Source of the DNA: a virus
Taxonomy: Duplodnaviria > Caudoviricetes
DNA length: 63,264 nt
Reading direction: 5' to 3' (one strand)
IMG/VR virus record: IMGVR_UViG_3300036770_000545
Span: 1-63,264 of that record
The translations under genes and the position numbers were made by a program. Of the stretch, positions 1 through 63,264 are shown one piece after another. The notes below the pieces were generated by a model. It had not been told where the DNA came from and searched no databases. It was given only the letters and a program-made list of their open reading frames with translations. Positions within the stretch are counted from its first letter, which is position 1; the number at the start of each line of letters is the position of its first letter.

Positions 1-127
1 AAGCAAGGGTGCCACCAGCGGTAATGATTTTGCCAGCGTGCGCTGCAACAGTGAGCGACGTATTGGCAGTGATGTTAACGACGTTGTCGGGGCCTTGCGT
101 GATAAAGCCGTTCAGCGACCGGACTGG
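1..127. repeat. Exact 127-bp terminal overlap with 62963-63089 (circular/assembly overlap)
   Basis: 1-127 is identical to 62963-63089; first mismatch at 128 (g) vs 63090 (c), after which the copies stay homologous but diverge. Confidence 0.95.
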
Positions 128-151
128 GCCCTGGAAAGTAGTTTGAGCCAT
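1..151 (-). CDS. 5' part of the virion protein following the major capsid gene (allele 1 of 62574-63113)
   Basis: ATG at 151 reads MAQTTFQGPVRSLNGF, same as 62574-63113; GAAAGG SD upstream. Confidence 0.85.
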   Translation of the reverse strand, partial: MAQTTFQGPVRSLNGFITQGPDNVVNITANTSLTVAAHAGKIITAGGTLA

Positions 152-160
152 TTTTGGCTT

Positions 161-237
161 CCTTTCGTGTAGTAGCACATTCCCGTACCGTCTCTACTAA
201 GTCTGCCAAGCCAGTCTGTACGGGCAAAAATCTTGGT
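161..237 (-). ncRNA. Structured RNA / 5' leader with double pseudoknot (allele 1)
   Basis: Three interleaved stems CCAAG/CUUGG, CCCGUAC/GUACGGG, UAGUAG/CUACUA; covaries with allele 2 at 63120-63197. Confidence 0.75.
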
Positions 238-253
238 AACTAGAGAATACAAC

Positions 254-282
254 AAAAGGGGGGTTTTGCAACCCCCCTTTTT
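254..282 (-). terminator. Rho-independent terminator after major capsid gene
   Basis: GGGGGG-ttgcaaaa-CCCCCC hairpin flanked by A and U runs, just after the MCP stop. Confidence 0.85.
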
Positions 283-288
283 CACTGC

Positions 289-1200
289 TTAGTTCGCACC
301 GGGCGAACCGAACATTCCCAGCGGATCCGAGAATCCGAAGGAGTAACGCTCACGAGCCTTGTAACGCACGTTGCCCGTATCGAAGTCTCCGTCCATGGAC
401 TGGGCCAGAGGAGTACGAACAAAGTGCTTCATGCCGTTGGGCACATCCGTCGTCAGGAACCAAGCATCGGTATCCGTCAGGAAGTGGTTAACGGCATAGC
501 CCTCGGGGATAGCGCCATTGCTCTTGATTGCGTTGATGTCGTTATCGGCAGTGGCCGTACGGAGTTCAGTCTCCAGCAGGCGGGTTGCCACGAACATCAA
601 TGCAGGCGGAATAATGAGCTTACGGGGCTTAGCAGCGATCAACAGACCACGCTCGTCCGTCCAACCAGCGATCTGAATAACGGCGGCTTCCAAAGAAGTC
701 TCGTTCAGGTCAGCCGGAGTGGCGGGCTCGTTGGAGTTGACACCACCAGAAACCAGGGGGTGCTGGGTGTCGAACAGGGGCTTTCCATCTCCACCGGGGA
801 AGCTGGAATCAAAACCATTGTTCAGCACGGCAGCAGCTTTGGTCTGCTTGGTGTAAGCCATGGCACGGGCCAGAGCCTTGGTGTAACGGCTGGAGAGAGA
901 ATCATAGAGGTTGTCCTCAATGGCCTCTTCCGTGACCGAGAAACCAAGAGCGATGGTCTCGTGGGTGTAACGAGCAGTGAAAGCTTCTTGCGCGTTATCG
1001 TAGGCAATCGCACTGCCTTCGTTCTTCACCGGGGCGGCGGAGAAGCCAGACAGTTTGGTTTCCTCTTCAAACGAACGCTCTGAAGATTCGGTCTCGTAAA
1101 TCTCCTTATGCTCTTCGCCGTAGCGTGCATACTCAAGACCAAACAAAGCGTTCAGTCCTGGGAGGAGTTCTTTAAGTAGTTGTGCGCGTGAAATAGCCAT
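289..1200 (-). CDS. Major capsid protein
   Basis: 303 aa, MAISRAQLLKELLPGLNALFGLEY start, phage MCP-like C-terminus (DFDTGNVRYKARERYSFG); follows scaffold and is followed by a terminator. Confidence 0.9.
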   Translation of the reverse strand: MAISRAQLLKELLPGLNALFGLEYARYGEEHKEIYETESSERSFEEETKLSGFSAAPVKNEGSAIAYDNAQEAFTARYTHETIALGFSVTEEAIEDNLYDSLSSRYTKALARAMAYTKQTKAAAVLNNGFDSSFPGGDGKPLFDTQHPLVSGGVNSNEPATPADLNETSLEAAVIQIAGWTDERGLLIAAKPRKLIIPPALMFVATRLLETELRTATADNDINAIKSNGAIPEGYAVNHFLTDTDAWFLTTDVPNGMKHFVRTPLAQSMDGDFDTGNVRYKARERYSFGFSDPLGMFGSPGAN

Positions 1201-1212
1201 TTAAATTACTCC

Positions 1213-1842
1213 TTAGACGCCAACGGGGTTGAGATACTGATGCCCGCCAACCACAGTAGTGGTGGTCTCATCATAGTAAGGAGCATTCCACTTAACGATC
1301 ACTTCGGTGTAAGAACCAGCCGTGTTCGCAGTTTCCGGCACCACATCAATAATACGAATCGGCAAAGACAAAGTCGTATCAACAGTGGCACTAATAGAAA
1401 CAGCAGAGTTGCCCGTAGTGGTCGATCCAGTACCCTGAATCAAAGCGGAGTTAGTACCGACAGCGGAACGAGTAACGCCAGAAATGTTACTGGTACCAGC
1501 GGCGGTAATAGCCACTTTAAACAGCGCATCGGGGTCATCTTGAACATAAGCCATGATGTCCGAAGCCGTTGTATTGGCAGGGTAGTACTGGCGGAACACT
1601 TTACCGAACGTAGGATCGGTGTAGGAGCAGCCAAGGAAAACACCAACAGGAGTGGCAGCGTCAGTACCGGTGTCTTTTTGCAGAAGACCAGCGGAATCAA
1701 GTTTTACAACATCGCCAAAGAAGATGGCGGTGTCATTGCTTGAACCGATGGGGATCTGACGAGTAGCACCAGCAAATACCTGACCGCCGATCAAGTTGAT
1801 CGGAATTAGCCCGTAAGGGCCATTAACAGTAGGATAAGCCAT
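1213..1842 (-). CDS. Putative capsid decoration/cement protein
   Basis: 209 aa, Gly/Thr-rich, IFFGDVVK and VGVFLGCSY motifs, directly upstream of MCP. Confidence 0.6.
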   Translation of the reverse strand: MAYPTVNGPYGLIPINLIGGQVFAGATRQIPIGSSNDTAIFFGDVVKLDSAGLLQKDTGTDAATPVGVFLGCSYTDPTFGKVFRQYYPANTTASDIMAYVQDDPDALFKVAITAAGTSNISGVTRSAVGTNSALIQGTGSTTTGNSAVSISATVDTTLSLPIRIIDVVPETANTAGSYTEVIVKWNAPYYDETTTTVVGGHQYLNPVGV

Positions 1843-1861
1843 TTTTGACCTCGTTTAAAAG

Positions 1862-2311
1862 TTAGTTACCTTTACCGAACGACGTAGTGGATTTTCTCTC
1901 ACGATAGAGAGGCATCCTCGGGTCGTTCTCTCTCATAAAGCTGTTGTCTACAGATTCAATCTGATCTCTGGTTACTTTGGCGTAATACTCTTTACGCTGT
2001 TCAACAAAGTCTTCAGGCATCTTGCAGAGCAATAATCCAGCAACTTCAATGTTGTCCTTAAAACGACTGTTCGGATCAACAAGAAGCTTAAACTGCGGCT
2101 GCTCCTCGATTCGTACCGGCTCCCAGCCTTCCCGCATCTTCGCAGACACGTTACGGGCATCGGCCTGACCCAGGGAGGAAACACGAATCCAGCGATACGC
2201 GTAGCCAGCTTGTTTGTCAGGTTGCGGTAGCGTCTCAGGGCGCTGCCAATGTTTAGGCCGTTCTTGTTGTGAACGGGACTCAAGTTCGCGTGCAAGTCGA
2301 TTTTCAGCCAT
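1862..2311 (-). CDS. Head-module protein of unknown function
   Basis: 149 aa, YRWIR...REGWEPV...GLLLCKMP; between scaffold and capsid genes. Confidence 0.7.
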   Translation of the reverse strand: MAENRLARELESRSQQERPKHWQRPETLPQPDKQAGYAYRWIRVSSLGQADARNVSAKMREGWEPVRIEEQPQFKLLVDPNSRFKDNIEVAGLLLCKMPEDFVEQRKEYYAKVTRDQIESVDNSFMRENDPRMPLYRERKSTTSFGKGN

Positions 2312-3254
2312 TTTGATTCTCCAGTCGTTGTTTTTCCTTAGCGTACTGCTCAGGGGTTAGCCCGAACTTCTTAGCGAGATTTACCTCGCTCTTTGTCAGC
2401 ACAATCTTTTTGGAGGATGTGCTACGAGACGCCGGTGCAACTACTGTGGCTGGCTTAGTCTCCGTGCGCTGAACAGGCTTGCCGCCCCCGTCAGTCGTTT
2501 CTTGTTCCCCAAAATACTCGGGGAACCTACGGCGCATCGTACTATCAATGCGCTGGTAATACTCGTCGCTTCTGGGATCTACCCCAGACTCAACCAATTT
2601 TTGGTGCAAACCCAGTGCCGCGCTGGTCATTTCTGAATCCGACCCAAACCACGAATTTCGCTCTTGCCACGAACTCGCCTTTGGATCAGGACGCGCAACA
2701 GGTGTTTGTTGTATTTCACTATTTACAGGAGTTTCTTCTTTTTGTAAAGGGGGCCGATATTCATTTATCCGCTGAACCCGATAGTTCGCCTCAGACAGCT
2801 TAGTCTGGGCTTCAATTATCTGGTCAGAATCCCCAGTTTCGTATGCTTCTTTATACTGCTTTTTAGCCATTTCTAGCTGTAACTGAGCAGCCGTTTTTGC
2901 GGTATCTATGAAGTTCTGTTGGCCTGAAGAAAGGCTTTCTTTAAGCTTTTTGTTCTCTTCATAGACTTTTCTAGCAAATTCCTCAGCAGCCTGACGCTCC
3001 CTAAAAGCAGACTCCTTGGCTCGGCGCTCGTCGTGCCAAACCTTTTTCATCTGTTTCAGGCGAGTCTTTACCTTTTCGGAGTACTCCTCAAGCTCATCCT
3101 GCTCAAGCTCTTGGACCAACTCTTGGGGCATAGGCTCCCGCTCTTTACCCGTTACCGGGTCTTTATCCTCTTCAGGAATATCGTCTTGGATTTCAAGCTC
3201 AATATCCTCAACTTCGTCCTGCTCAGGAATTTCCTTTCCATTTACTTCTGGCAT
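2304..3254 (-). CDS. Putative capsid scaffolding protein
   Basis: Acidic coiled-coil protein, C-terminal AKKFGLTPEQYAK helix; start chosen at ATG 3254 with GAGGAGG SD. Confidence 0.7.
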   Translation of the reverse strand: MPEVNGKEIPEQDEVEDIELEIQDDIPEEDKDPVTGKEREPMPQELVQELEQDELEEYSEKVKTRLKQMKKVWHDERRAKESAFRERQAAEEFARKVYEENKKLKESLSSGQQNFIDTAKTAAQLQLEMAKKQYKEAYETGDSDQIIEAQTKLSEANYRVQRINEYRPPLQKEETPVNSEIQQTPVARPDPKASSWQERNSWFGSDSEMTSAALGLHQKLVESGVDPRSDEYYQRIDSTMRRRFPEYFGEQETTDGGGKPVQRTETKPATVVAPASRSTSSKKIVLTKSEVNLAKKFGLTPEQYAKEKQRLENQNG

Positions 3255-3264
3255 TTTTACCTCC

Positions 3265-3672
3265 TCATGCGCGACTAATGCCTCGGGGGTCATCAACCAC
3301 CCCTTCAACAGAGTCATCGTTAATAATGCGGAACTCGCGTCCGTGGATCTTTACTCGGGTGCCAGCATGTGGGCGCACCAGAACAAAATCCCCTTGTTTA
3401 CACCATGGGCCACTTGGGAACCTAGCTGTATCTTTGTAGCAATCGGGGCCCATCTTGACCACAAACAGCACGGTCGTAAGAAGTTCCTCGTACTTTAATA
3501 CTGCGTCGGCCTTAAGGATTCCACTTTCGTAGGTACCTTCAATCTCAGGGATTGCGCACAGGATTCTGTATCCCGACGGGTCCGGCACTTGTTTTGCCTT
3601 TTCTTCTGCGGTTTCAGGCAATACCGTTGCTTCGTTTGGATCGTCTGTAGACCCAATAAGGATTTCACTCAT
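3265..3672 (-). CDS. GroES-like co-chaperonin
   Basis: PSGYRIL, ESGI, VVKMGPD, GDFVL, GTRVKIHGREFRIINDDSVEGVV pattern of the Cpn10 fold. Confidence 0.85.
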   Translation of the reverse strand: MSEILIGSTDDPNEATVLPETAEEKAKQVPDPSGYRILCAIPEIEGTYESGILKADAVLKYEELLTTVLFVVKMGPDCYKDTARFPSGPWCKQGDFVLVRPHAGTRVKIHGREFRIINDDSVEGVVDDPRGISRA

Positions 3673-3856
3673 CAGCTTTTTCCAGCCTTTCTGCTAGTTC
3701 AATAATATGGTTATTAGCGATTAATAACCCCCTTACTATCCCACACGAATACTTATATTCGGAGTGGTCCTTCGCCTTGCCATCTCCCATGTCTTCAATA
3801 ATCCGAAGACGATCCTGCTGGAGAAGCTTCGACAAATGCTCTAGTACATCTTTCAT
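3665..3856 (-). CDS. Hypothetical protein
   Basis: 63 aa ORF tightly packed between portal and GroES-like genes. Confidence 0.7.
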   Translation of the reverse strand: MKDVLEHLSKLLQQDRLRIIEDMGDGKAKDHSEYKYSCGIVRGLLIANNHIIELAERLEKADE

Positions 3857-3859
3857 TTA

Positions 3860-6340
3860 CTACCCTTTCTGGTTGTTGCGAAGCTGCAAAAGTTGTTTAT
3901 CCATTTCGGCTTCGGTTCTTGCGTCAACTTCCATCGCCTTGATAATGGTCTTGACTTGTTCCTGCTTGAGTTTTTCGTCCTGGGCCATAGCCTTGGTCAT
4001 AATGTTTGCCTGCGCTTGACGGTTTTGTGAGTCAATGCGTTCTTTCTCTAAGGTCAGTTGTGCAGCCCGAAGTTCTGCATCGGTCTGGTCTTTCTGAGCC
4101 TTACGTTGCTGCTCTGCTGCTTTAATCTGAAGCTCCTGCATTTGCATCTGAATAATCGGATCTTGTGCCTGTTGCTGAGCTTGTTGCTGTGCAGCTTGGA
4201 TTTGATTTTGAGCCGTAACTTGTTGGGCTGCTTGAGCGACCAACCGGGAAACCGCCACTTCATAATCCTCTGGCATTTCCTCGTCGGGCTTGGGCAACGG
4301 AGCACCAAGTTTCTGCTCGACCATCTGGCGGTACTTAAACCCATAATGCTCGGCAATATGTGCTTGTAATGCTGAAAGCATTTGCTGGGCTGCTGGGTTT
4401 TGGCCAATCATTTGAGCTGTCATCGGATCATTCAAGAACGACATGTGCGTCATAATGTGCGCGTCTTGATCCTGATAAATAAACGCTTTTAAGGGTTTGC
4501 CCTTAAGAACATTCATATTCTCCGTAACTGGGTCTTTTGGCTTTTCGTCTTCCGGCAGGGGTACCAACTTATCAGCGTCCTTGATCCCCAGAACCTCCAG
4601 CATCTGGCGGTGCAGCACTGGCATGTTATAAATCAGCGGCGCTGTTTGGGCTAGCTGTAGTACTGCTTGATACTGGACCACCTTCTGCGACATAGTAGCC
4701 GCGTTAGGGTCGGATACCGGGATAACTTCGACGCTGTCGTAGTCGGATTGCTTAGCTCTTGGATGAGACGTGTCAGGCTCGTAGCTGTATTCGTCATCGG
4801 TGTAATCCCTAATAATATTCTTAAGGAGCTTAAACTCTTGCCGCATGGCATAGTGGATTCGAGCTTGAACCGCACTCATTACCTTGAGGGTTCTCTCAAG
4901 AATCGCCAGCGTTGTTCCAACGGGCGACTGGGCTGACATATCACTAACTTTGAGATCGGCTGCGCTAGCAAACCGGCGTCCTTCATCAACGATTGTTCCC
5001 AGCAAGCTGTACAACACCTGACTCGGCTCCTTGTACGGGAGCGTCATGATGTTGTCTTTGATCGTGCCGGAGGCTACGTCTACATCTCGGAACTCAGCCG
5101 GAGCGATTGGGGTGTCATCGCCTTTAACCCGTAGCCCCTTGGTTTTAAAGCCACCCGGTAAGTTGGATAGCGTGCCAGCATCCACAAGCTGACGAATAAT
5201 GCTAGTACCAGACTTAGCGAAAGCACCAATAAGATGAATAAGGCCAAGGGCATAGAAACCAAAACCCGGAACGTATGGGTAATGTACGAAGTGATTGCGC
5301 TTTTGTTTTGTCGGATCATCTGGGTGCCAATTCCTTCTGATGGCTAGGATCGTCTGCGACTGCTTTTCAATAGTGACAATGTAAGGAAGTGCGATACCTG
5401 TCTCATTGCCATCCTTGTCCTTGTCTTCATACCCTTGGAGGTCCAAGTCAACCTGCATCTCCAGAATCTTGAACCGATTGTCTGAAGTGGCTCGGAATCC
5501 CATCTTCTCTGCGATCTTTTTCTCCACCTCGTCGAGAGTGTCATGGGGCTCACCTAAATCAACGTCTCTATAAAAGCCAGCAACCTGAAGCTTCCTCAAG
5601 TCGTTAGGCGTCTTACGCATCACATGCGTAACCCGCTCAGCGGTCTCTAAGTTACTTGCGCCGTAGGGCACAACCACATCTTCAGCTGGCACATAGATAG
5701 ATACCTGCCGCTCAAGGCTGGGATCGTAGTACACCTTCTTAAACGCGTTACCAGCTAGCGCCAGACCCCAGAGCATCCGCTCATGCTCAGGCCGGTACTC
5801 GACCATCACCTCGGTCAACTGGTAATTCATGTCCTCTTTAACCCGAGCAGCAGCATCAATCTTCTCGGGAGTTTCTTTGCCGATGATCTGAGTCTTGACT
5901 GGACCTTGCGCCGGGAAGGTCTCCATGATTGTCTCTGCCTGGAACTTCACCACGGCTTCAGCTAACAGTGGGTGGTACACACCACATGCTCCGGGCCACG
6001 GCTCCGTGCGGTCCTCAAGCTTCAACCCAAGAAGGTCAAGGCCGTCAACGTATGTCTGCATCCAGTCTTTACGGGAGGAGATGTCCTCCTCGTATTCGCC
6101 AAGAAGATCAGTTGCCAAACCAACCAACTCATCCTCATCCATCTCTTCAGCGATGTTGGCGTTAAAGTCGCCCTCTTCTTCTCCGGGCTCGATCTCAATC
6201 TCCAAGCCGCCCATCTTAATGCTGACTTCTTCGGGATCTTCAATCTCAATCTCGATGACGGGCTCAGCCATTGCCGCCTCGTCCATCATTTCTTCAGTTA
6301 GACCAAGCGGTGCTTGGGAGAGTGATTTCTCAATTGCCAT
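3860..6340 (-). CDS. Portal protein
   Basis: 826 aa after terminase; GNAFKKVYYD, GFYALGL motifs, Gln-rich C-terminal barrel as in podoviral portals. Confidence 0.88.
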   Translation of the reverse strand: MAIEKSLSQAPLGLTEEMMDEAAMAEPVIEIEIEDPEEVSIKMGGLEIEIEPGEEEGDFNANIAEEMDEDELVGLATDLLGEYEEDISSRKDWMQTYVDGLDLLGLKLEDRTEPWPGACGVYHPLLAEAVVKFQAETIMETFPAQGPVKTQIIGKETPEKIDAAARVKEDMNYQLTEVMVEYRPEHERMLWGLALAGNAFKKVYYDPSLERQVSIYVPAEDVVVPYGASNLETAERVTHVMRKTPNDLRKLQVAGFYRDVDLGEPHDTLDEVEKKIAEKMGFRATSDNRFKILEMQVDLDLQGYEDKDKDGNETGIALPYIVTIEKQSQTILAIRRNWHPDDPTKQKRNHFVHYPYVPGFGFYALGLIHLIGAFAKSGTSIIRQLVDAGTLSNLPGGFKTKGLRVKGDDTPIAPAEFRDVDVASGTIKDNIMTLPYKEPSQVLYSLLGTIVDEGRRFASAADLKVSDMSAQSPVGTTLAILERTLKVMSAVQARIHYAMRQEFKLLKNIIRDYTDDEYSYEPDTSHPRAKQSDYDSVEVIPVSDPNAATMSQKVVQYQAVLQLAQTAPLIYNMPVLHRQMLEVLGIKDADKLVPLPEDEKPKDPVTENMNVLKGKPLKAFIYQDQDAHIMTHMSFLNDPMTAQMIGQNPAAQQMLSALQAHIAEHYGFKYRQMVEQKLGAPLPKPDEEMPEDYEVAVSRLVAQAAQQVTAQNQIQAAQQQAQQQAQDPIIQMQMQELQIKAAEQQRKAQKDQTDAELRAAQLTLEKERIDSQNRQAQANIMTKAMAQDEKLKQEQVKTIIKAMEVDARTEAEMDKQLLQLRNNQKG

Positions 6341-6349
6341 TTTTTATCC

Positions 6350-7888
6350 TTAGTAATACGCAGGCTGTCTGCGTCTAAATTGTCGCGGCTCATCCTCTTC
6401 GTCTAGCGAGGTTCTGATATAGCCACCTTTACGAAACCGGATTAACGCCAAAGACACCGAGTCCACATAGTCATCATGTTCTCCAGCGGGAAAACTTGCA
6501 ACCTCGTCAATCACCTCTTCGGCCCACTGAGTAGAGGGTGCCCATACTTTACCAGAGGCAAATAAGTCTGAGACCGCATTTAGTCTTGAAATCTTGTCAT
6601 TACCCCTTACCGGAGTAAACTCCTGCACGGGTATGCCCATCGCCCGTAACTCATATATTAGGGGGGCCCCCGAAGCCTTTTTCTCAATAATCACCGAGTC
6701 AGGCTCAAACTCTTCCATTTGCTCCAAAACTTTCTTTTTCAGAGCTGGAAACTCCATCCGGTCCCGGAAGGCATCTAACAAGATTATGTTTGTTTCTATT
6801 TTGCCCGTATCTGGGTCTTCCTGATGGAACACACCCCACGTCGTACAGGCTGAGTAGTCCGCTCGATTGTTTTTTTCGAACGCCGTATCCCAAGCTTGGA
6901 GAATAAAGTCGCAGTATGGTGGGTCTTCTTCCTCCCAGACCTGCCACCACTCCCGTTTTACAAGGGCACTAGCCTCAGAAACCGGATTCTGCTGGTACTG
7001 AGCCTGCCATTTTGCGTTAGGAAGCTCGTTTTTAAGGGCTTCCAACTCCGTTTGTGACCAAAACTCAGGCCATAAGGGGTTTCCCGTAGGTAAAATTGCA
7101 GGAAACTCAATGACCTCCCACCCTTCTCCGCCCCTTTGGGCCTCTGCTTTGAGGACTTGCCCGGTTAGATCACGTTTTGACCACCTCGTCATCACTATGA
7201 CAATGGAGCCCCCCGGCTGGAGTCGCTGTCTTGGGCCTGATGTGTACCACTCGTACGTTTTGTCGTAAATGTCTGGGTTAATTTCAGCCAGAGCCGCTTC
7301 CTGCTCTGAGTGAGGGTCGTCAATAATGAGCAAGTCAGCGCCTTTACCAGTGACGGCGCCTCCCACACCAATAGCAAAGTAGTCTCCACCCGCGTTAGTC
7401 GCCCACCGCCCAGCAGCTTTAGAGTCCGCTTGTAGTCCAACTCCCGGAAATATTTTTGTATAGATTTCCTGATCGACAAGGTTACGCACCTTTCTGCCGA
7501 AGCCCACGGCTAGCTCGGCTGTGTGGGAAGTCTGGATAACTTTTTTGTGGGGAAACTTGCCCAGAAACCACGCTGGTAAAAGATAAGACGCAAACTCAGA
7601 TTTTGTATGCCGTGGGGGCATGTTGATTATCAGCCGCTTGCACTCCCCGGAGGCCACCCGCTCGAAGGCCGCAGCCATCTTAGCGTGATGCCGTCCACTA
7701 ATGAATGTGGGCCAGACCTGCTTGACGAATGCTAGGAACTTAGAGTGCGCAAGCTTTTTGACCTTTAGCTCTTGGAGCTTCTCCAACTCAGCAAGTAGTT
7801 TCTCCTGCTCTGGTAGGGAGAGTAACGGTAAGATACTAGGAATATCTTTTAGGGAGATATTCTCAAGTGCTTGGGCGGCTGTCGTCAT
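6350..7888 (-). CDS. terL: Terminase large subunit
   Basis: Walker A-like INMPPRHTKS, Walker B LLIIDDPH, VMTRW, nuclease WDTA...IEKKASG...HDDYVDS. Confidence 0.95.
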   Translation of the reverse strand: MTTAAQALENISLKDIPSILPLLSLPEQEKLLAELEKLQELKVKKLAHSKFLAFVKQVWPTFISGRHHAKMAAAFERVASGECKRLIINMPPRHTKSEFASYLLPAWFLGKFPHKKVIQTSHTAELAVGFGRKVRNLVDQEIYTKIFPGVGLQADSKAAGRWATNAGGDYFAIGVGGAVTGKGADLLIIDDPHSEQEAALAEINPDIYDKTYEWYTSGPRQRLQPGGSIVIVMTRWSKRDLTGQVLKAEAQRGGEGWEVIEFPAILPTGNPLWPEFWSQTELEALKNELPNAKWQAQYQQNPVSEASALVKREWWQVWEEEDPPYCDFILQAWDTAFEKNNRADYSACTTWGVFHQEDPDTGKIETNIILLDAFRDRMEFPALKKKVLEQMEEFEPDSVIIEKKASGAPLIYELRAMGIPVQEFTPVRGNDKISRLNAVSDLFASGKVWAPSTQWAEEVIDEVASFPAGEHDDYVDSVSLALIRFRKGGYIRTSLDEEDEPRQFRRRQPAYY

Positions 7889-8510
7889 CTTCGGTCGGAT
7901 CACTCGACTCTAGTTTGTCTTCTAGCTCACTAGCCAAGGGTGGTAACTCCTCGTTAGCCACCCCCAACTGCTCATCTAAATCTGCTCCGATAGGAGTAAC
8001 GTCAATAATTTCGGCATTAAGTAGCCGCTTTACGCGCTCTTTAATAGCAGCCTCAAGGTCTTCAGGATTCTTATAGTTGATCGTGATCTCTGAGCGCTCA
8101 GTAAATAGCCCGACATCACTGTGCTTGCCCAGCATCTCCAAGGCTTTTAACTCATAGCGCGGATCGCCACAGTTGGCGATCTCCATCAATTTATTAGTGA
8201 TTGCAGCCCGCGCTTGCGCAGCATCAAATGCTATCTGCTGCCCATAGGTTCTAAGGAATGCAGCCGCAGCAAATGCCGTGTTTGGGTTTGTTAGGTTTTT
8301 AGTTTTACGTTCTTTTATTACCTGCTCAATTAGGTTTTTCTCTTTTTCCGCCGTGGCCTCATCGACCTCAAGTGGCGCACCTAATTGAACTTGAAGCTCT
8401 GCTGTGTTCCCAGCAACAGCTACTTCTTCTACAAAAGTAGAAGACGTTTCATCCTCAACGCTAAAAGGTATTGGATGGTCCTTCGTAGGTTCAATATCAA
8501 CTATGGGCAT
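7863..8510 (-). CDS. Putative terminase small subunit
   Basis: Immediately upstream of and overlapping terL; LKALEMLGKH..VGLF motif; start codon uncertain. Confidence 0.6.
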   Translation of the reverse strand: MPIVDIEPTKDHPIPFSVEDETSSTFVEEVAVAGNTAELQVQLGAPLEVDEATAEKEKNLIEQVIKERKTKNLTNPNTAFAAAAFLRTYGQQIAFDAAQARAAITNKLMEIANCGDPRYELKALEMLGKHSDVGLFTERSEITINYKNPEDLEAAIKERVKRLLNAEIIDVTPIGADLDEQLGVANEELPPLASELEDKLESSDPTEDDDSRPST

Positions 8511-8543
8511 GTCAGGGCTGCTTGTAAGCTCCTTGTTGCGCCG

Positions 8544-8573
8544 AGTGTAGTAGTAATAGTTTGAGTTTGTCAA
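8544..8573 (-). promoter_or_regulatory. Sigma70-like promoter for packaging/late arm
   Basis: TTGACA-18 nt-TACACT on - strand upstream of the terS candidate. Confidence 0.5.
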
Positions 8574-8588
8574 GAAAGAGAGGGGGGG

Positions 8589-8663
8589 GGGGTACTCACG
8601 ATCTTTGCAGCCGGTGTAAGCATGTTCATTGACCGGACCTCGGGTGAGGAGACCGCTTTCCCC
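8589..8663 (-). ncRNA. Candidate small structured RNA (three-way junction, loop-E-like motif)
   Basis: GGGGAAAGCGGUCU...AGAUCGUGAGUACCCC closing helix with GAA/AGUA, two inner hairpins, TATAAT at 8674-8669. Confidence 0.4.
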
Positions 8664-8945
8664 TAAAAATTATATATCCCCCCGGGGGAAGTAGGGGACC
8701 CAAAAATACAAGGGGGTACTAATGCAATTTAGTGTCCGCCAAAACGTACCTTAAAAATGAGGGGGGTGGGGGTATAAATTTGTAATACAAAGTGCTGGGG
8801 AAACGCCGACGAGTGTGATCGGATGTGCAAATTAGTAAGTAGAGGGGTACCTGGACATTGCCGCGCTATCAGGGGGTGGGGGGTAGGTGGGGTCTGGCGG
8901 GCACCTAACACTGTTAGCCCCCCCTCATTATTGTTTCCCAAAGGG

Positions 8946-8975
8946 TTGCTTTTGCGTACCACATTTTGGTATAAT
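8946..8975 (+). promoter_or_regulatory. Early sigma70 promoter (extended -10)
   Basis: TTGCTT-18 nt-TATAAT with TGn; flanked by palindromes at 8905 and 9025. Confidence 0.7.
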
Positions 8976-9053
8976 AGGGGCAAGCGAGACGAAAACAGTT
9001 CGCTTCCTGGTTAGGCGGGTTTACCTAACAGTGTTAGCAAAGGAAAACACACG

Positions 9054-9560
9054 ATGGAAAACATCATCATTGACGGCTCCGAAGTTTCGATTGAATCCCT
9101 CCGCAAGGGTGTTGCGGAAGCGGTAAAGCGGGCATACGGCGCCGAGCGGAATTACGCCAAGGCACTCAATGCCATGTTCGCCTTCGACTGGTTCGAGTTC
9201 GAAGCGAGCGACACGAGCGACGACGCCAAACTGGTCAAAGTGGAAAAGACCCTGCTCTACGGGGAACTGAAAGCAGCAGACCACACGAACCCTTCAACAG
9301 TGTGGGCGAGGATTCGCAAGTATGGCAAAGAAGAGCGCCACGGCAAGGCAGAGGGCGCCGAGGGCGAGGGTGGCGAGGGCGAGGGCGAGGGTGCCGGTAA
9401 CACCCCCCGCGATGCAATCACCCGTAATGTCGAGGAACTGTTGAACCTGTACAAGTTCAACAAGCGGCAAGAGGGTCTGCCCGCCAAAGTGATGGACGCG
9501 CAGAAGCACATTGCCACCGCGTTGATTGCCCTGGGTGTTGACCTGAGTATGGTCAAGTAA
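9054..9560 (+). CDS. First early protein, unknown function
   Basis: 168 aa, AAGGA SD, own promoter and downstream hairpins, GE-repeat linker. Confidence 0.85.
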   Translation: MENIIIDGSEVSIESLRKGVAEAVKRAYGAERNYAKALNAMFAFDWFEFEASDTSDDAKLVKVEKTLLYGELKAADHTNPSTVWARIRKYGKEERHGKAEGAEGEGGEGEGEGAGNTPRDAITRNVEELLNLYKFNKRQEGLPAKVMDAQKHIATALIALGVDLSMVK

Positions 9561-9564
9561 CCCG

Positions 9565-9627
9565 AGCGGGGCGCAAGCCCCGCTTCTCTCCAGCCCCCCT
9601 AACAATGTTAGGCGGGTTTTTCTTTTG
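9565..9627 (+). terminator. GCAA-tetraloop hairpin followed by palindrome-based hairpin with U tract
   Basis: AGCGGGGC-GCAA-GCCCCGCT at 9565-9584; CCTAACAATGTTAGG followed by CGGGTTTTTCTTTT. Confidence 0.6.
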
Positions 9628-9743
9628 CCCGTCTGGTTCGCACCACGCGGGCTTTTTTGCGTCTGCTCTGACCGACCTAACAATGTTAGCCCGTGGCGAC
9701 CCCCATGGGCTTTTGTGTTTCCAGACGCTAGAGGTTTAGAGGG

Positions 9744-9930
9744 GTGGTGATAGTGACCAGAGCAGTGTAAGGACTAGGTCTAACAGTGTTAGGTTCTTGA
9801 CGCTCGACCTAAACTGGTTCCCAGTTTACCCCAAACTTTTCCGTTTGTCAAGCCTTTTTTGTGCCTATGTTTACTTGCGTGGTGATAGTGACCAGAGAGG
9901 TGTAAGGACAAAGGCTAACAGTGTTAGGTT
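9744..9930. repeat. Two 52-bp direct repeats (9744-9795, 9879-9930), each ending in a palindrome
   Basis: GTGGTGATAGTGACCAGAG..GTGTAAGGAC.....CTAACAGTGTTAGGTT, 47/52 identical. Confidence 0.9.
9823..9851 (-). promoter_or_regulatory. Leftward sigma70-like promoter between the direct repeats
   Basis: TTGACA-17 nt-TAAACT on - strand. Confidence 0.55.
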
Positions 9931-10273
9931 TTTTGGCTTTGTTAGCGTGTAATGTTAGCGTGCTAACATTTGTAAGTTGTTGATTTAGTTCAACAAAGTC
10001 AGAATGTTATAATGTTAGCGTGATTTTAGAGTATGGGTGAGAAAACGAGCCTCTCCGCAGATGCAGTTCAACGCACAGCCGCGAGACAAAAAAACCGACC
10101 CTCTCTCTCTTTCTCTAATAACATTATAACAATAGTCTACTTCTCCTCGCAAACCCGCATCACTGAGCCATTCACACTGTTAGAAACTTTTCTAACATCC
10201 ATCGCCATTTTTCTAACACCTAACATTGTTACCCCTGCGTTTTCCCTTCGGTCACGCCCTGCGACTAAAGTAC

Positions 10274-10302
10274 TTGACTTGTGTGGTACATTGTGATATA
10301 AT
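10274..10302 (+). promoter_or_regulatory. Early sigma70 promoter
   Basis: TTGACT-17 nt-TATAAT; spacer nearly identical to promoter at 12866. Confidence 0.85.
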
Positions 10303-10365
10303 GGGGTTGTAGTAAATGAGTAAAGAATTTCCGCTCGGGCTTCGGTCAAGCCCTAACAATGTTAG

Positions 10366-10602
10366 ATGGAGACGCCAATGAGTATGCAATTCACAACCCC
10401 TGACAATCAGTACCACATTACAAGCCACGGCAACGGATGGGCTTATGAGGTTCACTGCCAATCCACGGGATGTTCTTTGTGGTTCCAAGATGACGATGCG
10501 GCTAACTTGCAAACCGAAACCAACGACTTCACCAACACCGAAGTCTTGCGTTCTTACTTTGAGTGCCTGTGCTACGGCACGGCAGACACCGGCTTAGAGT
10601 GA
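10366..10602 (+). CDS. Early hypothetical protein
   Basis: ORF after promoter; start may be 10378. Confidence 0.6.
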   Translation: METPMSMQFTTPDNQYHITSHGNGWAYEVHCQSTGCSLWFQDDDAANLQTETNDFTNTEVLRSYFECLCYGTADTGLE

Positions 10603-10610
10603 GGCTACCC

Positions 10611-10877
10611 ATGACAACCAACCACGCCAACCTAACACTGTTAGGTCTAGCCGACAGAATCGACATCCACGAGTGCGCCAATGACTACTGCCAAGATGAG
10701 ATACCACCAGCCCGTTATGCACTCGGCTACCGCACCTGCCTGCAATGCGGAGACCGACAGGCAAAGCAAGAACGCAAACTGTGGTGCATCGCACCCATGC
10801 ACAAGAGTAACTATGTGCTGATAACAGACAAGGCAGACCTGCAAGGACTCAACAACAAAGGAGGGTTAGTGAGATGA
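10611..10877 (+). CDS. Early zinc-finger-like protein
   Basis: CxxxxC...CLQC, APMHKSNY. Confidence 0.7.
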   Translation: MTTNHANLTLLGLADRIDIHECANDYCQDEIPPARYALGYRTCLQCGDRQAKQERKLWCIAPMHKSNYVLITDKADLQGLNNKGGLVR

Positions 10878-11134
10878 AAGTGCAACAGGGAAAAAGAAGA
10901 AAACTTGTCAAGCGTCCCCAAACTTGGTTGTGGGCATACAAGCATTGCAACCGGAAAACAAAGCATTGGAATTGGCGGTTGGTTAGTGCCATGAGGGAAA
11001 TAGAACACAAGTCCTGCGTGCCGTTTGCTTTGTACAAGTGGAAGGCGTTTGGGTTCGATGGCAAAGAGCAACCCATGTGGACTATCGCTGACTACATGAA
11101 CGAGTGGTACGAGTACGCAGACCAATCAATCTAA
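10874..11134 (+). CDS. Early hypothetical protein
   Basis: ATGA overlap with upstream gene, GGAGG SD. Confidence 0.6.
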   Translation: MKVQQGKRRKLVKRPQTWLWAYKHCNRKTKHWNWRLVSAMREIEHKSCVPFALYKWKAFGFDGKEQPMWTIADYMNEWYEYADQSI

Positions 11135-11152
11135 CAATTTTAGGAGAGTGAG

Positions 11153-11302
11153 ATGAGTTACTTCAAGAAAAAAAGTGTTACCCGTGACGAGTTGATTAGG
11201 ATGCTTAACGATATGGAGATTGACAAAATCGAAGTCGAAGAATGTTACGGGGGTTCGTTGGAAATCTTTGTGTATGCAAAAGACGAGGAGGAAGTGAAAT
11301 GA
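11153..11302 (+). CDS. Small early hypothetical protein (49 aa)
   Basis: AGGAG SD, MSYFKKKSVTRDELIRMLND, ATGA overlap with next ORF. Confidence 0.55.
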   Translation: MSYFKKKSVTRDELIRMLNDMEIDKIEVEECYGGSLEIFVYAKDEEEVK

Positions 11303-11433
11303 ACTGGATTAAAGACTTACTGTGGGACAACAGTCTCAGCGTGCGTGACAACCTAGCAACATGGGCTCTCGGCATCATCGGGTTCACCCTGTTCTATGTC
11401 CTGTTGTTCCTTGTGCTGCTACTTGGAGAGTGA
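11299..11433 (+). CDS. Small early membrane protein
   Basis: MNWIKDLLWD with a C-terminal hydrophobic helix, GAGGAGG SD. Confidence 0.55.
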   Translation: MNWIKDLLWDNSLSVRDNLATWALGIIGFTLFYVLLFLVLLLGE

Positions 11434-11965
11434 GATGACGATGACCACTCATGCCTTTGTGCAAAAACTGCGTAAGCAGGGAGTCAGGTGCGGGGATGTG
11501 GTACGCCTACGCGGCAAGCCGCATTACATTCAGGGCGTAACCAACCAGTACATAACTCTGGTGTCGATGGACGAGCGCAAGATGTTTATAACTTTATGGG
11601 GGTGAGCATGGGCAAGCCTGCTTTCGAGGTCGAGTCTGTGCGCCAAGCGGTTGCGGGTGGGAAAACCAATATGTACGAGGCGAGAGTCATTGTGCGCCAC
11701 GGCAAGAAGGGCAGACCCAAGAAGGAGAAGTTCGTAGTTTTCGGGCAAGACGAGATGGCGGCATACCTACGGGCTACCGAAGTCATGAAAGAAAGGAATA
11801 GAGATGCACAAGAACAAACCGAGCAAGCACAAGCCCGTGCTTGTAAAGAAGCGCAACCCTGTGGTGGCGGCACTTGTGGCTAACCCAAAGCGCAACGCGG
11901 GTAAACACAAGAGCAACCGAGCAGCCGACCTAACAATGTTAGACACAACAGAGAAGGAGTAGACC

Positions 11966-12850
11966 ATGGGATTCTTCGTATCAAAATTTGATGCTCCGAG
12001 GCTCTATAACTATATGGATGCCGTGGCGCATGAGCAGGAAGTGAAACCCATACGGGGCAAGGCTGATTGCAAGCCACTGGGCAAACGGCGAAACACTCAT
12101 GTGACCATCCGCAAGGGAGCAGACGAGAGCATCGCGTGTCGGCTGTACCACACCGATGTCATCACTTACCACAAGGACGGGCGCATCGAGTTTAGGCTGG
12201 AGGGTTGGGCGAGTCAGTCCACGATGGTGTTCATACGCGAGGTGCTTGGGGTGGATGCGGTCATCCGCAACAGTATGGTGTGGGTGCAGTCGGCTATCCC
12301 TAACTTGGCAACAGTTGGGTGGTACGCCTTGCATTCCCACGGGGTCAACGAGTTCAGGCGCAATGGACAGGGCGACCTTGAGTTTCAGAACCACACAACA
12401 TTCACCAAGCATACGATTAACCGAGCAGGTGCTAACAATGTTAGGAAGATGTTCAAACCCTTCAAGAATTACTTGTCGGCAACGATGCGTGTGCGAGATG
12501 CAGGCTTCAGTATCCAAGAGTTCGGGGATGTGTTCGGTTGGGTCATGGACGGCAGGATGCCTGACTACCCCAGGTGCATGGACTTCAGGCGGGACTGCTT
12601 GGATGGTGTCGATGAGTTCATCGGGTTGGCGCTATCAGAAGATGCACAAGATAGGTACAAGGCAACGCTAATACTGGTCAGGTCGATGGGGCACCCATAC
12701 CGAGATAGTTGGGCGGTGAATGTACCACACATGCTACGCAGGCTGGATGACTTTATTCTGTACGCCCATCGGGAAGAGTGTTTCGATGAGGTCGATGTGC
12801 CACTGGGAGAGATTGCCCGTGACCCATACGAGAAGTTCTTTAGTTACTGA
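11966..12850 (+). CDS. Early hypothetical protein
   Basis: 294 aa, AAGGAG SD. Confidence 0.85.
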   Translation: MGFFVSKFDAPRLYNYMDAVAHEQEVKPIRGKADCKPLGKRRNTHVTIRKGADESIACRLYHTDVITYHKDGRIEFRLEGWASQSTMVFIREVLGVDAVIRNSMVWVQSAIPNLATVGWYALHSHGVNEFRRNGQGDLEFQNHTTFTKHTINRAGANNVRKMFKPFKNYLSATMRVRDAGFSIQEFGDVFGWVMDGRMPDYPRCMDFRRDCLDGVDEFIGLALSEDAQDRYKATLILVRSMGHPYRDSWAVNVPHMLRRLDDFILYAHREECFDEVDVPLGEIARDPYEKFFSY

Positions 12851-12865
12851 GCGTGACCGAATCGC

Positions 12866-12894
12866 TTGACTTGTGTGGTACAATGTAGTATAAT
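12866..12894 (+). promoter_or_regulatory. Early sigma70 promoter for AAA/VWA operon
   Basis: TTGACT-17 nt-TATAAT. Confidence 0.85.
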
Positions 12895-12959
12895 AAAAAG
12901 AAAAAAGTAGTAAGAACCCGCCTAACACTGTTAGGCAACAACCAAGGAAAGGAAGTCCA

Positions 12960-14027
12960 ATGAGCGTTATATCTTTTGGTAAGCAAGTATCTTTGAAGCA
13001 AGCCGCAAGCATCATCCTCGCAACCCCTGAGAATCGGTATCTGTTGCAGGGTGAACCTGGCATCGGTAAGTCGTCTCTACTTAAGACGCTATCCGCAAGC
13101 CTGCCCAATCACGAGGTCGCATACATTGATGTTCCCAACATGGACTTGGGCGACATCGCCATGCCCGTGATTAACCACGAGACTAAGACTACTGCCTACT
13201 ACCCTAACACTAGGTTCAAGGTTCACACCGGCAAGCCCGTCATAACAATGTTAGATGAGTTCACCAAAGGTGCAGAGCCAATCAAGAATATGCTTCACCC
13301 CTTGCTTGAGGTGGCAAACCCTCGGCTTGGTGACATCTCCGTTCACCCCGAGTCAATCGTTTTTCTCACGGGTAATCTGTCTACTGACGGAGTCGGAGAC
13401 AACCTAAAGGCACACAGCCGCAACCGCATCATCCCCCTGACTGTGCGCAAACCAGACGCAGACGAGTGGCTTGAGTGGGCGGTGAACAACAACATCGAGC
13501 CGGTCATCATGGCGTGGGTGCGTCAGTTCCCTCATGCCTTGGCTAGTTACACAGATGATGCGCAGGGTGACAACCCATACATCTACAACCCGAAGAAGGT
13601 GCAGACTGCCTTTGTTTCGCCTCGCTCACTGGAGAGAGCCTCTAACATTGTTAGGGTACGCGAGAAGATTGATGCCGATACCATGATAGCCGCAATGTCT
13701 GGAGCCTTGGGCGAAGCGGCAAGCCGAGACATTCAGGCTTATGTGGAGTATCAAGACCAGTTGCCCACATGGGAGAGCATCATCAAGAACCCCAAGACTG
13801 CTGATGTCCCTAACAGCGCAGGTGCTTGTGCCGTTCTTATCTTTGGCGCCATCGCTAAGATTGCCAAGGACACAATGACCCCGTTCATGAGTTACTTGGA
13901 GCGGTTCGAGCCTGAGTGGCAAGCCTGTTTCGCTATCAATGTGGCGAAGTCCCCGACCAAGCAGAGCATCGCGTTCAGTTCCTTGGCATTCGCTGACTGG
14001 GTTACGAAGAACGAGGACTTGCTATGA
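12960..14027 (+). CDS. MoxR/dynein-related AAA+ ATPase
   Basis: Walker A GEPGIGKS, Walker B MLDEF, sensor LTGN, SPRS motif; adjacent VWA gene. Confidence 0.88.
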   Translation: MSVISFGKQVSLKQAASIILATPENRYLLQGEPGIGKSSLLKTLSASLPNHEVAYIDVPNMDLGDIAMPVINHETKTTAYYPNTRFKVHTGKPVITMLDEFTKGAEPIKNMLHPLLEVANPRLGDISVHPESIVFLTGNLSTDGVGDNLKAHSRNRIIPLTVRKPDADEWLEWAVNNNIEPVIMAWVRQFPHALASYTDDAQGDNPYIYNPKKVQTAFVSPRSLERASNIVRVREKIDADTMIAAMSGALGEAASRDIQAYVEYQDQLPTWESIIKNPKTADVPNSAGACAVLIFGAIAKIAKDTMTPFMSYLERFEPEWQACFAINVAKSPTKQSIAFSSLAFADWVTKNEDLL

Positions 14028-14126
14028 GTTCGGAGAAACAAGTACTGGACAAAGCCCGCAAGTATTTACTTGCTAATGGATACGAGAGTAGTGACTTCTT
14101 TGTTACTAAAGTAGAGAGGACTAACA

Positions 14127-15347
14127 ATGTTAGATGCAGAGCGCAGGTTGAAGAAAATCAAAATCAGTTTGATGCGAAACCCCAAGTTCGCGTTGTGGTC
14201 GGGGATGCTCATGCTAGGCAAGACGGAGGTGGTCGATAACTTCCCGACTGCCTGCACCAACGGGCGGGATGAGAAGTATGGGCGCAAGTTCATCGAGGAG
14301 TTGGACGACAAAGAGTTGGCGTTCGTTGTCCTCCACGAGAACCTCCACAAAGCGTTCCGTCACTTGTTCATCTGGCGCAAGTTGTGGGAGGAGAACCCCA
14401 AATTGGCGAATGCGGCTTGCGACTATGTCATTAACCTGATGATTGTCGAGAGCGACCCCAACGAGAGCGTAGTTGCCATGCCCCGCAAGGAAGGGAAGGT
14501 CTATGGCTTGCTCGACCCACGCTTTGCCAAGATGAATGCGAAGCAAGTGTTCGACATTCTCAAGAAGGAGCAACAACAAGGCGGTGGCGGTGGTCAAGGT
14601 GATGGTCAAGGCGAGGGTCAAGGCGGTGCTGATGGTGGGTTCGATGACCACGACTGGGAGGGTGCGCAAGGTCTGTCCGATGAGGATAAGCAAGTACTGG
14701 AAAAGGAAGTAGACCAAGCACTCCGCCAAGGTCAAATCGCACACCAAAAGGTCAACGGCAAGGGTGCGGGTGGCATGGGGCGCGAGTTGGGTGACTTGCT
14801 TGAGCCGCAGGTGGACTGGCGCGAGGTGATGCGTGAGTTCGTCAAGTCTATCTGCAACGCCAAGGATGCAAGTTCATGGCGTAGAGTGAATCGCCGGTTC
14901 CTGTCGGGTGATGTCTATATGCCTACGCTAATCGGTGAAAGGGTTGGGCGCATCGCGGTTGGCATCGACACATCGGGTTCCATCGGTGGGCAGGAGTTGA
15001 ATCGGTTTCTCTCCGAGGTGAAGTCTATTGCCGAGGATGTTCATCCCGAGTTCATCGACTTGGTCTACTGGGATAGCAGTGTGGCGGCGCACGAAGAGTA
15101 TGACGAGTTGTCAGTACCTAACATTGTTAGTTCTACTAAGCCGGTAGGTGGAGGCGGCACTGACCCACGGGCAATGATGGCTTACTTGAAGGAGAAGAAC
15201 ATCACGCCGGAGTGCATTGTGATGCTTACGGATGGTTACATAGGGGAGTGGGGTAATGAATGGAATGCTCCGATTCTTTGGGCGATTTGCAATGGAGCAT
15301 CGGATGTCTATGCCCCATGCGGTAAGACTGTTCATATTAAGGACTAG
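14127..15347 (+). CDS. Metallopeptidase-like plus VWA domain protein (DUF2201-like)
   Basis: TACTNG, HENLH (HExxH), N.ACDYVIN, Gly-rich linker, MIDAS DTSGS...GGGT...LTDG. Confidence 0.88.
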   Translation: MLDAERRLKKIKISLMRNPKFALWSGMLMLGKTEVVDNFPTACTNGRDEKYGRKFIEELDDKELAFVVLHENLHKAFRHLFIWRKLWEENPKLANAACDYVINLMIVESDPNESVVAMPRKEGKVYGLLDPRFAKMNAKQVFDILKKEQQQGGGGGQGDGQGEGQGGADGGFDDHDWEGAQGLSDEDKQVLEKEVDQALRQGQIAHQKVNGKGAGGMGRELGDLLEPQVDWREVMREFVKSICNAKDASSWRRVNRRFLSGDVYMPTLIGERVGRIAVGIDTSGSIGGQELNRFLSEVKSIAEDVHPEFIDLVYWDSSVAAHEEYDELSVPNIVSSTKPVGGGGTDPRAMMAYLKEKNITPECIVMLTDGYIGEWGNEWNAPILWAICNGASDVYAPCGKTVHIKD

Positions 15348-15351
15348 GCTA

Positions 15352-15600
15352 ATGAAGAAAGCAATTGTCAGAGTGGGATACACCCAGTTCGTACTGGATA
15401 CGCCGAAAGCCCTAGCATTTTTAGAGTTGCTGGCCGAAGCAGAAATCTACGAAGAGAAGTGGAAGAAGAAGGAGGATGGCGGGACGACTCACCATGTCTA
15501 CCCGCAAGACACCAACGACAGCATTCGGCAGTTGCAGATTGTGCCGACTGCGTTCTACCACATGGCGAAGATGGCGGGGCGACCCGATAGGGAGAGTTGA
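15352..15600 (+). CDS. Early hypothetical protein
   Basis: 82 aa ORF directly after VWA gene. Confidence 0.65.
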   Translation: MKKAIVRVGYTQFVLDTPKALAFLELLAEAEIYEEKWKKKEDGGTTHHVYPQDTNDSIRQLQIVPTAFYHMAKMAGRPDRES

Positions 15601-15943
15601 TATGACTGACCAAGAAAAAATCGAATTGGCATTTGATTTACTAGCGGATGCAGAAGTTATGCATGAGTTTGATGACTGTCTGTGGGTGAAGGTTGACCGA
15701 GAGTTGTGGGAGGAGTTTCAAAAAGCGGGAGGTACAAAATGACTGAATTACTAGCGGTAAGCGTGACGGCAAACCTGTTTCTAATCTTCAGTTACATGAA
15801 GATGCGGTTTCATTGCCGAGTTGTATCGGAGTTGTTGAAAGGGATTGCTTGTGGCGAAGTCGAGCTGGTGGCTAACGAGCAAGGTAGTTTTGAAGTACGA
15901 GTAAACAAAACCTAACAATGTTAGTTGACGAAGGAGCGAACCC

Positions 15944-16801
15944 ATGAGTATTACATCTAGTGCAGTACAGGTAGAAATGAATATCTCTGTGTGGACTGCC
16001 AACAAGTTGGACAAGTCTGCAACCGAGAAGGTGGTAGCAGATAACTCTGCGGTGCAAAACGCCGCCCAAGTTCGTAAGAACCTGATGGCAGGCACGAGCC
16101 TACGGAAAGACATCTCTGACTATGCGGCGGGATGTCGCCTGTGGCACAACACCCGTACTCTGCCATGGGCAGACAAAGGGGCACGACTGTTGTCTACCAG
16201 TCTGTTCTTGGACTACAAGACGGAGGCAAACATTCGGCGGGACACCTTCAACAAGATGGTGGATAACTTCTGCACTAACTACCCCGCGCTGGTGCAGACA
16301 TCGCATAACTACCTTGGCACTCTGTTCAACCCCGAGGACTACCCGAGCGTTGACGAAGTGCGAAGCAAGTTCGGCTTCAGGCTAGTGTTTAGCCCTGTGC
16401 CTGAGTCGGGCGACTTTCGGTTGCAGGTAGCCGAGCAAGACTTACAAGACCTACGCCAGCAGTACGAGGAGAATTTTTCGAGCCGTCTCGCTGACGCTAT
16501 GCGTGAACCATGGGACAGACTCCACAAGTTGCTGATTGGCATGAGCGAGAAGTTGACGGATGTCGAGGGTGATGACGAGAGCAAGAAGCGTTACCACGAT
16601 ACCCTCATTACAAACGCGCAGACTCTGTGTTCCCTGCTGACGCACTTGAATGTGACGAAAGACCCCAAGTTGGAGCAGGCGCGGCGTGACCTTGAACTAA
16701 CAATGTTAGGTGCTGACATTGATGCAATCAAAGAGAGTCCCGAAGTGCGCAAGGGTATGAAGGACAAACTGGATGCAATCCTCAAGCAGTATGAATGGTA
16801 A
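15944..16801 (+). CDS. Early helical protein, DUF3150-like (tentative)
   Basis: 285 aa, AAGGAG SD; TLPW, DYPSVDEVRSKF motifs. Confidence 0.65.
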   Translation: MSITSSAVQVEMNISVWTANKLDKSATEKVVADNSAVQNAAQVRKNLMAGTSLRKDISDYAAGCRLWHNTRTLPWADKGARLLSTSLFLDYKTEANIRRDTFNKMVDNFCTNYPALVQTSHNYLGTLFNPEDYPSVDEVRSKFGFRLVFSPVPESGDFRLQVAEQDLQDLRQQYEENFSSRLADAMREPWDRLHKLLIGMSEKLTDVEGDDESKKRYHDTLITNAQTLCSLLTHLNVTKDPKLEQARRDLELTMLGADIDAIKESPEVRKGMKDKLDAILKQYEW

Positions 16802-16811
16802 GGAGAGAACA

Positions 16812-17705
16812 ATGATTGACGAACTTAAGTACAGCTACATCGAACTGACTCTGCCTAACATCGTAGCCCGATGGGAGAAAGGGGACAGCCTGAATGAGAA
16901 TAACCTTCCCACATTTGAGATTGACTCCGACCTCAAGCCTTTTGTGGAAGCCTTGGCTATGAAGTATCCACAATGGCGTTTTGTTTGTAGTAGTTATTGG
17001 AGGCATCGGCGGGGGGATGACGAACCAGTTCATGCGGCGCGGAGGTTCAATGTGTACAACGGGCGTGAAGTGTTGGGCGAGATAAGCACTGACTCGATGC
17101 GCAATGGGAGCGTGTACACAATCTACAACGAGCGTATCGAAAGGAGCAGGTCGCGTGGTCGTGTGACTAAGACCAAGGACTTGAACAAGGCGGTCAAGAT
17201 TGTCGGCAAGATGTTTGGGTCTAAGACGATAGAAGAAAGAATGCTTGGGGTTATGGAGGAGGGCGGTGCTATCGTTTCGCAAGTGTATCGTGACAGGTGG
17301 TACAAGTTTGATTCTACCTACTCAGACATCACTTCTAAGTTGGTTCCGTATGTCATTGCTAACTGGGATGTCATATCTGAAGAAGCCTTAAAGGAGAATG
17401 CAGACCCTAACATTGTTAGTTCGTTTACAAATATATACAACGAGCATCAAGCCATGAAAGGAATCCAAGAATGTCTAGCAAAAAGTGCAGGGGTTGCGGT
17501 GTTAATTCATGGCAAAGATTATGCCGTGACAAAAGTAAACGCAAGCGTATCGGACGAAACTACCCTCTACACAACCGAAACACTACCGCTCCATATTAAG
17601 TCGGCAATAGGTATGCTCAAGTTGTTGGAACCGAAAAACTTTATCGGTGGCGTTGGCGTTAAAATCTCCGATGAATCATTCTTTGTGGTCAAGGAGGAAG
17701 CATGA
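16812..17705 (+). CDS. Early hypothetical protein
   Basis: 297 aa, AAGGAG SD. Confidence 0.8.
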   Translation: MIDELKYSYIELTLPNIVARWEKGDSLNENNLPTFEIDSDLKPFVEALAMKYPQWRFVCSSYWRHRRGDDEPVHAARRFNVYNGREVLGEISTDSMRNGSVYTIYNERIERSRSRGRVTKTKDLNKAVKIVGKMFGSKTIEERMLGVMEEGGAIVSQVYRDRWYKFDSTYSDITSKLVPYVIANWDVISEEALKENADPNIVSSFTNIYNEHQAMKGIQECLAKSAGVAVLIHGKDYAVTKVNASVSDETTLYTTETLPLHIKSAIGMLKLLEPKNFIGGVGVKISDESFFVVKEEA

Positions 17706-17917
17706 GCAACGAGATGCCAACCAAGCGGGTACGGGGCAAAGGGAAGAACCCTGCTAAAGCCCATGTGAACCTACGACTGCCGGTAGAAGTGTTAGAGTTT
17801 TATAAAGAATTCCCCAATTACACGGGGAAGATGCGAGAAGTACTTGTTAACTACCAAAAGGAGCATGACCATGAAAAAGTCTCTAGCGATTCTTTGCGCA
17901 ATGATGATGAGCAGTAG
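17702..17917 (+). CDS. Ribbon-helix-helix DNA-binding protein (BrnA-antitoxin-like)
   Basis: RGKGKNPAKAHVNLRLPVEVLEFYK...YTGKMREVL resembles the BrnA/RHH pattern. Confidence 0.7.
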   Translation: MSNEMPTKRVRGKGKNPAKAHVNLRLPVEVLEFYKEFPNYTGKMREVLVNYQKEHDHEKVSSDSLRNDDEQ

Positions 17918-18014
17918 CGTTCTCGCCGCTGTTAAGTGCGAGCCAAGCCCACGCGGCGGCATGTGCTGTTGGGATACTAAAGTAGATGGCCCGTTCAGAC
18001 CTTTAGGTTGCTAA
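17871..18014 (+). CDS. Secreted Cys-rich micropeptide (47 aa; not in ORF track)
   Basis: AAGGAG 7 nt upstream; MKKSLAILCAMMMSSSVLA-AVKCEPSPRGGMCCWDTKVDGPFRPLGC. Confidence 0.65.
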   Translation: MKKSLAILCAMMMSSSVLAAVKCEPSPRGGMCCWDTKVDGPFRPLGC

Positions 18015-18051
18015 TAATGTAAGCACTGCCTAACATTGTTAGGTCGTTTCC

Positions 18052-18076
18052 AACCCGCCCAAGTGGCGGGTTTTTT
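18052..18076 (+). terminator. Rho-independent terminator ending the early operon
   Basis: AACCCGCC-caagt-GGCGGGTT-TTTT. Confidence 0.85.
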
Positions 18077-18090
18077 ATTATCTAAAAGGT

Positions 18091-18118
18091 TTGACAAAGT
18101 CCAAAGATGTGCTATCAT
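18091..18118 (+). promoter_or_regulatory. Middle promoter
   Basis: TTGACA-16 nt-TATCAT with TGn; near-identical to promoter at 28062. Confidence 0.75.
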
Positions 18119-18125
18119 TACGCAC

Positions 18126-18449
18126 ATGGCAAGCACCCCTGAGAAGAAGGTCAAAGACCAAGTAGTCAAAACGCTGAAGGCAAATAGCGTGTACTATTTT
18201 TTCCCTGCTACTTACGGCATGGGGCGGTCAGGTGTGCCAGACATCATCTGTTGCGTTGAGGGGCGCTTCCTTGCTATCGAGTGCAAGGCAGGCAAGAACA
18301 AGCCCACGGCGCTACAGGAGCGGGAGATGTCTGCGATTGTATCTGCTGGTGGGAGTGCAATAGTGGTTAACGAAGAGAACCTACATGAAGTAGGTCAGAT
18401 ACTACAACTACTCAAGGAATACGATGGACGACCCAATACTGACGATTAG
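18126..18449 (+). CDS. VRR-NUC domain nuclease
   Basis: E..VK, SGVPDII, FLAIECK, PTALQ motifs. Confidence 0.9.
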   Translation: MASTPEKKVKDQVVKTLKANSVYYFFPATYGMGRSGVPDIICCVEGRFLAIECKAGKNKPTALQEREMSAIVSAGGSAIVVNEENLHEVGQILQLLKEYDGRPNTDD

Positions 18450-18801
18450 AAACAAAGGCGTTCAGATTCTACTGAACCGCATGGAGTCTAACCCCGAAGA
18501 GTTTACGGCTAGACCTAACAGAACATTGATGGCAGAAAACAGGTGGGAGTGGGTTATTGATAAGGTGATAAACCGAATCGACAACAACCACAAGAACACC
18601 GACAACTACCGAATGCAATTACGCTTTCTCACTAACGAGGAAGTGGAAGCCCTGTACGACAAGTATATGTCTATCCAAGGTGAGGCGTTTACAAAAGCCA
18701 TCATGCAAGAACTACTTGAAGAGGCTAACGAAAGAGAGCAAGAGGCTAACATTGTTAGGTCTGCTCCGATGATGGTCGCCAATTCTCCTCGCGTCCGATG
18801 A
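18424..18801 (+). CDS. Hypothetical protein
   Basis: 125 aa, AAGGA SD. Confidence 0.7.
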   Translation: MDDPILTIRNKGVQILLNRMESNPEEFTARPNRTLMAENRWEWVIDKVINRIDNNHKNTDNYRMQLRFLTNEEVEALYDKYMSIQGEAFTKAIMQELLEEANEREQEANIVRSAPMMVANSPRVR

Positions 18802-18847
18802 TAGTGACCAAAAAGAGTGGTACTCAACAACAAGGCGGTGCAAGCAC

Positions 18848-20671
18848 ATGCAAATTTTAACGATAGATTTTGAAACTTTTTACGACCGGGACTTTTCCCT
18901 GTCAAAAATGACTACGGAGGAGTACATCCGTTCAGAGCAGTTTGAAACGATTGGTGTGGCTGTCAAGGTTGGTGACGGAAAGACAGAGTGGTTTAGTGGT
19001 ACTCACCAAGACACACTGGAATTCTTGTGGAAATTTGACTGGGAGAACTCAATTGCGCTTGCACACAATGCTATGTTCGATATGGCAATCCTCAATTGGC
19101 GCTTTGGCATCTCTCCTAAAAAGATTGCTGATACTTTATCTATGGCCCGGGCGATACACGGAACCGAAGTCGGAGGAAGCCTTGCCGCACTGGCGTCACA
19201 TTATCAACTCGGAACAAAAGGAACGGAGGTAGTCAATGCGCTGGGCAAAAGACGAATTGATTTTTCTCCTGAAGATATGTCCCGGTACGGTGATTACTGT
19301 ATTAACGATGTCAATCTTACTTACGATCTTTTTGGTTGTCTTGTTGCTGACTTTCCCGTAAGCGAACTTAATCTGATTGACCTTACGATACGGATGTTCA
19401 CCGAACCCGTACTGGAACTCGACAAAAACATTTTGAAAGGGCACTTGCGTGAAGTGCAAGACTCCAAGGCTCGGCTCATGGAGGGTATTGACGAGAACCG
19501 CGATGTGCTGATGAGCAACCCACAGTTTGCTGAACTGTTACGCAAGCAGGGCGTTGAACCCCCCATCAAGATTAGTCCCCTTACAAACAAAGAAACCTAC
19601 GCTTTCTCCAAGACTGACGAGGAGTTCAAGGCGTTACTAGAGCATGAAAACGAGGCGGTGCAAGCCCTTGTTGCGGCTCGGTTGGGAGTCAAGTCAACCA
19701 TCGAAGAGACACGCACCCAACGATTTATTGAGATTGCGGATCGGGGTTTACTACCCATCCCCCTACGCTACTATGCGGCACACACGGGGCGTTGGGGTGG
19801 TGATGACAAGGTCAACATGCAGAACCTTCCTCGGACCTCTCCGCTTAAACGTGCCATCCTCGCACCGAAGAACTACAAGATAATTGACTCCGACTCCTCA
19901 CAAATTGAAGCCCGTACGCTGGCATGGCTGGCAGAGCAGAACGACTTGGTCGATGCTTTCGACAAAGGTGAGGACGTTTACAGGATTATGGCTTCTGCCA
20001 TCTACGGCAAAGACATAGATCAGATTAACAAAGATGAGCGGTTTGTAGGCAAGACAACAATTCTCGGTGCGGGATACGGCATGGGGCCTGCTAAGTTTCG
20101 TACTCAGTTAAAAGTCTTTGGCGTTGACCTTTCGGAAGATGAGTGCAAACGCATCATCTCGGTGTATCGAGAGACTTACCCCCGCATCCCACTGTTGTGG
20201 AAAGAAGCAAGCAATGCGTTGCTAGCCATAGCAAACGAGCAGACCGCCCCACTGGGAAGAGCAGGAGTGCTTGCTGTGGAGGGGAGCAAAGGTATTAAGT
20301 TGCCTAACGGGCTATACGTTAAGTACCCAAACCTGCGGCGTTGGGTCAATGACCAAGGTAAAGAAGAACTGGTGTACGACACAAAGCGTGGCAAAGCGGT
20401 GATTCCCAACCGCATCTACGGGGGCAAAGTAATTGAGAACGTGTGTCAAGCCCTTGCGCGTATCGCCATCGGTGAGCAGATGTTAATGATCTCTAAAAAG
20501 TACCGCGTGGTCATGACGGTACATGACGCTATCGCTTGCATAGTCCCCGAACATGAAGGAGAAACGGGGCAAGAGTTTGTAGAAATGTGCATGCGTATTC
20601 GCCCCAAGTGGGCACCTGACCTTCCGCTGAACTGCGAGTCTGGCGTAGGTCGTTCTTATGGAGACTGTTGA
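18848..20671 (+). CDS. DNA polymerase family A with 3'-5' exonuclease
   Basis: Exo IDFET, HNAMFD, YCIND; HTGRW; motif A DSSQIEAR; motif B RFVGKTTILGAGYG; motif C VHDA. Confidence 0.95.
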   Translation: MQILTIDFETFYDRDFSLSKMTTEEYIRSEQFETIGVAVKVGDGKTEWFSGTHQDTLEFLWKFDWENSIALAHNAMFDMAILNWRFGISPKKIADTLSMARAIHGTEVGGSLAALASHYQLGTKGTEVVNALGKRRIDFSPEDMSRYGDYCINDVNLTYDLFGCLVADFPVSELNLIDLTIRMFTEPVLELDKNILKGHLREVQDSKARLMEGIDENRDVLMSNPQFAELLRKQGVEPPIKISPLTNKETYAFSKTDEEFKALLEHENEAVQALVAARLGVKSTIEETRTQRFIEIADRGLLPIPLRYYAAHTGRWGGDDKVNMQNLPRTSPLKRAILAPKNYKIIDSDSSQIEARTLAWLAEQNDLVDAFDKGEDVYRIMASAIYGKDIDQINKDERFVGKTTILGAGYGMGPAKFRTQLKVFGVDLSEDECKRIISVYRETYPRIPLLWKEASNALLAIANEQTAPLGRAGVLAVEGSKGIKLPNGLYVKYPNLRRWVNDQGKEELVYDTKRGKAVIPNRIYGGKVIENVCQALARIAIGEQMLMISKKYRVVMTVHDAIACIVPEHEGETGQEFVEMCMRIRPKWAPDLPLNCESGVGRSYGDC

Positions 20672-21018
20672 TGGACATTAACAAGATGATTGACTTTACT
20701 GAACCCTACATGGAAGTTAAAAAAGGAATGGCAAAAGTTCATGAAGCCATGCTTGAAGGGCGGTATATAGATGCAAAGCTTGCCGCCGTGAACGCACTAG
20801 CCGATATGAAACTTATGTTGAACGCAATCATTATTGAGGAAGAAACTTGCAAAAACAAAAACTTCATCCCTCGGGGATGACATGGGAACGCTGGAACTGG
20901 CCCTTTAAAACGCCAGAAGAGCGCAAGCTGGTAACGAAGTACTTCAAAGAGCAGTACCAAAACGAGAAGCGTGAGCAACTCGACAACTTTCAATCTGCAC
21001 CCTTTTAGGAGCGAACAA

Positions 21019-21453
21019 ATGAAAAGAGCAACAAGGCGTACTAAAGTCATCAATTTTATTAAAGACAACCCTGACGTTGCAGTTAAAGACGTAGCTAAAA
21101 AGTTTCGGTTGGCTGTCCCGACTATCTACAACATACGCAAGCAAGCGTTGACGGTGGCGGTAGACACCTCGGATGTGCTTACTCAAGAACAAGCTAACGC
21201 AGTTTATCAATCGACATCTAAACGCGCCAAAGCAGACTCTGTGCAATTTGGTGGAGATCACTACGTAGCACTAGGTGTTCAGCCTTGGGCTGCAATGGAA
21301 GCGTGGATGTCTCCCGAAGCGTTTGCCGGTTTCTTGCGTGGTAACGTAATTAAGTACATTGCCCGTACTGAAAAGAAAGGTGGCGTAGAAGATTTACAAA
21401 AAGCTCGCCACTACTTAGACAAACTCATAGAGCTAGTAGAAGCTCACCAGTAA
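21019..21453 (+). CDS. HTH fused to DUF3310 (T7 gp1.7-like nucleotide kinase family)
   Basis: N-terminal VKDVAKKFRLAVPTIYNIR; GGDHY, GNVIKYIAR, KGGVEDLQKARHYL. Confidence 0.85.
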   Translation: MKRATRRTKVINFIKDNPDVAVKDVAKKFRLAVPTIYNIRKQALTVAVDTSDVLTQEQANAVYQSTSKRAKADSVQFGGDHYVALGVQPWAAMEAWMSPEAFAGFLRGNVIKYIARTEKKGGVEDLQKARHYLDKLIELVEAHQ

Positions 21454-21818
21454 TAAAGGAAAGCCCATGAACCAACTTCTGATTAACGCGGTTGAACTTA
21501 ACGCAATGGTGCAAGAGATTAAAGACTTGAAGTCTGAGAATCTTAGATTGAAGCGCCTTCTGGATGAGGAACGTCAGCGCGTGAAACTGTTAACAGACGA
21601 GGTGGCATGGGCTGAGAACGGCTACACCAAGAAGGGGGAAGAAAAGTGAAAGACATCGACATGGTTGAAAAGCTGAAGTTGTTTGAGGACACCATGCAAG
21701 TGGTCGATCACTTGAGGATTGCTGGTGAGAAGAACAGTGCCAAGCACCTTCACGAGTTGTGGACACTAGCCAAGCATTTAGGCGCCGAGGTTAAGAGGTT
21801 ACGCAAGGAGAAACAAGC

Positions 21819-22142
21819 ATGAAAGCTCTATTGGCTGGACTGATGTTTGTGTGCACAAGCGTTAGTGCGCAGTATCAAAGTGGCAATGATCTATATAAAG
21901 ACCTCAACTCTTCAAGTGCTCAGCTTAATATGTATGCACTAGGTTATGTCATTGGTGTTGCGGATTCCATCCTAAACATTGCCGTGTGCATTCCTCCTAG
22001 TGTTACGCAGGGGCAGTTGCAAGATGTGATGAAGAACTACTTGCATGCCAATCCTCAGAACAGAGACGTGTCCGCTCATATGTTGGTCATCGCGGCCTTA
22101 GCCCAACACTGGCCCTGCGAAAATAGGAGGAAAAAGTCGTGA
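21819..22142 (+). CDS. Exported Rap1a/Tai-like immunity family protein
   Basis: Signal peptide; SGNDLY, GYVIGVAD, CIP..VTQGQL, YL.ANP..R, AL...WPC. Confidence 0.75.
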   Translation: MKALLAGLMFVCTSVSAQYQSGNDLYKDLNSSSAQLNMYALGYVIGVADSILNIAVCIPPSVTQGQLQDVMKNYLHANPQNRDVSAHMLVIAALAQHWPCENRRKKS

Positions 22143-22348
22143 GCAACAAAGACACAATCATCGAGGCTTTGACGATGCAATTGAAAATTGAGCGTGAAGG
22201 AAACTTTGCCCTTGCAAAGCTTGCAAAGCGTGAATGGGTTGGATTTACGCACGAAGAACTTGCTTGGCTAAACGAGGCTTTGAATCTTGGCGGTCGGCTT
22301 GCGGTTATTGAAGCCATCGAAGCCAAACTAAAGGAGAAGAACACATGA
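22139..22348 (+). CDS. Small modular protein (REWVG..AIEAKLKEKNT)
   Basis: Shares its C-terminal module with 23937-24383. Confidence 0.65.
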   Translation: MSNKDTIIEALTMQLKIEREGNFALAKLAKREWVGFTHEELAWLNEALNLGGRLAVIEAIEAKLKEKNT

Positions 22349-22677
22349 GCGACAGATGGATAGCAAAAACTAGAGATGGGTGGTACGCAGTTGGTGAAGG
22401 TGATGTGGAGATTGCGTACTGTAAAAACAGGGGTGATGCGTTGGTGCTCAAGAAGTTAGAGAGTGGCAGTCCAAGACTACGCCGCGTAGGTGAACCCGCT
22501 ACGCTAATAATGTTTGCACATGGAGCGCCAGTGCAGATATACAGGACAGGACAGCGTGGTGTTGTAGCCGGACGCACTGGTGATAACAAGATAATCATTA
22601 ATGGTGAGAACGGACAGATACATAAGTTCCACCCAAGCACTCGTGCCATTCCATTAGACGAAGCGGTGACACTATGA
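22345..22677 (+). CDS. Hypothetical protein
   Basis: ATGA-coupled ORF, AAGGAG SD. Confidence 0.65.
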   Translation: MSDRWIAKTRDGWYAVGEGDVEIAYCKNRGDALVLKKLESGSPRLRRVGEPATLIMFAHGAPVQIYRTGQRGVVAGRTGDNKIIINGENGQIHKFHPSTRAIPLDEAVTL

Positions 22678-22906
22678 CTAAAGAAGAAATTTTAATAATT
22701 GCTGACGCTGCTGGTATCTGTAAGAAAAACTCTACGTACGGGTGTTCTTGGAATGACCTGCGTAGGTTTGCACAAATGGTAAAAGAGCGAGACATGGTTA
22801 AGTTAACCGATAAAGAAGTCCATCAGATCCTTGACGATAACCTAGAAGGTGGGAGTCTAGTCGATATATGCCGAGCAGTAGAGGCCGCAGTTATAAGGAG
22901 AAACAC

Positions 22907-23107
22907 ATGAACGTATTCAAACTGATCGAGGACCATGGACTGACCCTGCATGGTGACATCGAACACTTTGCCGAGTTGGTTCGGGCAGAGGAGCGTGAGG
23001 CGTGTGCGAAGTTGCTTGAGAATGGTAGGTTTTTGCATGATGAAGCACCAGCCAAAATACTAGCCAAAGAAGCCGCCAAAGCAATCCGAAAAAGGGGTGA
23101 GAGATGA
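22907..23107 (+). CDS. Small EREACA-motif protein
   Basis: AAGGAG SD; FAELVRAEEREACAK. Confidence 0.65.
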   Translation: MNVFKLIEDHGLTLHGDIEHFAELVRAEEREACAKLLENGRFLHDEAPAKILAKEAAKAIRKRGER

Positions 23108-23361
23108 CTGACAAACTCCAAAAAATGCTTATGGATTCGTACGACGCGGGGGTGGCTGATGCACGAGAGGCGGCAATAGAAGCGCTTGAAGTCGTAGTTA
23201 AAAAGGCTGTTGAGGAAGAGCGAGAAGCCTGCGCTGAGATTTGCGATGGGATTTCAGAGTATTACGAAACCAGAACTGATTTGAACCAAACGCAGAAACA
23301 AGTTGGGCAGTTAGCGGCTGAAGTATGCGGCGTGAGAATAAGGGAAAGGGGTGAGACATGA
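23104..23361 (+). CDS. Small EREACA-motif protein
   Basis: AVEEEREACAEIC...IRERGE, paralogous to previous ORF. Confidence 0.65.
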   Translation: MTDKLQKMLMDSYDAGVADAREAAIEALEVVVKKAVEEEREACAEICDGISEYYETRTDLNQTQKQVGQLAAEVCGVRIRERGET

Positions 23362-23575
23362 AAACCAAAATCGAAACCCTTGGACGGTGGGGTGCTGAGG
23401 CTTGCCTTCACTCTGCCCTTGAAGAAGTCAGCCACCTCGATGCCGTGATTGTAGTAACGATGCGAGGTGATGGCCCTCCGAAGTGGTGGACTGCCAATGT
23501 CAAAACATCTACTGCGCTACTAATGGTTGAGTGCGTTAAACAAAAAGTAATGGACGACATGAAGGAGGGAAGACA

Positions 23576-23935
23576 ATGAGCAATCCATACCAAGAGTATC
23601 AAGCCAACACAATTTATACGAGGGAGAATGACATGGGCTACAGCACACAAACACGACTCGGAGCGCATATTGATCCGGATATTGCACGACAGCCTTCGCA
23701 AGTAGAAACGCAAGTTGCAGAGTTGCGTATGAACCTTGAGGTGTTAGAAAAAACAATCGCTGAATTGTCTGACCGCATACGCCCCGTATTAAACGAAAGT
23801 GTTTTGTTAGACCCCTACCCTAAAGAAGAGGTACGCCCAATGTCTGCCGTTGCCACTGCATTTTGGGAAACCAACAATCGTGTGTTTAGTGCCACCCGCA
23901 ACATCCAAGCAATCCTTAAGAGGCTGGAGGTTTAG
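23576..23935 (+). CDS. Hypothetical coiled-coil protein
   Basis: 119 aa, GGAGG SD. Confidence 0.65.
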   Translation: MSNPYQEYQANTIYTRENDMGYSTQTRLGAHIDPDIARQPSQVETQVAELRMNLEVLEKTIAELSDRIRPVLNESVLLDPYPKEEVRPMSAVATAFWETNNRVFSATRNIQAILKRLEV

Positions 23936-23936
23936 C

Positions 23937-24383
23937 ATGAGCATCTCAGCAATGAAGCAAGCATTGGAGGCTTTGGAAGATATTTGGGGTTGTTTGCCCA
24001 CAAAAAAAGCGTGGCCTCAAGATCAAGTTGATGAAGCAATCCAAACACTACGCCAAGCCATCGCAGAGGCAGAGAAGCAAGAGCCTGTGGCGTGGATTGT
24101 AGATGGAGAAATAAAAGTGAGACTGGATATGGCGGGGAAACTGTACTACTCCGAAACCAATGTTTATGCCGCACCTGTACACGCCAGCGACATACCGCAA
24201 GAATGTGTCGATGAAACGGCAAAAGATCGACATGAGTTTGAGTGCCCGAGGTGTGGGCATTGTTGCCAACAGCGTGAATGGGTTGGGCTGACAGATGAGG
24301 AACGACACGAATTAAATAATTTTCGTGGTCTTATGCCGTTTATTCACGCCATCGAAGCCAAACTAAAAGAGAAGAACACATGA
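23937..24383 (+). CDS. Modular protein (MKQALEAL, QEPVAW, CPRCGHCC, REWVGLTDEE)
   Basis: GGAGG SD; mosaic of short modules. Confidence 0.7.
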   Translation: MSISAMKQALEALEDIWGCLPTKKAWPQDQVDEAIQTLRQAIAEAEKQEPVAWIVDGEIKVRLDMAGKLYYSETNVYAAPVHASDIPQECVDETAKDRHEFECPRCGHCCQQREWVGLTDEERHELNNFRGLMPFIHAIEAKLKEKNT

Positions 24384-24956
24384 CCAACTACGACCGATGG
24401 AAACTTGCAACCCCTGACTACTTGGAGGATACGGATGGAAAAGAAGAAGCGTTACACGGTGACTTCATTGGCGGCGAAGATTGGGAAGAGCCGACCAGCG
24501 GGGGCAAGCCTGATACGGCGCATGGTGAGGGACGGGCTGGCTGAACTTGTTGAGGTGCTACCCCTCAGCGTCGAGAACCCCAGGACCAAAGTGCACGTCT
24601 ACGAGTTGTTCATAGAGCCAGAGCGTTACATGGACGGCATGCGACTACCCGAGCCGAGGATTCCAAAGAGTACGTACTACAACAACCCGTTTAATTTAAA
24701 GGAGGTACGAAATGCGCAATACACTGAGTAATTTCACTCAATGGTTTCTCATAGTGCTTGCCATGCTTGGCTGTTTGATGCTGGGCACGTGGCACGGCAA
24801 AAGTTTGGGCGAAGCCCAAGCAATCTTAGAGTACGAGGTTGGTTATGACGCTGGTTGGAAGGCTGCGTTGTACGACCGGCCCGTCAATGAAGAACTTGAG
24901 ATGGTGTGTCTCGGGTTGTGGATTGCTTCACTTCCTGAAAGAAAGGACGCGCGGCT

Positions 24957-25145
24957 ATGAAGAAAATTGAGGACAAAGTCCTTGATTACTTAAAAGACCA
25001 CAAGAAACCTGCAACGGTTAAACAGTTGGCTAAATACTTTATTGTAAGCGAGGGGTCAGTGCAGAGGGCGCTAGCGGATTTAGTCGGGCGCAACATAGTG
25101 CAGATCGTGCCAAAGAGTAGGCCATACTTATACAGAAGTGTGTAA
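24957..25145 (+). CDS. Winged-HTH protein
   Basis: VLDYLK...TVKQLAKYFIVSEGSVQRALADL. Confidence 0.75.
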   Translation: MKKIEDKVLDYLKDHKKPATVKQLAKYFIVSEGSVQRALADLVGRNIVQIVPKSRPYLYRSV

Positions 25146-25178
25146 GATCAAAAGTTTGCACCAATACGAGCATACAAA

Positions 25179-25844
25179 ATGACTACATGGTCTTACTCCT
25201 CACTCAAAACTTTTGAGCAGTGCCCCAAAAAGTACTACCACTTACGGGTAGTTAAAGATGTTAAAGACGAAGGTAGTGAAGCAACGCTGTATGGGCAAGA
25301 GTTACACAAAGCCGCTGAGGACTACCTCAAAGAAGGCAAGCCCATCCCACCCAAGTTTCAGTTTATTCAGGACGTAGTAAATGCCATCAAAGATATTCCT
25401 GGCGAAAAACACTGCGAGTTAAAACTTGGTGTGAAGCGAACGGACGCTGGCTACGAGCCCTGTGGCTTCTTTGATAAGGACGTTTGGTGGCGGGGCATCG
25501 GTGACGTGGTTGTACTACAAGATGATGTTGCCTTCTCTCTTGATTACAAGACCAGCAAAAATGCTAAGTATGCAGACCTCAAACAGTTGGACGTACTTGC
25601 CGCCGCCCTATTCACGCACTTCCCCCAGGTCAAAAAAGTCAAGTCTGCCTTGGCGTTCGTGGTGAGCAACGAGTTCATCCACAAAGAACATTTTGCCGAC
25701 ATGCGGGACTCGTACTTTGCTACGTTCGAACCAGAACTAGATCGACTTGCTGCTGCTGAAGAATCAGGAGTATGGAACACCAACACTGGACCGCTGTGTA
25801 AGTTCTGCCCAGTCCACCACTGCGAACACAACAGGAGACGATAA
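25179..25844 (+). CDS. PD-(D/E)XK exonuclease (Cas4/RecB-like)
   Basis: SYSSL..FEQCP, G..LH, GIGD, DYKT, QL, CKFCP....C. Confidence 0.88.
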   Translation: MTTWSYSSLKTFEQCPKKYYHLRVVKDVKDEGSEATLYGQELHKAAEDYLKEGKPIPPKFQFIQDVVNAIKDIPGEKHCELKLGVKRTDAGYEPCGFFDKDVWWRGIGDVVVLQDDVAFSLDYKTSKNAKYADLKQLDVLAAALFTHFPQVKKVKSALAFVVSNEFIHKEHFADMRDSYFATFEPELDRLAAAEESGVWNTNTGPLCKFCPVHHCEHNRRR

Positions 25845-26230
25845 TGGGCCTCATCCCTGAAGAGACCGACATAAAAAACCCTGAGTTTGAATACGGCAAC
25901 AAGGATGTGATGGCCTTGGAACTTGCAGTACAGTTTGGCGAAAACAAAGGGAAAGCTACGAAATCGACTCTAACTTTTCGCACCTCTAACATCGGTGGGT
26001 ACGACATGAAAGTGATGATTGGGGAGGGTTATGACTACAAGAATAAAAAACACTGCTGGAGTGGCCCGTACGAAATGGGCGAAATTTCAATTGAGTTTAC
26101 TGGTGAGTACGAGCGCGACATACTTATTGCCGCTTTTCAGAAAATAGGATTGCTGAGTTCATTGACGTACGGCAAAATAACCCATAGCCCCTTTGAACCC
26201 CCCGAGGAAGAACGAGATGCCATACGTTAA
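25844..26230 (+). CDS. Hypothetical protein
   Basis: 128 aa, TAATG coupling, AGGAG SD. Confidence 0.7.
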   Translation: MGLIPEETDIKNPEFEYGNKDVMALELAVQFGENKGKATKSTLTFRTSNIGGYDMKVMIGEGYDYKNKKHCWSGPYEMGEISIEFTGEYERDILIAAFQKIGLLSSLTYGKITHSPFEPPEEERDAIR

Positions 26231-26519
26231 CAAGCCCCGCCCGTACAAAAAAGAGTACGAACAGTACCAAGGCACCGAAGAACAAAAGAAAAATCGGGCC
26301 ATGCGCAACGCCGCACGACGCAAAGCAATCCGTGAAGGCAAAGTCAAGAAGGGTGACGGCAACGACATTGCTCACAAACTAGCCATATCAAAAGGTGGTA
26401 CAAATGGAACAGGGACTAAGGTAGAATCCAAGTCCAAAAACCGGTCTTTTGACCGGGACTCCAAGAACAAGCTGGTATCGGAACTAAGTCCAAGAGAGCG
26501 AAAGCGTGCGAATAGTTGA
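26217..26519 (+). CDS. HNH-like endonuclease
   Basis: RNAARRK...GDGNDIAHK..ISKGGTN...NRS. Confidence 0.65.
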   Translation: MPYVNKPRPYKKEYEQYQGTEEQKKNRAMRNAARRKAIREGKVKKGDGNDIAHKLAISKGGTNGTGTKVESKSKNRSFDRDSKNKLVSELSPRERKRANS

Positions 26520-28065
26520 TGACAAAGTTTTGCTGGTTCGGACAAGACGACCACACTTAATCACCGAACACATAAAGAAAAGCGCAGTAGTAGGACAGGA
26601 ACAAGACATATACGAAGTGGCAGTCAACTGGGGTTTGAAAGAGTCCCAGATGCTTGCCAACCTGCGTATCAAAGACGTTCCTTCCACAATCAAAAGAGAT
26701 TACAAGTGGACAGGCAAGCTGACGCCGTTTGCCCACCAGAAAGAAACTGCGTCTTTCCTAACATTGCACCCCAAAGCGTTCTGCTTTAACGAGCAAGGGA
26801 CAGGCAAAACAGCATCTGTCATTTGGGCTGCTGACTATCTGATGAACATTGGAGAAGTCCAGCGTGTGCTTGTGCTTTGTCCGCTATCCATAATGAAGTC
26901 TGCATGGCAGCAGGACTTGTTCAAGTTTGCCATGCACCGCTCTTGTTCCGTAGCCCATGGGGATGCTAAGACCAGAACTAAAATCATTAACGCTGGATCA
27001 GAGTTTGTCATCATCAACTTTGACGGGTTGGCTGTAGTTAAAGAAGCCATCTTGGAAGGTAGCTTTGACTTGATCGTCATTGACGAAGCAAACGCATACA
27101 AAAACCCGCAGACCAACAGATGGAAAGTGCTTAAAGAAGTTGCCGCCAAGAGCAGGTGGCTCTGGATGATGACGGGCACCCCAGCGGCACAGTCTCCACT
27201 AGACGCCTACGGGCTGGCAAAGCTGGTCAATCCCGACGGGACGCCTAAGTACTACGGGCAGTTCAGAGATCAAGTGATGTACAAAGCAACCCAGTTCCGT
27301 TGGGTTCCCAAAGCTAACGCACAGACCGTGGTGCACAAAGTCTTGCAACCCGCTATCCGTTTTGAACGAGATCAGTGCCTTGACTTGCCAGAGGTTACGT
27401 TCGTTGAACGGGAGGCTCCTCTGACTCCTCAGCAGGCGAAGTACTACAGAATGCTTAAGAAGCAAATGACTCTGACAGCAGACGGTGAGTCGGTCACAGC
27501 GGTCAATGCGGCAACCAACATCAACAAGTTACTTCAGATTTCAGGTGGTGCAGTCTACTCGGACACTAAAGAAGTCATTGAGTTTGATGTATCCAATCGG
27601 ATACAAGTCATCCTTGAAGTCGTTGAAGAGGCTAGCCACAAGGTGCTTGTGTTTGTTCCTTTCACTCACACCATCGAGTTACTACAGAGTGCTTTGGAAA
27701 AACACAACATCTCATGCGGTGTCATCAACGGGCAAGTGAGTGTTAACAAGCGCAGCGAACTGGTTAAGCAGTTCCAAGAAAACCCCGACCCGCATGTGCT
27801 TATCATTCAACCTCAAGCGGCATCACACGGGCTTACCCTAACTGCGGCCAACACAATTGTCTGGTACGCTCCCGTGACTAGCGTGGAGACATACTTGCAA
27901 GCGAACGCACGAATCAACCGGCCCGGACAAAAGAACGCCATGACCATCGTTCACATCCGGGGCAGTGAAGTTGAAAGCAAGCTGTATCACATGCTTCAAA
28001 ACAACATCACCAACCACGAAAAAATAATTGACTTGTACCGGCAAGAAATTGCTCAAGACATTTGA
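26506..28065 (+). CDS. SNF2-family helicase
   Basis: EQGTGKT, VIDEA, MTGTP, HGLTLTAA, QANARINRPGQ. Confidence 0.93.
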   Translation: MRIVDDKVLLVRTRRPHLITEHIKKSAVVGQEQDIYEVAVNWGLKESQMLANLRIKDVPSTIKRDYKWTGKLTPFAHQKETASFLTLHPKAFCFNEQGTGKTASVIWAADYLMNIGEVQRVLVLCPLSIMKSAWQQDLFKFAMHRSCSVAHGDAKTRTKIINAGSEFVIINFDGLAVVKEAILEGSFDLIVIDEANAYKNPQTNRWKVLKEVAAKSRWLWMMTGTPAAQSPLDAYGLAKLVNPDGTPKYYGQFRDQVMYKATQFRWVPKANAQTVVHKVLQPAIRFERDQCLDLPEVTFVEREAPLTPQQAKYYRMLKKQMTLTADGESVTAVNAATNINKLLQISGGAVYSDTKEVIEFDVSNRIQVILEVVEEASHKVLVFVPFTHTIELLQSALEKHNISCGVINGQVSVNKRSELVKQFQENPDPHVLIIQPQAASHGLTLTAANTIVWYAPVTSVETYLQANARINRPGQKNAMTIVHIRGSEVESKLYHMLQNNITNHEKIIDLYRQEIAQDI

Positions 28066-28088
28066 CAAAGTCAAAAGTTGTGCTATAC
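28062..28088 (+). promoter_or_regulatory. Middle promoter
   Basis: TTGACA and TATACT with TGn; twin of promoter at 18091. Confidence 0.75.
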
Positions 28089-28117
28089 TGAAGTCTCATA
28101 ACAAGTAGGAGCGATTC

Positions 28118-28525
28118 ATGGTGGAAACAGACTTAGCTATTGACGAGCTTGTGAGTATTTATCTCAAGATTCGTAACGCTATCGAAGCAAAAGAAGAGCA
28201 GCACAAGGCTGAAATCCAAGAACTGAAAGACCAGTTCGAAGTTGTCGGCAACAAGCTGCTTGACATTTGCAACGAGCAAAACCTAGACAGCATCAGAACA
28301 CCAGTGGGAACAGTTTCTCGTCGGGTTTCATCACGGTATTGGACGAGCGACTGGGATTCGATGTATCAATTCATCCAAGAAAACGATGCACCTTTCCTGC
28401 TGGAACAACGAATCCACAACTCAAACATGCGTCAGTTCTTAGAAGAGAACCCAGATAAGTTCCCGGCTGGGCTTCAGAACGAGCGCAAATACGCCGTGCA
28501 AGTACGTAAACCAACTGCCAAGTAA
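28118..28525 (+). CDS. Replication-module protein of unknown function
   Basis: 135 aa, coiled coil then SIRTPVGT, DWDSMYQFI, LLEQRI; AGGAG SD. Confidence 0.8.
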   Translation: MVETDLAIDELVSIYLKIRNAIEAKEEQHKAEIQELKDQFEVVGNKLLDICNEQNLDSIRTPVGTVSRRVSSRYWTSDWDSMYQFIQENDAPFLLEQRIHNSNMRQFLEENPDKFPAGLQNERKYAVQVRKPTAK

Positions 28526-28535
28526 GGAGCAATTC

Positions 28536-29435
28536 ATGAGCAATGTAGCTATCTTCAAACAACAAAATGCTGTTGCAGTATCAGGCAATCGCCAACTGTC
28601 AGACCTCGCCAAGTCACTGGCAACTTCCACATCTTCACGCCGTATCCAGACTAACACTAACGGTACATTCAAGCGCATCATCAATGGTGAGCAGATTGGC
28701 ACTGCCGTGCGTGGAGAGATCAACGTCATCATCGTGGGTGCATTGCCCAAAGTCTCCCGTATTTTCTATAAAGAAAAGTTTGATCCCAACAAGGAAGCCA
28801 CGCTGCCCAACTGCTGGTCTAACCTTGGTGATAAACCCGAGGATGCCGCCGCAGATAAGCAACACTCCAACTGTGCTGACTGCCCTCAGAACATCAAGGG
28901 TTCTGGAGACAACGGTAGTAAGGCTTGCCGCTATCAGCGTCGTATCTCGGTGTTGGTTGAAGGTGATTCCAGCGGCGATGTATATCAGTTCAACGTGCCA
29001 GCCAAGTCGTTGTTCGGCAAAGGCACCGGCAATGTGCATCCGTTTGAGTCGTACGTAAAGTTCTTGATTGCCAACGGTGAGTCACCTGACAACGTAGTGA
29101 CTAACATTTCGTTTGATGCTAACGCTGACACAATGGAGTTGTTGTTTACACCCCTGCGTAACATCAGCGATGAAGAGTACGAACTGGTCCAAGCTGCTCA
29201 ATCTAAACCTGAGACCAAGATGTACACCATGATTACCGTTGCGCAAGCTGACGGCGTAAAGAAGCAACCCCCAGCAGTAGAAGTTAAACAGGCAAAAAGT
29301 GTTGTCCGCTCTGATGAGCCCGATGATGAACCTGTCGAAGAGCCCGTGAAACGTCAAGCGAAGAAAGTGGAAGCTGCGCCCAAAGCTAAAGCTAACCTCG
29401 CTGATGTGGTAAGTAAGTGGGGCGAAGACGAGTAA
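28536..29435 (+). CDS. Putative ssDNA-binding/annealing protein with Cys cluster
   Basis: CWS, CADCPQN, ACR; acidic tail; position upstream of primase. Confidence 0.6.
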   Translation: MSNVAIFKQQNAVAVSGNRQLSDLAKSLATSTSSRRIQTNTNGTFKRIINGEQIGTAVRGEINVIIVGALPKVSRIFYKEKFDPNKEATLPNCWSNLGDKPEDAAADKQHSNCADCPQNIKGSGDNGSKACRYQRRISVLVEGDSSGDVYQFNVPAKSLFGKGTGNVHPFESYVKFLIANGESPDNVVTNISFDANADTMELLFTPLRNISDEEYELVQAAQSKPETKMYTMITVAQADGVKKQPPAVEVKQAKSVVRSDEPDDEPVEEPVKRQAKKVEAAPKAKANLADVVSKWGEDE

Positions 29436-29439
29436 CTCC

Positions 29440-29676
29440 ATGAGTTACGGTTACAGCGCGAGGCTGATCGAGTTAAACAAGAAGGCTGACCCTAAGCTAC
29501 TTGGCGTCCGTCTTGGGAAGGTGTGCATCAAGCATGGTGTGCCCGTTGCCAAGGTTGCCGAAGTGCTTTCGGTCAGTCGGCAGACTATCTACAACTGGTT
29601 CATCGGGGTCAGTAACCCGCAGAACACAATTGTAAGTTCTGTCGAAAACCTTATTGTTTCTTTCGACCAACAATAA
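29440..29676 (+). CDS. HTH (Cro/CI-like) protein
   Basis: VAKVAEVLSVSRQTIYNWFIG. Confidence 0.85.
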   Translation: MSYGYSARLIELNKKADPKLLGVRLGKVCIKHGVPVAKVAEVLSVSRQTIYNWFIGVSNPQNTIVSSVENLIVSFDQQ

Positions 29677-29726
29677 ACCGTCTTTTAAGAGAGGGTGTGT
29701 GGGGTTATTGCCCCCATTTTTTGCCG

Positions 29727-32567
29727 ATGACAAATCAACTAGACCTTTTAAGCACTGTGCAACCATCCGATGGGTGGTTTGCTGTGTTGGGTATAAAGGG
29801 TGAAGATGATGTCATTCAACGGTTGGTAGCCACAAGAGAAGAAGTTGACCGGCTGAGCGATGAGTTTGTAGCAGAAGAAAGAAACGTCTACTTTGGTGTA
29901 GCCAAGTTTGCAACCAATAAGAATCGGCAAAAAGCCAACGTGCTGGCACTGCGGTCCTTTTGGTTGGATATTGATTGCGGAGAACTAAAGGCTGAAGTAA
30001 ACCCAAAAACAGGGCGTCCAGAAGGCTACATCGACCAAGCCACCGGATTGCAAGCACTCCAGCAGTTCTGCAAAACAATAGGATTACCCCGACCAATAAT
30101 CGTCAACTCTGGCAGAGGCATACATGTCTACTGGCCTTTGACACGCGATGTATCACGCGAAGAGTGGGAGCCTGTTGCTAGCAGACTGCGTGACCTTTGT
30201 GTACTGCACAACTTTCACATTGACGGCAAAGTTTTTGAGGTCGCCAGAATCCTAAGAATCCCTGGAACCTACAACTTCAAAGATGATCCGCCTACATCAG
30301 TAGAAGTTATTAGTGATGGGGCACCCGTTGAATACGAAGTTTTTCGTTCTTTACTCGGGGTCAAAGCCCCAACTGAAGCACCACCGAAGCGTGAACTGAC
30401 TGAACTGGCAAAGTCGATGATGAGCAACACGACATCCAGCTTCAAGAAGATCATGATACGCAGTGCTAACGGCAACGGTTGCCAGCAACTGCTGGATGCT
30501 TTTGAGAACCAAGAATCGTTGTCTGAGCCCCGTTGGTTCGATGTGCTGTCAATTGCTAAGTTTTGCAGTGACCGTAACGTTGCCATCCACAAGATGTCTG
30601 AGGGGCATCCAGACTACGATTACGCTACTACAGAAGAAAAAACCAATCACATTGTAGGACCACACACTTGCTTGGAGTTTGAGAAAAGCAACCCAGGAGG
30701 GTGTGATGGATGTCCGTTCAAGGACAAAATTAAGTCCCCCATAGTGCTGGGCAAAGAGGTGCAGGAGGCTTCCGAAGAAGACAACACCATCGTGATTGAG
30801 GGTGAAGAGGACGAGGAAGATGAAGTACACCGCATACCCGACTACCCAAGCCCATTCTTTCGGGGGAAAAACGGGGGTATCTACAGATCAGCAGGTGATG
30901 AAGAGGAACCTATCAGGGTTTACGAGCATGACCTGTACGTAGTAAAGCGGATGAAAGACCCAGTTGTGGGGGATGTAGTTGTGATGAAACTGCACCTGCC
31001 ACGAGACGGCGTCAAAGAGTTCGTCGTACCCAACACACATGTAACAGACCAAAACGAATTACGAAAAGCTCTATCTAGCCACGGCGTAGTTTGCGGCAAA
31101 AAGTCGTTTGGGCTGTTGATGGAATACATCATTTCGTCTATTAGGGAACTGCAATTTAAAAGGAAGGCTGAGCAAATGAGGCAACAATTTGGATGGGCTG
31201 ACAAGAACAGCAAGTTCATTATTGGAGACAGAGAGATTACTCCTGACGGTGTTTTTCACAGTCCACCATCAAGTACCACAGCTAACATTGCCAACCACTT
31301 ACAGCCCGTAGGTAGCTTTGAAAGCTGGAAAGAAGTCTTTAATTTGTACGGCGCACCGGGGTTGGAACCCCATGCTTTTGCCACGCTGACTGCCTTTGGG
31401 TCTCCCCTGCTTAGTTTCTTGGGGCAGAACGGAGCCATCATAAATGTGATACACCCCGACTCAGGCACAGGCAAGACGACCATTTTGCACATGTGCAACA
31501 GCGTCTACGGAGACCCGGCACGGCTATGTGCCATGTGGGACGACACGCTAAACGCCAAGATTTTGCGGTTGGGGGTGATGAACAACTTGCCCTTTACCGT
31601 GGATGAGATGACCAATATGACCCCGGCAGACTTCTCAACGCTGGCCTACTCCATGTCACAGGGACGGGGGAAAGATCGGGTCAAGGCTAGTTCCAACGAA
31701 CTCAGGCTAAACCTAACATCCTGGCAATCCATATCGCTATGCTCTTCCAACGCGTCTTTCTACGAGAAGATGGCGTCTTTGAAAAACTCTCCTGATGGCG
31801 AGTTGATGCGGTTGATTGAGTACAAGATTGAGCAGAACGGAGTCATCGAAGTAAGCAAAGCCAAGCAGATGTTTGACCACCAGCTAAAGCATAACTTTGG
31901 ACATGCGGGCGACATTTACGCTAAGTGGCTAGTAGAGAACCTAGAAGAAGCCAAGACCACTGTGCTTAGCATCCAAGCCAAGATCGACAAAGAGTTGCGG
32001 CTTACCCAACGAGAGCGCTTCTGGTCGGCAGTAGCAGCAGCAAACATTACCGGTGGGTTGATTGCTAAGAACTGTGGGCTGCTCGATTGGGACATGAAGG
32101 CAATCTACAAGTGGGCTACCCAGATGATTCTTAGCCTACGCGCAGAGGTTAAGCCCCCAGCAAGTGATGTCATGTCGGTGATCGGTGACTACATTAACCG
32201 GCACATGCAGAATATTTTGGTGGTTAATGACAACGTAGACCGGCGCACTGCTATGCCCTCTCTGCCTACCGCCGAGCCAAAAGGCGAACTACTTGTACGG
32301 TATGAGCCTGACACCAAGAAGATGTTTATTGCAGCAAAACCGTTTAAGAACGACTGCGTGAAGTTTCAAGTGAACTACAAAGACACGCTACAGCAGCTAG
32401 AAAAGAAGGGTATCTTCCTTGGTACCACAAATAAACGGCTTTCTAAAGGTATGAAGATCGTGTCGCCGGGAGTGCACTCATTGATATTTGATTGTGCTAG
32501 CAGCGAGTTCATTAGCATGGATGACTTTGTGCAACCCGAGGACAGCCATGCAGGTGGAGAAGGTTAG
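29727..32567 (+). CDS. Primase-helicase (AEP-like primase, DUF927-like domain, P-loop helicase)
   Basis: WLDID, NSGRGIHVYW, RILRIPGT, C..CDGC, QFGW, SGTGKTT, TVDE. Confidence 0.85.
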   Translation: MTNQLDLLSTVQPSDGWFAVLGIKGEDDVIQRLVATREEVDRLSDEFVAEERNVYFGVAKFATNKNRQKANVLALRSFWLDIDCGELKAEVNPKTGRPEGYIDQATGLQALQQFCKTIGLPRPIIVNSGRGIHVYWPLTRDVSREEWEPVASRLRDLCVLHNFHIDGKVFEVARILRIPGTYNFKDDPPTSVEVISDGAPVEYEVFRSLLGVKAPTEAPPKRELTELAKSMMSNTTSSFKKIMIRSANGNGCQQLLDAFENQESLSEPRWFDVLSIAKFCSDRNVAIHKMSEGHPDYDYATTEEKTNHIVGPHTCLEFEKSNPGGCDGCPFKDKIKSPIVLGKEVQEASEEDNTIVIEGEEDEEDEVHRIPDYPSPFFRGKNGGIYRSAGDEEEPIRVYEHDLYVVKRMKDPVVGDVVVMKLHLPRDGVKEFVVPNTHVTDQNELRKALSSHGVVCGKKSFGLLMEYIISSIRELQFKRKAEQMRQQFGWADKNSKFIIGDREITPDGVFHSPPSSTTANIANHLQPVGSFESWKEVFNLYGAPGLEPHAFATLTAFGSPLLSFLGQNGAIINVIHPDSGTGKTTILHMCNSVYGDPARLCAMWDDTLNAKILRLGVMNNLPFTVDEMTNMTPADFSTLAYSMSQGRGKDRVKASSNELRLNLTSWQSISLCSSNASFYEKMASLKNSPDGELMRLIEYKIEQNGVIEVSKAKQMFDHQLKHNFGHAGDIYAKWLVENLEEAKTTVLSIQAKIDKELRLTQRERFWSAVAAANITGGLIAKNCGLLDWDMKAIYKWATQMILSLRAEVKPPASDVMSVIGDYINRHMQNILVVNDNVDRRTAMPSLPTAEPKGELLVRYEPDTKKMFIAAKPFKNDCVKFQVNYKDTLQQLEKKGIFLGTTNKRLSKGMKIVSPGVHSLIFDCASSEFISMDDFVQPEDSHAGGEG

Positions 32568-32742
32568 TTACCGAATCAACTGGAAAAAGTTCAAAAAGGG
32601 GTGGTCGTTCTTCATCCCTTGCCTCAACCCTAGCAAAGCTAAAAAAGAAATCCTTGAAACCACAAACCGCTTTCGCTACAAAATCCTAACAAAAGTAGTG
32701 ATTGAGGAGGGGATAAAGGGTTTACGAGTATGGCGAGTTTGA
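32548..32742 (+). CDS. Small basic protein
   Basis: MQVEKVSYRINW..SFFIPC...GLRVWRV; last gene of the + arm. Confidence 0.65.
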   Translation: MQVEKVSYRINWKKFKKGWSFFIPCLNPSKAKKEILETTNRFRYKILTKVVIEEGIKGLRVWRV

Positions 32743-32794
32743 TATACTGGCCTCGGAAGAATCGCTCCTTCCGTTTCCTTGGTGGTTCCTTTAC

Positions 32795-32823
32795 GCCCCC
32801 GGCCTCAAAACCGGGGGCTTTTT
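32795..32823 (+). terminator. Terminator at convergence of the two arms
   Basis: GCCCCCGG-cctcaaaa-CCGGGGGC-TTTTT. Confidence 0.85.
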
Positions 32824-35800
32824 ACTTCTGCTCTTGGGGAACCCTAGTTTTTTCAGTTAACTCGAAAACAGTATTCGCTAACCTCGGGTCAACAGAAAGT
32901 CCTTCTTCAGCTATTGCTCTGCGTTTGGCTTTACCCGAAAGCGAACTAATTATGGTGTCTTGAGTAATTGGTAGTACAGCTTGATTTTTGTAGTTGTACT
33001 CAGCTATCGCTGTATAAGCTTCATCTATTGCTTCGTCATTAGCTTCTGTTGGGTTTTCGTTATACCGCACGTAGGCTTTGTCCAAATCTCTGAGAACTTT
33101 AGTACGTTCTTTTTCGATGGTTCTGACCATCTGCTTAGCCCTAAAGTTTTTCTTCTGTATCTCAGCCACTTCCGTGCTTTGGAATCCAAGAGATTGTGCA
33201 AGCAGCTTGCCAGTGGTGTACCACTCGGCATCCCGTATTTGATCTCCAGAACTAGTTTTTAAACCTTCTTCACGCAAACGGTTAGCCGTTATTAACCCAC
33301 GTATAAATGCGGGTGATATTTTTTCAAGTGCTTTGTTTAGCTCACCATTGTTATAGTCATCAAGAGCGGCAAACATTTGTTCACCCATAGAACCAAACGG
33401 ACCTGCAAGACCAATTAAAAAGTTTTGCCATGCTTCTCTTGAAGTAGCAGCAGGAACATCTTCTCGGAACCACATACCATCAAGTGATGTAGATGCAGCA
33501 ATATTTAAGTCGGTTAGCCCGGATATTGGACCCATTTTTACAGATCGCTGTAAAGTCAGGGCTTGTTCTTCTGTTAAACCTAACGCTGTGGCAAGATCAC
33601 TTCCAGAGCCAAAGTAAGTTGGAATAAGCCACTCTTCAAACCACAACTTGAGGTTACGTTTACCTAGCGGATTGCCCTCATCATTTTCATCGTAGAAGAG
33701 GTCTTCATCTTCATCACCCATTTCAGGGCGTAATGCTTCCCGTAAACCTTCTGCAAGCCCCAGTATCATGCTGTAACCGGGCAGACCTACTACACCAGCA
33801 AACAACCAAGTCATGCCGAGAGTACCGAAGAACTTAATTGCTGCGTCTCGCTTATCCTCTTTATTGAGGTAAGGCAGCATCCCGTAAAAATTACGCACCA
33901 GATATGAAGTCATCTGGAGGGGATAAGTCATAAACTGCGTACCTAATTTAGTAGCAGCATTGGCTTTCATCAAACGGGGTTTGTTGTACTGGGTGTAGTT
34001 AAACAACGACTCATAGACCAGCTTGGTTGCTACATCAATTGCTTTAGTAGCTGCTTCATTGTCATTCAACCCCTGTTCTTTGGACCGAGCAAATTCCAAC
34101 TCAAAGGCCGACATGTACATGGTTTCACGGGAAATACGCTCAAGGTGATGGAAAGCACCACCCATAAAATTTAAGATGGCGTGAAAACCTTTACTTGGAA
34201 GCCCTTGATACTCAGCAGTTGGTGCCTGCGCCCGTGCAGTCATGTCAGACGCATAGGTAGACATAAACAAATCTTTGTCCTGTCCAGCTTCCCACGCACG
34301 CTTTAGTATTCTGCGATAGTTCAGATTAGGGTGCTTATTGACATAAGCAGAATCATTTATTGAAGGCTCACCCCATTTAGTAGTGACGTTACCGTTTGCA
34401 TCCCGTTTTGTAGTACCAAACTTGTTAAAGAGATTGGAGTAACGAGCAGCAGTGGCTGCGGCTTTTATTGTTCCATATTCAGCAGCCAGAACCGGCAAAC
34501 CAACAATAGGAAGCTGCGTCATCTGCACTAGAGCAGACTTGGGGGATGTCAGCATGTAATAAAACACTGCTTGGTTGCCTATGTTTGCTAAAGCATCCCA
34601 GTTAAACTCCCCTGGCACTTGAGGAGTCATCTCCGCAGTGGCACGAATTGCAATCTCATCTACGAATGCACGTAGCTTCAGCGCATCTGGATTACCTGCA
34701 AGTTCAGCATAAGCAGACCCAAGGGCCAGCCTAACGTCATCAGCATAAGCCAGACGAGAAAGCTGGTTAGCCGCAGTATGCTGAGAAGTGATGAAGTTGC
34801 GAAGCACATCCGCACTAAAACCAGTCTTACCTTGGCGGTGAGTGAATTTACGGCGGATGTCTCGATCAGGCAAAGTCATCAAATACATCTGATAGACCTG
34901 ATCTTTAACTGCATCTATGTCAGTAATACCAGCTTTGCCAGTAGTAGGGTCTACAACGCTTCCATCTTCAAGTGCTTTGAAGATGTCTTTAAGCATCTGG
35001 CTAGACTCCATTACTTCATTACGAATCTGATTTAGGTCGTCACCGACTTCAAAAGACTGGTCTGTGAGAACATCTTCGTAGGTCTTACCTGCTTCCTCTG
35101 CACGCTGACGAGCGTAGTTGTTACGAGCCGTTGCAGACTCAAACATGTGAAATTCACCTGACTTACCTTTGCCAATACGCAACCAGAAGTTGCCGTACCG
35201 CATAAGCGGGAAGTAAATTCCAAGTTGTTGGGCTTCTTGGAAAGTCTGCGTGATCTGAGCGATCAGCTTACCTTTAGGGGTGTTTGGGTTGTTAACCTGT
35301 CCGGGGATGTTAGCTTTAGTGATCTTGTCAATCAGCAACTGCTGGTGCAAGTCAAACGTATCCTTGTAGGCATCTTTTGCCATCTTAAAGATTTCGTGAC
35401 CCTCACCGTTGCCGTACTTGCCAAGCTGCTCCCAACCCTCGATGGTGTACTTTTCACCCGTATCAGGGTTAACAACTGTGCCGCCTTCGTAAACAATTTT
35501 AAGTTCATTCTCGCGTTTAGTAACCGCACCCTTGGCAGCAGTGCGTTGACGCGGAGTTTTAGCGGGATCAGCTAAAGCAGCTTGATAGTCAGCCTTGAGC
35601 TTTTGTAGCTGTGAGTCATTATTTAATGCACTAGCTAAGTCTTTATGTTGCGTTGGGTCAACAGCTAGCAGCGTAGATGCGTGCATAACTTCGCCTAGAG
35701 TACGACCTCCTTTTTCGTACCTCTGACCAAACTTAACCCATTGGGGTACCCGCTCAGCCAACTCACGAATCATCTTGGCACGCATACCAGCCATGTCTTG

Positions 35801-38800
35801 CACTGCGTCGTTTACTTTTTCTAGGTTAACAATCCTGTCACCAGCCCACCGAGTAATATCCTCAGTAGTCAAAGTTGGCATAATTTTTCGGATTGAACTT
35901 ACAGTCAACGCATCAAAAGTGGAACGCAATAGCCGGATTGCACTTTTGGCATTACGCGTTTCCATAAACAACTGACCAATGCCAGCGTTCTTTGCTGAAG
36001 CGTTGTTTGATTTAAGTATTTTTTCCAGTGTCTTGTTTTGCTTTCTAACCTTTTTAGCCGCAGCGATGATAGTGCCCTGAGAAGGAGTAGGGCCAGAAGC
36101 ACGTAACAACTGATCGGTAACGACAACAAGGTCTTGGAAAGCCGAGGCATACTGCGGCCCCATGTTAAACATCTTGCGTATGGACTGGACGAACTTAGTC
36201 AGCAAGCCACGGTTGAGCAGTTTCGATCCAAACTCATAACGCCCTGGGACTTTCTGCAAAAAGTTCTGCATCTCAGGCTGCGTAAGGCCATAGGCTACAA
36301 ACTCTTTGATGTCAGTAAAAGCGTTTAACTTGTCAAACAAGATGTCTTCTAGATCGTCAGTTTTACCCTTCACGTTCATTAGTGCGTAGAACTTATAAGC
36401 ACTCAGCATGGTTTTTTGCATCTCTTCCATTGCTGTCCGTGCTTGAGGGCTAACCGAATTGGGGTCTTTCAGCCACGCATTTATTTGCGCCATCGTTGCG
36501 CCATGGACTGCTTCATGCAAGAAGGTCATGTTGTTGATGCCTTCAAGCCCAGCCAAGTTGCTTAGATATATGGTGCGACCTTGATCGTTCTCGACATACA
36601 GACCCGTTGCTCCCCTGAACGCTGCACGGGTTTTGGTATCAGGAATGTCAGTGCGGGGGTCATTAACAATTACAAGCTTGACCCCTTTAAGAAATGGCTT
36701 GATGCGTTGGGCCAGCAACTTTTCAAACGCGTTGCCCGTACGCATGATGTACTCAGCTGCTTTAGTAGCTGTACCAAAGTCTTCAATAAGGTAGGAAGGA
36801 TCAGTCTCAGAGTTAGTAGACCCCTCTAACAGACCAGACCTAGCAGTCTGACTTTGCTGCGCACGCTGTTGTGCCCGACGCTTTTCCTGTGCGTCTACGC
36901 TGGGGTGGTCAATAACAGTCTTGGCAATCTGCTTGGCCTTAGATGTAGGGCTAATGTTGCGGTCAGCAAGAACACGGAAAGCCTCAGTTAGTGCAGCATC
37001 ACGTTCCGTTTGAAGTTCTAAACCAGCAGCTCTTGCCGCATCTAGGTTGTCGTAGTCGTCTGGATTAAACGGCTTCTCAATAACTTTACGTGCTTTTTCC
37101 GCAGCACGAATAGCATCTTTACCAACTTTTTGGCGTTCAGCACGTTGTGCTTCGGCAGCAGCTTGCTCTTCAGGAGTGCGTACCACAGGCTTGCGACCAC
37201 CTCGTTTACCCGGAGGCTTCAGCCCTGTTTCTGGGTTAACTGACAACTGAGATGCTGGCGTATTGGCAGTAGTCTGGTCAAGGGGTACGGTTTCAGTAGG
37301 TGCAGCAGTTTTAGTGACTTCCCGGGGCACTCCATCAATAATGGTGTTTTGCAGCGGAGTTAACTGATCTTGTACTTCGTTAACCCTGTCTACTGCCCCA
37401 AAAAAGTTTTCAATAAGCGGTCGAACTTCCGGCTTTAAAAAACTTCGGTCGTAATCGCTTAAATCTTTTCCTTCTCTTTCGTTCTCCAACGCAGACTCAA
37501 AATCACTTTTAAGTCGTGTGGGGTCGTAAAATTCAGAAGAAGTGATGTCAAAACCCAGCGCATCGTTAAGCGCTTGCGTTGCTCGCTCTTGTTCCACCTG
37601 TGCTGCGTCTAGTTCAGTATTTAGCGCGGTGAACTGAGTTTTTTCTTCGGGGGTAAGGGTATAGCGTTTGTTTGGGTCAGCAATAAGTAGCGCTGGGTCT
37701 ACACCCTCAGTAACCTCAGTTTCTGCTTGGCGTAGTGCAACGTCCTCAGAGACGTCAGCACCCTGATCTTTAGCCTCTTTAACGATCACATACGCACGAT
37801 TTAAGATGTCCGTAGCTACATAAGGAACGTACTTCTGCCGAATGGCGTCTTTAGTAACTGGTTCTATTGCAGGGAGTTCAACTGCTGCTCGGTCTCCAAC
37901 ATCACCAGCAGGTGCGCTAGGTACTCCCACTGCTTCGAGTCCAACTTCTGTAACTGCGGCGGTAGGTTCTGCATCGACTCTTTTCCCACTAGGCAAAGGA
38001 ACGCTAGGCTCACCTCCTCCGGTTCCAACTCCGGCACCTTCATCTATTGGCCCTCCTAGTGTTGTAAGGCGTCTACCTGCTTCCTTATACGCATTTATTT
38101 CAGACATACCGGGGTTCTCAGCTTTAACCTGAGTAACCAGTGCATCAAAGACTGGCCCCAACTGTTCGGCATTTGCCTGACGTAACTTGTTTTGTGCTTC
38201 TAGTTCAGCTTGTTTTCTTTCTCTTTGTTCTATAAAAGGAGAAACACCTTCTTTAGCGGTTTGAACTGTAGCTCCAAGACCTCCACCAACTATAGCGCCT
38301 TCAAGAGCACGTTCACCAAGTTCTTTTATGTCTGAACCACGTAAAGTGCCTGCGGTTTCACCAAGGTAAGAAGCAGACTCTTCTACCGCTTCGGTACCTG
38401 ATTGAACACCTGTTTCCTTAGCAATTCGACCTGTTACTGTAGATTCAGGAGTAGCTTTACCAATCCCAAGCCTTCTTGTTGCAAAACGCTCCAACGTAGC
38501 TTCAATTACGGCTGCACCTGCGGCGGCAGTCACGTCACTTACAGTAGCCTCGTTTAAAGTTTTATTATCATTTTTAACCCGTTCATCCAAAATTTCTTTT
38601 GTACGAGCGCCTACATAAGCAGGTAAATTTATTACTGCCGCCGCCATATCTGGGACAGAAGTAACTACTCGTTCTGCAATAAACGGAATTGTATTTAGCG
38701 GATTGTCTGCAAGATCACCAAGCTGTGTACTAGGGGCATATCCAATGTCTTTACCCCAATCTTTTAGCGACTTAGCCCAAGTAAATAACGGTTTAAGTTG

Positions 38801-39244
38801 TTGCTCCCCTTCAAGTTGTTCCTTAGTTAAATCAGAGAGAGGAACTGCTTTTTCTAAACGATCACCAAGGCGTTCACCAACTTCTGCAACAGCTTCTATG
38901 CCAGAACCAGTTAGCTCAGCAGCGCGACCGACCAAACCTTTAAATGGATTTTGCGTTTTTTCAACAAAAGGCTCTGCTTTAGGGACAAACCTAGCAGTCG
39001 GCACATTAGATGTAACAGGGACAGTCGGTTCCGGCGCAGTACCCGTAAAGAAAGAAGAAAAGTCTTCAGCAGGAGTTTCTTCTGCCTGTGCTGTTTCTAC
39101 CGGAACTGAGTCCAACTTCCCAGTAAAAGGCACAAATTTAGTGCCTTCGTCTTCTGGTTCGTCAAGTTTGCCCGTAAAAGGCACAAACTGAACAGACTTT
39201 TTTTCCGGTGGATCCAACTCTCCAGTAAAAGGCACAAATGCCAT
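32822..39244 (-). CDS. Very large internal virion (ejection) protein with HExxH motif
   Basis: 2140 aa, last gene of the virion arm; FLHEAVH; three N-terminal FVPFTG[EK]LD repeats. Confidence 0.7.
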   Translation of the reverse strand: MAFVPFTGELDPPEKKSVQFVPFTGKLDEPEDEGTKFVPFTGKLDSVPVETAQAEETPAEDFSSFFTGTAPEPTVPVTSNVPTARFVPKAEPFVEKTQNPFKGLVGRAAELTGSGIEAVAEVGERLGDRLEKAVPLSDLTKEQLEGEQQLKPLFTWAKSLKDWGKDIGYAPSTQLGDLADNPLNTIPFIAERVVTSVPDMAAAVINLPAYVGARTKEILDERVKNDNKTLNEATVSDVTAAAGAAVIEATLERFATRRLGIGKATPESTVTGRIAKETGVQSGTEAVEESASYLGETAGTLRGSDIKELGERALEGAIVGGGLGATVQTAKEGVSPFIEQRERKQAELEAQNKLRQANAEQLGPVFDALVTQVKAENPGMSEINAYKEAGRRLTTLGGPIDEGAGVGTGGGEPSVPLPSGKRVDAEPTAAVTEVGLEAVGVPSAPAGDVGDRAAVELPAIEPVTKDAIRQKYVPYVATDILNRAYVIVKEAKDQGADVSEDVALRQAETEVTEGVDPALLIADPNKRYTLTPEEKTQFTALNTELDAAQVEQERATQALNDALGFDITSSEFYDPTRLKSDFESALENEREGKDLSDYDRSFLKPEVRPLIENFFGAVDRVNEVQDQLTPLQNTIIDGVPREVTKTAAPTETVPLDQTTANTPASQLSVNPETGLKPPGKRGGRKPVVRTPEEQAAAEAQRAERQKVGKDAIRAAEKARKVIEKPFNPDDYDNLDAARAAGLELQTERDAALTEAFRVLADRNISPTSKAKQIAKTVIDHPSVDAQEKRRAQQRAQQSQTARSGLLEGSTNSETDPSYLIEDFGTATKAAEYIMRTGNAFEKLLAQRIKPFLKGVKLVIVNDPRTDIPDTKTRAAFRGATGLYVENDQGRTIYLSNLAGLEGINNMTFLHEAVHGATMAQINAWLKDPNSVSPQARTAMEEMQKTMLSAYKFYALMNVKGKTDDLEDILFDKLNAFTDIKEFVAYGLTQPEMQNFLQKVPGRYEFGSKLLNRGLLTKFVQSIRKMFNMGPQYASAFQDLVVVTDQLLRASGPTPSQGTIIAAAKKVRKQNKTLEKILKSNNASAKNAGIGQLFMETRNAKSAIRLLRSTFDALTVSSIRKIMPTLTTEDITRWAGDRIVNLEKVNDAVQDMAGMRAKMIRELAERVPQWVKFGQRYEKGGRTLGEVMHASTLLAVDPTQHKDLASALNNDSQLQKLKADYQAALADPAKTPRQRTAAKGAVTKRENELKIVYEGGTVVNPDTGEKYTIEGWEQLGKYGNGEGHEIFKMAKDAYKDTFDLHQQLLIDKITKANIPGQVNNPNTPKGKLIAQITQTFQEAQQLGIYFPLMRYGNFWLRIGKGKSGEFHMFESATARNNYARQRAEEAGKTYEDVLTDQSFEVGDDLNQIRNEVMESSQMLKDIFKALEDGSVVDPTTGKAGITDIDAVKDQVYQMYLMTLPDRDIRRKFTHRQGKTGFSADVLRNFITSQHTAANQLSRLAYADDVRLALGSAYAELAGNPDALKLRAFVDEIAIRATAEMTPQVPGEFNWDALANIGNQAVFYYMLTSPKSALVQMTQLPIVGLPVLAAEYGTIKAAATAARYSNLFNKFGTTKRDANGNVTTKWGEPSINDSAYVNKHPNLNYRRILKRAWEAGQDKDLFMSTYASDMTARAQAPTAEYQGLPSKGFHAILNFMGGAFHHLERISRETMYMSAFELEFARSKEQGLNDNEAATKAIDVATKLVYESLFNYTQYNKPRLMKANAATKLGTQFMTYPLQMTSYLVRNFYGMLPYLNKEDKRDAAIKFFGTLGMTWLFAGVVGLPGYSMILGLAEGLREALRPEMGDEDEDLFYDENDEGNPLGKRNLKLWFEEWLIPTYFGSGSDLATALGLTEEQALTLQRSVKMGPISGLTDLNIAASTSLDGMWFREDVPAATSREAWQNFLIGLAGPFGSMGEQMFAALDDYNNGELNKALEKISPAFIRGLITANRLREEGLKTSSGDQIRDAEWYTTGKLLAQSLGFQSTEVAEIQKKNFRAKQMVRTIEKERTKVLRDLDKAYVRYNENPTEANDEAIDEAYTAIAEYNYKNQAVLPITQDTIISSLSGKAKRRAIAEEGLSVDPRLANTVFELTEKTRVPQEQK

Positions 39245-39254
39245 ACTGAACTCC

Positions 39255-40550
39255 TTATTCTTGGATCACCATCTTACCATTGGGAAGTTTATAAACTGGC
39301 TTACCACCTGAAGTGCCCATGTACGTAGCACCGGCAGGTAGTCCCGCAGGTGCCGCAGCAGGTTTAGCCGCAGTAGGTTTAGCCGCAGTAGGTTTAGCCG
39401 CAGTAGGTTCCGCAGTTGTTTTCAAACGGTCTTCTATCAATCTTTGTCTATACTCTTCCGCTTTGTTTGAATAGTTAGGATCTCCAGGTTGAGCACCAGA
39501 TTTTTCGTTTGCTAGCCGGTCTTCCCTATCTCTCCTGTTGTATTCTCTTTGTTGGGTTCTATTCCCACCGGGCGCAATAGCTCTATCTACTGCTTCTACT
39601 GCTTTTTCTCGTGCAGTTTGTTCAACTTTTGTTCCTGCGGTTTCAGCTTGAGACACAGCAGCTCTAGCCCTTGTCTCGGCAGCACCATACCTACTAAGGT
39701 ATTCGTTAGCACCTTTTTGGCGAAGGACCGATTCAGGAGTTTTTGTATCACCGGTTGCACGGGCTGCTTTAACGTAGTCCTCTATATAACTTCTTTGGTC
39801 AGTAGGCTTACCCGCAGAAATATTGGCGGCTTGTATCGTAGCGTCAATTTGTGCTTGTTTAGCTTCGTCTGACAACGTACCTTCAAACAGCTTGAGCCTT
39901 TCAGCACGATCTGCCGCAGAAAGAGCGCTTCTACGTTTACGTTGCTCTGCAATATCCCCTGCGTAACCTTGGATTGCAGGCATAGCGCCTTTAAGGTTTG
40001 CAGCAAAATACGGAGAAGTGCCACTTGCTATACCAAGACCTGCTTCAATTAAACGCATGGCACGCTGTTGAGCGGCTTCTGCATCCATACCCGCAAGTTC
40101 TTTTTGAGCAGCCTCATTTTCACCGACAAACTGTTTGTACAGTTCTTGCCTTTGCCTAAATTTATCTTCGAGGCTAGATGCCCCACCACCTTGGAACGCC
40201 ACAATCCCACCGCCAGCCATGTCAATTGACTCCATGTTTGGAGCAGGAAGTGCAGCAACTCCAGCCTCTGTCATCCGATCCGGGGGAGGCATCTGTGCTT
40301 GCATTTCACCCATGGCGTTCTGAGCTATGATCCCCTCTAACACTGTCGGGGCAGGCATCTGTTGCTGGGTTCTCATCGCGGCAAGAGCGGCAGCAGCTTT
40401 GCTCTGTTCAGCCTTCTCTCCAAGAATAGGAGCCACAAACCCGACTGGAATCTGACCAGACTGGGCCAACTGGATAATGGCCTCTTGGGGCAGCATAGCC
40501 AATTCAGCAATCGGCTTATTCAAGACTTTAAGATTTTGAACAATGCTCAT
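39255..40550 (-). CDS. Internal virion/ejection protein
   Basis: Ala/Gln-rich helical protein, MAGGGIVAFQGGG, PTAAK repeats. Confidence 0.65.
   Translation of the reverse strand: MSIVQNLKVLNKPIAELAMLPQEAIIQLAQSGQIPVGFVAPILGEKAEQSKAAAALAAMRTQQQMPAPTVLEGIIAQNAMGEMQAQMPPPDRMTEAGVAALPAPNMESIDMAGGGIVAFQGGGASSLEDKFRQRQELYKQFVGENEAAQKELAGMDAEAAQQRAMRLIEAGLGIASGTSPYFAANLKGAMPAIQGYAGDIAEQRKRRSALSAADRAERLKLFEGTLSDEAKQAQIDATIQAANISAGKPTDQRSYIEDYVKAARATGDTKTPESVLRQKGANEYLSRYGAAETRARAAVSQAETAGTKVEQTAREKAVEAVDRAIAPGGNRTQQREYNRRDREDRLANEKSGAQPGDPNYSNKAEEYRQRLIEDRLKTTAEPTAAKPTAAKPTAAKPAAAPAGLPAGATYMGTSGGKPVYKLPNGKMVIQE
39361..39408. repeat. 15-bp tandem repeat encoding PTAAK
   Basis: GGTTTAGCCGCAGTA x3. 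Confidence 0.9.
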
Positions 40551-40562
40551 GGCTGTCCCTTA

Positions 40563-41681
40563 CTATTTGTTCAGCATTTGATACAAACCAAGACCTGAAA
40601 GCCCCAGACCGGTCAACTGACTTGCAAACGATGGAGGCGGCGTAGTTGAGGTTTGAGTAGTATCCGTCATGGGTATACCACGCAACAGGTTAGAGAGTTG
40701 ACCAACTTGAGTCTGTCCGTACTGAGCTTGGTTCATCAAGTCTTGGCGCTGAGCATCTAGCTGTTGCTGATACAGAGCACGCTGCAAGTCACCGTATGCG
40801 CCTTGCGTCTTCAGGATGTCTAGTTGACCGGCAAGCTGCTGCGTTCCAAGCCCACCCATCTGTCCTGCCAAACTTGTCAGCCCTGTGGCTGCACCGAGAC
40901 GCTGTTGCCCTGCCTGAAGACCTGCGGCCTGATTTGCCCTCTGAGCCTCAAGACTCTGACCCGCACCAAGCTGCTGAACTCCAAGAGCAGCCGCCAAGTT
41001 TTGTTGGGCAGTACCCATCTGGGCAGCACGATCTCGTTCAAACATAGATTGCGCTTGACCGTATGCCTCTTGAAGGCCACGAGCTTGAATATCGCCCAAC
41101 TGGGTCCGAAGCCCAGACTCCCGCTCACCCTGAAGAAGTGCCTGTCTTGCACCGCCGTAAGTACCCTGTCGGGCTGCGGCAAGATTCTGTCCAAGTTGAG
41201 CTTTTTTAGCTGCATCAATCGCCTGACGCTGCTGGATGTCCACCACGTTCTGCATGTACGGAGACATGTAACGCTGAGCAGCTTCTCCAGTAAACATCTC
41301 CGGGCTAGCCAGTTGGTACTGAGTTAGTTGAGGCGCGGCTACACTTTCAGCCTGCAATCCAAGCAGTCCTTCTAGTCCAGCACCAGCGACTTGACCAGCC
41401 TCGGTTGCGTATCCAAACGCACCTGGAACACGGAGGTTTAAAAGCTCCTGCCCAACATTCTGTTGGAACTGAGACATCGGCGCGACCGAACCAGCCCCCA
41501 TGAGGTTCTGCTCATACAGAGGCTTGTACATCTGCTGATACGCTTGGGCACCAGACAAACCACTTGGGTAGATGGATTGGATACCACGCTCGATTAACCC
41601 TGGTTGACCTGCTTTGCCAAGGTAAAACGGTTCTAGTGCCTTTGGTACGTCACCAGATGTGGTTATAGTTTGCGTAGCCAT
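40563..41681 (-). CDS. DNA transfer/pilot-type ejection protein
   Basis: Gln/Ala/Gly-rich; YMSPYMQNVVD, GTYGGARQA; hydrophobic C-terminus. Confidence 0.7.
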   Translation of the reverse strand: MATQTITTSGDVPKALEPFYLGKAGQPGLIERGIQSIYPSGLSGAQAYQQMYKPLYEQNLMGAGSVAPMSQFQQNVGQELLNLRVPGAFGYATEAGQVAGAGLEGLLGLQAESVAAPQLTQYQLASPEMFTGEAAQRYMSPYMQNVVDIQQRQAIDAAKKAQLGQNLAAARQGTYGGARQALLQGERESGLRTQLGDIQARGLQEAYGQAQSMFERDRAAQMGTAQQNLAAALGVQQLGAGQSLEAQRANQAAGLQAGQQRLGAATGLTSLAGQMGGLGTQQLAGQLDILKTQGAYGDLQRALYQQQLDAQRQDLMNQAQYGQTQVGQLSNLLRGIPMTDTTQTSTTPPPSFASQLTGLGLSGLGLYQMLNK

Positions 41682-41690
41682 ATTGTTTCC

Positions 41691-44600
41691 TTACGCTGGC
41701 ATTAAGCGTTCAGCATTGATTTCGGGAGGTTGTTTTGTTGTTCCGTGCCGAGCTTTGCGTACACGGTCCATCATAGCGTACAGCTTCTTGGCACCGGAAT
41801 TACTAGATCCGTTGCCTATATCAGCCACTACATCGGCTGGGACCACAAATTCATCGTTGGCAAGTCGAGCCTCTTGCACACCTTCAATGGTTGCAGGGAC
41901 GTTATCGCTCATGCCATCACCAGCACCCCTAACCATCCTGGGCTCTCCAGTCGGAGCAGTCGTTCCACCATATTCAAAGGTGGGCATACCGCCACGGTTC
42001 AGGGCAATGATTCCGCCGCCAGCCATCGGGACTCGACCAAGAGTGCGGGAGAACAAATCACCATAACGACGCCGCCGCTCTTCTTCCTCGGCTTCAAGAC
42101 GACGCTGCTCTTCCTCGTACTTCTCCATCTCGTTTTTGGCTTCTTTAGCTGCGTACAACTGAGAACCGATAAACGCGGTCTGAATAGGCTTGTCAACAGC
42201 GTAATCAACAATGTTTCCGGGCAAATCAGCAATGGTCTGTGGAAGGTTTTGAACACCCTCAATAACCCTACCCGGGGCTTCTGAAATATAAGTAACCGCT
42301 TCTTCTAAATACGTCGGTGGAGGTGGTGGAGTGGCGCCAGATACTGCTGCGCCAGGGCCTTGATAATACTCTCCTACGTCAGCACCAATGCTAGTTGTTG
42401 GCTCTAACGCACTAATCTGAGATGTCGGCAATGCTGCTACATCAACTGAAGGAACCGTCGCGGGGGGTGACAGGTCCCCCAAAGATCCAACGTCGCTAAT
42501 GTCATAGGGGCCACCAGTTCCTGCTGCGCTTTCAACACCACTAGTGGACTCAGCACCCGGAGGAAACATATCTTTAGCAATTTTTGTCGCCGCCGCTGCA
42601 ATCGCTGCACGTTTGACATCAAAGCTACTTCCTTTTGGAGCAAGTCCCGCATATATACCAGCGCCAATTGGCCCAAGAAAATGAGCAGCAGCAATCTGAC
42701 CAACTGGGCCAAGCTTATCCGCAATGCTCTCAATCCCTCGCTCAATCTTCTTTCCAGCAGAAGATATGGGTTTGTAGATTTCTTTAGGGACAACTTTTTT
42801 AATAAACTTTTTAAGGAACTCAGGCTGACCTGTCTTTGGGTTAATCGTTCCAGAACCACCAAGTAATTTCAGAATGCCTGCTTCTTCTGGGGTAATGTGG
42901 GCAAGAACCGTGTCCTCGCCTCGACCAGCAGAACGAACCTTTTCAGCCATTTCCGGCAGCGACAACGAAGCAACTCCACCCTCTTTAAAGCTACGAGCCT
43001 GCTCTTCAGCCTGCCGCAACTGTGGGTTGAACACCTGATCCCGCTGGAACTCGTTGATGTAGAACCTGCCGGTATTGGGATCAATGTAGTCCTGAACGTT
43101 GAACTCGGAGCCAACTTCAGCGGGGGCAAACCTGGGCATACCACCCTCAGCAAAGCTAACCATCCCACCCATGCGTCCTGTAACGGGAGCGGTAACTGGT
43201 GCCTCTGCTACTACCCCTGCTGGAACCGGGGCTGTTGGTGAAACCAGAGCCTGAGCAGCCAAAGCGGCTTGCAACTCTGCCACCGTTGGAGCAGGGGCAA
43301 TGTACTGAAGCGCTGAAATGGGTAGGTTCGGAGAGCCCGGTGGTGTCGTTGGGAACGGTGATGCAACTGGTGCCGGTGCCCCAGGGCCCTGAAGCAATGG
43401 AAGCGTGGTCGGCAGCGTTCCAAGACCTTGACGCAGGTTTACGTTCTCAGGAGTCAGCGTCTGGAATCTGTAGGGCAGCGTTGGGAACGGCGTTGCAATC
43501 GGAGTGTTCGCAAAGTAATCAATAACAGGGTTCCTTGCTGCTGGCCCAGTCATAAACTGCACAGGCGCAGGTGCAGCCGCCGCTGCGGTCTCAGGCCCAG
43601 GGATGCCCCTAAAGAACGAGTAATAGTCTGTCTCTGGAACAGTGGGAGCAACAGGCGCAGCAGGAGCCTGAATCGTCGGTGCCGTAACAGTCGGCTGAGT
43701 AGGCTCAACCGGGCGTCCAGATATAATCGGCTCATCCGGGGGACGTACAGTCTGAGGTGTTCTATCAAACTGAATCGGCTGCTCAACGTACAAACTCCCA
43801 GGCGCTTGGAGAGCCAGATTCGGGAAGTACTGTTGGATGACCTCTGAAGATACGCGGTCCTCGCCAAACAAAGTCCGGGCGCGGTTGGAAATATCCGCAT
43901 CGGTATAGCCAAGACTCTTCAACAGATTTACGTCTGCTTGGTCAAAGATGCCCTGCTGGCCAACCTCAAACTTGCCGTAGTCAGCAAAAATGTCACCCGC
44001 AATCGGGCTCAATTCAGGCGTCGCATACTTCTTGGTATTGGCGTTGTACTTAAGAAGATCGGGGCGAATGGACCCAATCCCGTAGCTTCTTGCAATCTCG
44101 GCAATCTGTTCTGCTGGAACCTTCTGCTCACGCAAAAACGCCAAGTCATTGGCATCGAATATTCCTGCTGCACCAGTCTTTGCCTGCAACGGAGTGGCCT
44201 TGGCCCCAGTGTCAAAGAACTGCTTATAAGACTCTGGCGACAGGGCAGAGGTGTACTGATCTGCAATGTACTTTCGAGCAACCCCAGAATTGATTCCACC
44301 AAGCTCGTAGTTGCCAAGCACCTGACGGATCTGGTCCTCGCTTAACTTTGCCCCAGTCAGGATTGATAGCTCATCACCAGTAAAGTTGCCTTTGTTGGTG
44401 TCGTACTTTTCAGTGTAGTTTTCTGCAATGTACTGACGGGCCTGCTCGGGCAGGAACTTCATGAAGTTTGCTGTGTGCTTGCCAGTCTTTGGGTCGATCA
44501 GCTTGTACTTCTCAGGATCACCCAGCACATCATTGGTTCTGAACTTGGATGCTGTAGCCAAGTCCATCTTGTCCGTATCGAACCGATCAGCAATCCTGCT

Positions 44601-45011
44601 GATTTGATCTAGGTCGGTAACTCCACGAGCCTTGAGGAAGTCGAGGTCAGCCTGAGTAAACCTGCCCTTTGACTCGTCGTATATTTCGTAGTTGTCGATA
44701 AGATGCTGACGAGCTTCTTCAGGAAGATTCTTAATAAACTTTTCAGTTCTCCTGCCGGTCTTTGGATCAATGAGCCCAAACTCGGTTGGGTAGCGCAAGC
44801 CAAAGTCACGGATTAGCTCTGGAGTCTGTGAGCCAAACTTTCTAAACCCAGACTGAATATCGTTGACGCCGTAGAAGGAGTAATGAAACCAAGCATCGTC
44901 AAATGTATTGCCGAACTCAACCCGAACGTCAGGGTTTCCAGCTAAATACGTTTTCCACTGGCTTCTAAACTGAGCCTCAGTCAGCGGTTTATATTTTGGG
45001 TTGGGCGTCAT
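41691..45011 (-). CDS. Internal virion protein, multidomain
   Basis: 1106 aa; GRGEDTVLAHITPEEA..GGSGTINPKTG, GAGDGMSDNVPA..EFVVPADVV, several xxGG motifs. Confidence 0.65.
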   Translation of the reverse strand: MTPNPKYKPLTEAQFRSQWKTYLAGNPDVRVEFGNTFDDAWFHYSFYGVNDIQSGFRKFGSQTPELIRDFGLRYPTEFGLIDPKTGRRTEKFIKNLPEEARQHLIDNYEIYDESKGRFTQADLDFLKARGVTDLDQISRIADRFDTDKMDLATASKFRTNDVLGDPEKYKLIDPKTGKHTANFMKFLPEQARQYIAENYTEKYDTNKGNFTGDELSILTGAKLSEDQIRQVLGNYELGGINSGVARKYIADQYTSALSPESYKQFFDTGAKATPLQAKTGAAGIFDANDLAFLREQKVPAEQIAEIARSYGIGSIRPDLLKYNANTKKYATPELSPIAGDIFADYGKFEVGQQGIFDQADVNLLKSLGYTDADISNRARTLFGEDRVSSEVIQQYFPNLALQAPGSLYVEQPIQFDRTPQTVRPPDEPIISGRPVEPTQPTVTAPTIQAPAAPVAPTVPETDYYSFFRGIPGPETAAAAAPAPVQFMTGPAARNPVIDYFANTPIATPFPTLPYRFQTLTPENVNLRQGLGTLPTTLPLLQGPGAPAPVASPFPTTPPGSPNLPISALQYIAPAPTVAELQAALAAQALVSPTAPVPAGVVAEAPVTAPVTGRMGGMVSFAEGGMPRFAPAEVGSEFNVQDYIDPNTGRFYINEFQRDQVFNPQLRQAEEQARSFKEGGVASLSLPEMAEKVRSAGRGEDTVLAHITPEEAGILKLLGGSGTINPKTGQPEFLKKFIKKVVPKEIYKPISSAGKKIERGIESIADKLGPVGQIAAAHFLGPIGAGIYAGLAPKGSSFDVKRAAIAAAATKIAKDMFPPGAESTSGVESAAGTGGPYDISDVGSLGDLSPPATVPSVDVAALPTSQISALEPTTSIGADVGEYYQGPGAAVSGATPPPPPTYLEEAVTYISEAPGRVIEGVQNLPQTIADLPGNIVDYAVDKPIQTAFIGSQLYAAKEAKNEMEKYEEEQRRLEAEEEERRRRYGDLFSRTLGRVPMAGGGIIALNRGGMPTFEYGGTTAPTGEPRMVRGAGDGMSDNVPATIEGVQEARLANDEFVVPADVVADIGNGSSNSGAKKLYAMMDRVRKARHGTTKQPPEINAERLMPA

Positions 45012-45034
45012 AATTTGTCCTCAATGTGACCCAG

Positions 45035-45865
45035 TTACGCTATCGTTATTGTAGGCGCATAGCCTTGAAGTGACAACGCCTCTGAGCCTGATTGATATGT
45101 CAAAGCAAGAGACGGCGCTGCTCCCTGAATAACCAGTCGATCTGGCAAGATCGGAGCAAAAGCTGCTGGTAGGGCTGAAACAAAGGTTGCAGTAAGTATA
45201 ACCGAGGCAATCTCTGGCCTCGTAGGGCTTGTCCCGGCAGCGTAGTGCTCTATATACATATCCGCGCCGTCTGACCACCAAGCCATTTCCAGATACTCAC
45301 CGTTGGTTACTGTAAAAATACCCGAGATGTTGGCTGTAACGTGAGAATAAACAGATAAACTTTTGCGTGCTGGAATATCAAATCTGGTATTACTAAGTGG
45401 GTAATTGACTCCGCTGTTCTTGGCCCAAACCTCAAACTCTGCTGCCGAATTACCCCGGTTAGCAAACTGGAATCTAGCTGTAACTAAATACTGACCAGCA
45501 CATGCAAATCTAATCTTAGTGGTGTCTTCAACTTCAATACCGTTATTAAATATAACTTGATTAAATGTGACGATATTCTCTGAGGTTATGCCAGCACTTG
45601 CCTGATCTTGGTCCGACATTAACATGGCGTATGGCACTTCTAAACCACGGCCAAACCCCCTTAATACTCCGCCATTAAACTCGGCTCCAGAAAACGTACC
45701 ACCGAAAAAGTTCTGAGCCCTGTAAGACTGGGCCTGCTGGGGTGTCAGCGAATCAATCAGGTTGAAGTAAAGACGCAGTGCACGGATAAGCTCGTTTTGT
45801 TGCCTTGCATCATACTGCCCAGGTGGCAGCGGCAGCGCTGGAGCACGGAAACCGACTAGCGCCAT
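45035..45865 (-). CDS. Virion protein after nozzle
   Basis: 276 aa, APALPLPP..YD...LRLYFN N-terminus, beta-rich C-terminus. Confidence 0.6.
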   Translation of the reverse strand: MALVGFRAPALPLPPGQYDARQQNELIRALRLYFNLIDSLTPQQAQSYRAQNFFGGTFSGAEFNGGVLRGFGRGLEVPYAMLMSDQDQASAGITSENIVTFNQVIFNNGIEVEDTTKIRFACAGQYLVTARFQFANRGNSAAEFEVWAKNSGVNYPLSNTRFDIPARKSLSVYSHVTANISGIFTVTNGEYLEMAWWSDGADMYIEHYAAGTSPTRPEIASVILTATFVSALPAAFAPILPDRLVIQGAAPSLALTYQSGSEALSLQGYAPTITIA

Positions 45866-47778
45866 TACCGTCGTCCGTCAGGTCTTACATCTAACCGAAC
45901 CGAACCAAGCTGCCATTGAACCCCCAAGTCGTCTGACTCGACCCTAAACGCCACCTGCCTGCCCCTGGCCCTGAGGAACACCTGACCCGTGTAGGAGGCG
46001 TTGATGGGCACCTCCACTACAGACTGGGTATCAGCGGCATCTGATGCGTATGGGGAGCCAGAAAAGCGCTTTGTCTTGATGGTCATTGTCAACTCGGGGC
46101 TAGACGCCGTCGAGCGGTTAAAACTGAAGTCTGGGATCAACCGACGGGTCAACATAAACTGCTCACCGTCACCCAAGTCGAAGTCGTTTGACTCAATATA
46201 GGCTGTCATTGGAGCGCCGTCGTCATCCACGCCAACTTCATGCTCGTACAGATAGCCAGAATCAGCATCCTGTTCTGTGCTTGCAGCCAACGGGTTTCCA
46301 CGAAGCGCAGTATCCAGCCATGCGGTTCGGACGATATTGCCGTAATACCAGCAGTTTTCTAAATGGTTGAAGATAACGTAACGGTCATTCCAGTTTGAAT
46401 TAGCGCTTGGATAGAACCACCAAATCTCCGTAAACCCTTCGTTTGTTCCAGCAATAATCTGATCTGCTTGGCTAAAGTTTATGTCTGAATAAACATATTC
46501 GCGGAGCGTGCACGGAAGGGTTTGAACCTGACCGGTATAGACATAAAACTTATCTTGGCCCATCCAATATGTAATGTTGTTGGCTGAAGCAACAGCGCGA
46601 GGAGCAATAATCGAAATGTTATCTGCCAACTCCTGCAACGCAAACACTTCAGTCGTGCCTGTATATTGAAGTGAATACAGATTGGAGTTGGTCCAGATCA
46701 AAATCTCTTGTCGGGTAGCCAAACCACGGACGATCTTAGAGCCCCGAGAGACCCGTATAAATCCAGCCGAGTTAGCCCCACTAGGATTCCAAACCTGTGG
46801 CTCGTCCTGACTGGCCCAGCGAATAAGCAGCGGGTCTGCATCTGGAACCGGCCCGGTTGTGTAGTAGGGCGTGCAGCCAAGAGCCAACAAATGCTTGTCG
46901 TTCTGAGAAACCAGCACTTGCATGGCTTCTGCTGGAACGCTGTTTGCTCCTGTTAGGCTTGAAAGTAAAGTTGCTCTTACAGCAAGAGCGGTTGTTGGTA
47001 TGGTTAATGACCCGCGCTCCCAGTAATAAATAGCTCCATTACGGATGTTCATCACCAAGTCGTTGTCAAAGTTATCAAACCACCAGTCTTGTTGTTGGGT
47101 TGTAAATGGCGTGTCTCCACTCAGACCCCAACCGTAGTTTCCGCTCCAAGCACCAGCGCCCCATCCGTACCCTAAAATATTTAAAGCTGGTCCAGTAGGA
47201 ATCTCATACTCTCCAACAACCGAAGCTCCACCATCACCAGAGTCAGAGGCATTGGCAAGTACCGCCGCTCCCGTAGATGGATTCTTTGCAATGATGGTGT
47301 AGGTACTTGAATTCACTACTGTTGCGATCTCGTAGTTTTGATTCAGCACAGCAGCGGTTATATTGCCGCCCAAAGATACTGCACCACTAAAAGTGACAAA
47401 GTCCCCTGCCGATGAGCCAAACCCTGTATCCGAAACGGTAATAACAGAAGATCCGCTTGTGGCTGCAAAGGTCACATCGCCAGCGGCTGTGGTATCCCTG
47501 ATGGGGGTAATGTCGTAAAACACCCCACCGACCTCGATGTAAACCTTTTTGTTGGTACCGACCGCAAGAAAGTTATCGGAAAAGGATGTTATCCAGTTCC
47601 ACATTTGACGGCAGACGCCAAGAAACGCTGCCGGAGTTGGCTTAACCCAGCCACCTATCTTCTGTGGAAAACCAGAAAAGAATCTGATTTTGTCACACTC
47701 GTAAAAGCCACCCTCTCCAGCATAGCTGGTGGTGTCTCTGTTAACACCCGGTCGAAAGTTGAGCTTTAAAAAGGGCAT
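45865..47778 (-). CDS. Tail nozzle / DNA stabilisation protein (P22 gp10-like)
   Basis: 637 aa, FRPGVNRD, KIGGW, IRWASQ, EIWWFYP; position before ejection proteins. Confidence 0.75.
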   Translation of the reverse strand: MPFLKLNFRPGVNRDTTSYAGEGGFYECDKIRFFSGFPQKIGGWVKPTPAAFLGVCRQMWNWITSFSDNFLAVGTNKKVYIEVGGVFYDITPIRDTTAAGDVTFAATSGSSVITVSDTGFGSSAGDFVTFSGAVSLGGNITAAVLNQNYEIATVVNSSTYTIIAKNPSTGAAVLANASDSGDGGASVVGEYEIPTGPALNILGYGWGAGAWSGNYGWGLSGDTPFTTQQQDWWFDNFDNDLVMNIRNGAIYYWERGSLTIPTTALAVRATLLSSLTGANSVPAEAMQVLVSQNDKHLLALGCTPYYTTGPVPDADPLLIRWASQDEPQVWNPSGANSAGFIRVSRGSKIVRGLATRQEILIWTNSNLYSLQYTGTTEVFALQELADNISIIAPRAVASANNITYWMGQDKFYVYTGQVQTLPCTLREYVYSDINFSQADQIIAGTNEGFTEIWWFYPSANSNWNDRYVIFNHLENCWYYGNIVRTAWLDTALRGNPLAASTEQDADSGYLYEHEVGVDDDGAPMTAYIESNDFDLGDGEQFMLTRRLIPDFSFNRSTASSPELTMTIKTKRFSGSPYASDAADTQSVVEVPINASYTGQVFLRARGRQVAFRVESDDLGVQWQLGSVRLDVRPDGRR

Positions 47779-47780
47779 TG

Positions 47781-48245
47781 CTACGCCACCAATCCAGGGA
47801 GATACACAGTTTTACCATCTTTCTTAGTGGCTGTCAGCACCTCTTTCTTATTGTCTTCGGCCACATAACTCACGTGCACCCAGCCCGAATCGGGGATGCC
47901 AGGGGTGTAGAACTCTAGTATCAGTTGGCGGAATTCAAGGTTGTCCCGAATCCACTCAGCCAGTTCAGCGTTTGCCACGCCGGGAATCTCAATATCTGCT
48001 GCCTGCCCACGGGTATGATCCGAGTTGCGTGATCCACCAACCTTGGCATTAACGTCCGGATGCCTGTAGGCACTATTTACCTTAACGCCTTTACCGTAAT
48101 GGTCACGAACAGGCTGGAGCACCTTCTCAGCCAATAGTTGCAGTGCAGCAAGCTCCTGCTCTCCGGGGTTGTTCTCCAGTCCATGACGCAGCGCAGTCTC
48201 AGACTTGGTCATTTCAGCCAGGGTGAAGTTTTTGGTCAGGTTCAT
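47781..48245 (-). CDS. Endolysin, peptidase M15A family
   Basis: SAYR...NAKVGG..NSDH..GQAADI...WVHVS. Confidence 0.9.
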   Translation of the reverse strand: MNLTKNFTLAEMTKSETALRHGLENNPGEQELAALQLLAEKVLQPVRDHYGKGVKVNSAYRHPDVNAKVGGSRNSDHTRGQAADIEIPGVANAELAEWIRDNLEFRQLILEFYTPGIPDSGWVHVSYVAEDNKKEVLTATKKDGKTVYLPGLVA

Positions 48246-48679
48246 TTCTTGTCCAGAATCTCATCAAGTTGTTGGGATTTCTCCTTGGACCCAGCCGAGG
48301 AGCCGAAGTAGTAGCCAAGAATCATGGTCACGGACGAGGTTAGCGCACCCAGAATGTAGATCAGGATGTCTTTGGAGTCACCGTCTACATCCACAAAAAT
48401 GATGATGCCAAACAGGATGAAAGTCAGCACCACCGTACCCAGAGCCAGCACAGGGGTGACAATCTTGTTGAGCATGGGCGCTGCGCTGCTGGTGGCAATC
48501 TGAATCTCCCGGTCACGGGCAGACTGCATCTCTTTGACATGGGACTCCAACTGGGCCAGTTCGCCGCGCTGCGCCATCTCCATGAGTTTGGCCTGGGCTT
48601 CAGCCTTGGCGTTGGGGTCCGGCATGACCTTGTCGAGGACTTTCTCCCCGATGGACAGGATTGCTCCGAGTGGCAACAT
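48242..48679 (-). CDS. Holin-like membrane protein
   Basis: LDKVMPDP.AKAEAQ, two TM helices, YYFGSS; next to endolysin. Confidence 0.7.
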   Translation of the reverse strand: MLPLGAILSIGEKVLDKVMPDPNAKAEAQAKLMEMAQRGELAQLESHVKEMQSARDREIQIATSSAAPMLNKIVTPVLALGTVVLTFILFGIIIFVDVDGDSKDILIYILGALTSSVTMILGYYFGSSAGSKEKSQQLDEILDKK

Positions 48680-49038
48680 TATTCTTTCTCCTTTGTAGGA
48701 TTAAGTTTCTTCTCTACGCTTGAAAGGTCTGCGTCTTTTACCCACTTAGGTTTGTCTCCAGAGCCAACCCATTCTGAGTTCTTGGCAAGGTTAGCCGCTG
48801 CATACGCACCTTTACGGCCCACGATCCCGCCAACGGCTCCAATACACAAGAGCATCACATCTTTCATCATGGCTAGAAACTGAGCGTCCACAGGGGCAAT
48901 GCGCTCCATATCCTGCTCCACAAACATCACAGCAAGCAGGATGCAAATGACAGAGATCAGGAGAATCCCAGCCAGCACCAGGACAATCAACGCCCAGACA
49001 CGGACCTCAATTTCTTCAGTGGTAAGTTCTTTAAACAC
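48679..49038 (-). CDS. Two-TM membrane protein of lysis cassette
   Basis: GTG start at 49038; two hydrophobic helices. Confidence 0.6.
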   Translation of the reverse strand: MFKELTTEEIEVRVWALIVLVLAGILLISVICILLAVMFVEQDMERIAPVDAQFLAMMKDVMLLCIGAVGGIVGRKGAYAAANLAKNSEWVGSGDKPKWVKDADLSSVEKKLNPTKEKE

Positions 49039-49189
49039 GATACGGCTCCATCCATAAGCAGCGCCCGAGAGCGCCGGTCTTCTTTTGAATCTCAGCTTTG
49101 TGAATCTCGCATTCCTGCATGGTCTCAAAGGACTGGATAATCATGTGATCTGCACCAATCCAAACAAACAGGGCGTACATATAGACCAT
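49031..49189 (-). CDS. Small protein (52 aa; not in ORF track)
   Basis: TAATG coupling; MVYMYALFVWIG...FETMQEC...RC. Confidence 0.5.
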   Translation of the reverse strand: MVYMYALFVWIGADHMIIQSFETMQECEIHKAEIQKKTGALGRCLWMEPYRV

Positions 49190-49710
49190 TACAAACCCCT
49201 GTTAATAATCGCCATGACCGCTGCGTAGATCACCATGCCACCGATACCCAGGATGGTAATCCCACCAATCCACAGGATCAGGTTGTCCCAGAAAGCTTTC
49301 TCAGCAGCCTGTTGATCCTGAAGCATCTTGATACGGTCGGCCCGTATCTTGCGGCGCATGTTGCAGAACTTGGCATAGCCATCCATCCCACCAAAGCCGC
49401 CCTCCAGATTGCAGAAAGCACCGTAGAGGAACTCGTGGCGGATGTCCTTTTCCATCTGCATCAGCTTGTGCTCCGCCTCAAAAGCGTTAAACGCTTCCTG
49501 AGTGTCGCTGGAGAAGTCAAGCTTTTGGAAGATTTTTGGCTTCTTGGGCTTGTTCTTTTCCTTCTGGATGCACTGCTCTAGCTGATCGGCAACACCACAA
49601 TACTTGCTGAGTTGTGACCAAACGCCTTCAGCCTCGGCAGCAAACTCCGAAGCCTTCTTAATGCCAGACCAAATCGCACTCGCCGTAGCGAGGAGCGTAA
49701 TTGGATCCAT
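49189..49710 (-). CDS. C-terminally membrane-anchored protein
   Basis: MDPITLLATA, helical, C-terminal TM segment. Confidence 0.7.
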   Translation of the reverse strand: MDPITLLATASAIWSGIKKASEFAAEAEGVWSQLSKYCGVADQLEQCIQKEKNKPKKPKIFQKLDFSSDTQEAFNAFEAEHKLMQMEKDIRHEFLYGAFCNLEGGFGGMDGYAKFCNMRRKIRADRIKMLQDQQAAEKAFWDNLILWIGGITILGIGGMVIYAAVMAIINRGL

Positions 49711-50826
49711 TTACTTCCCCCAAAAATCAAAAAACAACCAAAACCTTCTTTTTAGATAGCCGTGACCTGTAAACCCATCCCATGTATCACCAATAAAAAG
49801 ATCAGCCAGATCGTCTTTTGTATTTATCTTTACGTGGTCGAACTTCTTATACTTTTCAAACCGTTCTTTGTCCTTTGCGGTAACAGCAACCAGTACTTTT
49901 TGTGTCTTCCAGCCCAAGTAGTGCATTCCAAGCCAACGTGCTTGGCCGGGCTCTATGCGCCACCGATTGTTCTCCCACAAGCCAATGTTAGGGTTGATCT
50001 GACCTTTGTCTTGTAGCGTTTCAAAAACAGTGTAACCGCGACGATTGCCCCAGTCTATAAGCTTGTGGTCAAACGCATGTGGATCGTCAAGTCTTGGATC
50101 CCCCAATTCAATCCCAGGAATCATCATTTCATACAAAGGCATCTCTGGAAAGTAGTAGAAGTCTACCCACTCGTCTTCTAACAATTCATCTTTGTATTTA
50201 GTCCAGTCAGCATCCAGTTCTGTATGGATTCCGTGCCAAGGACCTCCGTTCGTGTAATGTATCCCTATTGCATCAGGGTTTGGTTCGTATTCACCAACCA
50301 AGTGATTCCATTTTTTATCTAACGCAGAAGGAGAGGCCCATTCAAACTGATGCAAAAAAGATGGCGTCGAAGTGTTTACAACATCCACACCCAAAACTTT
50401 TTTAGCTTTTTCGTTGTTAAACACCATGAACGATGACCAGTTCTTTTTTGGGTATACGTGCTGTGTTTCACCGTTCATCTTTGTTTTTTGTTTTGGCACG
50501 TAGTCATGCTGAACACAAGACACAATAGCTTCTGGGTCGATTTCGTTTAATACTTTAGACACGTCATCCTTGAACACAAAGTCCCCATCACAAAATATTG
50601 AGTACTTTGCAGCAGAAAGACTTGGCACCAAGAATCGAGTCAAACTAAACTCTGTCGAAGCTTTTTCGTCTGGCGGTCTGTAATAAAAATTGTTAGACCG
50701 CAGTACTTCTTGGTTTACAAACTTTAGTCGAAGACTTTTATTGTGAGAGTAAATTGATTGGGCGCACACATAACAAGCACCTCTCTCACGTGAGTCATAC
50801 CCAATAAAAACCTCAACATCAGCCAT
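49711..50826 (-). CDS. Glycosyltransferase (GT-A, GT8-like) with extra C-terminal domain
   Basis: VFIGYDSRE, STEFSLTRFLVP, DGD, KNWSS, WNHL, HYTNGGPW. Confidence 0.85.
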   Translation of the reverse strand: MADVEVFIGYDSRERGACYVCAQSIYSHNKSLRLKFVNQEVLRSNNFYYRPPDEKASTEFSLTRFLVPSLSAAKYSIFCDGDFVFKDDVSKVLNEIDPEAIVSCVQHDYVPKQKTKMNGETQHVYPKKNWSSFMVFNNEKAKKVLGVDVVNTSTPSFLHQFEWASPSALDKKWNHLVGEYEPNPDAIGIHYTNGGPWHGIHTELDADWTKYKDELLEDEWVDFYYFPEMPLYEMMIPGIELGDPRLDDPHAFDHKLIDWGNRRGYTVFETLQDKGQINPNIGLWENNRWRIEPGQARWLGMHYLGWKTQKVLVAVTAKDKERFEKYKKFDHVKINTKDDLADLFIGDTWDGFTGHGYLKRRFWLFFDFWGK

Positions 50827-51259
50827 TTGCAGGTGGAGTTGGCCATTCAACGTTATAAGGAAAACCTGCTTGTTGAGGTATGTTCCTCAATGCCTCTCTG
50901 TATGAAGCCCAAGGCGTAGAAACATTTTCTGAAATGTCTTTCCCTTGCGTCCAGTCAGATTCCCTTAATAACGTATCTCTGGCAAAACGGACGTGCTCTT
51001 CTGCTTGCTCGCGTGGTTTGTCAACCGAACGCCAGACCTGTACCCAACCACTAGAGGTATTCTCAACAGTAAATTCCAGGCTTTTAACCTTTTTGTCCAC
51101 TTGAGGTGGCGAGGTCTCAGTAACTTTAAAAACTCCGTTACTTTCTAAAAGTTCATTTGGTAGTTCTTTTGGAAGTGACGTGTTTGGGTATTGTTTTCTA
51201 ATTTTATTTACATCATAAAATTTTTCAACAATCACTCCGTTTTCTATTTTAATGTACAT
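50819..51259 (-). CDS. Tail fibre assembly chaperone
   Basis: RDTLLRESDWTQ...WASYREALRNIPQQAGFP..VEWP. Confidence 0.85.
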   Translation of the reverse strand: MYIKIENGVIVEKFYDVNKIRKQYPNTSLPKELPNELLESNGVFKVTETSPPQVDKKVKSLEFTVENTSSGWVQVWRSVDKPREQAEEHVRFARDTLLRESDWTQGKDISENVSTPWASYREALRNIPQQAGFPYNVEWPTPPANG

Positions 51260-51271
51260 ACTCAGCTCCAA

Positions 51272-52909
51272 CTAAGTAAAATCGTATCCAAGAAATGACT
51301 GTCTAACCAATCCAACTGCCCATAACCTTAATCCGTCATCTTTTATGTATATACCATACGGAATACTTTCGGCTGGCAATGAAGAGCCAACTTTTTCATA
51401 GCTTGCAGTAGTTACGTCCCACGCAGTTCCTAATGCGTATTGAAAAAAACTTCCGTTGCCGTTTAAGTACATTTTAGTACCGTCTGGTTTAAAAAAACAG
51501 TTATATGGTGTGCCTGTTTGGGAAGCTATTGAAACAAACCCATAAAAAGATGCTGTCGCTATGCTCCAAGGAGTGGAGCAATTGTATTGATAAACCCTAT
51601 CGTTTTGTTGGCCTGGAACATAAAAACTTGTTCCATCTGGTTTAAAATAAAGTCCAAAGGGATTGGTATCTTGAGATACCAATGAAAAACTTGTGACTAA
51701 AGATATTGTAGACACATTCCACGCAGTAGATAAATTGTACTCATAAATAGAGTCGCCTACACTACTTACAAAATACATTTTTGTGCCATCAGTTTTAAAA
51801 GACAAGCCACGACGTTGAGAAGCAGCTACAGCAGGACTTTCTTGCACAAAAGAACAGGTATGAACTTCCCATGCTGTTGATAGCGTGTATTCAAATATGC
51901 CAACACCAGATACGCCCCCTAAATAAACTTTAGTTCCGTCCGGCTTAAAAAACATACAAGCTGGTTGATTACTAACCTGAGCAGCTATATTAAAATAATT
52001 TGTTGTGGGCAAAATAAATGTACCTGTTGCCGCGCTCCAAGCAACTGTCATTTGAGACCTATAACCACCACCTCTTGTTCTATCTATAAAAAAGGTATTA
52101 AGACCATCGTTACTAATAAAGGGTGACGAAGTTGAAACGTTTAAACTCACCCCACTTGGGAAATATTGATAAGAAGTAGACGTATAAGAAAGAGTCGATA
52201 CATTCCATGCTGTACCAACTGCGTACTCATAATAAATTCCATTGGTACCAGACATAAAAAATTTAGTACCGTCTGGTTTAAATTGAGCTTGAAGTGGTGT
52301 AGTTATAGCGTTAAGTGCAAAACTCAAGCCCGTGTATGACATAGTAGAGATGTCAAAGGCTGTAGAAAGGTTGTATTGAAATACCGACCCACTTCCAACA
52401 ACGTAAATAACAGTCCCATCTGGTTTGAAATATATACTGCTAGTGGACGTAGTTTGTGCAGCAGTCGAAAACGATGTACCGCTATAAGATAGTGTACTTA
52501 AAGAGTATGGAGTACTAAGATTAAATGAATATAAAGTACCACCAGTGTTAAGAACAATAATTTTAGTACCATCGCTATTCACAGAGCATGAGTAAGCGGT
52601 AGTTGTTACTGTATTTATACTTGTTGAAAGGACAAGACTAGATGTAGTTCCATCGTAAGGTGTGGACAAAGAGAACTCTACTAAATTACTAGCGGAACTA
52701 AATCCAGATGTAGCCATATACATTTTAGAGCCATCTGAAGTCATAAAAACCCCACTTCTTTGGCCCTGAACACCGCCTGGGAAATTAAAATTTACTGGAG
52801 ACCCGCCGTAAGTAAGCCCAGCTATGTCCCACGGAGTAGCTGGAGGGGGTGGTGGTGGCGGTTCTACATCAACGCCAGCAGCAGCTTGAATAATGTCTCT
52901 TACGCTCAT
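51272..52909 (-). CDS. Beta-propeller receptor-binding/tail protein
   Basis: Repeated FKPDGTK.Y...EY.LSTAWDVST blades; Ser/Thr-rich. Confidence 0.75.
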   Translation of the reverse strand: MSVRDIIQAAAGVDVEPPPPPPPATPWDIAGLTYGGSPVNFNFPGGVQGQRSGVFMTSDGSKMYMATSGFSSASNLVEFSLSTPYDGTTSSLVLSTSINTVTTTAYSCSVNSDGTKIIVLNTGGTLYSFNLSTPYSLSTLSYSGTSFSTAAQTTSTSSIYFKPDGTVIYVVGSGSVFQYNLSTAFDISTMSYTGLSFALNAITTPLQAQFKPDGTKFFMSGTNGIYYEYAVGTAWNVSTLSYTSTSYQYFPSGVSLNVSTSSPFISNDGLNTFFIDRTRGGGYRSQMTVAWSAATGTFILPTTNYFNIAAQVSNQPACMFFKPDGTKVYLGGVSGVGIFEYTLSTAWEVHTCSFVQESPAVAASQRRGLSFKTDGTKMYFVSSVGDSIYEYNLSTAWNVSTISLVTSFSLVSQDTNPFGLYFKPDGTSFYVPGQQNDRVYQYNCSTPWSIATASFYGFVSIASQTGTPYNCFFKPDGTKMYLNGNGSFFQYALGTAWDVTTASYEKVGSSLPAESIPYGIYIKDDGLRLWAVGLVRQSFLGYDFT

Positions 52910-54030
52910 TACGGTGCCTTAATGTCTAAAGCTAAAAGAAGACCGCGCCAAGTAGTACCACCATTAATGGTAAAAAAAGCAAGAATATCTGTTCCAGAAG
53001 ACGTCAGCGTTGGAGCGGTTCCACCAGCCCACGTAACTCCAGAAAAATAATTTACCGTATAAGCTCCCGCGTTAGTCAAAATTAAAACAAAAGCAGCAAC
53101 ATCCCCACTAGAAGCAACGTTTGAAACAGTAAATGTTGTTGTTCCAGAAATGGTTTTAGTGAAGTAGTTTCCGGCGGACAGATCAATATCTGACGCTGAT
53201 ACCGCAGTGCTTTTTTCCCTCAGCCCTGTGATCGTCGGAGTTGTACTAAAAACCGCCAGCCCAGATCCGGTCTCATCAGTGAGCGCTGCGGCAAGGTTGG
53301 CAGAGGAAGGAGTTCCAAGCCATGTTGCTACACCCGTACCAAAAGATGTAATCCCAGTACCACCATTAGCTACCGGAAGTGTCCCAGTAACATTTGTGGC
53401 GAGGTTAACAAAAGTGGTGGATGTGCTTCCAGTTCCTCCGTTAGCAATTGGGAGAGTACCAGTGACATTAGTGGCAAGGTCAACAAACGTAGTTGAGGTA
53501 CTGCCAGTACCGCCGTTAGCAATTGGAAGGGTTCCAGTAACGTTGGTCGCAAGATTGACAAACGTCGTAGATGTACTTCCAGTACCTCCGGATGTGACCG
53601 GAAGGGCTGTTCCCAAAGCTAAAGATGGGATGTAATCTACGGCTGTTACGACATCTGTACCGTTGTTGTAGACCAAAGTTGTCTTGCCAACCGGAATCGC
53701 TACACCCGTCTGTCCAGACACCTTGATCGTAACGACTTGGTCTGAGCCATTCTTGACGATGTAGTTCTTCTCAATGGCGGGAACTTCAAGAGTCGCTGCG
53801 CCACCAGGGGTTCCACTAAGGTTAAGGTACAGAGCCCGAGCATCCTGTGCTGCGTTGGTATCTGTGAGTGTCAGAGTGACCGTGGTGCTGGACATCGTAA
53901 CGTCCGCTTTGCCAACAATCGCCTGCTCAAGAGCGGTCCCGAGGTTGGTGTTGGTAGTAACGCCCCAAGTACCGGCCTGTTCGCCAGTCCCAATTAGCTC
54001 AATTTTTAAATCTGAATACGTACTTGCCAT
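52909..54030 (-). CDS. Tail fibre protein
   Basis: MASTYSDLKIELIGTGEQAGTWG..TNTN N-terminus, LPIANGGTG repeats, WAGGTAPTLT..GTDIL C-terminus. Confidence 0.85.
   Translation of the reverse strand: MASTYSDLKIELIGTGEQAGTWGVTTNTNLGTALEQAIVGKADVTMSSTTVTLTLTDTNAAQDARALYLNLSGTPGGAATLEVPAIEKNYIVKNGSDQVVTIKVSGQTGVAIPVGKTTLVYNNGTDVVTAVDYIPSLALGTALPVTSGGTGSTSTTFVNLATNVTGTLPIANGGTGSTSTTFVDLATNVTGTLPIANGGTGSTSTTFVNLATNVTGTLPVANGGTGITSFGTGVATWLGTPSSANLAAALTDETGSGLAVFSTTPTITGLREKSTAVSASDIDLSAGNYFTKTISGTTTFTVSNVASSGDVAAFVLILTNAGAYTVNYFSGVTWAGGTAPTLTSSGTDILAFFTINGGTTWRGLLLALDIKAP
53355..53604. repeat. 75-bp (25-aa) tandem repeats in tail fibre
   Basis: LP[VI]xxGGTGSTSTTFV[ND]LATNVTGT x3 plus a partial fourth; synonymously diverged DNA. 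Confidence 0.9.
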
Positions 54031-54041
54031 CTCAGGCTCCT

Positions 54042-55019
54042 TTATGCTGCTATAAGCTGCCAGTTGGGAGTTTGACTATCGCCAATATTAACCCAATTTG
54101 GGTTCTGACTGTCATCAATATCTGTCCAATTGGGATTCTTAACAATCGGTGTCCCACCGACCAAAACAAGTTGACTCGTTGCGGGAGTAATAACCCTTGT
54201 TTGCACCGGGCTTGGTGCTTGTGAAACTAAACTTAACGCCCCTGTTGTTGGTACTTTTACAAGCCCGCTTACCACTACGCTTGGAGCACTACCAACTAAT
54301 ACTGCCCCACCGGTTGGCGTTAAAACTTCACCTGTCGATGAAGTCGGGGCATAACCAACAACATCTATCGCACCTGTCGCGGGAAATATTGCTGAATCTA
54401 ATTCAGGAGCGTTTCCAACAACGTTTAAAGATCCAACATCCGGCGTTATTACTCGGCCATCTACTACTTCAGGCGCTGCTCCAGCAAGGATCAGATCCTG
54501 TGTTTGCGGCGTAAAAATAGCGCTTTGTTCTACTACCGGCAAATTTCCAGCTAGTGTTAAATCATTTGCTGCTGGAGTTACAAAAAAGTCTATTCTTACT
54601 TCTGAAACTTGACCGACTACACTAATTGCTCCTGAACTAACTGTTATGCCAGTTACAAGAACGCTTGGGACACCACCAATTACAGTTACGCCACCTGTCG
54701 GTATAGCACCGGAATCAATAGTTGGAGAATTGCCAACAAAAACAACATCATTAACCGCTGGGGTTACAAAAAAGTCTGTCCGTACTTCTGAAACTTGACC
54801 GACTATTCCTACTACTCCAACACCCGGAGTAATGTTTATGCCAGTTACGATTACGCTCGGCGCTGATCCAACTAATACTGCACCACCGCTAGGTACGGCA
54901 CCTGTATCAATGGTTGGGGCATTACCAGCAGCTAAAATAGCTCCGGTACCGGGTACAATTACTCCCTCTGATCCCCAGCCCCCTATACCATAGGGGACTA
55001 TTCCCCAGCCAAGGGCCAT
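54042..55019 (-). CDS. Val/Gly/Thr/Pro-rich repetitive virion protein
   Basis: Internal repeats PTGG.VLVGSAPSV and VGQVSEVR.DFFVTPA; Trp-containing repeats at both termini. Confidence 0.7.
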   Translation of the reverse strand: MALGWGIVPYGIGGWGSEGVIVPGTGAILAAGNAPTIDTGAVPSGGAVLVGSAPSVIVTGINITPGVGVVGIVGQVSEVRTDFFVTPAVNDVVFVGNSPTIDSGAIPTGGVTVIGGVPSVLVTGITVSSGAISVVGQVSEVRIDFFVTPAANDLTLAGNLPVVEQSAIFTPQTQDLILAGAAPEVVDGRVITPDVGSLNVVGNAPELDSAIFPATGAIDVVGYAPTSSTGEVLTPTGGAVLVGSAPSVVVSGLVKVPTTGALSLVSQAPSPVQTRVITPATSQLVLVGGTPIVKNPNWTDIDDSQNPNWVNIGDSQTPNWQLIAA

Positions 55020-55020
55020 A

Positions 55021-55467
55021 TCAGGTCAGGGTAAAGACACCAGTGGCAGCAGGAAGAACCGTCAAAGTATTTGGTGATGCCACCGTAAATTGAGTAGAAC
55101 TTAACTGGCAGAAGCAAAGAAGCTTGCCGCCGGACTGGTAAACCACCGCGTACTTGATGTTGTTCAAAGAAGCGCCCGAGGCAGTAAACGTCAAACCTAC
55201 GGTCGAATATGTAAACTTCATCTGCTTGGCAGACGCACCTACTGTCCACTGTCCTGTTGCAGGAGGAAGCAATTTACCACCAGTAACATATCCGCCAGTA
55301 GCAGAAATTTCACTGGTCAGGGAAGCGAAGGTGCTAAGGGTAAACGTGGAGGCATTACTAGCACTGGTAAACAGAGCCATTTTAAAGTTGCCCACACCGA
55401 GTTCAATGGTGCCATTACCGATGTAACGCTTGCCATTGTTATAAAGTTGCCATGCTGAAGCAGCCAT
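55021..55467 (-). CDS. Virion structural protein (paralogue of 56338-56748)
   Basis: FKMALFT, EISATGGYVTGG. Confidence 0.7.
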   Translation of the reverse strand: MAASAWQLYNNGKRYIGNGTIELGVGNFKMALFTSASNASTFTLSTFASLTSEISATGGYVTGGKLLPPATGQWTVGASAKQMKFTYSTVGLTFTASGASLNNIKYAVVYQSGGKLLCFCQLSSTQFTVASPNTLTVLPAATGVFTLT

Positions 55468-55468
55468 T

Positions 55469-56338
55469 TTAAATCTCCTCTAAAGCAGCGCGTTGGGCGC
55501 CAGATTCCAAAATTTGACGGAGTAACCCGCCGTAGATTTCCAACTCCATTACATCACCCATACAACCGATTAAGTCTATAAACTCCCGGGCTTGGGAAAC
55601 CATCCACGGATTACACTTAAACTCTTTGCCGCCTACCCGCACGGGCATGACTAATTGATCGTCATTTTCCTGCTGCTCATAAGCGTGGTGCGCCCCATCT
55701 TCTAGGCATGAATCACAGCCAAAAATATGGAAACGTTTGAATCCCAACATTCTAAACAAAGGGATGGCCCGTAACAAGACTGTCGAGCCACCGGGTACCG
55801 GATAACATTTTGGATAAACCTCCTGCAACAGATCCTGAATTTCTTCTGCGCTGGTATGCCAAATGTAAGTCTGGTCCCGAACCCCATCTAAAGCTTCAAA
55901 TACCGAGGTATCGCATTGCGATGCAATAAAGTACTTGCACTCTGGAATCGTGTTTTGCACGAACCGAATATTGAACGGACGGGCGTCAACCATGACGTAA
56001 GCAGACGGTTTGATGTCGTGATCCAAACAATACTGGTAAGCATTGTTCAAACAGACCAACTTAACGCCCTGCTCCCTGAGCCTGCGAATTGCTGGAATCT
56101 GGCTCTTCAACGATGGGCCACCGCCAACAAGCATCACCTCTACGTCGTTTGTCGGGTGGGGCTGAATCTGCTGAAATCCAAGACGGATGTTGTGCTTGAC
56201 GTTTGCCAACACCGTATCCAATCCAGCGTTCAACTCGCCCTTCATCTCCACTTCTTCGGCTGCAACCCAGACTTCCTCTTTAGGAATAATCGGGGCTATG
56301 ACAACCGTAGGAGGCTCTGAGCTAATGCTTGAGAACAT
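55469..56338 (-). CDS. DUF115/Maf-like (MptE-like) putative glycosyltransferase
   Basis: LVGGGPSL, LNNA, MVDA, GGSTV, LGFKRFHIFGCDS. Confidence 0.8.
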   Translation of the reverse strand: MFSSISSEPPTVVIAPIIPKEEVWVAAEEVEMKGELNAGLDTVLANVKHNIRLGFQQIQPHPTNDVEVMLVGGGPSLKSQIPAIRRLREQGVKLVCLNNAYQYCLDHDIKPSAYVMVDARPFNIRFVQNTIPECKYFIASQCDTSVFEALDGVRDQTYIWHTSAEEIQDLLQEVYPKCYPVPGGSTVLLRAIPLFRMLGFKRFHIFGCDSCLEDGAHHAYEQQENDDQLVMPVRVGGKEFKCNPWMVSQAREFIDLIGCMGDVMELEIYGGLLRQILESGAQRAALEEI

Positions 56339-56748
56339 TACGCGACCCTTATTATTGCGCTGGTGGATGTTGCTGGCGGGAACTGAACCTCAAACGTCGT
56401 AACCGATGTTTTGTCAGATCCAAAGTCCAAAACACAAATTGCACCGTTTGCGCCCGCCTTGTAGATCAATGCGCCACGAGCAGTAAATGCACCAGACCAA
56501 CTCGTGTTGGCAAAGGTCACGATTGCAACGTTGTTTGAAAGAGAAACCGTCGGTGTCAGCGTATTGCCACCGGCTGTATAACCAGTCGCAGAAACTTCAC
56601 CAGTTGTCGTGTATTCAGTTGTGGAAGCGTCCAGAGTAACCGTGTTTGTATACAGGGCAATCTTGATGGTGTCTGCTGACAAATCAAAGTCACCATTGAG
56701 CAAGCCTGTTTTAAAGACGTTGCAAGTGTAGTTGCCAGTAAATGCCAT
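56338..56748 (-). CDS. Virion structural protein
   Basis: FKTGLL.G.FD, IKIALYT, EVSATGYTAGG, ARGALIY, VLDFGSDKT. Confidence 0.75.
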   Translation of the reverse strand: MAFTGNYTCNVFKTGLLNGDFDLSADTIKIALYTNTVTLDASTTEYTTTGEVSATGYTAGGNTLTPTVSLSNNVAIVTFANTSWSGAFTARGALIYKAGANGAICVLDFGSDKTSVTTFEVQFPPATSTSAIIRVA

Positions 56749-57417
56749 TTAGTTCACCGTCAATCGTACTTGACCAGACCTGTAGGCATCTCTGCGCTCC
56801 ATTCCGTCGCCCATCCGCTTGGCAAGGATCATTGCCTCTTCATAGCGCTTGTTGTAGTTAGCAATCATGTCAGGCTCAGCCTTCATAAACACAGCCGCTT
56901 CGCAAAGAGCGCCGTACAGAAGGGCCATATCAAAGTTATTGCCAAGCCATGTTTCACCGCCAGAAACCGTCGTAATCGACTCTGGATAGTAGAAGTAGTG
57001 AAGCTCAAATGTGTAGTTACTTGCCGGAGTAGGGCCAAGGATGAAAGTATTGTCGTCAAACAAGGCGTAATACTTTGGAGATCCAGTTGATGTTGGCGTC
57101 GGATAAGCAGCCCGGATAAAGTTTACGTCTTTGTTTAGCAGGAACTCGTACTCACCCGTTGTTGGGTCGATCACTGCTAGAGAGTAAACAGCCAGAAAAT
57201 CTCCTGGCATTCCAAGATACTTATTACTAGCGCTGCCCGTTCCAGTTACGTTCTTTCGAAAGTTGGGGAACTGAACACTGTTATAAATCCGCTCTTCTGC
57301 TTGCTTGATGAACGTATCAACCTGTTCGTCGGACGTAAGCCCACCCGACCCCACCGTATTGGGGAAGTCGTTTTCCGAGTAGGCCCGGATGGTTGCGCGA
57401 AGAGTCGTAAGATTCAC
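56749..57417 (-). CDS. Putative head-tail adaptor
   Basis: FIKQAEERI, G.PKYYA, LGPTP, LLYGAL.EA. Confidence 0.7.
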   Translation of the reverse strand: MNLTTLRATIRAYSENDFPNTVGSGGLTSDEQVDTFIKQAEERIYNSVQFPNFRKNVTGTGSASNKYLGMPGDFLAVYSLAVIDPTTGEYEFLLNKDVNFIRAAYPTPTSTGSPKYYALFDDNTFILGPTPASNYTFELHYFYYPESITTVSGGETWLGNNFDMALLYGALCEAAVFMKAEPDMIANYNKRYEEAMILAKRMGDGMERRDAYRSGQVRLTVN

Positions 57418-57420
57418 AAC

Positions 57421-57618
57421 TTAACCCATCTTTGTAGAAGCGCCGCAACCTTTTGTTGCAGCACCGCACCCACGTACTTTGACAGTCTGGGTGTTCTTGA
57501 TGTCGTTGGGGTATCCATTGTTGCCGGTGTCACCAGTGTACGTTTTGGTTTGGGCGTACTTATTGCAAGGATCTTTGGTATCAGCCGGGAAAAAATCAAA
57601 TTTATCTGGGGCGCTCAT
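57421..57618 (-). CDS. Small protein
   Basis: AAGGAG SD; KVRGCGAATKG motif. Confidence 0.65.
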   Translation of the reverse strand: MSAPDKFDFFPADTKDPCNKYAQTKTYTGDTGNNGYPNDIKNTQTVKVRGCGAATKGCGASTKMG

Positions 57619-57628
57619 GTTTAGCTCC

Positions 57629-58051
57629 TTAAGTTACTGCTACGGTCACGGTGCCAAGCGATACGCCCAGCGCCAAGTTATTTGGGGTTAGTCCTGCGTC
57701 ATCAGCCCTAGAGCCTCCAACCGGAGCCCATCCCCATTGAATGATTCTACTACCGCCGGAGGGATCTCCGCTACCTAGCGGGCCGCTTCCAGACTCAATT
57801 TGTAAGCCGGTATAACCAGCCTGTGTATACGTTGTATCTGGCCTTGGATTCCTCAAAGCCTGGGGATCATCTACCGGATACATCCCCAACTGCAACTGCG
57901 GCTGATCTGGTTCCCAACAAGTGGGGCAAACCAAAATGTTTGTGTTCTTCGTCTTGATGACGATTTCTTTTAAAAGCTTTAGCTTGTATTGAAAGCCACA
58001 CCTATCGCATTCCGATATGGCCCACTTGCCGGATGCGAAGTTATTGGGCAT
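57629..58051 (-). CDS. Zn-ribbon-like virion-module protein
   Basis: CDRCG...CPTCWEPDQPQL...DPQALRNPRPD. Confidence 0.75.
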   Translation of the reverse strand: MPNNFASGKWAISECDRCGFQYKLKLLKEIVIKTKNTNILVCPTCWEPDQPQLQLGMYPVDDPQALRNPRPDTTYTQAGYTGLQIESGSGPLGSGDPSGGSRIIQWGWAPVGGSRADDAGLTPNNLALGVSLGTVTVAVT

Positions 58052-58776
58052 TACATGCCTCCACCACCAATAAACGACTGACGGGGGGCAAGCCTCAGGG
58101 AAGCCTTCTCACGGTCCTCACTCGACGCTAGGGCCCACTGCTCTTCGTAGGACATCTTGAGCATCTCGACCCGTGGGAGCGCCTCTGGGAGCTTCATAGA
58201 CAGGTAATAAGCCAATCCTGCCACTAAGCAGGTCAGCATACGGAAAGGAATGTCCTGGGTGTTTATACCACCACCAGCGTCTTGAATTCTACGCAGACGC
58301 CAGTAGACAAAGGTGTAGAAGTTGTCCTGATCTGGCGTGGGCCAAACGTTAATTGTCGGGTAGTTAACCCCAGTAACAGGGTCTGTAGCGCCCGATTGCC
58401 TGTTTACCCACACCTGAATCGGCCTACCCTGAGCGTTCTTGTTTGGGATCGTAGAGTAGGTAGAAACACTAATACGGCTGATGTTGATGTCCGTCTGTTC
58501 CACACCAGTCTGAGTGCGTATGACCATGTCAAGCAGGTCAATCGTGTCTACCGGGAGGTTGTAAACAATCTGCCCCTGAACCATGGGGATTGACCCCTGC
58601 TCAATTGTCCACAGATTGATACCCCTGTTAGCCCACTCAACAGTCAATAGATTCAAAGACCGACGAGCAGTACGAAAGTCGTATCCAGTACGAAGCTCTA
58701 ACCCGCACCTCTCGAAGGCTTCTTCGATAATGTCGTTGAGGTCTAGGTTAAATGCCTGGGTGCCGGAGGTGGTCAT
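58051..58776 (-). CDS. Head-tail adaptor / tail tubular protein A-like
   Basis: IIEEAFERCG, ARRSLNL...WANRG.NLW, GRP, WPTPD, AGLAYYL. Confidence 0.75.
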   Translation of the reverse strand: MTTSGTQAFNLDLNDIIEEAFERCGLELRTGYDFRTARRSLNLLTVEWANRGINLWTIEQGSIPMVQGQIVYNLPVDTIDLLDMVIRTQTGVEQTDINISRISVSTYSTIPNKNAQGRPIQVWVNRQSGATDPVTGVNYPTINVWPTPDQDNFYTFVYWRLRRIQDAGGGINTQDIPFRMLTCLVAGLAYYLSMKLPEALPRVEMLKMSYEEQWALASSEDREKASLRLAPRQSFIGGGGM

Positions 58777-58946
58777 TTCATGCCTTTGAGAGTTTTAGCC
58801 AAACGAGCACGCTGACCCAGTTTCCCAGGGGCTTTGGCAGCTTTATCAAGCATCTTTGCTGGAATAGGCTTTTTACCCTTGATTCCAAGCTGCTCACGCA
58901 GAGCACCGGGCTTCTTTACTGCCTTTTGGATCCACTTTTCAGCCAT
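58773..58946 (-). CDS. Small basic protein
   Basis: MAEKWIQKAVKKPGALREQLG...RARLAKTL. Confidence 0.7.
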   Translation of the reverse strand: MAEKWIQKAVKKPGALREQLGIKGKKPIPAKMLDKAAKAPGKLGQRARLAKTLKGMK

Positions 58947-58947
58947 T

Positions 58948-59361
58948 TCAAACCACCTTTCCGCGAGTCTTGCCGCGTTTTGCACACCCATCAGCACGTT
59001 TAGAGGCTGAAGCTACTTTACCGCCTTTTTTCATGGTTGCTGGCGGCATCAAATTCAAAACCCTTTTGTAGTTTTCGTCCGCTTCCAACTTTGCTTGTGC
59101 TGCTTTTGCGTCTTCTTTATTAAGTCTTGATAGAAATTTGTTTACTACTGCTCCCATTGCAGCAGGTTTTGGAGGCTCTACTGTTTTTACAACCCCATTA
59201 TTAAAACCGTCGAGTTTCCCTTCCTTAAGCCCTTTAATCTTGCCTGCAAGACCCCGCAAAGGAGTATTGCTTTCCATTTGAACGTTAGCAGTTTCAGGCT
59301 CTGATTTGGGAAACTTCTTTGAAAGTCGACTGATTTGACTGATAATTGGTTTAAGACTCAT
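58948..59361 (-). CDS. Basic protein with MKKGG and ADGCAKRGKTRG motifs
   Basis: Shares C-terminal motif with 59993 and 60415 ORFs. Confidence 0.7.
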   Translation of the reverse strand: MSLKPIISQISRLSKKFPKSEPETANVQMESNTPLRGLAGKIKGLKEGKLDGFNNGVVKTVEPPKPAAMGAVVNKFLSRLNKEDAKAAQAKLEADENYKRVLNLMPPATMKKGGKVASASKRADGCAKRGKTRGKVV

Positions 59362-59612
59362 TATCTGTGCCTCGCTGTCTTCTTAGCAATTCCGGTAGGC
59401 TGTTTGACGAACTGCTTACCCGCTGCCTTTCCTGCTCGTTTTGCTCTTGTTGTTGCTGCGTATTCAGAAGGTGACAAAGCCTTGATAGCCTTCTCTGGGA
59501 GATACCTCTCGCCTGTTGCAGATGGACCTTGAGTTGACGGTTTACCACTTTTTGTACGCCATTTCTGAGCGGTCCAGTCTTTTAAGCTCTGTTGAGGCTT
59601 CTTTAGTGGCAT
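59361..59612 (-). CDS. Basic protein, DUF5872-like C-terminal half
   Basis: SLKDWT.QKWRTK, ERYLPEKAI..LS..EYAAT..AK. Confidence 0.65.
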   Translation of the reverse strand: MPLKKPQQSLKDWTAQKWRTKSGKPSTQGPSATGERYLPEKAIKALSPSEYAATTRAKRAGKAAGKQFVKQPTGIAKKTARHR

Positions 59613-59711
59613 GATTCTCAACCCTCTTTAACTCTCGATACGCCTGCGCTGCACCTAACACCCACTTAAAAACATTCCCGTCCTTAAACGGGTTGTACGT
59701 CGGTTTGCGGA

Positions 59712-59996
59712 TCACGATTTATAACCGCCCCCGGACTTCTTGTACTGCTGAGCCAGCATCTGTGCCTTGCGGGCGCTCCACTGGCCTGGGTTGCCACCTT
59801 TTCCTCCAGCCTTGATCTTCTCGAACAGGCTCTTTCGCATCCCAGGCTTTGTGTACACACCAGCTTCATTCACGCGAGACTTAACCTTTCCACCCTCTTT
59901 ATACATGGTGAACTCATCGCCATCCTTGCGGACAGCGGTTTCGCCTTTGGGCATCTTGGAGGCGCGAATCGCGCCCATCCCGCGTGAGGGCATCAT
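59712..59996 (-). CDS. Basic protein, DUF5872-like N-terminal half
   Basis: YTKP..RK, KGG.PGQWSARKAQ.LAQQYKK.GGGY. Confidence 0.65.
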   Translation of the reverse strand: MMPSRGMGAIRASKMPKGETAVRKDGDEFTMYKEGGKVKSRVNEAGVYTKPGMRKSLFEKIKAGGKGGNPGQWSARKAQMLAQQYKKSGGGYKS

Positions 59997-60415
59997 TTAC
60001 ACATACCGCCTTTACGCATCATCACGCCTTTGGTCTTGCCTTTCATGGCAACACCGTCAGCACGACTAGAAGCAGAACCCATGCTGGGTTTAGCAGTCTT
60101 GACCTTGCCCATCTTGGAAGGCATCTCAGCTTTTGTCAGTTTAGCCATGCCACCTTTAGCCATCTTGACTTCTTTGACGATGCGCTTCTTCTCGTCAGCA
60201 AGATTCTTTTTGCCTTTGGAGGTGTAAGCCTTTTCAGAATCAACACGACCAAGCTCTTCAAGGCGGTTCATACGTTTTGTGTTTGGCATTTTTCTACCCT
60301 TTTCGTTAGTAAACTCACGCCCCACAGACTGCGGGACACCTACCTTCTTGGCAAACTTTGGATTGTTTGCCACTGCCTGCATAAACCGCTCTTGCTTTTC
60401 AGACTTAGCGGGCAT
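59993..60415 (-). CDS. Basic protein with xxGG and ADG motifs
   Basis: MPAKSEKQERFMQAVANNPKFAKKVGVPQSVGREF; may have an internal start at MPNTK. Confidence 0.7.
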   Translation of the reverse strand: MPAKSEKQERFMQAVANNPKFAKKVGVPQSVGREFTNEKGRKMPNTKRMNRLEELGRVDSEKAYTSKGKKNLADEKKRIVKEVKMAKGGMAKLTKAEMPSKMGKVKTAKPSMGSASSRADGVAMKGKTKGVMMRKGGMCK

Positions 60416-60786
60416 TACACCATCATTCCACGGGTTTTACCGCGCTTGGCGCAACCGTCAGCAGCCTTAACATAGCCACCGCTCTTCATGCCGTGCATAG
60501 CCTTCTCGTGCTTCTTAACAGCCGCACCAGCAACCTTTTGCATATCAGCCTTGGCCATGCCACGGCCAACCTTTTTCATTTCAGTGTTCTCGTTCACGGA
60601 ACCTCCTTTAGCTTTTTTAACAGGTTTTTTGTCGTCTTTGTACTCATCTTCCTGGGTAAAACCAACCTTGTCGCCAAGTTCGCTAGCCTTCAGTGCGCCA
60701 GTTTTCATCAGCTTCTTGATACCCATGAAGTCGTCTTCGATCTCGGTTTCACGGATCTTTTTAGTCCGGGTTGATTCATTAGCCAT
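60415..60786 (-). CDS. Basic protein with xxGG and ADG motifs
   Basis: KAKGGSV, MKSGGYV, ADGCAKRGKTRG. Confidence 0.7.
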   Translation of the reverse strand: MANESTRTKKIRETEIEDDFMGIKKLMKTGALKASELGDKVGFTQEDEYKDDKKPVKKAKGGSVNENTEMKKVGRGMAKADMQKVAGAAVKKHEKAMHGMKSGGYVKAADGCAKRGKTRGMMV

Positions 60787-60788
60787 CT

Positions 60789-61034
60789 TTATCTCCGTTG
60801 TGCGAGGGAATCAATTTTCTTCTCAAGCCGGTCAAAGCCGCTGTCAAAGTGCTCACGAATTTTTTCCAAATCCTGCCTAACTTCTGCACGAGTGATGTGG
60901 TCACGAGCCACCTCCTCTCTAGTCCTGTTCAACAGAATACTGAGACGTTGAAGCTCATCGAACTTGCCCTTAAGCATGAACACCATGACCCCCACAATTG
61001 CGCTCAGCACGACGTTCCACAGCATCATCTCCAT
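60789..61034 (-). CDS. Small membrane-anchored coiled-coil protein
   Basis: N-terminal TM segment, LLNRTREEVAR. Confidence 0.7.
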   Translation of the reverse strand: MEMMLWNVVLSAIVGVMVFMLKGKFDELQRLSILLNRTREEVARDHITRAEVRQDLEKIREHFDSGFDRLEKKIDSLAQRR

Positions 61035-61331
61035 TTACCATTTCACCTTATCTGCCCAATAAGCGGCGCTCATCTTGCCCTTGGCGATGTTTTTCGCATG
61101 GCGGGCCTTAAAAGACTTACGCTTGGCCTTCATAGTGTCCGACTCGCCAGCTTTTGGCTTGCCAGCCGTACCAGAGACGGTTCCAACCTTTTTACCCTGC
61201 TCACCAAATCTAATGATCTTTTCACGACCACTTTCACACGCCTTAACCACGTGAGATTTTTTAGGGTGCGAAGGTGTGGCCTTAGGCTTGTTGCAAGGCA
61301 TCGACTTCTTAGAAAGGGGTTTGGTAGCCAT
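61035..61331 (-). CDS. Small basic protein
   Basis: KIIRFG, RKSFKARH, SAAYWADKVKW. Confidence 0.7.
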   Translation of the reverse strand: MATKPLSKKSMPCNKPKATPSHPKKSHVVKACESGREKIIRFGEQGKKVGTVSGTAGKPKAGESDTMKAKRKSFKARHAKNIAKGKMSAAYWADKVKW

Positions 61332-62080
61332 TACGCTGCCTCTTTGTCTACGGTTCCAACCACGCCTTGCAGACGGGGATAGAGCCAATCCTCACCAAAA
61401 GAACCTTCGAATTCTTCAACGCCCATGTGCCCAAGTTTGATGGTCGGGTCAATCCAAACCTCAAACCCAAGCTCCCGAGCCCGATCACAGAATAAATAGT
61501 CCTCACCAATGTATCCGTCTGGGGTGGATTTGAAGTCAAAAAACGACTTCATGACGCTCTGAGTGTTATGGTCGAAGTACTCCAAGTCCTTCATTTCTTC
61601 GTCCATACGAGTAAAGACTTCACGCCGCACCATCATAAATGCAGTCGCTACACGTTTAGCACGCACTAGACCCATCTTATCCATAACGATATTGGTGTCA
61701 GCGTCTTGATCGAGGGTAGAGATAAAAATCTTACCCTTCTTACGAGCTACGGGAATACCGGCAACGATGCCTTTTTTAGGGTCTGAGGTCCAAGCCATCA
61801 AGCGGAAGATGTCATCTGCCTTAAAGTTGATGTCCGAATCAATGAACATCAAATCTGTGCAGTCAGACGCCAGCATCTCTTTAGCTAGGATATTCCGTGC
61901 ACGCGACACCACAGAGCATCCGCAGATACTATTGATCTGGAACTGAACTCCATGGTGCGGTGCGGCAGTAGCAAACTCCACAAGCGAAGTTGCCAGTTTC
62001 AGCGAAACCTTAAAGTCATACGAGGGCAAAGCAAACAGAATCTTGCGCCCTGCAATCTCGTATGATGCTTCGTTTTTCAT
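61331..62080 (-). CDS. Glycosyltransferase (GT-A, GT2-like)
   Basis: SRARN, FIDSDI (DxD), TAFMMVRREVF, GEDYLFC, LGH.G. Confidence 0.85.
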   Translation of the reverse strand: MKNEASYEIAGRKILFALPSYDFKVSLKLATSLVEFATAAPHHGVQFQINSICGCSVVSRARNILAKEMLASDCTDLMFIDSDINFKADDIFRLMAWTSDPKKGIVAGIPVARKKGKIFISTLDQDADTNIVMDKMGLVRAKRVATAFMMVRREVFTRMDEEMKDLEYFDHNTQSVMKSFFDFKSTPDGYIGEDYLFCDRARELGFEVWIDPTIKLGHMGVEEFEGSFGEDWLYPRLQGVVGTVDKEAA

Positions 62081-62083
62081 GGC

Positions 62084-62560
62084 TTACCCGTAGTAGACGG
62101 TTGCTGGGACGCTATTCTCTAAGTAAACACGAACGCCGTTTTCAGCCAAAATGCCCTCGCCAGGGATGATATTGAACACATCATTCCCAGTAGACACCGT
62201 GGTGATAACCAGCACATCGTTGTAAACCGTGACGCTTCCAGAAGCTGCCCCAGTATTAGCCACAGTAACCGTAAAGGTGTTTGCGTCCGTAACCGTAGCA
62301 ACTGTGTAGAAGTCGTCTGTTAGATCCCAATCAAGGAACACAGAGTCACCAACCGCCAAGCCATGCTTGACCGCAGTCACCGTAGCCGTCGTAGTTACCC
62401 GTGCGTATGTACCAGCAATTGAGGAGTTGTCGTACATCCCAACCGTACCCGCACTACTTGTTGCGGCGCCAAAAAAGAACGCCTTGACGCGAGTACGGAA
62501 GGGAATGAGCAACCCCGATGCTGTCGCATATTTCGACTTAACGTCGTATTGCATACCCAT
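62084..62560 (-). CDS. Virion-module protein
   Basis: MQYDVKS start, IPGEGIL..GV end, Thr/Val-rich insert. Confidence 0.7.
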   Translation of the reverse strand: MGMQYDVKSKYATASGLLIPFRTRVKAFFFGAATSSAGTVGMYDNSSIAGTYARVTTTATVTAVKHGLAVGDSVFLDWDLTDDFYTVATVTDANTFTVTVANTGAASGSVTVYNDVLVITTVSTGNDVFNIIPGEGILAENGVRVYLENSVPATVYYG

Positions 62561-62573
62561 GGGGGCCTCCTAA

Positions 62574-63113
62574 TTACGAATCAGCAAACGGAGTAGCGGG
62601 GGATCCTGTGCAGTTCACAACGCCTTGAACCATGTACTTGGCGCTCGACAGAGCCGTGATCTGGACGTAAGACCCAGCCACACCACCCGTTGTACCACCG
62701 TTGAGGTTGATCGCATCGTTGGTAGCAGCAGGAGCAAAGCCAGCCATGGCACCAGAAGAGTCGGTGTCGATTGTCAAGATGGAACCCGTGAACTTGTCAG
62801 TACCGTCCGTCACAATCTTCAGGCTGCTCGTAGCAACCGTCGTGGGCACGAAGAACGTAAAGACAGCGCCTTGGTTGTTGGGGTTGTTGGGATCTTGACC
62901 GGGACCAGCCGAAGTGGGCGTAGCCGTGGTATTGATTGCGGGGAGAGTCAGAACCAAGTTGGAAGCAAGGGTGCCACCAGCGGTAATGATTTTGCCAGCG
63001 TGCGCTGCAACAGTGAGCGACGTATTGGCAGTGATGTTAACGACGTTGTCGGGGCCTTGCGTGATAAAGCCGTTCAGCGACCGGACTGGCCCCTGGAATG
63101 TGGTCTGCGCCAT
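62574..63113 (-). CDS. Virion protein following the major capsid gene
   Basis: MAQTTFQGPVRS.NGF, AHAGKII, TLPAI, NGGTTGG, ATPFADS; GAAAGG SD. Confidence 0.8.
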   Translation of the reverse strand: MAQTTFQGPVRSLNGFITQGPDNVVNITANTSLTVAAHAGKIITAGGTLASNLVLTLPAINTTATPTSAGPGQDPNNPNNQGAVFTFFVPTTVATSSLKIVTDGTDKFTGSILTIDTDSSGAMAGFAPAATNDAINLNGGTTGGVAGSYVQITALSSAKYMVQGVVNCTGSPATPFADS

Positions 63114-63119
63114 GGTAAA

Positions 63120-63197
63120 CCTTTCGTGTAGTAGCACATTCCTCGCACCGTCTCTACTAAGTCTGCCGAGCCAGTCGATGCGAGTAGAACTCTCGGA
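63120..63197 (-). ncRNA. Structured RNA / 5' leader with double pseudoknot (allele 2)
   Basis: Stems CCGAG/CUCGG, CUCGCAU/GUGCGAG, UAGUAG/CUACUA; TTGACA-17 nt-TAAAAA just upstream. Confidence 0.75.
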
Positions 63198-63264
63198 TCT
63201 GACACCTTTTTATCAGGTTGTTTGTGGGGTGTCAAGCTTTGCTCGGATTAACGCGAGATCATTT

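Follow-up and report, generated by a model that had tools for sequence, protein, structure and literature searches.

A five-helix pseudoknotted leader RNA next to the ribosome-binding site of a probable capsid-surface gene in a lake phage, with features of Mu-gpT-DE

We considered a stretch of 63,264 nt, the whole of IMG/VR virus record IMGVR_UViG_3300036770_000545 (hereafter ‘the window’), and in particular its first 1200 bases, where the features described below are all on the minus strand. The gene of the major capsid protein occupies positions 289-1200 (303 aa; Pfam Phage_capsid_4, 3.6e-15, and Mu-like_gpT, 1.7e-11; PHROG 371, ‘major head protein’). Its intrinsic terminator, a 12-bp stem followed by a T run, is at 254-281, 15-20 nt upstream of helix A, the first helix of the RNA that is the subject of this analysis. 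Then comes a gene that we call X, with the ATG at 151-149; the contig start cuts it, so that only its first 151 bases (1-151) are found here, and these duplicate 62963-63113, the beginning of the 179-aa gene X at 62574-63113. The source is a lake phage, and X is the first gene after the capsid gene.

The protein product of X carries a conserved N-terminal TTF.GPV arm and matched no Pfam or PHROG family. Its AlphaFold2 model (pLDDT 83.4) had as best Foldseek match the capsid spike of Pseudomonas phage Pa223 (9ny6_C; E 1.6e-5, with a modest TM-score of 0.41), and depositors labelled the gene at the same position in relatives ‘cement protein’ or ‘minor capsid protein’. The product of X is thus probably a capsid-surface protein, a spike or a cement protein.

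The RNA between these two genes is best explained as a cis-acting 5′ leader of ∼70 nt on the mRNA of X, with five helices. Copy 1 of the leader is at 161-239, counted from 3 nt before helix A through the Shine-Dalgarno (SD) sequence GAAAGG (166-161). The core is closed by the 7 bp of helix B (CCCGUAC, 218-224, with GUACGGG, 182-188), which encloses hairpin E and the 5′ strand of helix C. Hairpin E (203-214) consists of 3 bp, CUG (214-212) with CAG (205-203), and a 6-nt loop, G plus CUUGG; this loop is captured by the 5′-terminal strand of the RNA, and the resulting 5 bp of CCAAG (232-236) with CUUGG (206-210) make helix A. Similarly, hairpin D (167-178; GUG, 178-176, with CAC, 169-167) has a 6-nt loop captured by the 5′ strand of C, which gives the 6-bp helix C (UAGUAG, 194-199, with CUACUA, 170-175). 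Three conserved GAC triplets lie at the junctions of the fold, and the fold ends at the base before the SD sequence; in copy 1 the next base after hairpin D is the SD start.

Copy 2, at 63120-63199 with its SD at 63125-63120, belongs to a second strain variant and forms the same helices: A, 63196-63192/63170-63166 (CCGAG/CUCGG); B, 63184-63178/63148-63142 (CUCGCAU/GUGCGAG); C, 63159-63154/63134-63129; E, 63174-63172/63165-63163; D, 63137-63135/63128-63126. Direct reading of both copies bore out the helix order A-B-A′-C-B′-C′ on the minus strand proposed in an earlier note on this DNA, as well as the differences it listed between the copies: one compensatory pair in A, two compensatory pairs and one C-G to U-G change in B, and an invariant C. 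Again as claimed, the copies share the linkers GACUGG, CAGACU and AGACG and have unrelated flanks upstream; the spacing from C′ to GAAAGG had to be corrected from 4 nt to 3 nt (CAC), and the short hairpins D and E, which had been missed, were added to the fold. Nested minimum-free-energy folding gave no signal for either copy (z-scores 0.03 and 0.44); such scores are uninformative here because pseudoknots cannot be modelled. Complementarity of the copy 1 A-B linker AUUUUUG to CAAAAAU before the AUG was taken as chance, being absent from copy 2 and from the relatives.

The two copies had been regarded as two alleles within one contig. We saw that bases 1-127 repeat 62963-63089 exactly and that 1-151 is 97% identical to 62963-63113; the exact identity of the ends indicates that the contig closes on itself and runs into the version of a second strain. 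The copies are therefore not separate loci in a single genome but strain variants joined by a 127-nt assembly overlap. For the 67 nt that flank copy 2 upstream, blastn-short gave no match at E<=1e-3 among the loci L001-L118; one could guess that this flank came from an endonuclease-bearing variant.

That the structured RNA itself is real we consider virtually certain, and covariation across many relatives strongly supports the compact tertiary RNA proposed earlier. A covariance model built from relatives (R1) gave 97.5 bits for copy 1 (E 8.6e-22) and 86.5 bits for copy 2, the next best score elsewhere in the window being 9.1 bits. Among 74 unique pattern matches (two of them the window’s own), 72 had helices A (5 bp) and C (6 bp) both free of mismatches and consistently spaced. 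An alignment made by MAFFT (A1) misaligned the 5′ strand of A, the A-B linker varying in length from 14 to 20 nt; it was replaced by a gapless seed (A2) and a model-fitted alignment of 92 distinct sequences (A4). In the seed, 99.6% of pair cells were paired, versus 21.6-41.3% when the partners were slid, and both sides changed in 14 of 21 pairs, a figure reached by none of 500 shuffles. In the larger alignment A4, 96.7% of cells were standard pairs (19.2-44.6% when slid) and both sides changed in 20 of 26 pairs.

Considering the helices of A4 one by one, we observed both-side changes in 4 of 5 pairs of A (96.5% of cells paired) and in 6 of 6 pairs of C (99.8%); for B such changes were seen in all 7 pairs, both in A2 and in A4, helix B having been left out of the model that produced the alignment. 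The middle pair of hairpin E was U-A in 65, C-G in 25 and A-U in 2 of the 92 sequences, and unpaired in none; the real variants fetched with the pattern GACVGG..CNGACT all had C-G or A-U there. The middle pair of hairpin D in A4 was U-A in 71, C-G in 11 and A-U in 1. The strand is indicated by G-U pairs: helices A, B and C of A4 have 51 such cells, each of which would be an A-C mismatch on the opposite strand. Two further pairs were not adopted: an eighth pair of B (column 35 with 63; C-G 70, U-G 3, unpaired 19) was unsupported, and a fourth pair of D (column 75 with 100), unpaired in 23, was weak.

The patterns by which most of these sequences were fetched prescribe the linkers, whose invariance is thus in part built in; two relatives found via the capsid protein depart from it, phage DSL-LC04 with UACUGA and AGAAG and HTVC023P with GACUGA. 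Genome contigs gave 17 pattern matches, two of which were real motifs, both on contigs of metagenome-assembled genomes resembling binned phage DNA; the other 15 were chance matches with no stems, and naming a host from the 17 was rejected. We found no description of the motif in literature on Mu-gpT-DE, on structured phage or metagenome RNA, on double-pseudoknot SD leaders and on autoregulation of capsid decoration proteins. It may be present, unnamed, among the 10,006 candidate RNAs that PMC10690425 predicted from the same viral collection.

Next to the fold, the distance to the ribosome-binding site (RBS) is held within narrow limits. Of 89 relatives, 84 have an SD-like tetramer that begins 0-3 nt after helix D and the other five have the SD inside the fold; the start codon follows helix D by 6-15 nt. 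The gene on the other side may change. For 66 class-I loci an upstream ORF of >200 aa was called, and 25 of these ORFs failed a crude capsid test; the 25 include two divergent capsid genes and one chance match (locus L101), and one of them was confirmed as GIY-YIG plus NUMOD3. At such inserted-gene loci the RNA stays directly before X, 32-58 nt past the inserted stop in 24 of 25 cases, while the remaining one, the chance match L101, has 141 nt. The SD spacing and the inserted-gene loci are best explained if the motif is the leader of X and not the tail of the capsid gene.

Transcription probably starts just upstream of the motif, although the sigma70-like promoter put there by the earlier note did not hold up: a sigma-70 consensus scan called none on the minus strand at either copy. 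By eye, copy 2 has TTGACA-17-TAAAAA, with no T at position 6, and copy 1 reaches at best 8 of 12 promoter matches; a TGnTA element 15-19 nt upstream of helix A occurs in only 49 of 90 unique upstream regions. RNA libraries from two studies include contigs that connect the motif with the beginning of X, which is weak evidence given that DNA carry-over is possible. RNA runs X1-X4 are represented by contigs only, share 0.05-0.09 of sampled words and carry no information on where transcripts begin or end, on strand or on level; no meaning is attached to the low cover of bin 241-320.

No family of Rfam 15 matched the leader, in agreement with the earlier note, which could not place it with hammerhead, HDV, twister, pistol or ZTP. 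Small self-cleaving ribozymes (hammerhead, HDV-like, twister, twister-sister, pistol, hatchet) gave no match at E<=10, and none of the pseudoknot riboswitches in Rfam (preQ1-II/III, SAM-II/V, fluoride, ZTP, guanidine-III and the like) matched. The note missed the likely kinship with a family that it did not name, Mu-gpT-DE (RF03012; 53 positions, typed ‘Gene; sRNA’), which comes from the survey of Weinberg et al. 2017 (PMC5737381) and is absent from the main text of that article.

By score the two RNAs are distinct. RF03012 gave no match to the leader even at E<=10, in 500 nt and in 121 nt around the motif, none at the gathering score (49 bits) in the window or 20 related loci, and none at the motifs of five variant loci; its best scores in the whole record, 8.9 and 8.4 bits, were both away from the motif, and positive controls in sister phages scored 72.3, 72.2 and 62.3 bits. 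By position the two RNAs coincide. Genuine RF03012 RNAs are flanked by homologues of the capsid gene and of X, past a Mu gpT-like capsid gene with its terminator and before a gene beginning M-[AG]-x-T-T-F-x-G-P; likewise, the leader was found downstream of a Mu gpT-like capsid gene and immediately before the gene of an M-x-x-T-T-F-x-G-P protein. The capsid proteins that accompany the two RNA types belong to a single family; in a tree of 100 of them the leader types need at least 5 switches, four being forced by well-supported branches, so that we put the number of swaps at no fewer than 4-5.

The Mu-gpT-DE model has an outer 4-bp helix, CCUG/CAGG, that encloses one hairpin, and its 3′ end runs through AGGAG to the AUG; the 3′ strand of helix P1 shares bases with AGGAG, and part of a loop is paired with the region of the start codon (n=90: CCC with AUGGG in 48 of 48, GCC with AUGGC in 41 of 41). 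Helix B of the leader, which also encloses a hairpin, E, may correspond to the outer helix, and the leader fold also ends at the SD, a mapping made by reading the two structures side by side rather than by statistical alignment. The order of the core reads the same in both: closing helix 5′ strand, GA, a CNG/CN′G hairpin, AC, a strand whose partner lies downstream at the RBS, GAC, closing helix 3′ strand, with three GAC junction triplets in each. Sequences and helix lengths differ, and the leader has two extra helices. The inner hairpin has 7 bp in Mu-gpT-DE, versus 3 bp in the leader, where its loop is engaged with the 5′ end in an extra pseudoknot (A); the closing helix is the fixed CCUG/CAGG in the former and 7 variable bp in the latter; the downstream partner is the start codon in one and the loop of an extra hairpin, D, just 5′ of the SD in the other. 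Judging by position and by the core architecture as we read it, the leader appears to be an elaborated, so far unrecognised form of Mu-gpT-DE.

Contacts with the RBS vary among relatives. In the common form, that of the window included, the SD and the AUG are themselves unpaired, so that simple occlusion is at most a conjecture there, and no alternative fold with an anti-SD strand was found. At locus L040 the 3′ strand of helix D is GGAG and at L035 the 3′ strand of helix C is the SD; different knots, likewise paired with the SD, can be read by eye in Planktothrix phage Pag-Yong1 and Pelagibacter phage HTVC027P. Pairing of GACUGG with CCAGUC in the G-P-V codons of gene X was full in 32 of 64 class-I and 14 of 82 Mu-type starts; it was not adopted, given that it is missing from half of class I and that the two sets are neither independent nor alike in composition.

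We infer that the leader is a translational operator, with a probability of roughly 0.6, and that it probably sets the amount of the capsid-surface protein made. The knot adjoining the RBS, or lying on top of it in the variants, would limit or gate binding of the 30S subunit, and the gating would determine how much of the surface protein is made in proportion to the capsid protein. By analogy with the leaders of T4 gene 32 and of the S4 alpha operon, a trans-acting factor may take part, e.g. unassembled X or capsid protein. Among the four functions offered by the earlier note, only translational control gains evidence, from RBS spacing and pairing; we saw none for a ribozyme or a packaging RNA.

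Several known systems are comparable in part. For the pseudoknot in the mRNA leader of T4 gene 32, autogenous translational repression is on record (PMC10690425; also PMC3014915 and PMC535899). This knot and our leader are both 5′ pseudoknots of phage mRNAs, and that of gene 32 controls its own translation; there is no sequence or fold similarity to our leader, and gp32 is a nucleic-acid-binding protein, whereas the probable capsid-surface protein encoded by X is not known to bind RNA. In gene 32 the RBS comes well downstream of the knot. In the E. coli alpha-operon (S4) leader (Rfam Alpha_RBS) a nested double pseudoknot traps the 30S subunit; like ours, this double pseudoknot abuts or includes the RBS, and it is a protein-responsive operator, but the leader described here has no Rfam match, and helix order and host context differ. 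The preQ1-II and SAM-II riboswitches are pseudoknots that sequester the SD; they share with the leader a small RBS pseudoknot with conserved unpaired bases, but the SD of the leader adjoins the knot, is unpaired in the common form, and no Rfam match links them.

It is a tentative possibility that the leader is a protein- or ligand-responsive sensor, in which the core of GAC junctions would be a new pocket gating X, and Mu-gpT-DE a simpler member of the same superfamily. A riboswitch in the narrow sense, coupling synthesis of the capsid-surface protein to host state through a small molecule or ion, appears quite unlikely. Conserved unpaired junctions (the three GAC triplets) between covarying helices are the pattern of a ligand pocket, and the fold adjoins the RBS; but no expression platform or alternative fold was found, no Rfam riboswitch matches, a virion structural gene is an unusual target, and the several differently shaped knots that fill the slot would be odd for one pocket. 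We regard as unlikely, if a little less so, a 5′-end stabiliser, i.e. a compact knot at the very 5′ end that shields the mRNA of X from 5′-end-dependent attack by RNase E or RNase J, or blocks an exonuclease in the manner of xrRNAs. Knotted folds are in general mechanically resistant, and the motif may be 5′-terminal, since it starts ∼15-20 nt past the capsid terminator and, in those 49 of 90 regions, a few nt past the −10-like TGnTA; still, simple hairpins are enough for 5′ protection, neither the invariant junction bases nor the SD spacing of 0-3 nt (84 of 89) would be necessary, and pairing of the SD or AUG itself in variants and in Mu-gpT-DE points to translation.

A position shortly past a terminator and a likely start site would also suit a processive antitermination RNA similar to HK022 put, modifying RNA polymerase and so allowing read-through of late-operon terminators; this is improbable, as the fixed SD spacing and the RBS pairing in variants would be left unexplained and the fold bears no known resemblance to the two-hairpin put RNAs. 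Slightly more improbable is a ribozyme whose self-cleavage would process the late transcript. Small ribozymes typically combine a double-pseudoknot topology with junction bases that do not vary, but the search at E<=10, on 121 and 500 nt, brought up no Rfam ribozyme family, the segment between the B 5′ and A 3′ strands holds no hairpin long enough for a P3 of HDV type, and the RNA-library contigs run through the motif into X. Hardly credible is an element acting at the DNA level, for instance the target of a homing endonuclease or a signal for packaging, with conservation that merely looks like RNA structure. GIY-YIG-type genes do adjoin the motif in many loci, and such enzymes target conserved DNA, but a DNA site bound by protein accounts neither for the compensation seen across five helices nor for strand-specific G-U pairing.

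Since 2017 Mu-gpT-DE has had the status of an orphan, listed as a small RNA ‘downstream of’ a capsid gene. By our analysis it and its larger knotted counterpart are each the 5′ leader of the gene that follows and touch or bury the RBS of that gene; taken together with their interchange among close relatives, this makes the orphan a testable translational operator. If the sensor reading were true, it would give Mu-gpT-DE a first function, the gating of a surface protein in phages of lakes and oceans whose lineage is abundant worldwide and counts cultured pelagiphages among its members. The whole branch to which the leader belongs escapes the current Rfam model, and the RNA, with two full-loop pseudoknots in 70 nt, would be an attractive one to solve structurally. 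Cultured carriers are available for both types: phage DSL-LC04 has the leader form (79 bits), Pelagibacter phage HTVC023P has a divergent form (31.5 bits), and Roseobacter phage CRP-902 carries RF03012 (72.3 bits).

The doubly knotted RNA on the minus strand is real and widespread in viral contigs. Reading of both copies (161-239 and 63120-63199) confirmed helices A, B and C, their interleaved order, the compensatory changes and the conserved linkers described in the earlier note. A DNA pattern with the three linkers fixed and the stems left free matched at least 118 viral contigs; among the matches listed, 72 of 74 unique sequences (the window's two included) had a perfect 5-bp helix A and a perfect 6-bp helix C at consistent distances. 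The other two were L035, with A present and C partial, and L101, rejected as a chance match to the linkers. The same pattern occurred at 17 places in prokaryotic genomes (596 Gb), with stems in only 2; thus, the pattern alone may arise by chance, and the stems cannot.

In the gapless seed alignment of 25 sequences, 99.6% of cells were paired versus 21.6-41.3% for slid partners (a control with pairing partners shifted), and double-sided changes were seen in 14 of 21 pairs; these values were reached in 0 of 500 shuffles. As the seed sequences were selected for perfect A and C, both helices were 100% paired by construction; helices B and D were outside the selection, and B was 98.8% paired with double changes in all 7 pairs. 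A model-fitted alignment (94 matches, 92 distinct) used A and C only, with B, D and E absent from the model; here the five helices together had 96.7% of cells paired versus 19.2-44.6% for slid partners, and both partners changed in 20 of 26 pairs. G-U pairs, found in 51 cells across A, B and C, are compatible with minus-strand RNA only.

Helices D and E are short additions to the three described before. The triplets GUG and CAC flanking C′ (the 3′ strand of C) co-vary in relatives to GCG/CGC and GAG/CUC; since they change together, they form the stem of a small hairpin, D, with C′ as its 6-nt loop. The spacer between C′ and the SD GAAAGG, earlier given as 4 nt, is actually this CAC, 3 nt. In hairpin E, CUG of the linker GACUGG is able to pair with CAG of the linker CAGACU, making A′ the loop of a 3-bp hairpin. 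Because the first pattern held the E bases fixed, a second search was done with U excluded at the E middle base. Among its 83 unique matches, 14 had perfect A and C stems, with C-G (10) or A-U (4) as the E middle pair; a further lineage with perfect C and bulged A (31 unique sequences, counted as rows) had C-G in all, and stem-less chance matches showed every base combination. In the model-fitted alignment this pair was U-A in 65 sequences, C-G in 25, A-U in 2 and unpaired in 0. The architecture is A5′-B5′-[E5′-A3′-E3′]-C5′-B3′-[D5′-C3′-D3′]-SD; that is, two hairpins have their entire loops captured by upstream strands, with B tying both together.

All genes around the element are on the minus strand: the portal gene (3860-6340), a scaffold-like gene (2304-3317), two small genes and the major capsid gene (289-1200; Pfam Phage_capsid_4 and Mu-like_gpT, PHROG 371), followed by a strong intrinsic terminator (281-254), copy 1 of the element (239-161) with its SD GAAAGG (166-161), and the ATG (151-149) of a gene running off the contig start. 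At the opposite contig end, copy 2 (63199-63120) lies 5′ of the complete gene X (62574-63113, 179 aa), with 65 unrelated bases beyond this version at the contig end. Bases 1-127 are identical to 62963-63089, and 1-151 are 97% identical to 62963-63113. Some assemblers work with words of 127 bases (127-mers); when such an assembler closes a circular or terminally redundant genome through a strain bubble, the product has ends that overlap exactly over 127 bases and then diverge. Thus, the two divergent versions that the earlier note took for two alleles in this contig are present, as versions of one locus from two strains, and their comparison is legitimate, if minimal. The flanks, said to be unrelated, are so upstream; downstream they are homologous coding sequence. 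The record is a closed genome continuing into the branch of the second strain; it is listed at its source as linear and 100% complete.

The position of the element points to the ribosome-binding site (RBS) of gene X. An SD-like tetramer begins 0-3 nt past D in 84 of 89 sequences, with the start codon 6-15 nt past D; in the remaining 5 the SD is within the fold. In L040, D has GGAG as its 3′ strand; in L035 the SD serves as the 3′ strand of C. Could the RNA be the tail of the capsid gene instead? Among 66 class-I loci (those with the window's RNA form) with an upstream ORF called, this ORF failed a crude capsid test in 25, two of them being divergent capsid genes and one the chance locus L101; 15 of the 25 carried the N-terminal signature of the ORF of L012, which is GIY-YIG plus NUMOD3 by Pfam (L012 being the sole locus run). 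At loci with a non-capsid upstream ORF the RNA still stands directly 5′ of gene X; therefore, the element is the leader of X and not a capsid gene tail.

The endonuclease-type gene of L012 (L012:11023-11745) is free-standing and separates the leader RNA from the capsid gene upstream. A like insertion is seen at some 20 further class-I loci (Pfam on L012 alone), with 32-55 nt from the insert end to helix A; the DNA that encodes the conserved RNA may also serve as the target of the adjoining endonuclease.

The GTG of helix D (63135-63137; 176-178) is in frame with gene X, and the ORF list offers a 187-aa start there (62574-63137). It was rejected as the true start: relatives read GCG or GAG, and 25 of 84 have a spacing that puts it out of frame; gene callers choosing GTG thus over-extend the X protein. 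The G-P-V codons of X (121-129 in the window, and in relatives) are often CCAGUC or CCAGUU, which complement the linker GACUGG. This is so at 32 of 64 starts in class-I loci and at 14 of 82 in Mu-type loci (those with Mu-gpT-DE, RF03012), counts suggestive of a possible long-range pairing and confounded by composition and relatedness.

The protein of gene X matched no Pfam or PHROG family; its relatives in metagenomes number thousands. The AlphaFold2 model (40 sequences, pLDDT 83.4) has a disordered N-terminal arm, and its sole Foldseek match below E 0.001 was 9ny6_C, the capsid spike of Pseudomonas phage Pa223 (E 1.6e-5, TM 0.41). Depositors' labels for the gene in the same position are 'cement protein' (Phage DSL-LC04) and 'minor capsid protein' (Planktothrix phage Pag-Yong1). 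The first dozen residues are kept across relatives as M-x-x-T-T-F-x-G-P-V/I; the remainder ranges from about 150 to 200 aa and falls into several unrelated-looking types. The family has the look of a conserved arm (TTF.GPV) that anchors to the capsid and carries interchangeable outer domains. At five loci the RNA is 5′ of a protein with a different N-terminus.

A search of Rfam 15, proposed in the earlier note, gave no match at gathering scores in the window nor in 20 related loci, and the relaxed cutoff of E<=10, applied to 500 and to 121 nt around the element, brought up no relevant family. The RF03012 model gave only chance matches of 8-9 bits on the whole record, away from the element, and no match at the motifs of five variant loci; with the model silent at the motif, the element falls outside the family by the family's own membership test. 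True RF03012 loci were gathered by a pattern made of consensus ends taken from a weak match; confirmed members were two pattern loci (72.2 and 62.3 bits) and Roseobacter phage CRP-902 (72.3 bits). True Mu-gpT-DE RNAs lie 3′ of a terminator and a -10-like element, have upstream a capsid gene that belongs to one family with that of the window, and stand directly 5′ of a gene beginning M-[AG]-x-T-T-F-S-G-P. The Rfam consensus extends through AGGAG to AUG; the outer helix CCUG/CAGG overlaps the SD and encloses a 7-bp hairpin opening CAG and closing CUG. The segment after the hairpin pairs with the start-codon region (n=90: CCC with AUGGG in 48/48, GCC with AUGGC in 41/41, and one other). In these RNAs (L126-L245; L387:2496-2548) changes in the loop segment are matched by changes in codon 2 of the gene that follows, in 89 of 90. 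This covariation, with a model ending in AUG, makes RF03012 a start-codon-pairing leader; Rfam gives it the type 'sRNA' and a downstream-element name. The data make plain the role of Mu-gpT-DE itself, that of an RBS-pairing leader.

Both RNAs have, in order, a closing-helix 5′ strand, GA, a hairpin C-N-G...C-N′-G, AC, a strand pairing downstream at the RBS, GAC and the closing-helix 3′ strand, with three GAC triplets at junctions in each. The element differs in its shorter hairpin, whose loop forms an extra knot with the 5′ end, and in its downstream partner, which is shown on an extra hairpin just 5′ of the SD. We infer this mapping from the sequences placed side by side, unscored by any tool. 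By position and core architecture, the element is best filed as an unrecognized, elaborated variant of the orphan Mu-gpT-DE family; it is absent from Rfam as such, and no description was found in searchable literature.

A maximum-likelihood tree was built for 100 capsid proteins, 32 with the window's form (window included) and 68 with Mu-gpT-DE, left from 149 upstream ORFs and the window after excluding ORFs outside 285-320 aa, not starting MA, or duplicate. The leader type changes at least 5 times on this tree, 4 changes being forced by branches with SH-aLRT >=95, against a shuffled mean of 27.3; thus, the leader label clusters without being monophyletic. The capsid protein also led to cultured relatives. 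The leader of Phage DSL-LC04 is of the window's form (79 bits), with UACUGA and AGAAG where two 'invariant' linkers would stand; in Pelagibacter phage HTVC023P a diverged version scores 31.5 bits and follows a TGTATAAT element; CRP-902 has the RF03012 form. Other knots, helix-plus-pseudoknot by eye with strands pairing with the SD, are seen in Pelagibacter phage HTVC027P (L384:2960-3055; CCUAG with CUAGGAG) and Pag-Yong1 (L383:2404-2510; CCGUCUCC with GGAGACGG); matched by neither model, they may be the same device in yet other shapes. These varied forms indicate that a knotted leader touching the RBS of X is constant while its exact shape is variable.

We saw a conserved strand-specific fold positioned at the RBS, and variants and a sister family in which the RBS or the start codon is paired; judging from these, the RNA would control how translation of X is initiated. 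Its junction bases are invariant, which points to either a specific tertiary core or a surface that is recognized; a trans factor acting on the leader, protein or small ligand, is therefore plausible. Some phages have autogenous control by an unassembled structural protein (T4 gene 32; P22 scaffolding protein). No alternative anti-SD fold of the leader was found.

Evidence for transcription of the leader is thin. Of 90 unique upstream regions, 49 have a TGnTA element 15-19 nt 5′ of helix A, and RNA-library contigs from two studies run from the motif into the X start, with ends unreadable from the contigs and DNA carry-over possible. The sigma70-like promoter placed earlier 5′ of both alleles did not hold up, as a sigma-70 scan of the minus strand calls none before either copy.

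Other repeats in the window include two 30-nt, 90%-identical repeats 2.6 kb apart in the early region (10273-10302 and 12865-12894; CTTGAC...GATATAAT / AGTATAAT), which read like strong promoters. Three tandem 75-nt repeats, 75% identical, lie within a coding region (53345-53569), and repeats of 49 and 91 nt are nearby (54269-54893); both sets suggest a repetitive fibre-like protein.

What the first reader, a model, noticed from the sequence alone, without database searches (positions are those of the whole stretch)
8905..18758. A 10-kb early domain marked by 19 copies of the palindrome CTAACANTGTTAG, including inside genes
Seen: 19 perfect and 3 one-mismatch copies between 8.9 and 18.8 kb, and no perfect copy noticed in the other ~53 kb. 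With 12 fixed bases, chance expectation is about 0.004 per genome. Copies are densest next to the arm-divergence region, then recur every 0.3-1 kb. Many lie inside CDSs in different reading frames (LTLLG, ANNVR, SNIVR, PNIVS, LTMLG), one overlaps the VWA start codon and one forms a terminator stem, so selection acts on the DNA, not the protein. Known analogues: mycobacteriophage L5 stoperators (13-bp intragenic, but asymmetric) and matS (GTGACRNYGTCAC, a 13-bp palindrome with the same ACANTGT-type core bound by MatP). Inference: a dimeric protein coats the whole early or first-injected segment to silence, condense, protect or ratchet it in. Candidate binders are the RHH protein (17702), the first early protein (9054), the HTH proteins, or an ejected virion protein.
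Basis: partly seen in the sequence, partly recalled or inferred. Interest (0 to 1): 0.92.

Follow-up and report, generated by a model that had tools for sequence, protein, structure and literature searches.

The report
Palindrome array marking phage early domain
A 63-kb uncultured tailed phage and many of its relatives mark their first ten kilobases of early genes with repeated copies of one short palindrome, and in many of them the same stretch has also lost the short DNA words that restriction enzymes cut, which suggests a protein-bound genome segment that meets the host before the rest.

Summary
There are 19 perfect and 3 one-mismatch copies of CTAACANTGTTAG, all within 8905-18758, against 0.01 expected by chance.

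The array is a family trait. 29 of 80 related loci carry 5-21 copies of the same word, and in three complete relatives it stays within a 9-11 kb early block. More distant relatives carry their own palindrome at the same places.

Selection acts on the DNA. Intragenic copies sit at conserved codon positions with frozen synonymous sites. Mismatch tolerance is mirror-symmetric, there are no G-U-type variants, and complementarity runs to the centre. These points favour double-stranded DNA read by a symmetric dimer over an RNA hairpin.

A new result: the array has the same limits as a restriction-word desert (ACGT 0, GATC 0, AGCT 2, GGCC 2; 21-39 expected each). This holds in 4 of 11 complete genomes and in 16 of 33 loci. 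It is the signature of phage T5's first-step-transfer DNA and of leading regions in T7-type phages.

Best reading, at confidence 0.4: an operator and roadblock array that controls the leading early block. The reader protein is not identified. The first early protein is the leading candidate, and the RHH protein is disfavoured.

Earlier notes of this scan report the same kind of array and similar deserts on other DNA.

The parts
8905..8917 (.). Palindrome copy 1. It lies in the divergent intergenic region, about 72 bp upstream of the inferred start of the first early promoter and next to a G-rich tract.
9025..9037 (.). Copy 2, in the leader of the first early gene, centred about +48 from the inferred start. 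It ends 16 nt before the ATG at 9054.
9599..9611 (.). Copy 3. With its flanking C and G it forms a terminator-like stem followed by a T-run.
9677..9689 (.). Copy 4, abutting the terminator-like hairpin at 9688-9711.
9780..9792 (.). Copy 5, at the end of the first 52-bp direct repeat, beside the leftward promoter-like site 9851-9823.
9915..9927 (.). Copy 6, at the end of the second direct repeat, 135 bp from copy 5.
10220..10232 (.). One-mismatch copy (last base C), 42 nt upstream of the -35 hexamer of the promoter-like site at 10274.
10353..10365 (.). Copy 7, in the leader after the promoter-like site 10274-10302, centred about +50.
10632..10644 (.). Copy 8, inside ORF 10611-10877 (peptide LTLLG).
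11131..11143 (.). One-mismatch copy. It supplies the TAA stop of ORF 10874-11134 and overlaps the Shine-Dalgarno sequence of ORF 11153.
11930..11942 (.). Copy 9, 23 nt before the start of ORF 11966-12850.
12432..12444 (.). Copy 10, inside ORF 11966-12850 (ANNVR). The position is shared by 22 of 32 distinct homologues.
12922..12934 (.). Copy 11, in the leader after the promoter-like site 12866-12894, centred about +27. It ends 25 nt before the AAA ATPase gene.
13242..13254 (.). One-mismatch copy (first base A) inside the AAA gene. The position is shared by 22 of 82 homologues.
13642..13654 (.). Copy 12, inside the AAA gene (SNIVR). The position is shared by 35 of 82 homologues, and all 13 bases are identical in those 35.
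14121..14133 (.). Copy 13. Its central ATG is the start codon of the DUF2201 metallopeptidase/VWA gene.
15118..15130 (.). Copy 14, inside the DUF2201 gene (PNIVS). The position is shared by 43 of 90 homologues.
15912..15924 (.). Copy 15. It supplies the TAA stop of ORF 15706-15915 and ends 19 nt before ORF 15944.
16697..16709 (.). Copy 16, inside ORF 15944-16801 (LTMLG). The position is shared by 42 of 86 homologues.
17407..17419 (.). Copy 17, inside ORF 16773-17705 (PNIVS).
18030..18042 (.). Copy 18. It lies 9 nt before the terminator-like hairpin 18052-18072 and about 89 bp upstream of the start inferred for promoter-like site 18091-18118.
18746..18758 (.). Copy 19, the last. It lies inside ORF 18424-18801 (ANIVR), 90 nt before the DNA polymerase A gene.
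8818..19143 (.). Restriction-word desert. ACGT, GATC, AGCT and GGCC together occur about once per 97 bp in the genome. In this stretch they occur only at 15432, 15863, 16833 and 17988. The last such word before it is GATC at 8817 and the first after it is GGCC at 19144.
8872..8892 (+). G-rich tract just left of the first palindrome. A like tract precedes the first site in relatives of other motif classes (G009, G010, G011).
8946..8975 (+). Inferred first early promoter, TTGCTT-18-TATAAT with TGn before the -10. I read it by eye; the tool's scan does not list it.
   Evidence: sequence; inference
9054..9560 (+). First early gene (168 aa). It forms its own small unit bracketed by palindromes. It is a fast-evolving all-helical family present at this position in 11 of 11 complete genomes. 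It is the leading candidate reader, but this is not shown.
9590..10365 (.). Non-coding hub. It holds five full copies, one near copy and a cluster of solo half-sites (TGTTAG at 9940, 9953, 10013, 10178; CTAACA at 9963, 10192, 10213), as well as direct repeats and promoter-like sites on both strands.
10274..10302 (+). Promoter-like site, TTGACT-17-TATAAT (11 of 12 consensus positions).
12866..12894 (+). Promoter-like site, TTGACT-17-TATAAT (11 of 12 consensus positions).
18091..18118 (+). Promoter-like site, TTGACA-16-TATCAT (11 of 12 consensus positions).
17702..17917 (+).

Best explanation
The 13-bp palindromes are docking sites on double-stranded DNA for a two-fold symmetric (dimeric) sequence-specific protein. 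Together they form an operator and roadblock array that controls the whole leading early block of the phage. The block runs from the first early promoter to just before the DNA polymerase gene. It is the part of the genome that faces the host's restriction enzymes unprotected, most simply because it enters first and stays alone in the cell for a while, as in T5 first-step transfer or the slowly internalised leading region of T7-type phages. Some sites sit in pairs around early promoters, at about -72 and +48 at the first one. Others sit about 40-55 bp after other promoters, in nearly every gap between early genes, and inside long genes, so that no stretch over 1 kb is free of a site. Once the protein is made, it would clamp promoters and block elongating host RNA polymerase across the block. 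This would shut the pre-early and early genes off, and would also shut off the leading DNA of a later-arriving phage of the same specificity. Competition between related phages would then explain why each lineage has rewritten all its sites to a new word. What is shown: the array, its confinement to the block, DNA-level selection, mirror symmetry, lineage-specific words at conserved places, and shared limits with the restriction-word desert. What is inferred: that a protein binds, that binding represses, and that the block enters first. The phage's first early protein (9054-9560) is the leading candidate.
For: 1. The array is real and confined: 19 perfect copies in 8905-18758 and 0 in the other 53 kb.
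2. It is a family trait. 29 of 80 loci found through the DUF2201 protein carry 5-21 perfect copies. In complete relatives all copies lie in one block: G001 has 16 copies in 8.9 of 60.5 kb, G002 has 15 in 10.2 of 66.7 kb, and G003 has 12 in 11.2 of 67.0 kb.
3. More distant relatives carry another palindrome in the same block, for example GTGAC-2-GTCAC, TTAAC-4-GTTAA, GTTAGTG-3-CACTAAC, TTCATAT-1-ATATGAA and TTCCCAC-1-GTGGGAA. The places are kept across classes: a site lies within 80 nt upstream of the AAA gene in 10 of 11 complete genomes, of the DUF2201 gene in 8 of 11, and of the 11966-type gene in 6 of 8.
4. Selection is on the DNA. At three intragenic sites, all 13 bases are identical in the 35, 42 or 43 homologues that carry them (at the DUF2201 site the two end bases are 79% and 95% identical), while flanking third positions are 30-60% identical. 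Other relatives keep SNIV or LTM peptides with different codons and no palindrome.
5. The reading looks like double-stranded DNA and a dimer. Of 127 distinct one-mismatch sites, 111 differ at the two outermost positions, and in mirror fashion (C1>A 50, G13>T 44). G-U-type changes are almost absent (C1>T 0, A>G 1). The centre base is A or T in 576 of 603 perfect sites. Complementarity runs up to spacers of 0, 1 or 2 bases in most classes, which a hairpin loop cannot use.
6. Placement relative to promoters. 11 of 19 strong sigma-70-like sites in the early blocks of 11 genomes have a palindrome centred at +27 to +58, and 4 of 19 have one at -62 to -99.
7. Spacing is more even than chance. For the 15 window sites from 10353 on, CV is 0.33 (0 of 20000 random placements as low) and the largest gap is 997 bp (P=7.5e-4). 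For G000-G003, CV is 0.50-0.60 with P 0.003-0.02.
8. Shared limits with a restriction-word desert. In the window, ACGT is 0 (28 expected), GATC 0 (31), AGCT 2 (39) and GGCC 2 (21). Among all 256 four-letter words, only these four fall to 0-2. The limits lie within 88 bp on the left and about 390 bp on the right. The same holds in G002, G003 and G005, each with its own set of words. 16 of 33 loci with at least 8 sites show at least one four-letter palindrome depleted at p<1e-4, with limits 81-248 bp before the first and 9-1388 bp after the last palindrome.
9. Published precedent that only the leading segment is exposed. For T5 and BF23, Type I and II systems act only on sites in the first-step-transfer region (PMC10644984, passages read; bioRxiv 10.1101/866236, passages read). 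For Autographiviridae, motifs matter only in the leading injected region (PMC12455610, abstract read).
10. Candidate reader. A gene of about 170 aa at the first early position occurs in 11 of 11 complete genomes, diverges fast, and is bracketed by sites. For two copies of it, the model supports binding but does not show it: score 0.59, best of 3 controls 0.00. That mark was reached by 20 of 30 proteins solved as pairs of one chain and by 1 of 23 solved as single chains. These counts hold only roughly, because my own alignment was used. The runs agree in at least 87% of contacts, and the partner's pLDDT is at least 75.
Against: 1. No reader has been found. The RHH strand varies among same-word phages. 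The conserved HTH at 29440-29676 has the same helix in all motif classes. The exposed helix of the first early protein (W-x-x-[VI]-[RK]) is not invariant among same-word phages, and two subfamilies that share the word are only 15-25% identical. Its model has no fold match (best E 2.8 in PDB, 0.28 in BFVD). No early-block family shows a drop in identity across the CTAACA-1, ATAACA-1 and CTAACA-2 class boundaries.
2. Some motif classes have a strand-biased spacer (centre C 24 against G 1 in GTTAGTG-3-CACTAAC; GA 12 against TC 0 in TAAACA-2-TGTTTA). This could mean a strand-specific reading, although duplicated intergenic cassettes may explain it.
3. The four strongest plus-strand terminator-like hairpins of the block all lie within 24 nt of a site. 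That fits antitermination as well as repression.
4. Even spacing is not required by ordinary operator logic.
5. No integrase, ParB or repressor family was found in the ORFs scanned, so classical prophage immunity is unlikely.
6. 7 of 11 complete genomes show no restriction-word desert, so the desert is not universal.
7. Promoter-like sites in the window are no more frequent than in shuffles (11 against 10.0).
8. First entry of the block is inferred and not observed.
Confidence: 0.4

Rival explanations
1. The sites are DNA-entry handles. A dimeric protein that is already in the cell at infection, either delivered from the virion or of host origin, binds each site as the leading DNA emerges. It ratchets, anchors or condenses that DNA. 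The end of the array sets how far step one of genome delivery goes, and the rest of the genome follows only after early proteins have acted.
For: The array and the restriction-word desert share both limits in the window, G002, G003 and G005. Spacing is even, with no gap over about 1 kb in the window. The right limit falls about 300 bp inside the polymerase gene in the window and not at a visible unit boundary. The first site lies beside a conserved G-rich tract at the left limit. The virion module is of podovirus type, with two SU10-adaptor homologues and very large proteins of 2140 and 1106 aa, one carrying an LPD39 domain.
Against: In distant relatives nearly all sites sit just before ribosome-binding sites or just after promoters, which points to gene expression. 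Block length and site number vary widely (4 sites in 2.2 kb in G011, 6-7 sites in 4-5 kb in G009 and G010). 7 of 11 complete genomes have sites but no desert. No pre-existing reader is known. The genome ends were not located.
Confidence: 0.2
2. The element acts as a hairpin in the early transcripts, or in the non-template strand of the transcription bubble. A processivity or antitermination factor would be re-loaded there, as with lambda N at nut or RfaH at ops, so that polymerase reads through the many terminators of the block.
For: 11 of 19 strong promoter-like sites have a site at +27 to +58. The four strongest plus-strand terminator-like hairpins of the window's block lie within 24 nt of a site, and like pairs occur in G006, G007 and G008. 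The first gene is a separate unit with a site in its leader, followed by three terminator-like hairpins. Spacers are strand-biased in some classes. In G007 the Shine-Dalgarno sequence sits in the spacer, and in Rhizobium phage RHph_TM3_14A it sits in the 3' arm.
Against: Mismatch tolerance is mirror-symmetric and G-U-type variants are almost absent. Complementarity is kept right up to spacers of 0-2 bases, which cannot pair in a hairpin. The 5-bp A/U-rich stem with a 3-base loop would be weak (inference). The first site lies upstream of the inferred first promoter in several lineages. The distance from site to start codon runs from -7 to 25 nt or more in the window, so there is no fixed translational geometry. 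No Rfam family reaches its threshold.
Confidence: 0.12
3. The reader is a host protein, such as a nucleoid-organising or global DNA-binding protein of the unknown host. The phage recruits or titrates it on its leading DNA. Different words in different lineages would then reflect different hosts.
For: The word is strictly conserved across phages whose small DNA-binding candidates all vary. The related half-sites CTAACA, ATAACA, TTAAC and TAAACA look like orthologous specificities. By recall, T5's injection-stop region carries host DnaA boxes; the preprint 10.1101/866236 describes 8 DnaA boxes (abstract and passages read).
Against: Same-word phages avoid different restriction words, so they probably infect different strains or species. 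Switches of word and of spacing (1 to 2 bases) occur between phages no more diverged than same-word phages are from each other. The host is unknown.
Confidence: 0.15
4. The palindromes are borders of mobile or recombining gene cassettes, like the promoter/stem-loop cassettes of T4-type phages, or they are a selfish short repeat. In either case they would not be protein-docking sites with a regulatory role.
For: Near-identical intergenic cassettes (palindrome plus ribosome-binding site) recur before different genes in G006, G009 and G010. Small early genes differ greatly between relatives.
Against: Intragenic copies at conserved codon positions in core genes cannot be cassette borders. All sites of a lineage change word together while keeping their places. 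A 13-bp unit has no room for mobility functions (inference).
Confidence: 0.05

Closest known systems
Operator and 'stoperator' arrays of Cluster A mycobacteriophages (L5 gp71-type repressor). Details are recalled; the Cluster O paper PMC4351075, whose passages I read, describes them as asymmetric and oriented with transcription.
   Same: Both have many copies of one 13-bp word, in short intergenic gaps and within transcription units. The word differs between related lineages. The proposed action is to block elongating polymerase and silence a whole block of genes.
   Different: Here the word is a perfect palindrome with no orientation. It is confined to a 10-kb leading block and is not genome-wide. 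No repressor homologue, integrase or parABS was found in the ORFs scanned, and the phage looks lytic.
17-bp palindromic repeat TGTTCGGNNNCCGAACA of Cluster O mycobacteriophages (PMC4351075, abstract and passages read)
   Same: Both show dyad symmetry, tens of copies, about one third within coding regions, and phages that are not evidently temperate. The authors predict a dimeric DNA-binding protein, and the function is unknown.
   Different: Those repeats lie throughout the genome and are merely denser towards one end. No restriction-word desert or lineage-specific rewriting is described in the passages I read. The phages and hosts are unrelated.
First-step-transfer (pre-early) DNA of T5/BF23, and the leading injected region of Autographiviridae (PMC10644984 passages; bioRxiv 10.1101/866236 passages; PMC12455610 abstract)
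   Same: Both involve a leading segment of roughly 8-10 kb that carries the earliest genes and is the only part where restriction sites matter. The window's block is purged of four restriction-type words, while the rest of the genome carries 114-211 of each.
   Different: T5's segment is part of a long terminal repeat, and its repeats and palindromes cluster at an injection-stop region with DnaA boxes. Here one word is spread evenly over the whole block. Contig depths show no doubling (weak evidence). Two-step entry has not been observed for this family.
matS/MatP of enterobacteria (sequence and facts recalled, not from a call)
   Same: Both are 13-bp palindromes with one free central base, present in many copies that define a chromosome domain.
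   Different: The half-sites differ (GTGAC against CTAACA). MatP is a host protein and the host here is unknown. Site density here is about 2 per kb, against roughly 1 per 35 kb for matS. The phage's RHH protein does not behave like a conserved reader.
gal operon operators OE and OI with GalR looping (positions recalled)
   Same: In both, two identical operators flank a promoter without covering it. Here they sit at about -72 and +48 at the first early promoter, and at -62 and +40 at a G006 promoter.
   Different: Only a minority of the sites are paired in this way. Looping has not been tested.

Membership tests
Cluster A stoperator system | Many dispersed copies of one 13-bp site, including inside transcription units | tested here: met
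   There are 22 sites, of which 8 are fully intragenic.
Cluster A stoperator system | The site is asymmetric and oriented with the direction of transcription | tested here: not met
   The word is a perfect palindrome. The centre base is A 346 and T 230 on the coding strand, and mismatches are mirror-symmetric.
Cluster A stoperator system | Sites spread over the whole genome | tested here: not met
   All copies lie in a block of 9-11 kb in the window, G001, G002 and G003.
Cluster A stoperator system | Temperate phage with an immunity repressor and an integrase or parABS | tested here: not met
   No such Pfam family was found in the ORFs scanned. Not every small ORF was scanned.
T5-type first-step-transfer or leading region | Restriction words absent from the leading segment but common elsewhere in the genome | tested here: met
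   In block against rest: ACGT 0/154, GATC 0/170, AGCT 2/211, GGCC 2/114. The same pattern occurs in G002, G003 and G005, and in 16 of 33 loci.
T5-type first-step-transfer or leading region | The segment lies at the physical genome end that enters first, and entry pauses there | not testable with these tools
   Only assembled contigs of public runs were available, and no molecule ends could be seen.
T5-type first-step-transfer or leading region | The segment is part of a long terminal direct repeat | tested here: inconclusive
   Contigs laid on 6000-21000 show no doubling of depth over the block, and one contig crosses the right limit (15928-19810). Contig depth is a poor measure.
matS/MatP | Site sequence GTGACRNYGTCAC (recalled) | tested here: not met
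   The word here is CTAACANTGTTAG. Only the format is shared.
matS/MatP | Read by the host protein MatP | not testable with these tools
   The host is unknown, and the bacterial genomes scanned show no arrays.
RNA hairpin operators (lambda nut boxB, coat-protein operators) | Pairing matters, so G-U changes are tolerated and loop bases need not be complementary | tested here: not met
   G-U-type changes number 0-1 of 127 variants. Complementarity is kept up to spacers of 0-2 bases in most classes.
parS/ParB centromere arrays | A ParB-family protein is encoded with the sites | tested here: not met
   No ParB-like family was found in the ORFs scanned against Pfam.
Cluster O-type palindromic repeats | Tens of copies of a dyad-symmetric word, partly intragenic, in a phage that is not evidently temperate | tested here: met
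   The comparison rests on passages of PMC4351075. Membership is by description only, since no reader is known for either system.

The most novel reading that the evidence does not exclude
The palindrome array is the cis-acting half of a staged genome-delivery and exclusion system in a large uncultured podovirus family. A dimeric phage protein, most plausibly the first early protein, binds a site at least once per kilobase along the leading 10 kb. This defines the only part of the genome that is ever naked in a defence-competent cell. The same binding stops RNA-polymerase-driven entry and expression of later-arriving phages of the same 'code'. That would explain why every lineage has rewritten all its sites, and presumably its reader, to a private word.
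Probability: 0.15. Interest if true: 0.9.

Novelty: new variant of a known kind. Interest (0 to 1): 0.72.

Why it matters
If the reading holds, it gives a sequence signature of two parts: a private palindrome array and a restriction-word desert with the same limits. This signature would mark the leading, first-exposed genome segment in phages that have never been grown.

It would show that T5-like or T7-like staged exposure is common in an unrelated, widespread family. It would also offer a natural series of operator and reader specificities for studying how a protein and tens of its sites change together.

There are practical uses. The signature predicts where restriction sites and CRISPR targets are effective against such phages. 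It also points to the early block (AAA ATPase, metallopeptidase-VWA and neighbouring genes) as the place to look for anti-defence functions. One cultured relative, Rhizobium phage RHph_TM3_14A, carries a comparable array and could be used for experiments.

Tried and rejected
Reader candidates.
- RHH protein (17702-17917): its beta-strand differs among 49 distinct homologues from same-word phages, so I rejected it as the likely reader.
- HTH at 29440-29676: its recognition helix is identical in all motif classes, so I rejected it.
- HTH-DUF3310 protein (21019-21453): 24-77% identical among same-word loci, with no class signal. It stays open but is unsupported.
- Small winged-helix proteins at 24435 and 24957: found in only 0-2 of 80 loci, so they are too poorly conserved.
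- First early protein: the AlphaFold2 model has mean pLDDT 79.8 but no significant fold match in PDB (best E 2.8) or BFVD (best E 0.28). The Atlas neighbours are unnamed viral clusters, and the nearest named one is DUF3102 at 0.82, which is only a lead.
- PDB sequence searches with the 15944 and 16773 proteins gave nothing useful.
- A test of identity across motif-class boundaries in 12 early families showed no family with a drop of more than about 6 points.

Host.
- Megablast of the block against named phages found nothing.
- By protein search, the nearest named phages are Rhizobium phage RHph_TM3_14A (38% in the polymerase) and Pseudomonas phage KPP25 (36%).
- RHph_TM3_14A carries (G)TTACC-6-GGTAA(C) 20 times in 42 kb but has no restriction-word desert. 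KPP25 has no array.

Genome ends.
- Only assembled contigs of public runs were on hand.
- Laid on 6000-21000, they showed no places where molecules begin or end and no doubling of depth over the block. Breaks occur at many strain-variant points. This says nothing firm about the termini.

RNA families. No match reached a gathering score; the best was 22.7 bits against a threshold of 50.

Literature.
- There were 0 papers for 'RHph_TM3_14A'.
- 'stoperator' plus 'palindromic' gave 6 papers, of which I read passages of PMC4351075.
- 'KPP25' papers were seen as a listing only, and none of the titles concerns repeats.
- I found no paper that describes this array.

Other rejected ideas.
- Chance or base composition: the shuffles rule it out, and only the four palindromic words fall to 0-2 among all 256 four-letter words.
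- RNA-processing sites: 8 conserved intragenic copies would cut coding RNA.
- Promoters for a phage RNA polymerase: no polymerase gene was found, and strong sigma-70-like sites are present.

Full report
**Observation.** The window is a complete 63264-base virus record. CTAACANTGTTAG occurs 19 times perfectly and 3 times with one mismatch, and every copy lies between 8905 and 18758. Dinucleotide-preserving shuffles give 0.01 perfect copies, and the reversed word gives none.

The gene map shows two divergent arms. A minus-strand arm holds the terminase and virion genes, at 8573 down to 289 and 63137 down to 32822. A plus-strand arm runs from 9054 to 32742.

The palindromes fill only the first 10 kb of the plus arm. 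That stretch holds small early genes, an AAA_5 ATPase (12960-14027), a DUF2201 metallopeptidase/VWA protein (14127-15347), conserved unknown genes at 11966, 15944 and 16773, an RHH-like protein and a VRR-NUC nuclease. The array stops 90 nt before the family A DNA polymerase gene (18848).

The virion module has two SU10-adaptor homologues, an M15 peptidase and a holin. No integrase, ParB or repressor family was found in the ORFs scanned, so the phage looks like a lytic podovirus.

**Placement in the window.**
- 14 of the 22 sites are not fully inside an ORF, although only 17.4% of positions qualify (P=1.8e-6). The other 8 are intragenic.
- Sites end 9-25 nt before six start codons. One contains the start codon of the DUF2201 gene, and two supply the TAA stop of the gene before them.
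- Two intragenic frames are used. The third is closed, because the word carries TAA and TAG in that frame.
- From 10353 onward the spacing is far more even than chance: CV 0.33, reached by none of 20000 random placements, and a largest gap of 997 bp (P=7.5e-4).
- The three 11-of-12 sigma-70-like sites (10274, 12866, 18091) have a palindrome at about +50, at +27, and at -89.
- The first early promoter is my own reading of the sequence (TTGCTT-18-TATAAT with TGn). It is flanked by sites at about -72 and +48.
- The four strongest plus-strand terminator-like hairpins of the block each lie within 24 nt of a site.
- A non-coding hub at 9590-10365 holds five full copies, one near copy and a cluster of solo half-sites. 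Overall, solo half-sites are about 3.6 times denser in the block than outside it.

**A family trait.**
- A search with the DUF2201 protein returned 80 related viral loci. 29 of them carry 5-21 perfect copies of the same word, 2 carry one copy and 49 carry none.
- In complete relatives every copy lies in one block. G001 has 16 copies in 8.9 of 60.5 kb, G002 has 15 in 10.2 of 66.7 kb, and G003 has 12 in 11.2 of 67.0 kb.
- Loci without the word are not empty. Each carries its own palindrome in several copies. These include ATAACA-1-TGTTAT, CTAACA-2-TGTTAG, TAAACA-2-TGTTTA, TTAAC-4-GTTAA, GTGAC-2-GTCAC, GTTAGTG-3-CACTAAC, TTCCCAC-1-GTGGGAA, TTCATAT-1-ATATGAA, TACGCA-type, TAGGGA-2-TCCCTA and GTAGTC-4-GACTAC.
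- In ten complete genomes fetched in full, these words again lie only in the early block.
- In those more distant genomes nearly every copy sits between a stop codon and the next ribosome-binding site, or about 40-55 nt after a strong promoter-like site. One more copy sits beside a G-rich tract upstream of the first early promoter.
- The places are kept while the word changes. A site lies within 80 nt upstream of the AAA gene in 10 of 11 complete genomes, of the DUF2201 gene in 8 of 11, and of the 11966-type gene in 6 of 8. None precedes the polymerase gene (0 of 11).
- Over all 11 genomes, 11 of 19 strong promoter-like sites have a palindrome centred at +27 to +58, 4 of 19 have one at -62 to -99, and 4 have none within 220 bp.

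**Selection on the DNA.** Codon alignments of the core genes show intragenic copies at fixed positions. In the AAA gene, 35 of 82 and 22 of 82 distinct homologues carry them. The figures are 43 of 90 for the DUF2201 gene, 42 of 86 for the 15944 gene and 22 of 32 for the 11966 gene.

At the three sites I examined, the carriers are identical at all 13 bases in the AAA and 15944 genes, synonymous positions included. In the DUF2201 gene they are identical at all but the two end bases. Flanking third positions are only 30-60% identical. Other relatives encode the same or similar peptides (SNIVK, LTMVG) with other codons and no palindrome. The protein therefore does not dictate the word.

**DNA duplex or RNA hairpin.** I collected 603 distinct perfect and 127 distinct one-mismatch sites from the window and from oriented loci with at least three perfect copies. 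One-mismatch sites were sought only within 1.5 kb of perfect ones.
- 111 of the 127 mismatches fall on the two outermost positions and mirror each other (C1>A 50, G13>T 44).
- Changes that would keep a G-U pair are nearly absent (C1>T 0, A>G 1).
- The centre base is A or T in 576 of 603 perfect sites. The coding-strand A:T ratio of 1.5 is close to the local A excess.
- In most motif classes complementarity runs up to a spacer of 0, 1 or 2 bases. A hairpin cannot use such pairing, but a two-fold symmetric protein on duplex DNA can.

Some results point the other way. Some classes have a strand-biased spacer, and many sites adjoin terminators. However, near-identical intergenic cassettes recur within genomes, so spacer orientation is not an independent observation. 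I put duplex reading by a dimer at about three in four.

**The restriction-word desert.** I tested this and found it to be broader.

In the window's block, ACGT occurs 0 times (28 expected from the rest of the genome), GATC 0 (31), AGCT 2 (39) and GGCC 2 (21). Among all 256 four-letter words, only these four palindromes fall to 0-2.

Pooled, these four words occur about once per 97 bp genome-wide. They stop at 8817, which is 88 bp before the first palindrome. They resume at 19144, which is about 390 bp after the last palindrome. Four exceptions lie between.

G002, G003 and G005 show the same pattern with their own word sets, for example GTAC 0 against 42-44 expected. Their left limits lie 75-86 bp before the first palindrome (in G002 one more word lies just inside the block), and their right limits 340-700 bp after the last one. 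G001 and G006-G011 show no such desert.

Among 33 loci with at least 8 sites and at least 4 kb of flank, 16 have at least one four-letter palindrome depleted in the block at p<1e-4. Some of these loci are near-duplicates of one another.

A desert confined to one segment means that only this segment is exposed to restriction. Exactly this is documented for the first-step-transfer DNA of T5 and BF23 (PMC10644984 and bioRxiv 10.1101/866236, passages read) and for the leading injected region of Autographiviridae (PMC12455610, abstract read). I therefore infer, without having observed it, that the palindrome block is the leading, first-exposed part of the genome.

I could not identify it.
- The RHH protein's DNA-facing strand varies among same-word phages.
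- The conserved HTH before the primase-helicase gene has one and the same recognition helix in all classes.
- No early family shows an identity drop across class boundaries.
- The first early gene encodes a protein of about 170 aa in 11 of 11 complete genomes. The protein diverges fast, and some loci have two copies of the gene.
- Its gene is bracketed by sites, like an autoregulated regulator.
- Its model is all-helical with a disordered linker (pLDDT 79.8) and has no significant fold match.
- For two copies of it, the model supports binding but does not show it. The score is 0.59 and the best of 3 controls is 0.00. That mark was reached by 20 of 30 proteins solved as pairs of one chain and by 1 of 23 solved as single chains. 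These counts hold only roughly, because my own alignment was used. The runs agree in at least 87% of contacts, and the partner's pLDDT is at least 75.
- Its exposed helix after the invariant Trp84 is not invariant among same-word phages, so the case for it is positional and weak.
- A host reader is not excluded. The bacterial genome scan showed only single chance matches.

**Mechanism.** The best-supported account is an operator and roadblock array on duplex DNA that governs the leading early block as a unit. Paired sites clamp promoters, and further sites in leaders, between cistrons and inside long genes stop host polymerase. The result would be shut-off of the earliest genes and possibly exclusion of later-arriving kin. 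Exclusion would supply the selective pressure needed to rewrite tens of sites together.

The main rivals are as follows. The sites could be handles for drawing in or holding the leading DNA. They could be re-loading sites for an antitermination factor, read as a hairpin. Or they could recruit a host protein. Each is given above with the result that would decide it.

**Comparison with known systems.** The array works most like the stoperators of Cluster A mycobacteriophages, but it fails three of their defining features: asymmetry with orientation, genome-wide spread and a temperate setting. Descriptively it is closest to the unexplained 17-bp palindromes of Cluster O mycobacteriophages (PMC4351075). 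The block itself matches the restriction signature of T5's first-step-transfer DNA.

Earlier notes of this scan report the same kind of array with the first early protein proposed as reader (e1-5939792, e1-6142020), and restriction-free early regions in other phages (e1-5743685, e1-5786494).

I class the finding as a new variant of a known kind.

Noticed in passing
window 9590-10365: A non-coding hub of about 770 bp. It holds five full palindromes, one near copy and clustered solo half-sites (three tandem TGTTAGCGTG units, and three CTAACA preceded by T-runs). It also holds two direct repeats 135 bp apart that flank a leftward promoter-like site (9851-9823).
   Followed up: partly
window 21819-22142: A 107-aa protein with a Rap1a immunity-protein domain (PF18602, E=1.9e-18) and a hydrophobic N-terminus. 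This family protects against type VI secretion effectors and is unexpected among phage early-middle genes.
   Followed up: no
window 8872-8892; also G009, G010 and G011 next to their first site: A G-rich tract (GGGGGTGGGGGGT-like) lies 12-25 nt to the left of the first palindrome in several motif classes, at the left limit of the restriction-word desert. It might mark the physical genome end or a packaging site.
   Followed up: partly
window 11131-11134, 15913-15915, 14127-14129: The word carries TAA and TAG in one frame and can carry ATG at its centre. It supplies two stop codons and one start codon of neighbouring genes. Most motifs of other lineages also contain stop triplets.
   Followed up: yes
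L200 (Rhizobium phage RHph_TM3_14A, MN988472.1 11630-53531): This cultured syntenic relative carries (G)TTACC-6-GGTAA(C) 20 times in 42 kb, spread over its whole plus arm. The copies often overlap the Shine-Dalgarno sequence, and there is no restriction-word desert. It is a possible experimental model.
   Followed up: partly
loci L010, L017, L090, L113, L119, L134, L154, L165: These relatives encode two paralogues of the first early protein. Several of them also have the highest site counts (20-25) and prefer the extended word CCTAACANTGTTAGG.
   Followed up: no
window 8905-18758 against the rest: TTAA (15 against 42.8 expected) and CCGG (9 against 27.9 expected) are also partly depleted in the block. 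CAGC and GCTG are strongly depleted on the plus strand, which may be a strand-composition effect or a further restriction word.
   Followed up: no
window 56749-57417 and 58051-58776: Two SU10-adaptor-like proteins (PF24175) point to a podovirus tail of the phiEco32/SU10 type. The very large proteins at 32822-39244 (2140 aa, with an LPD39 domain) and 41691-45011 (1106 aa) may be ejection proteins.
   Followed up: no
G011 (handle): Another viral record has exactly the same length as the window (63264 bases). It is a different genome (47% identity in the DUF2201 protein, and its own palindrome ATCTCAC-4-GTGAGAT), so the equal length is a coincidence.
   Followed up: yes
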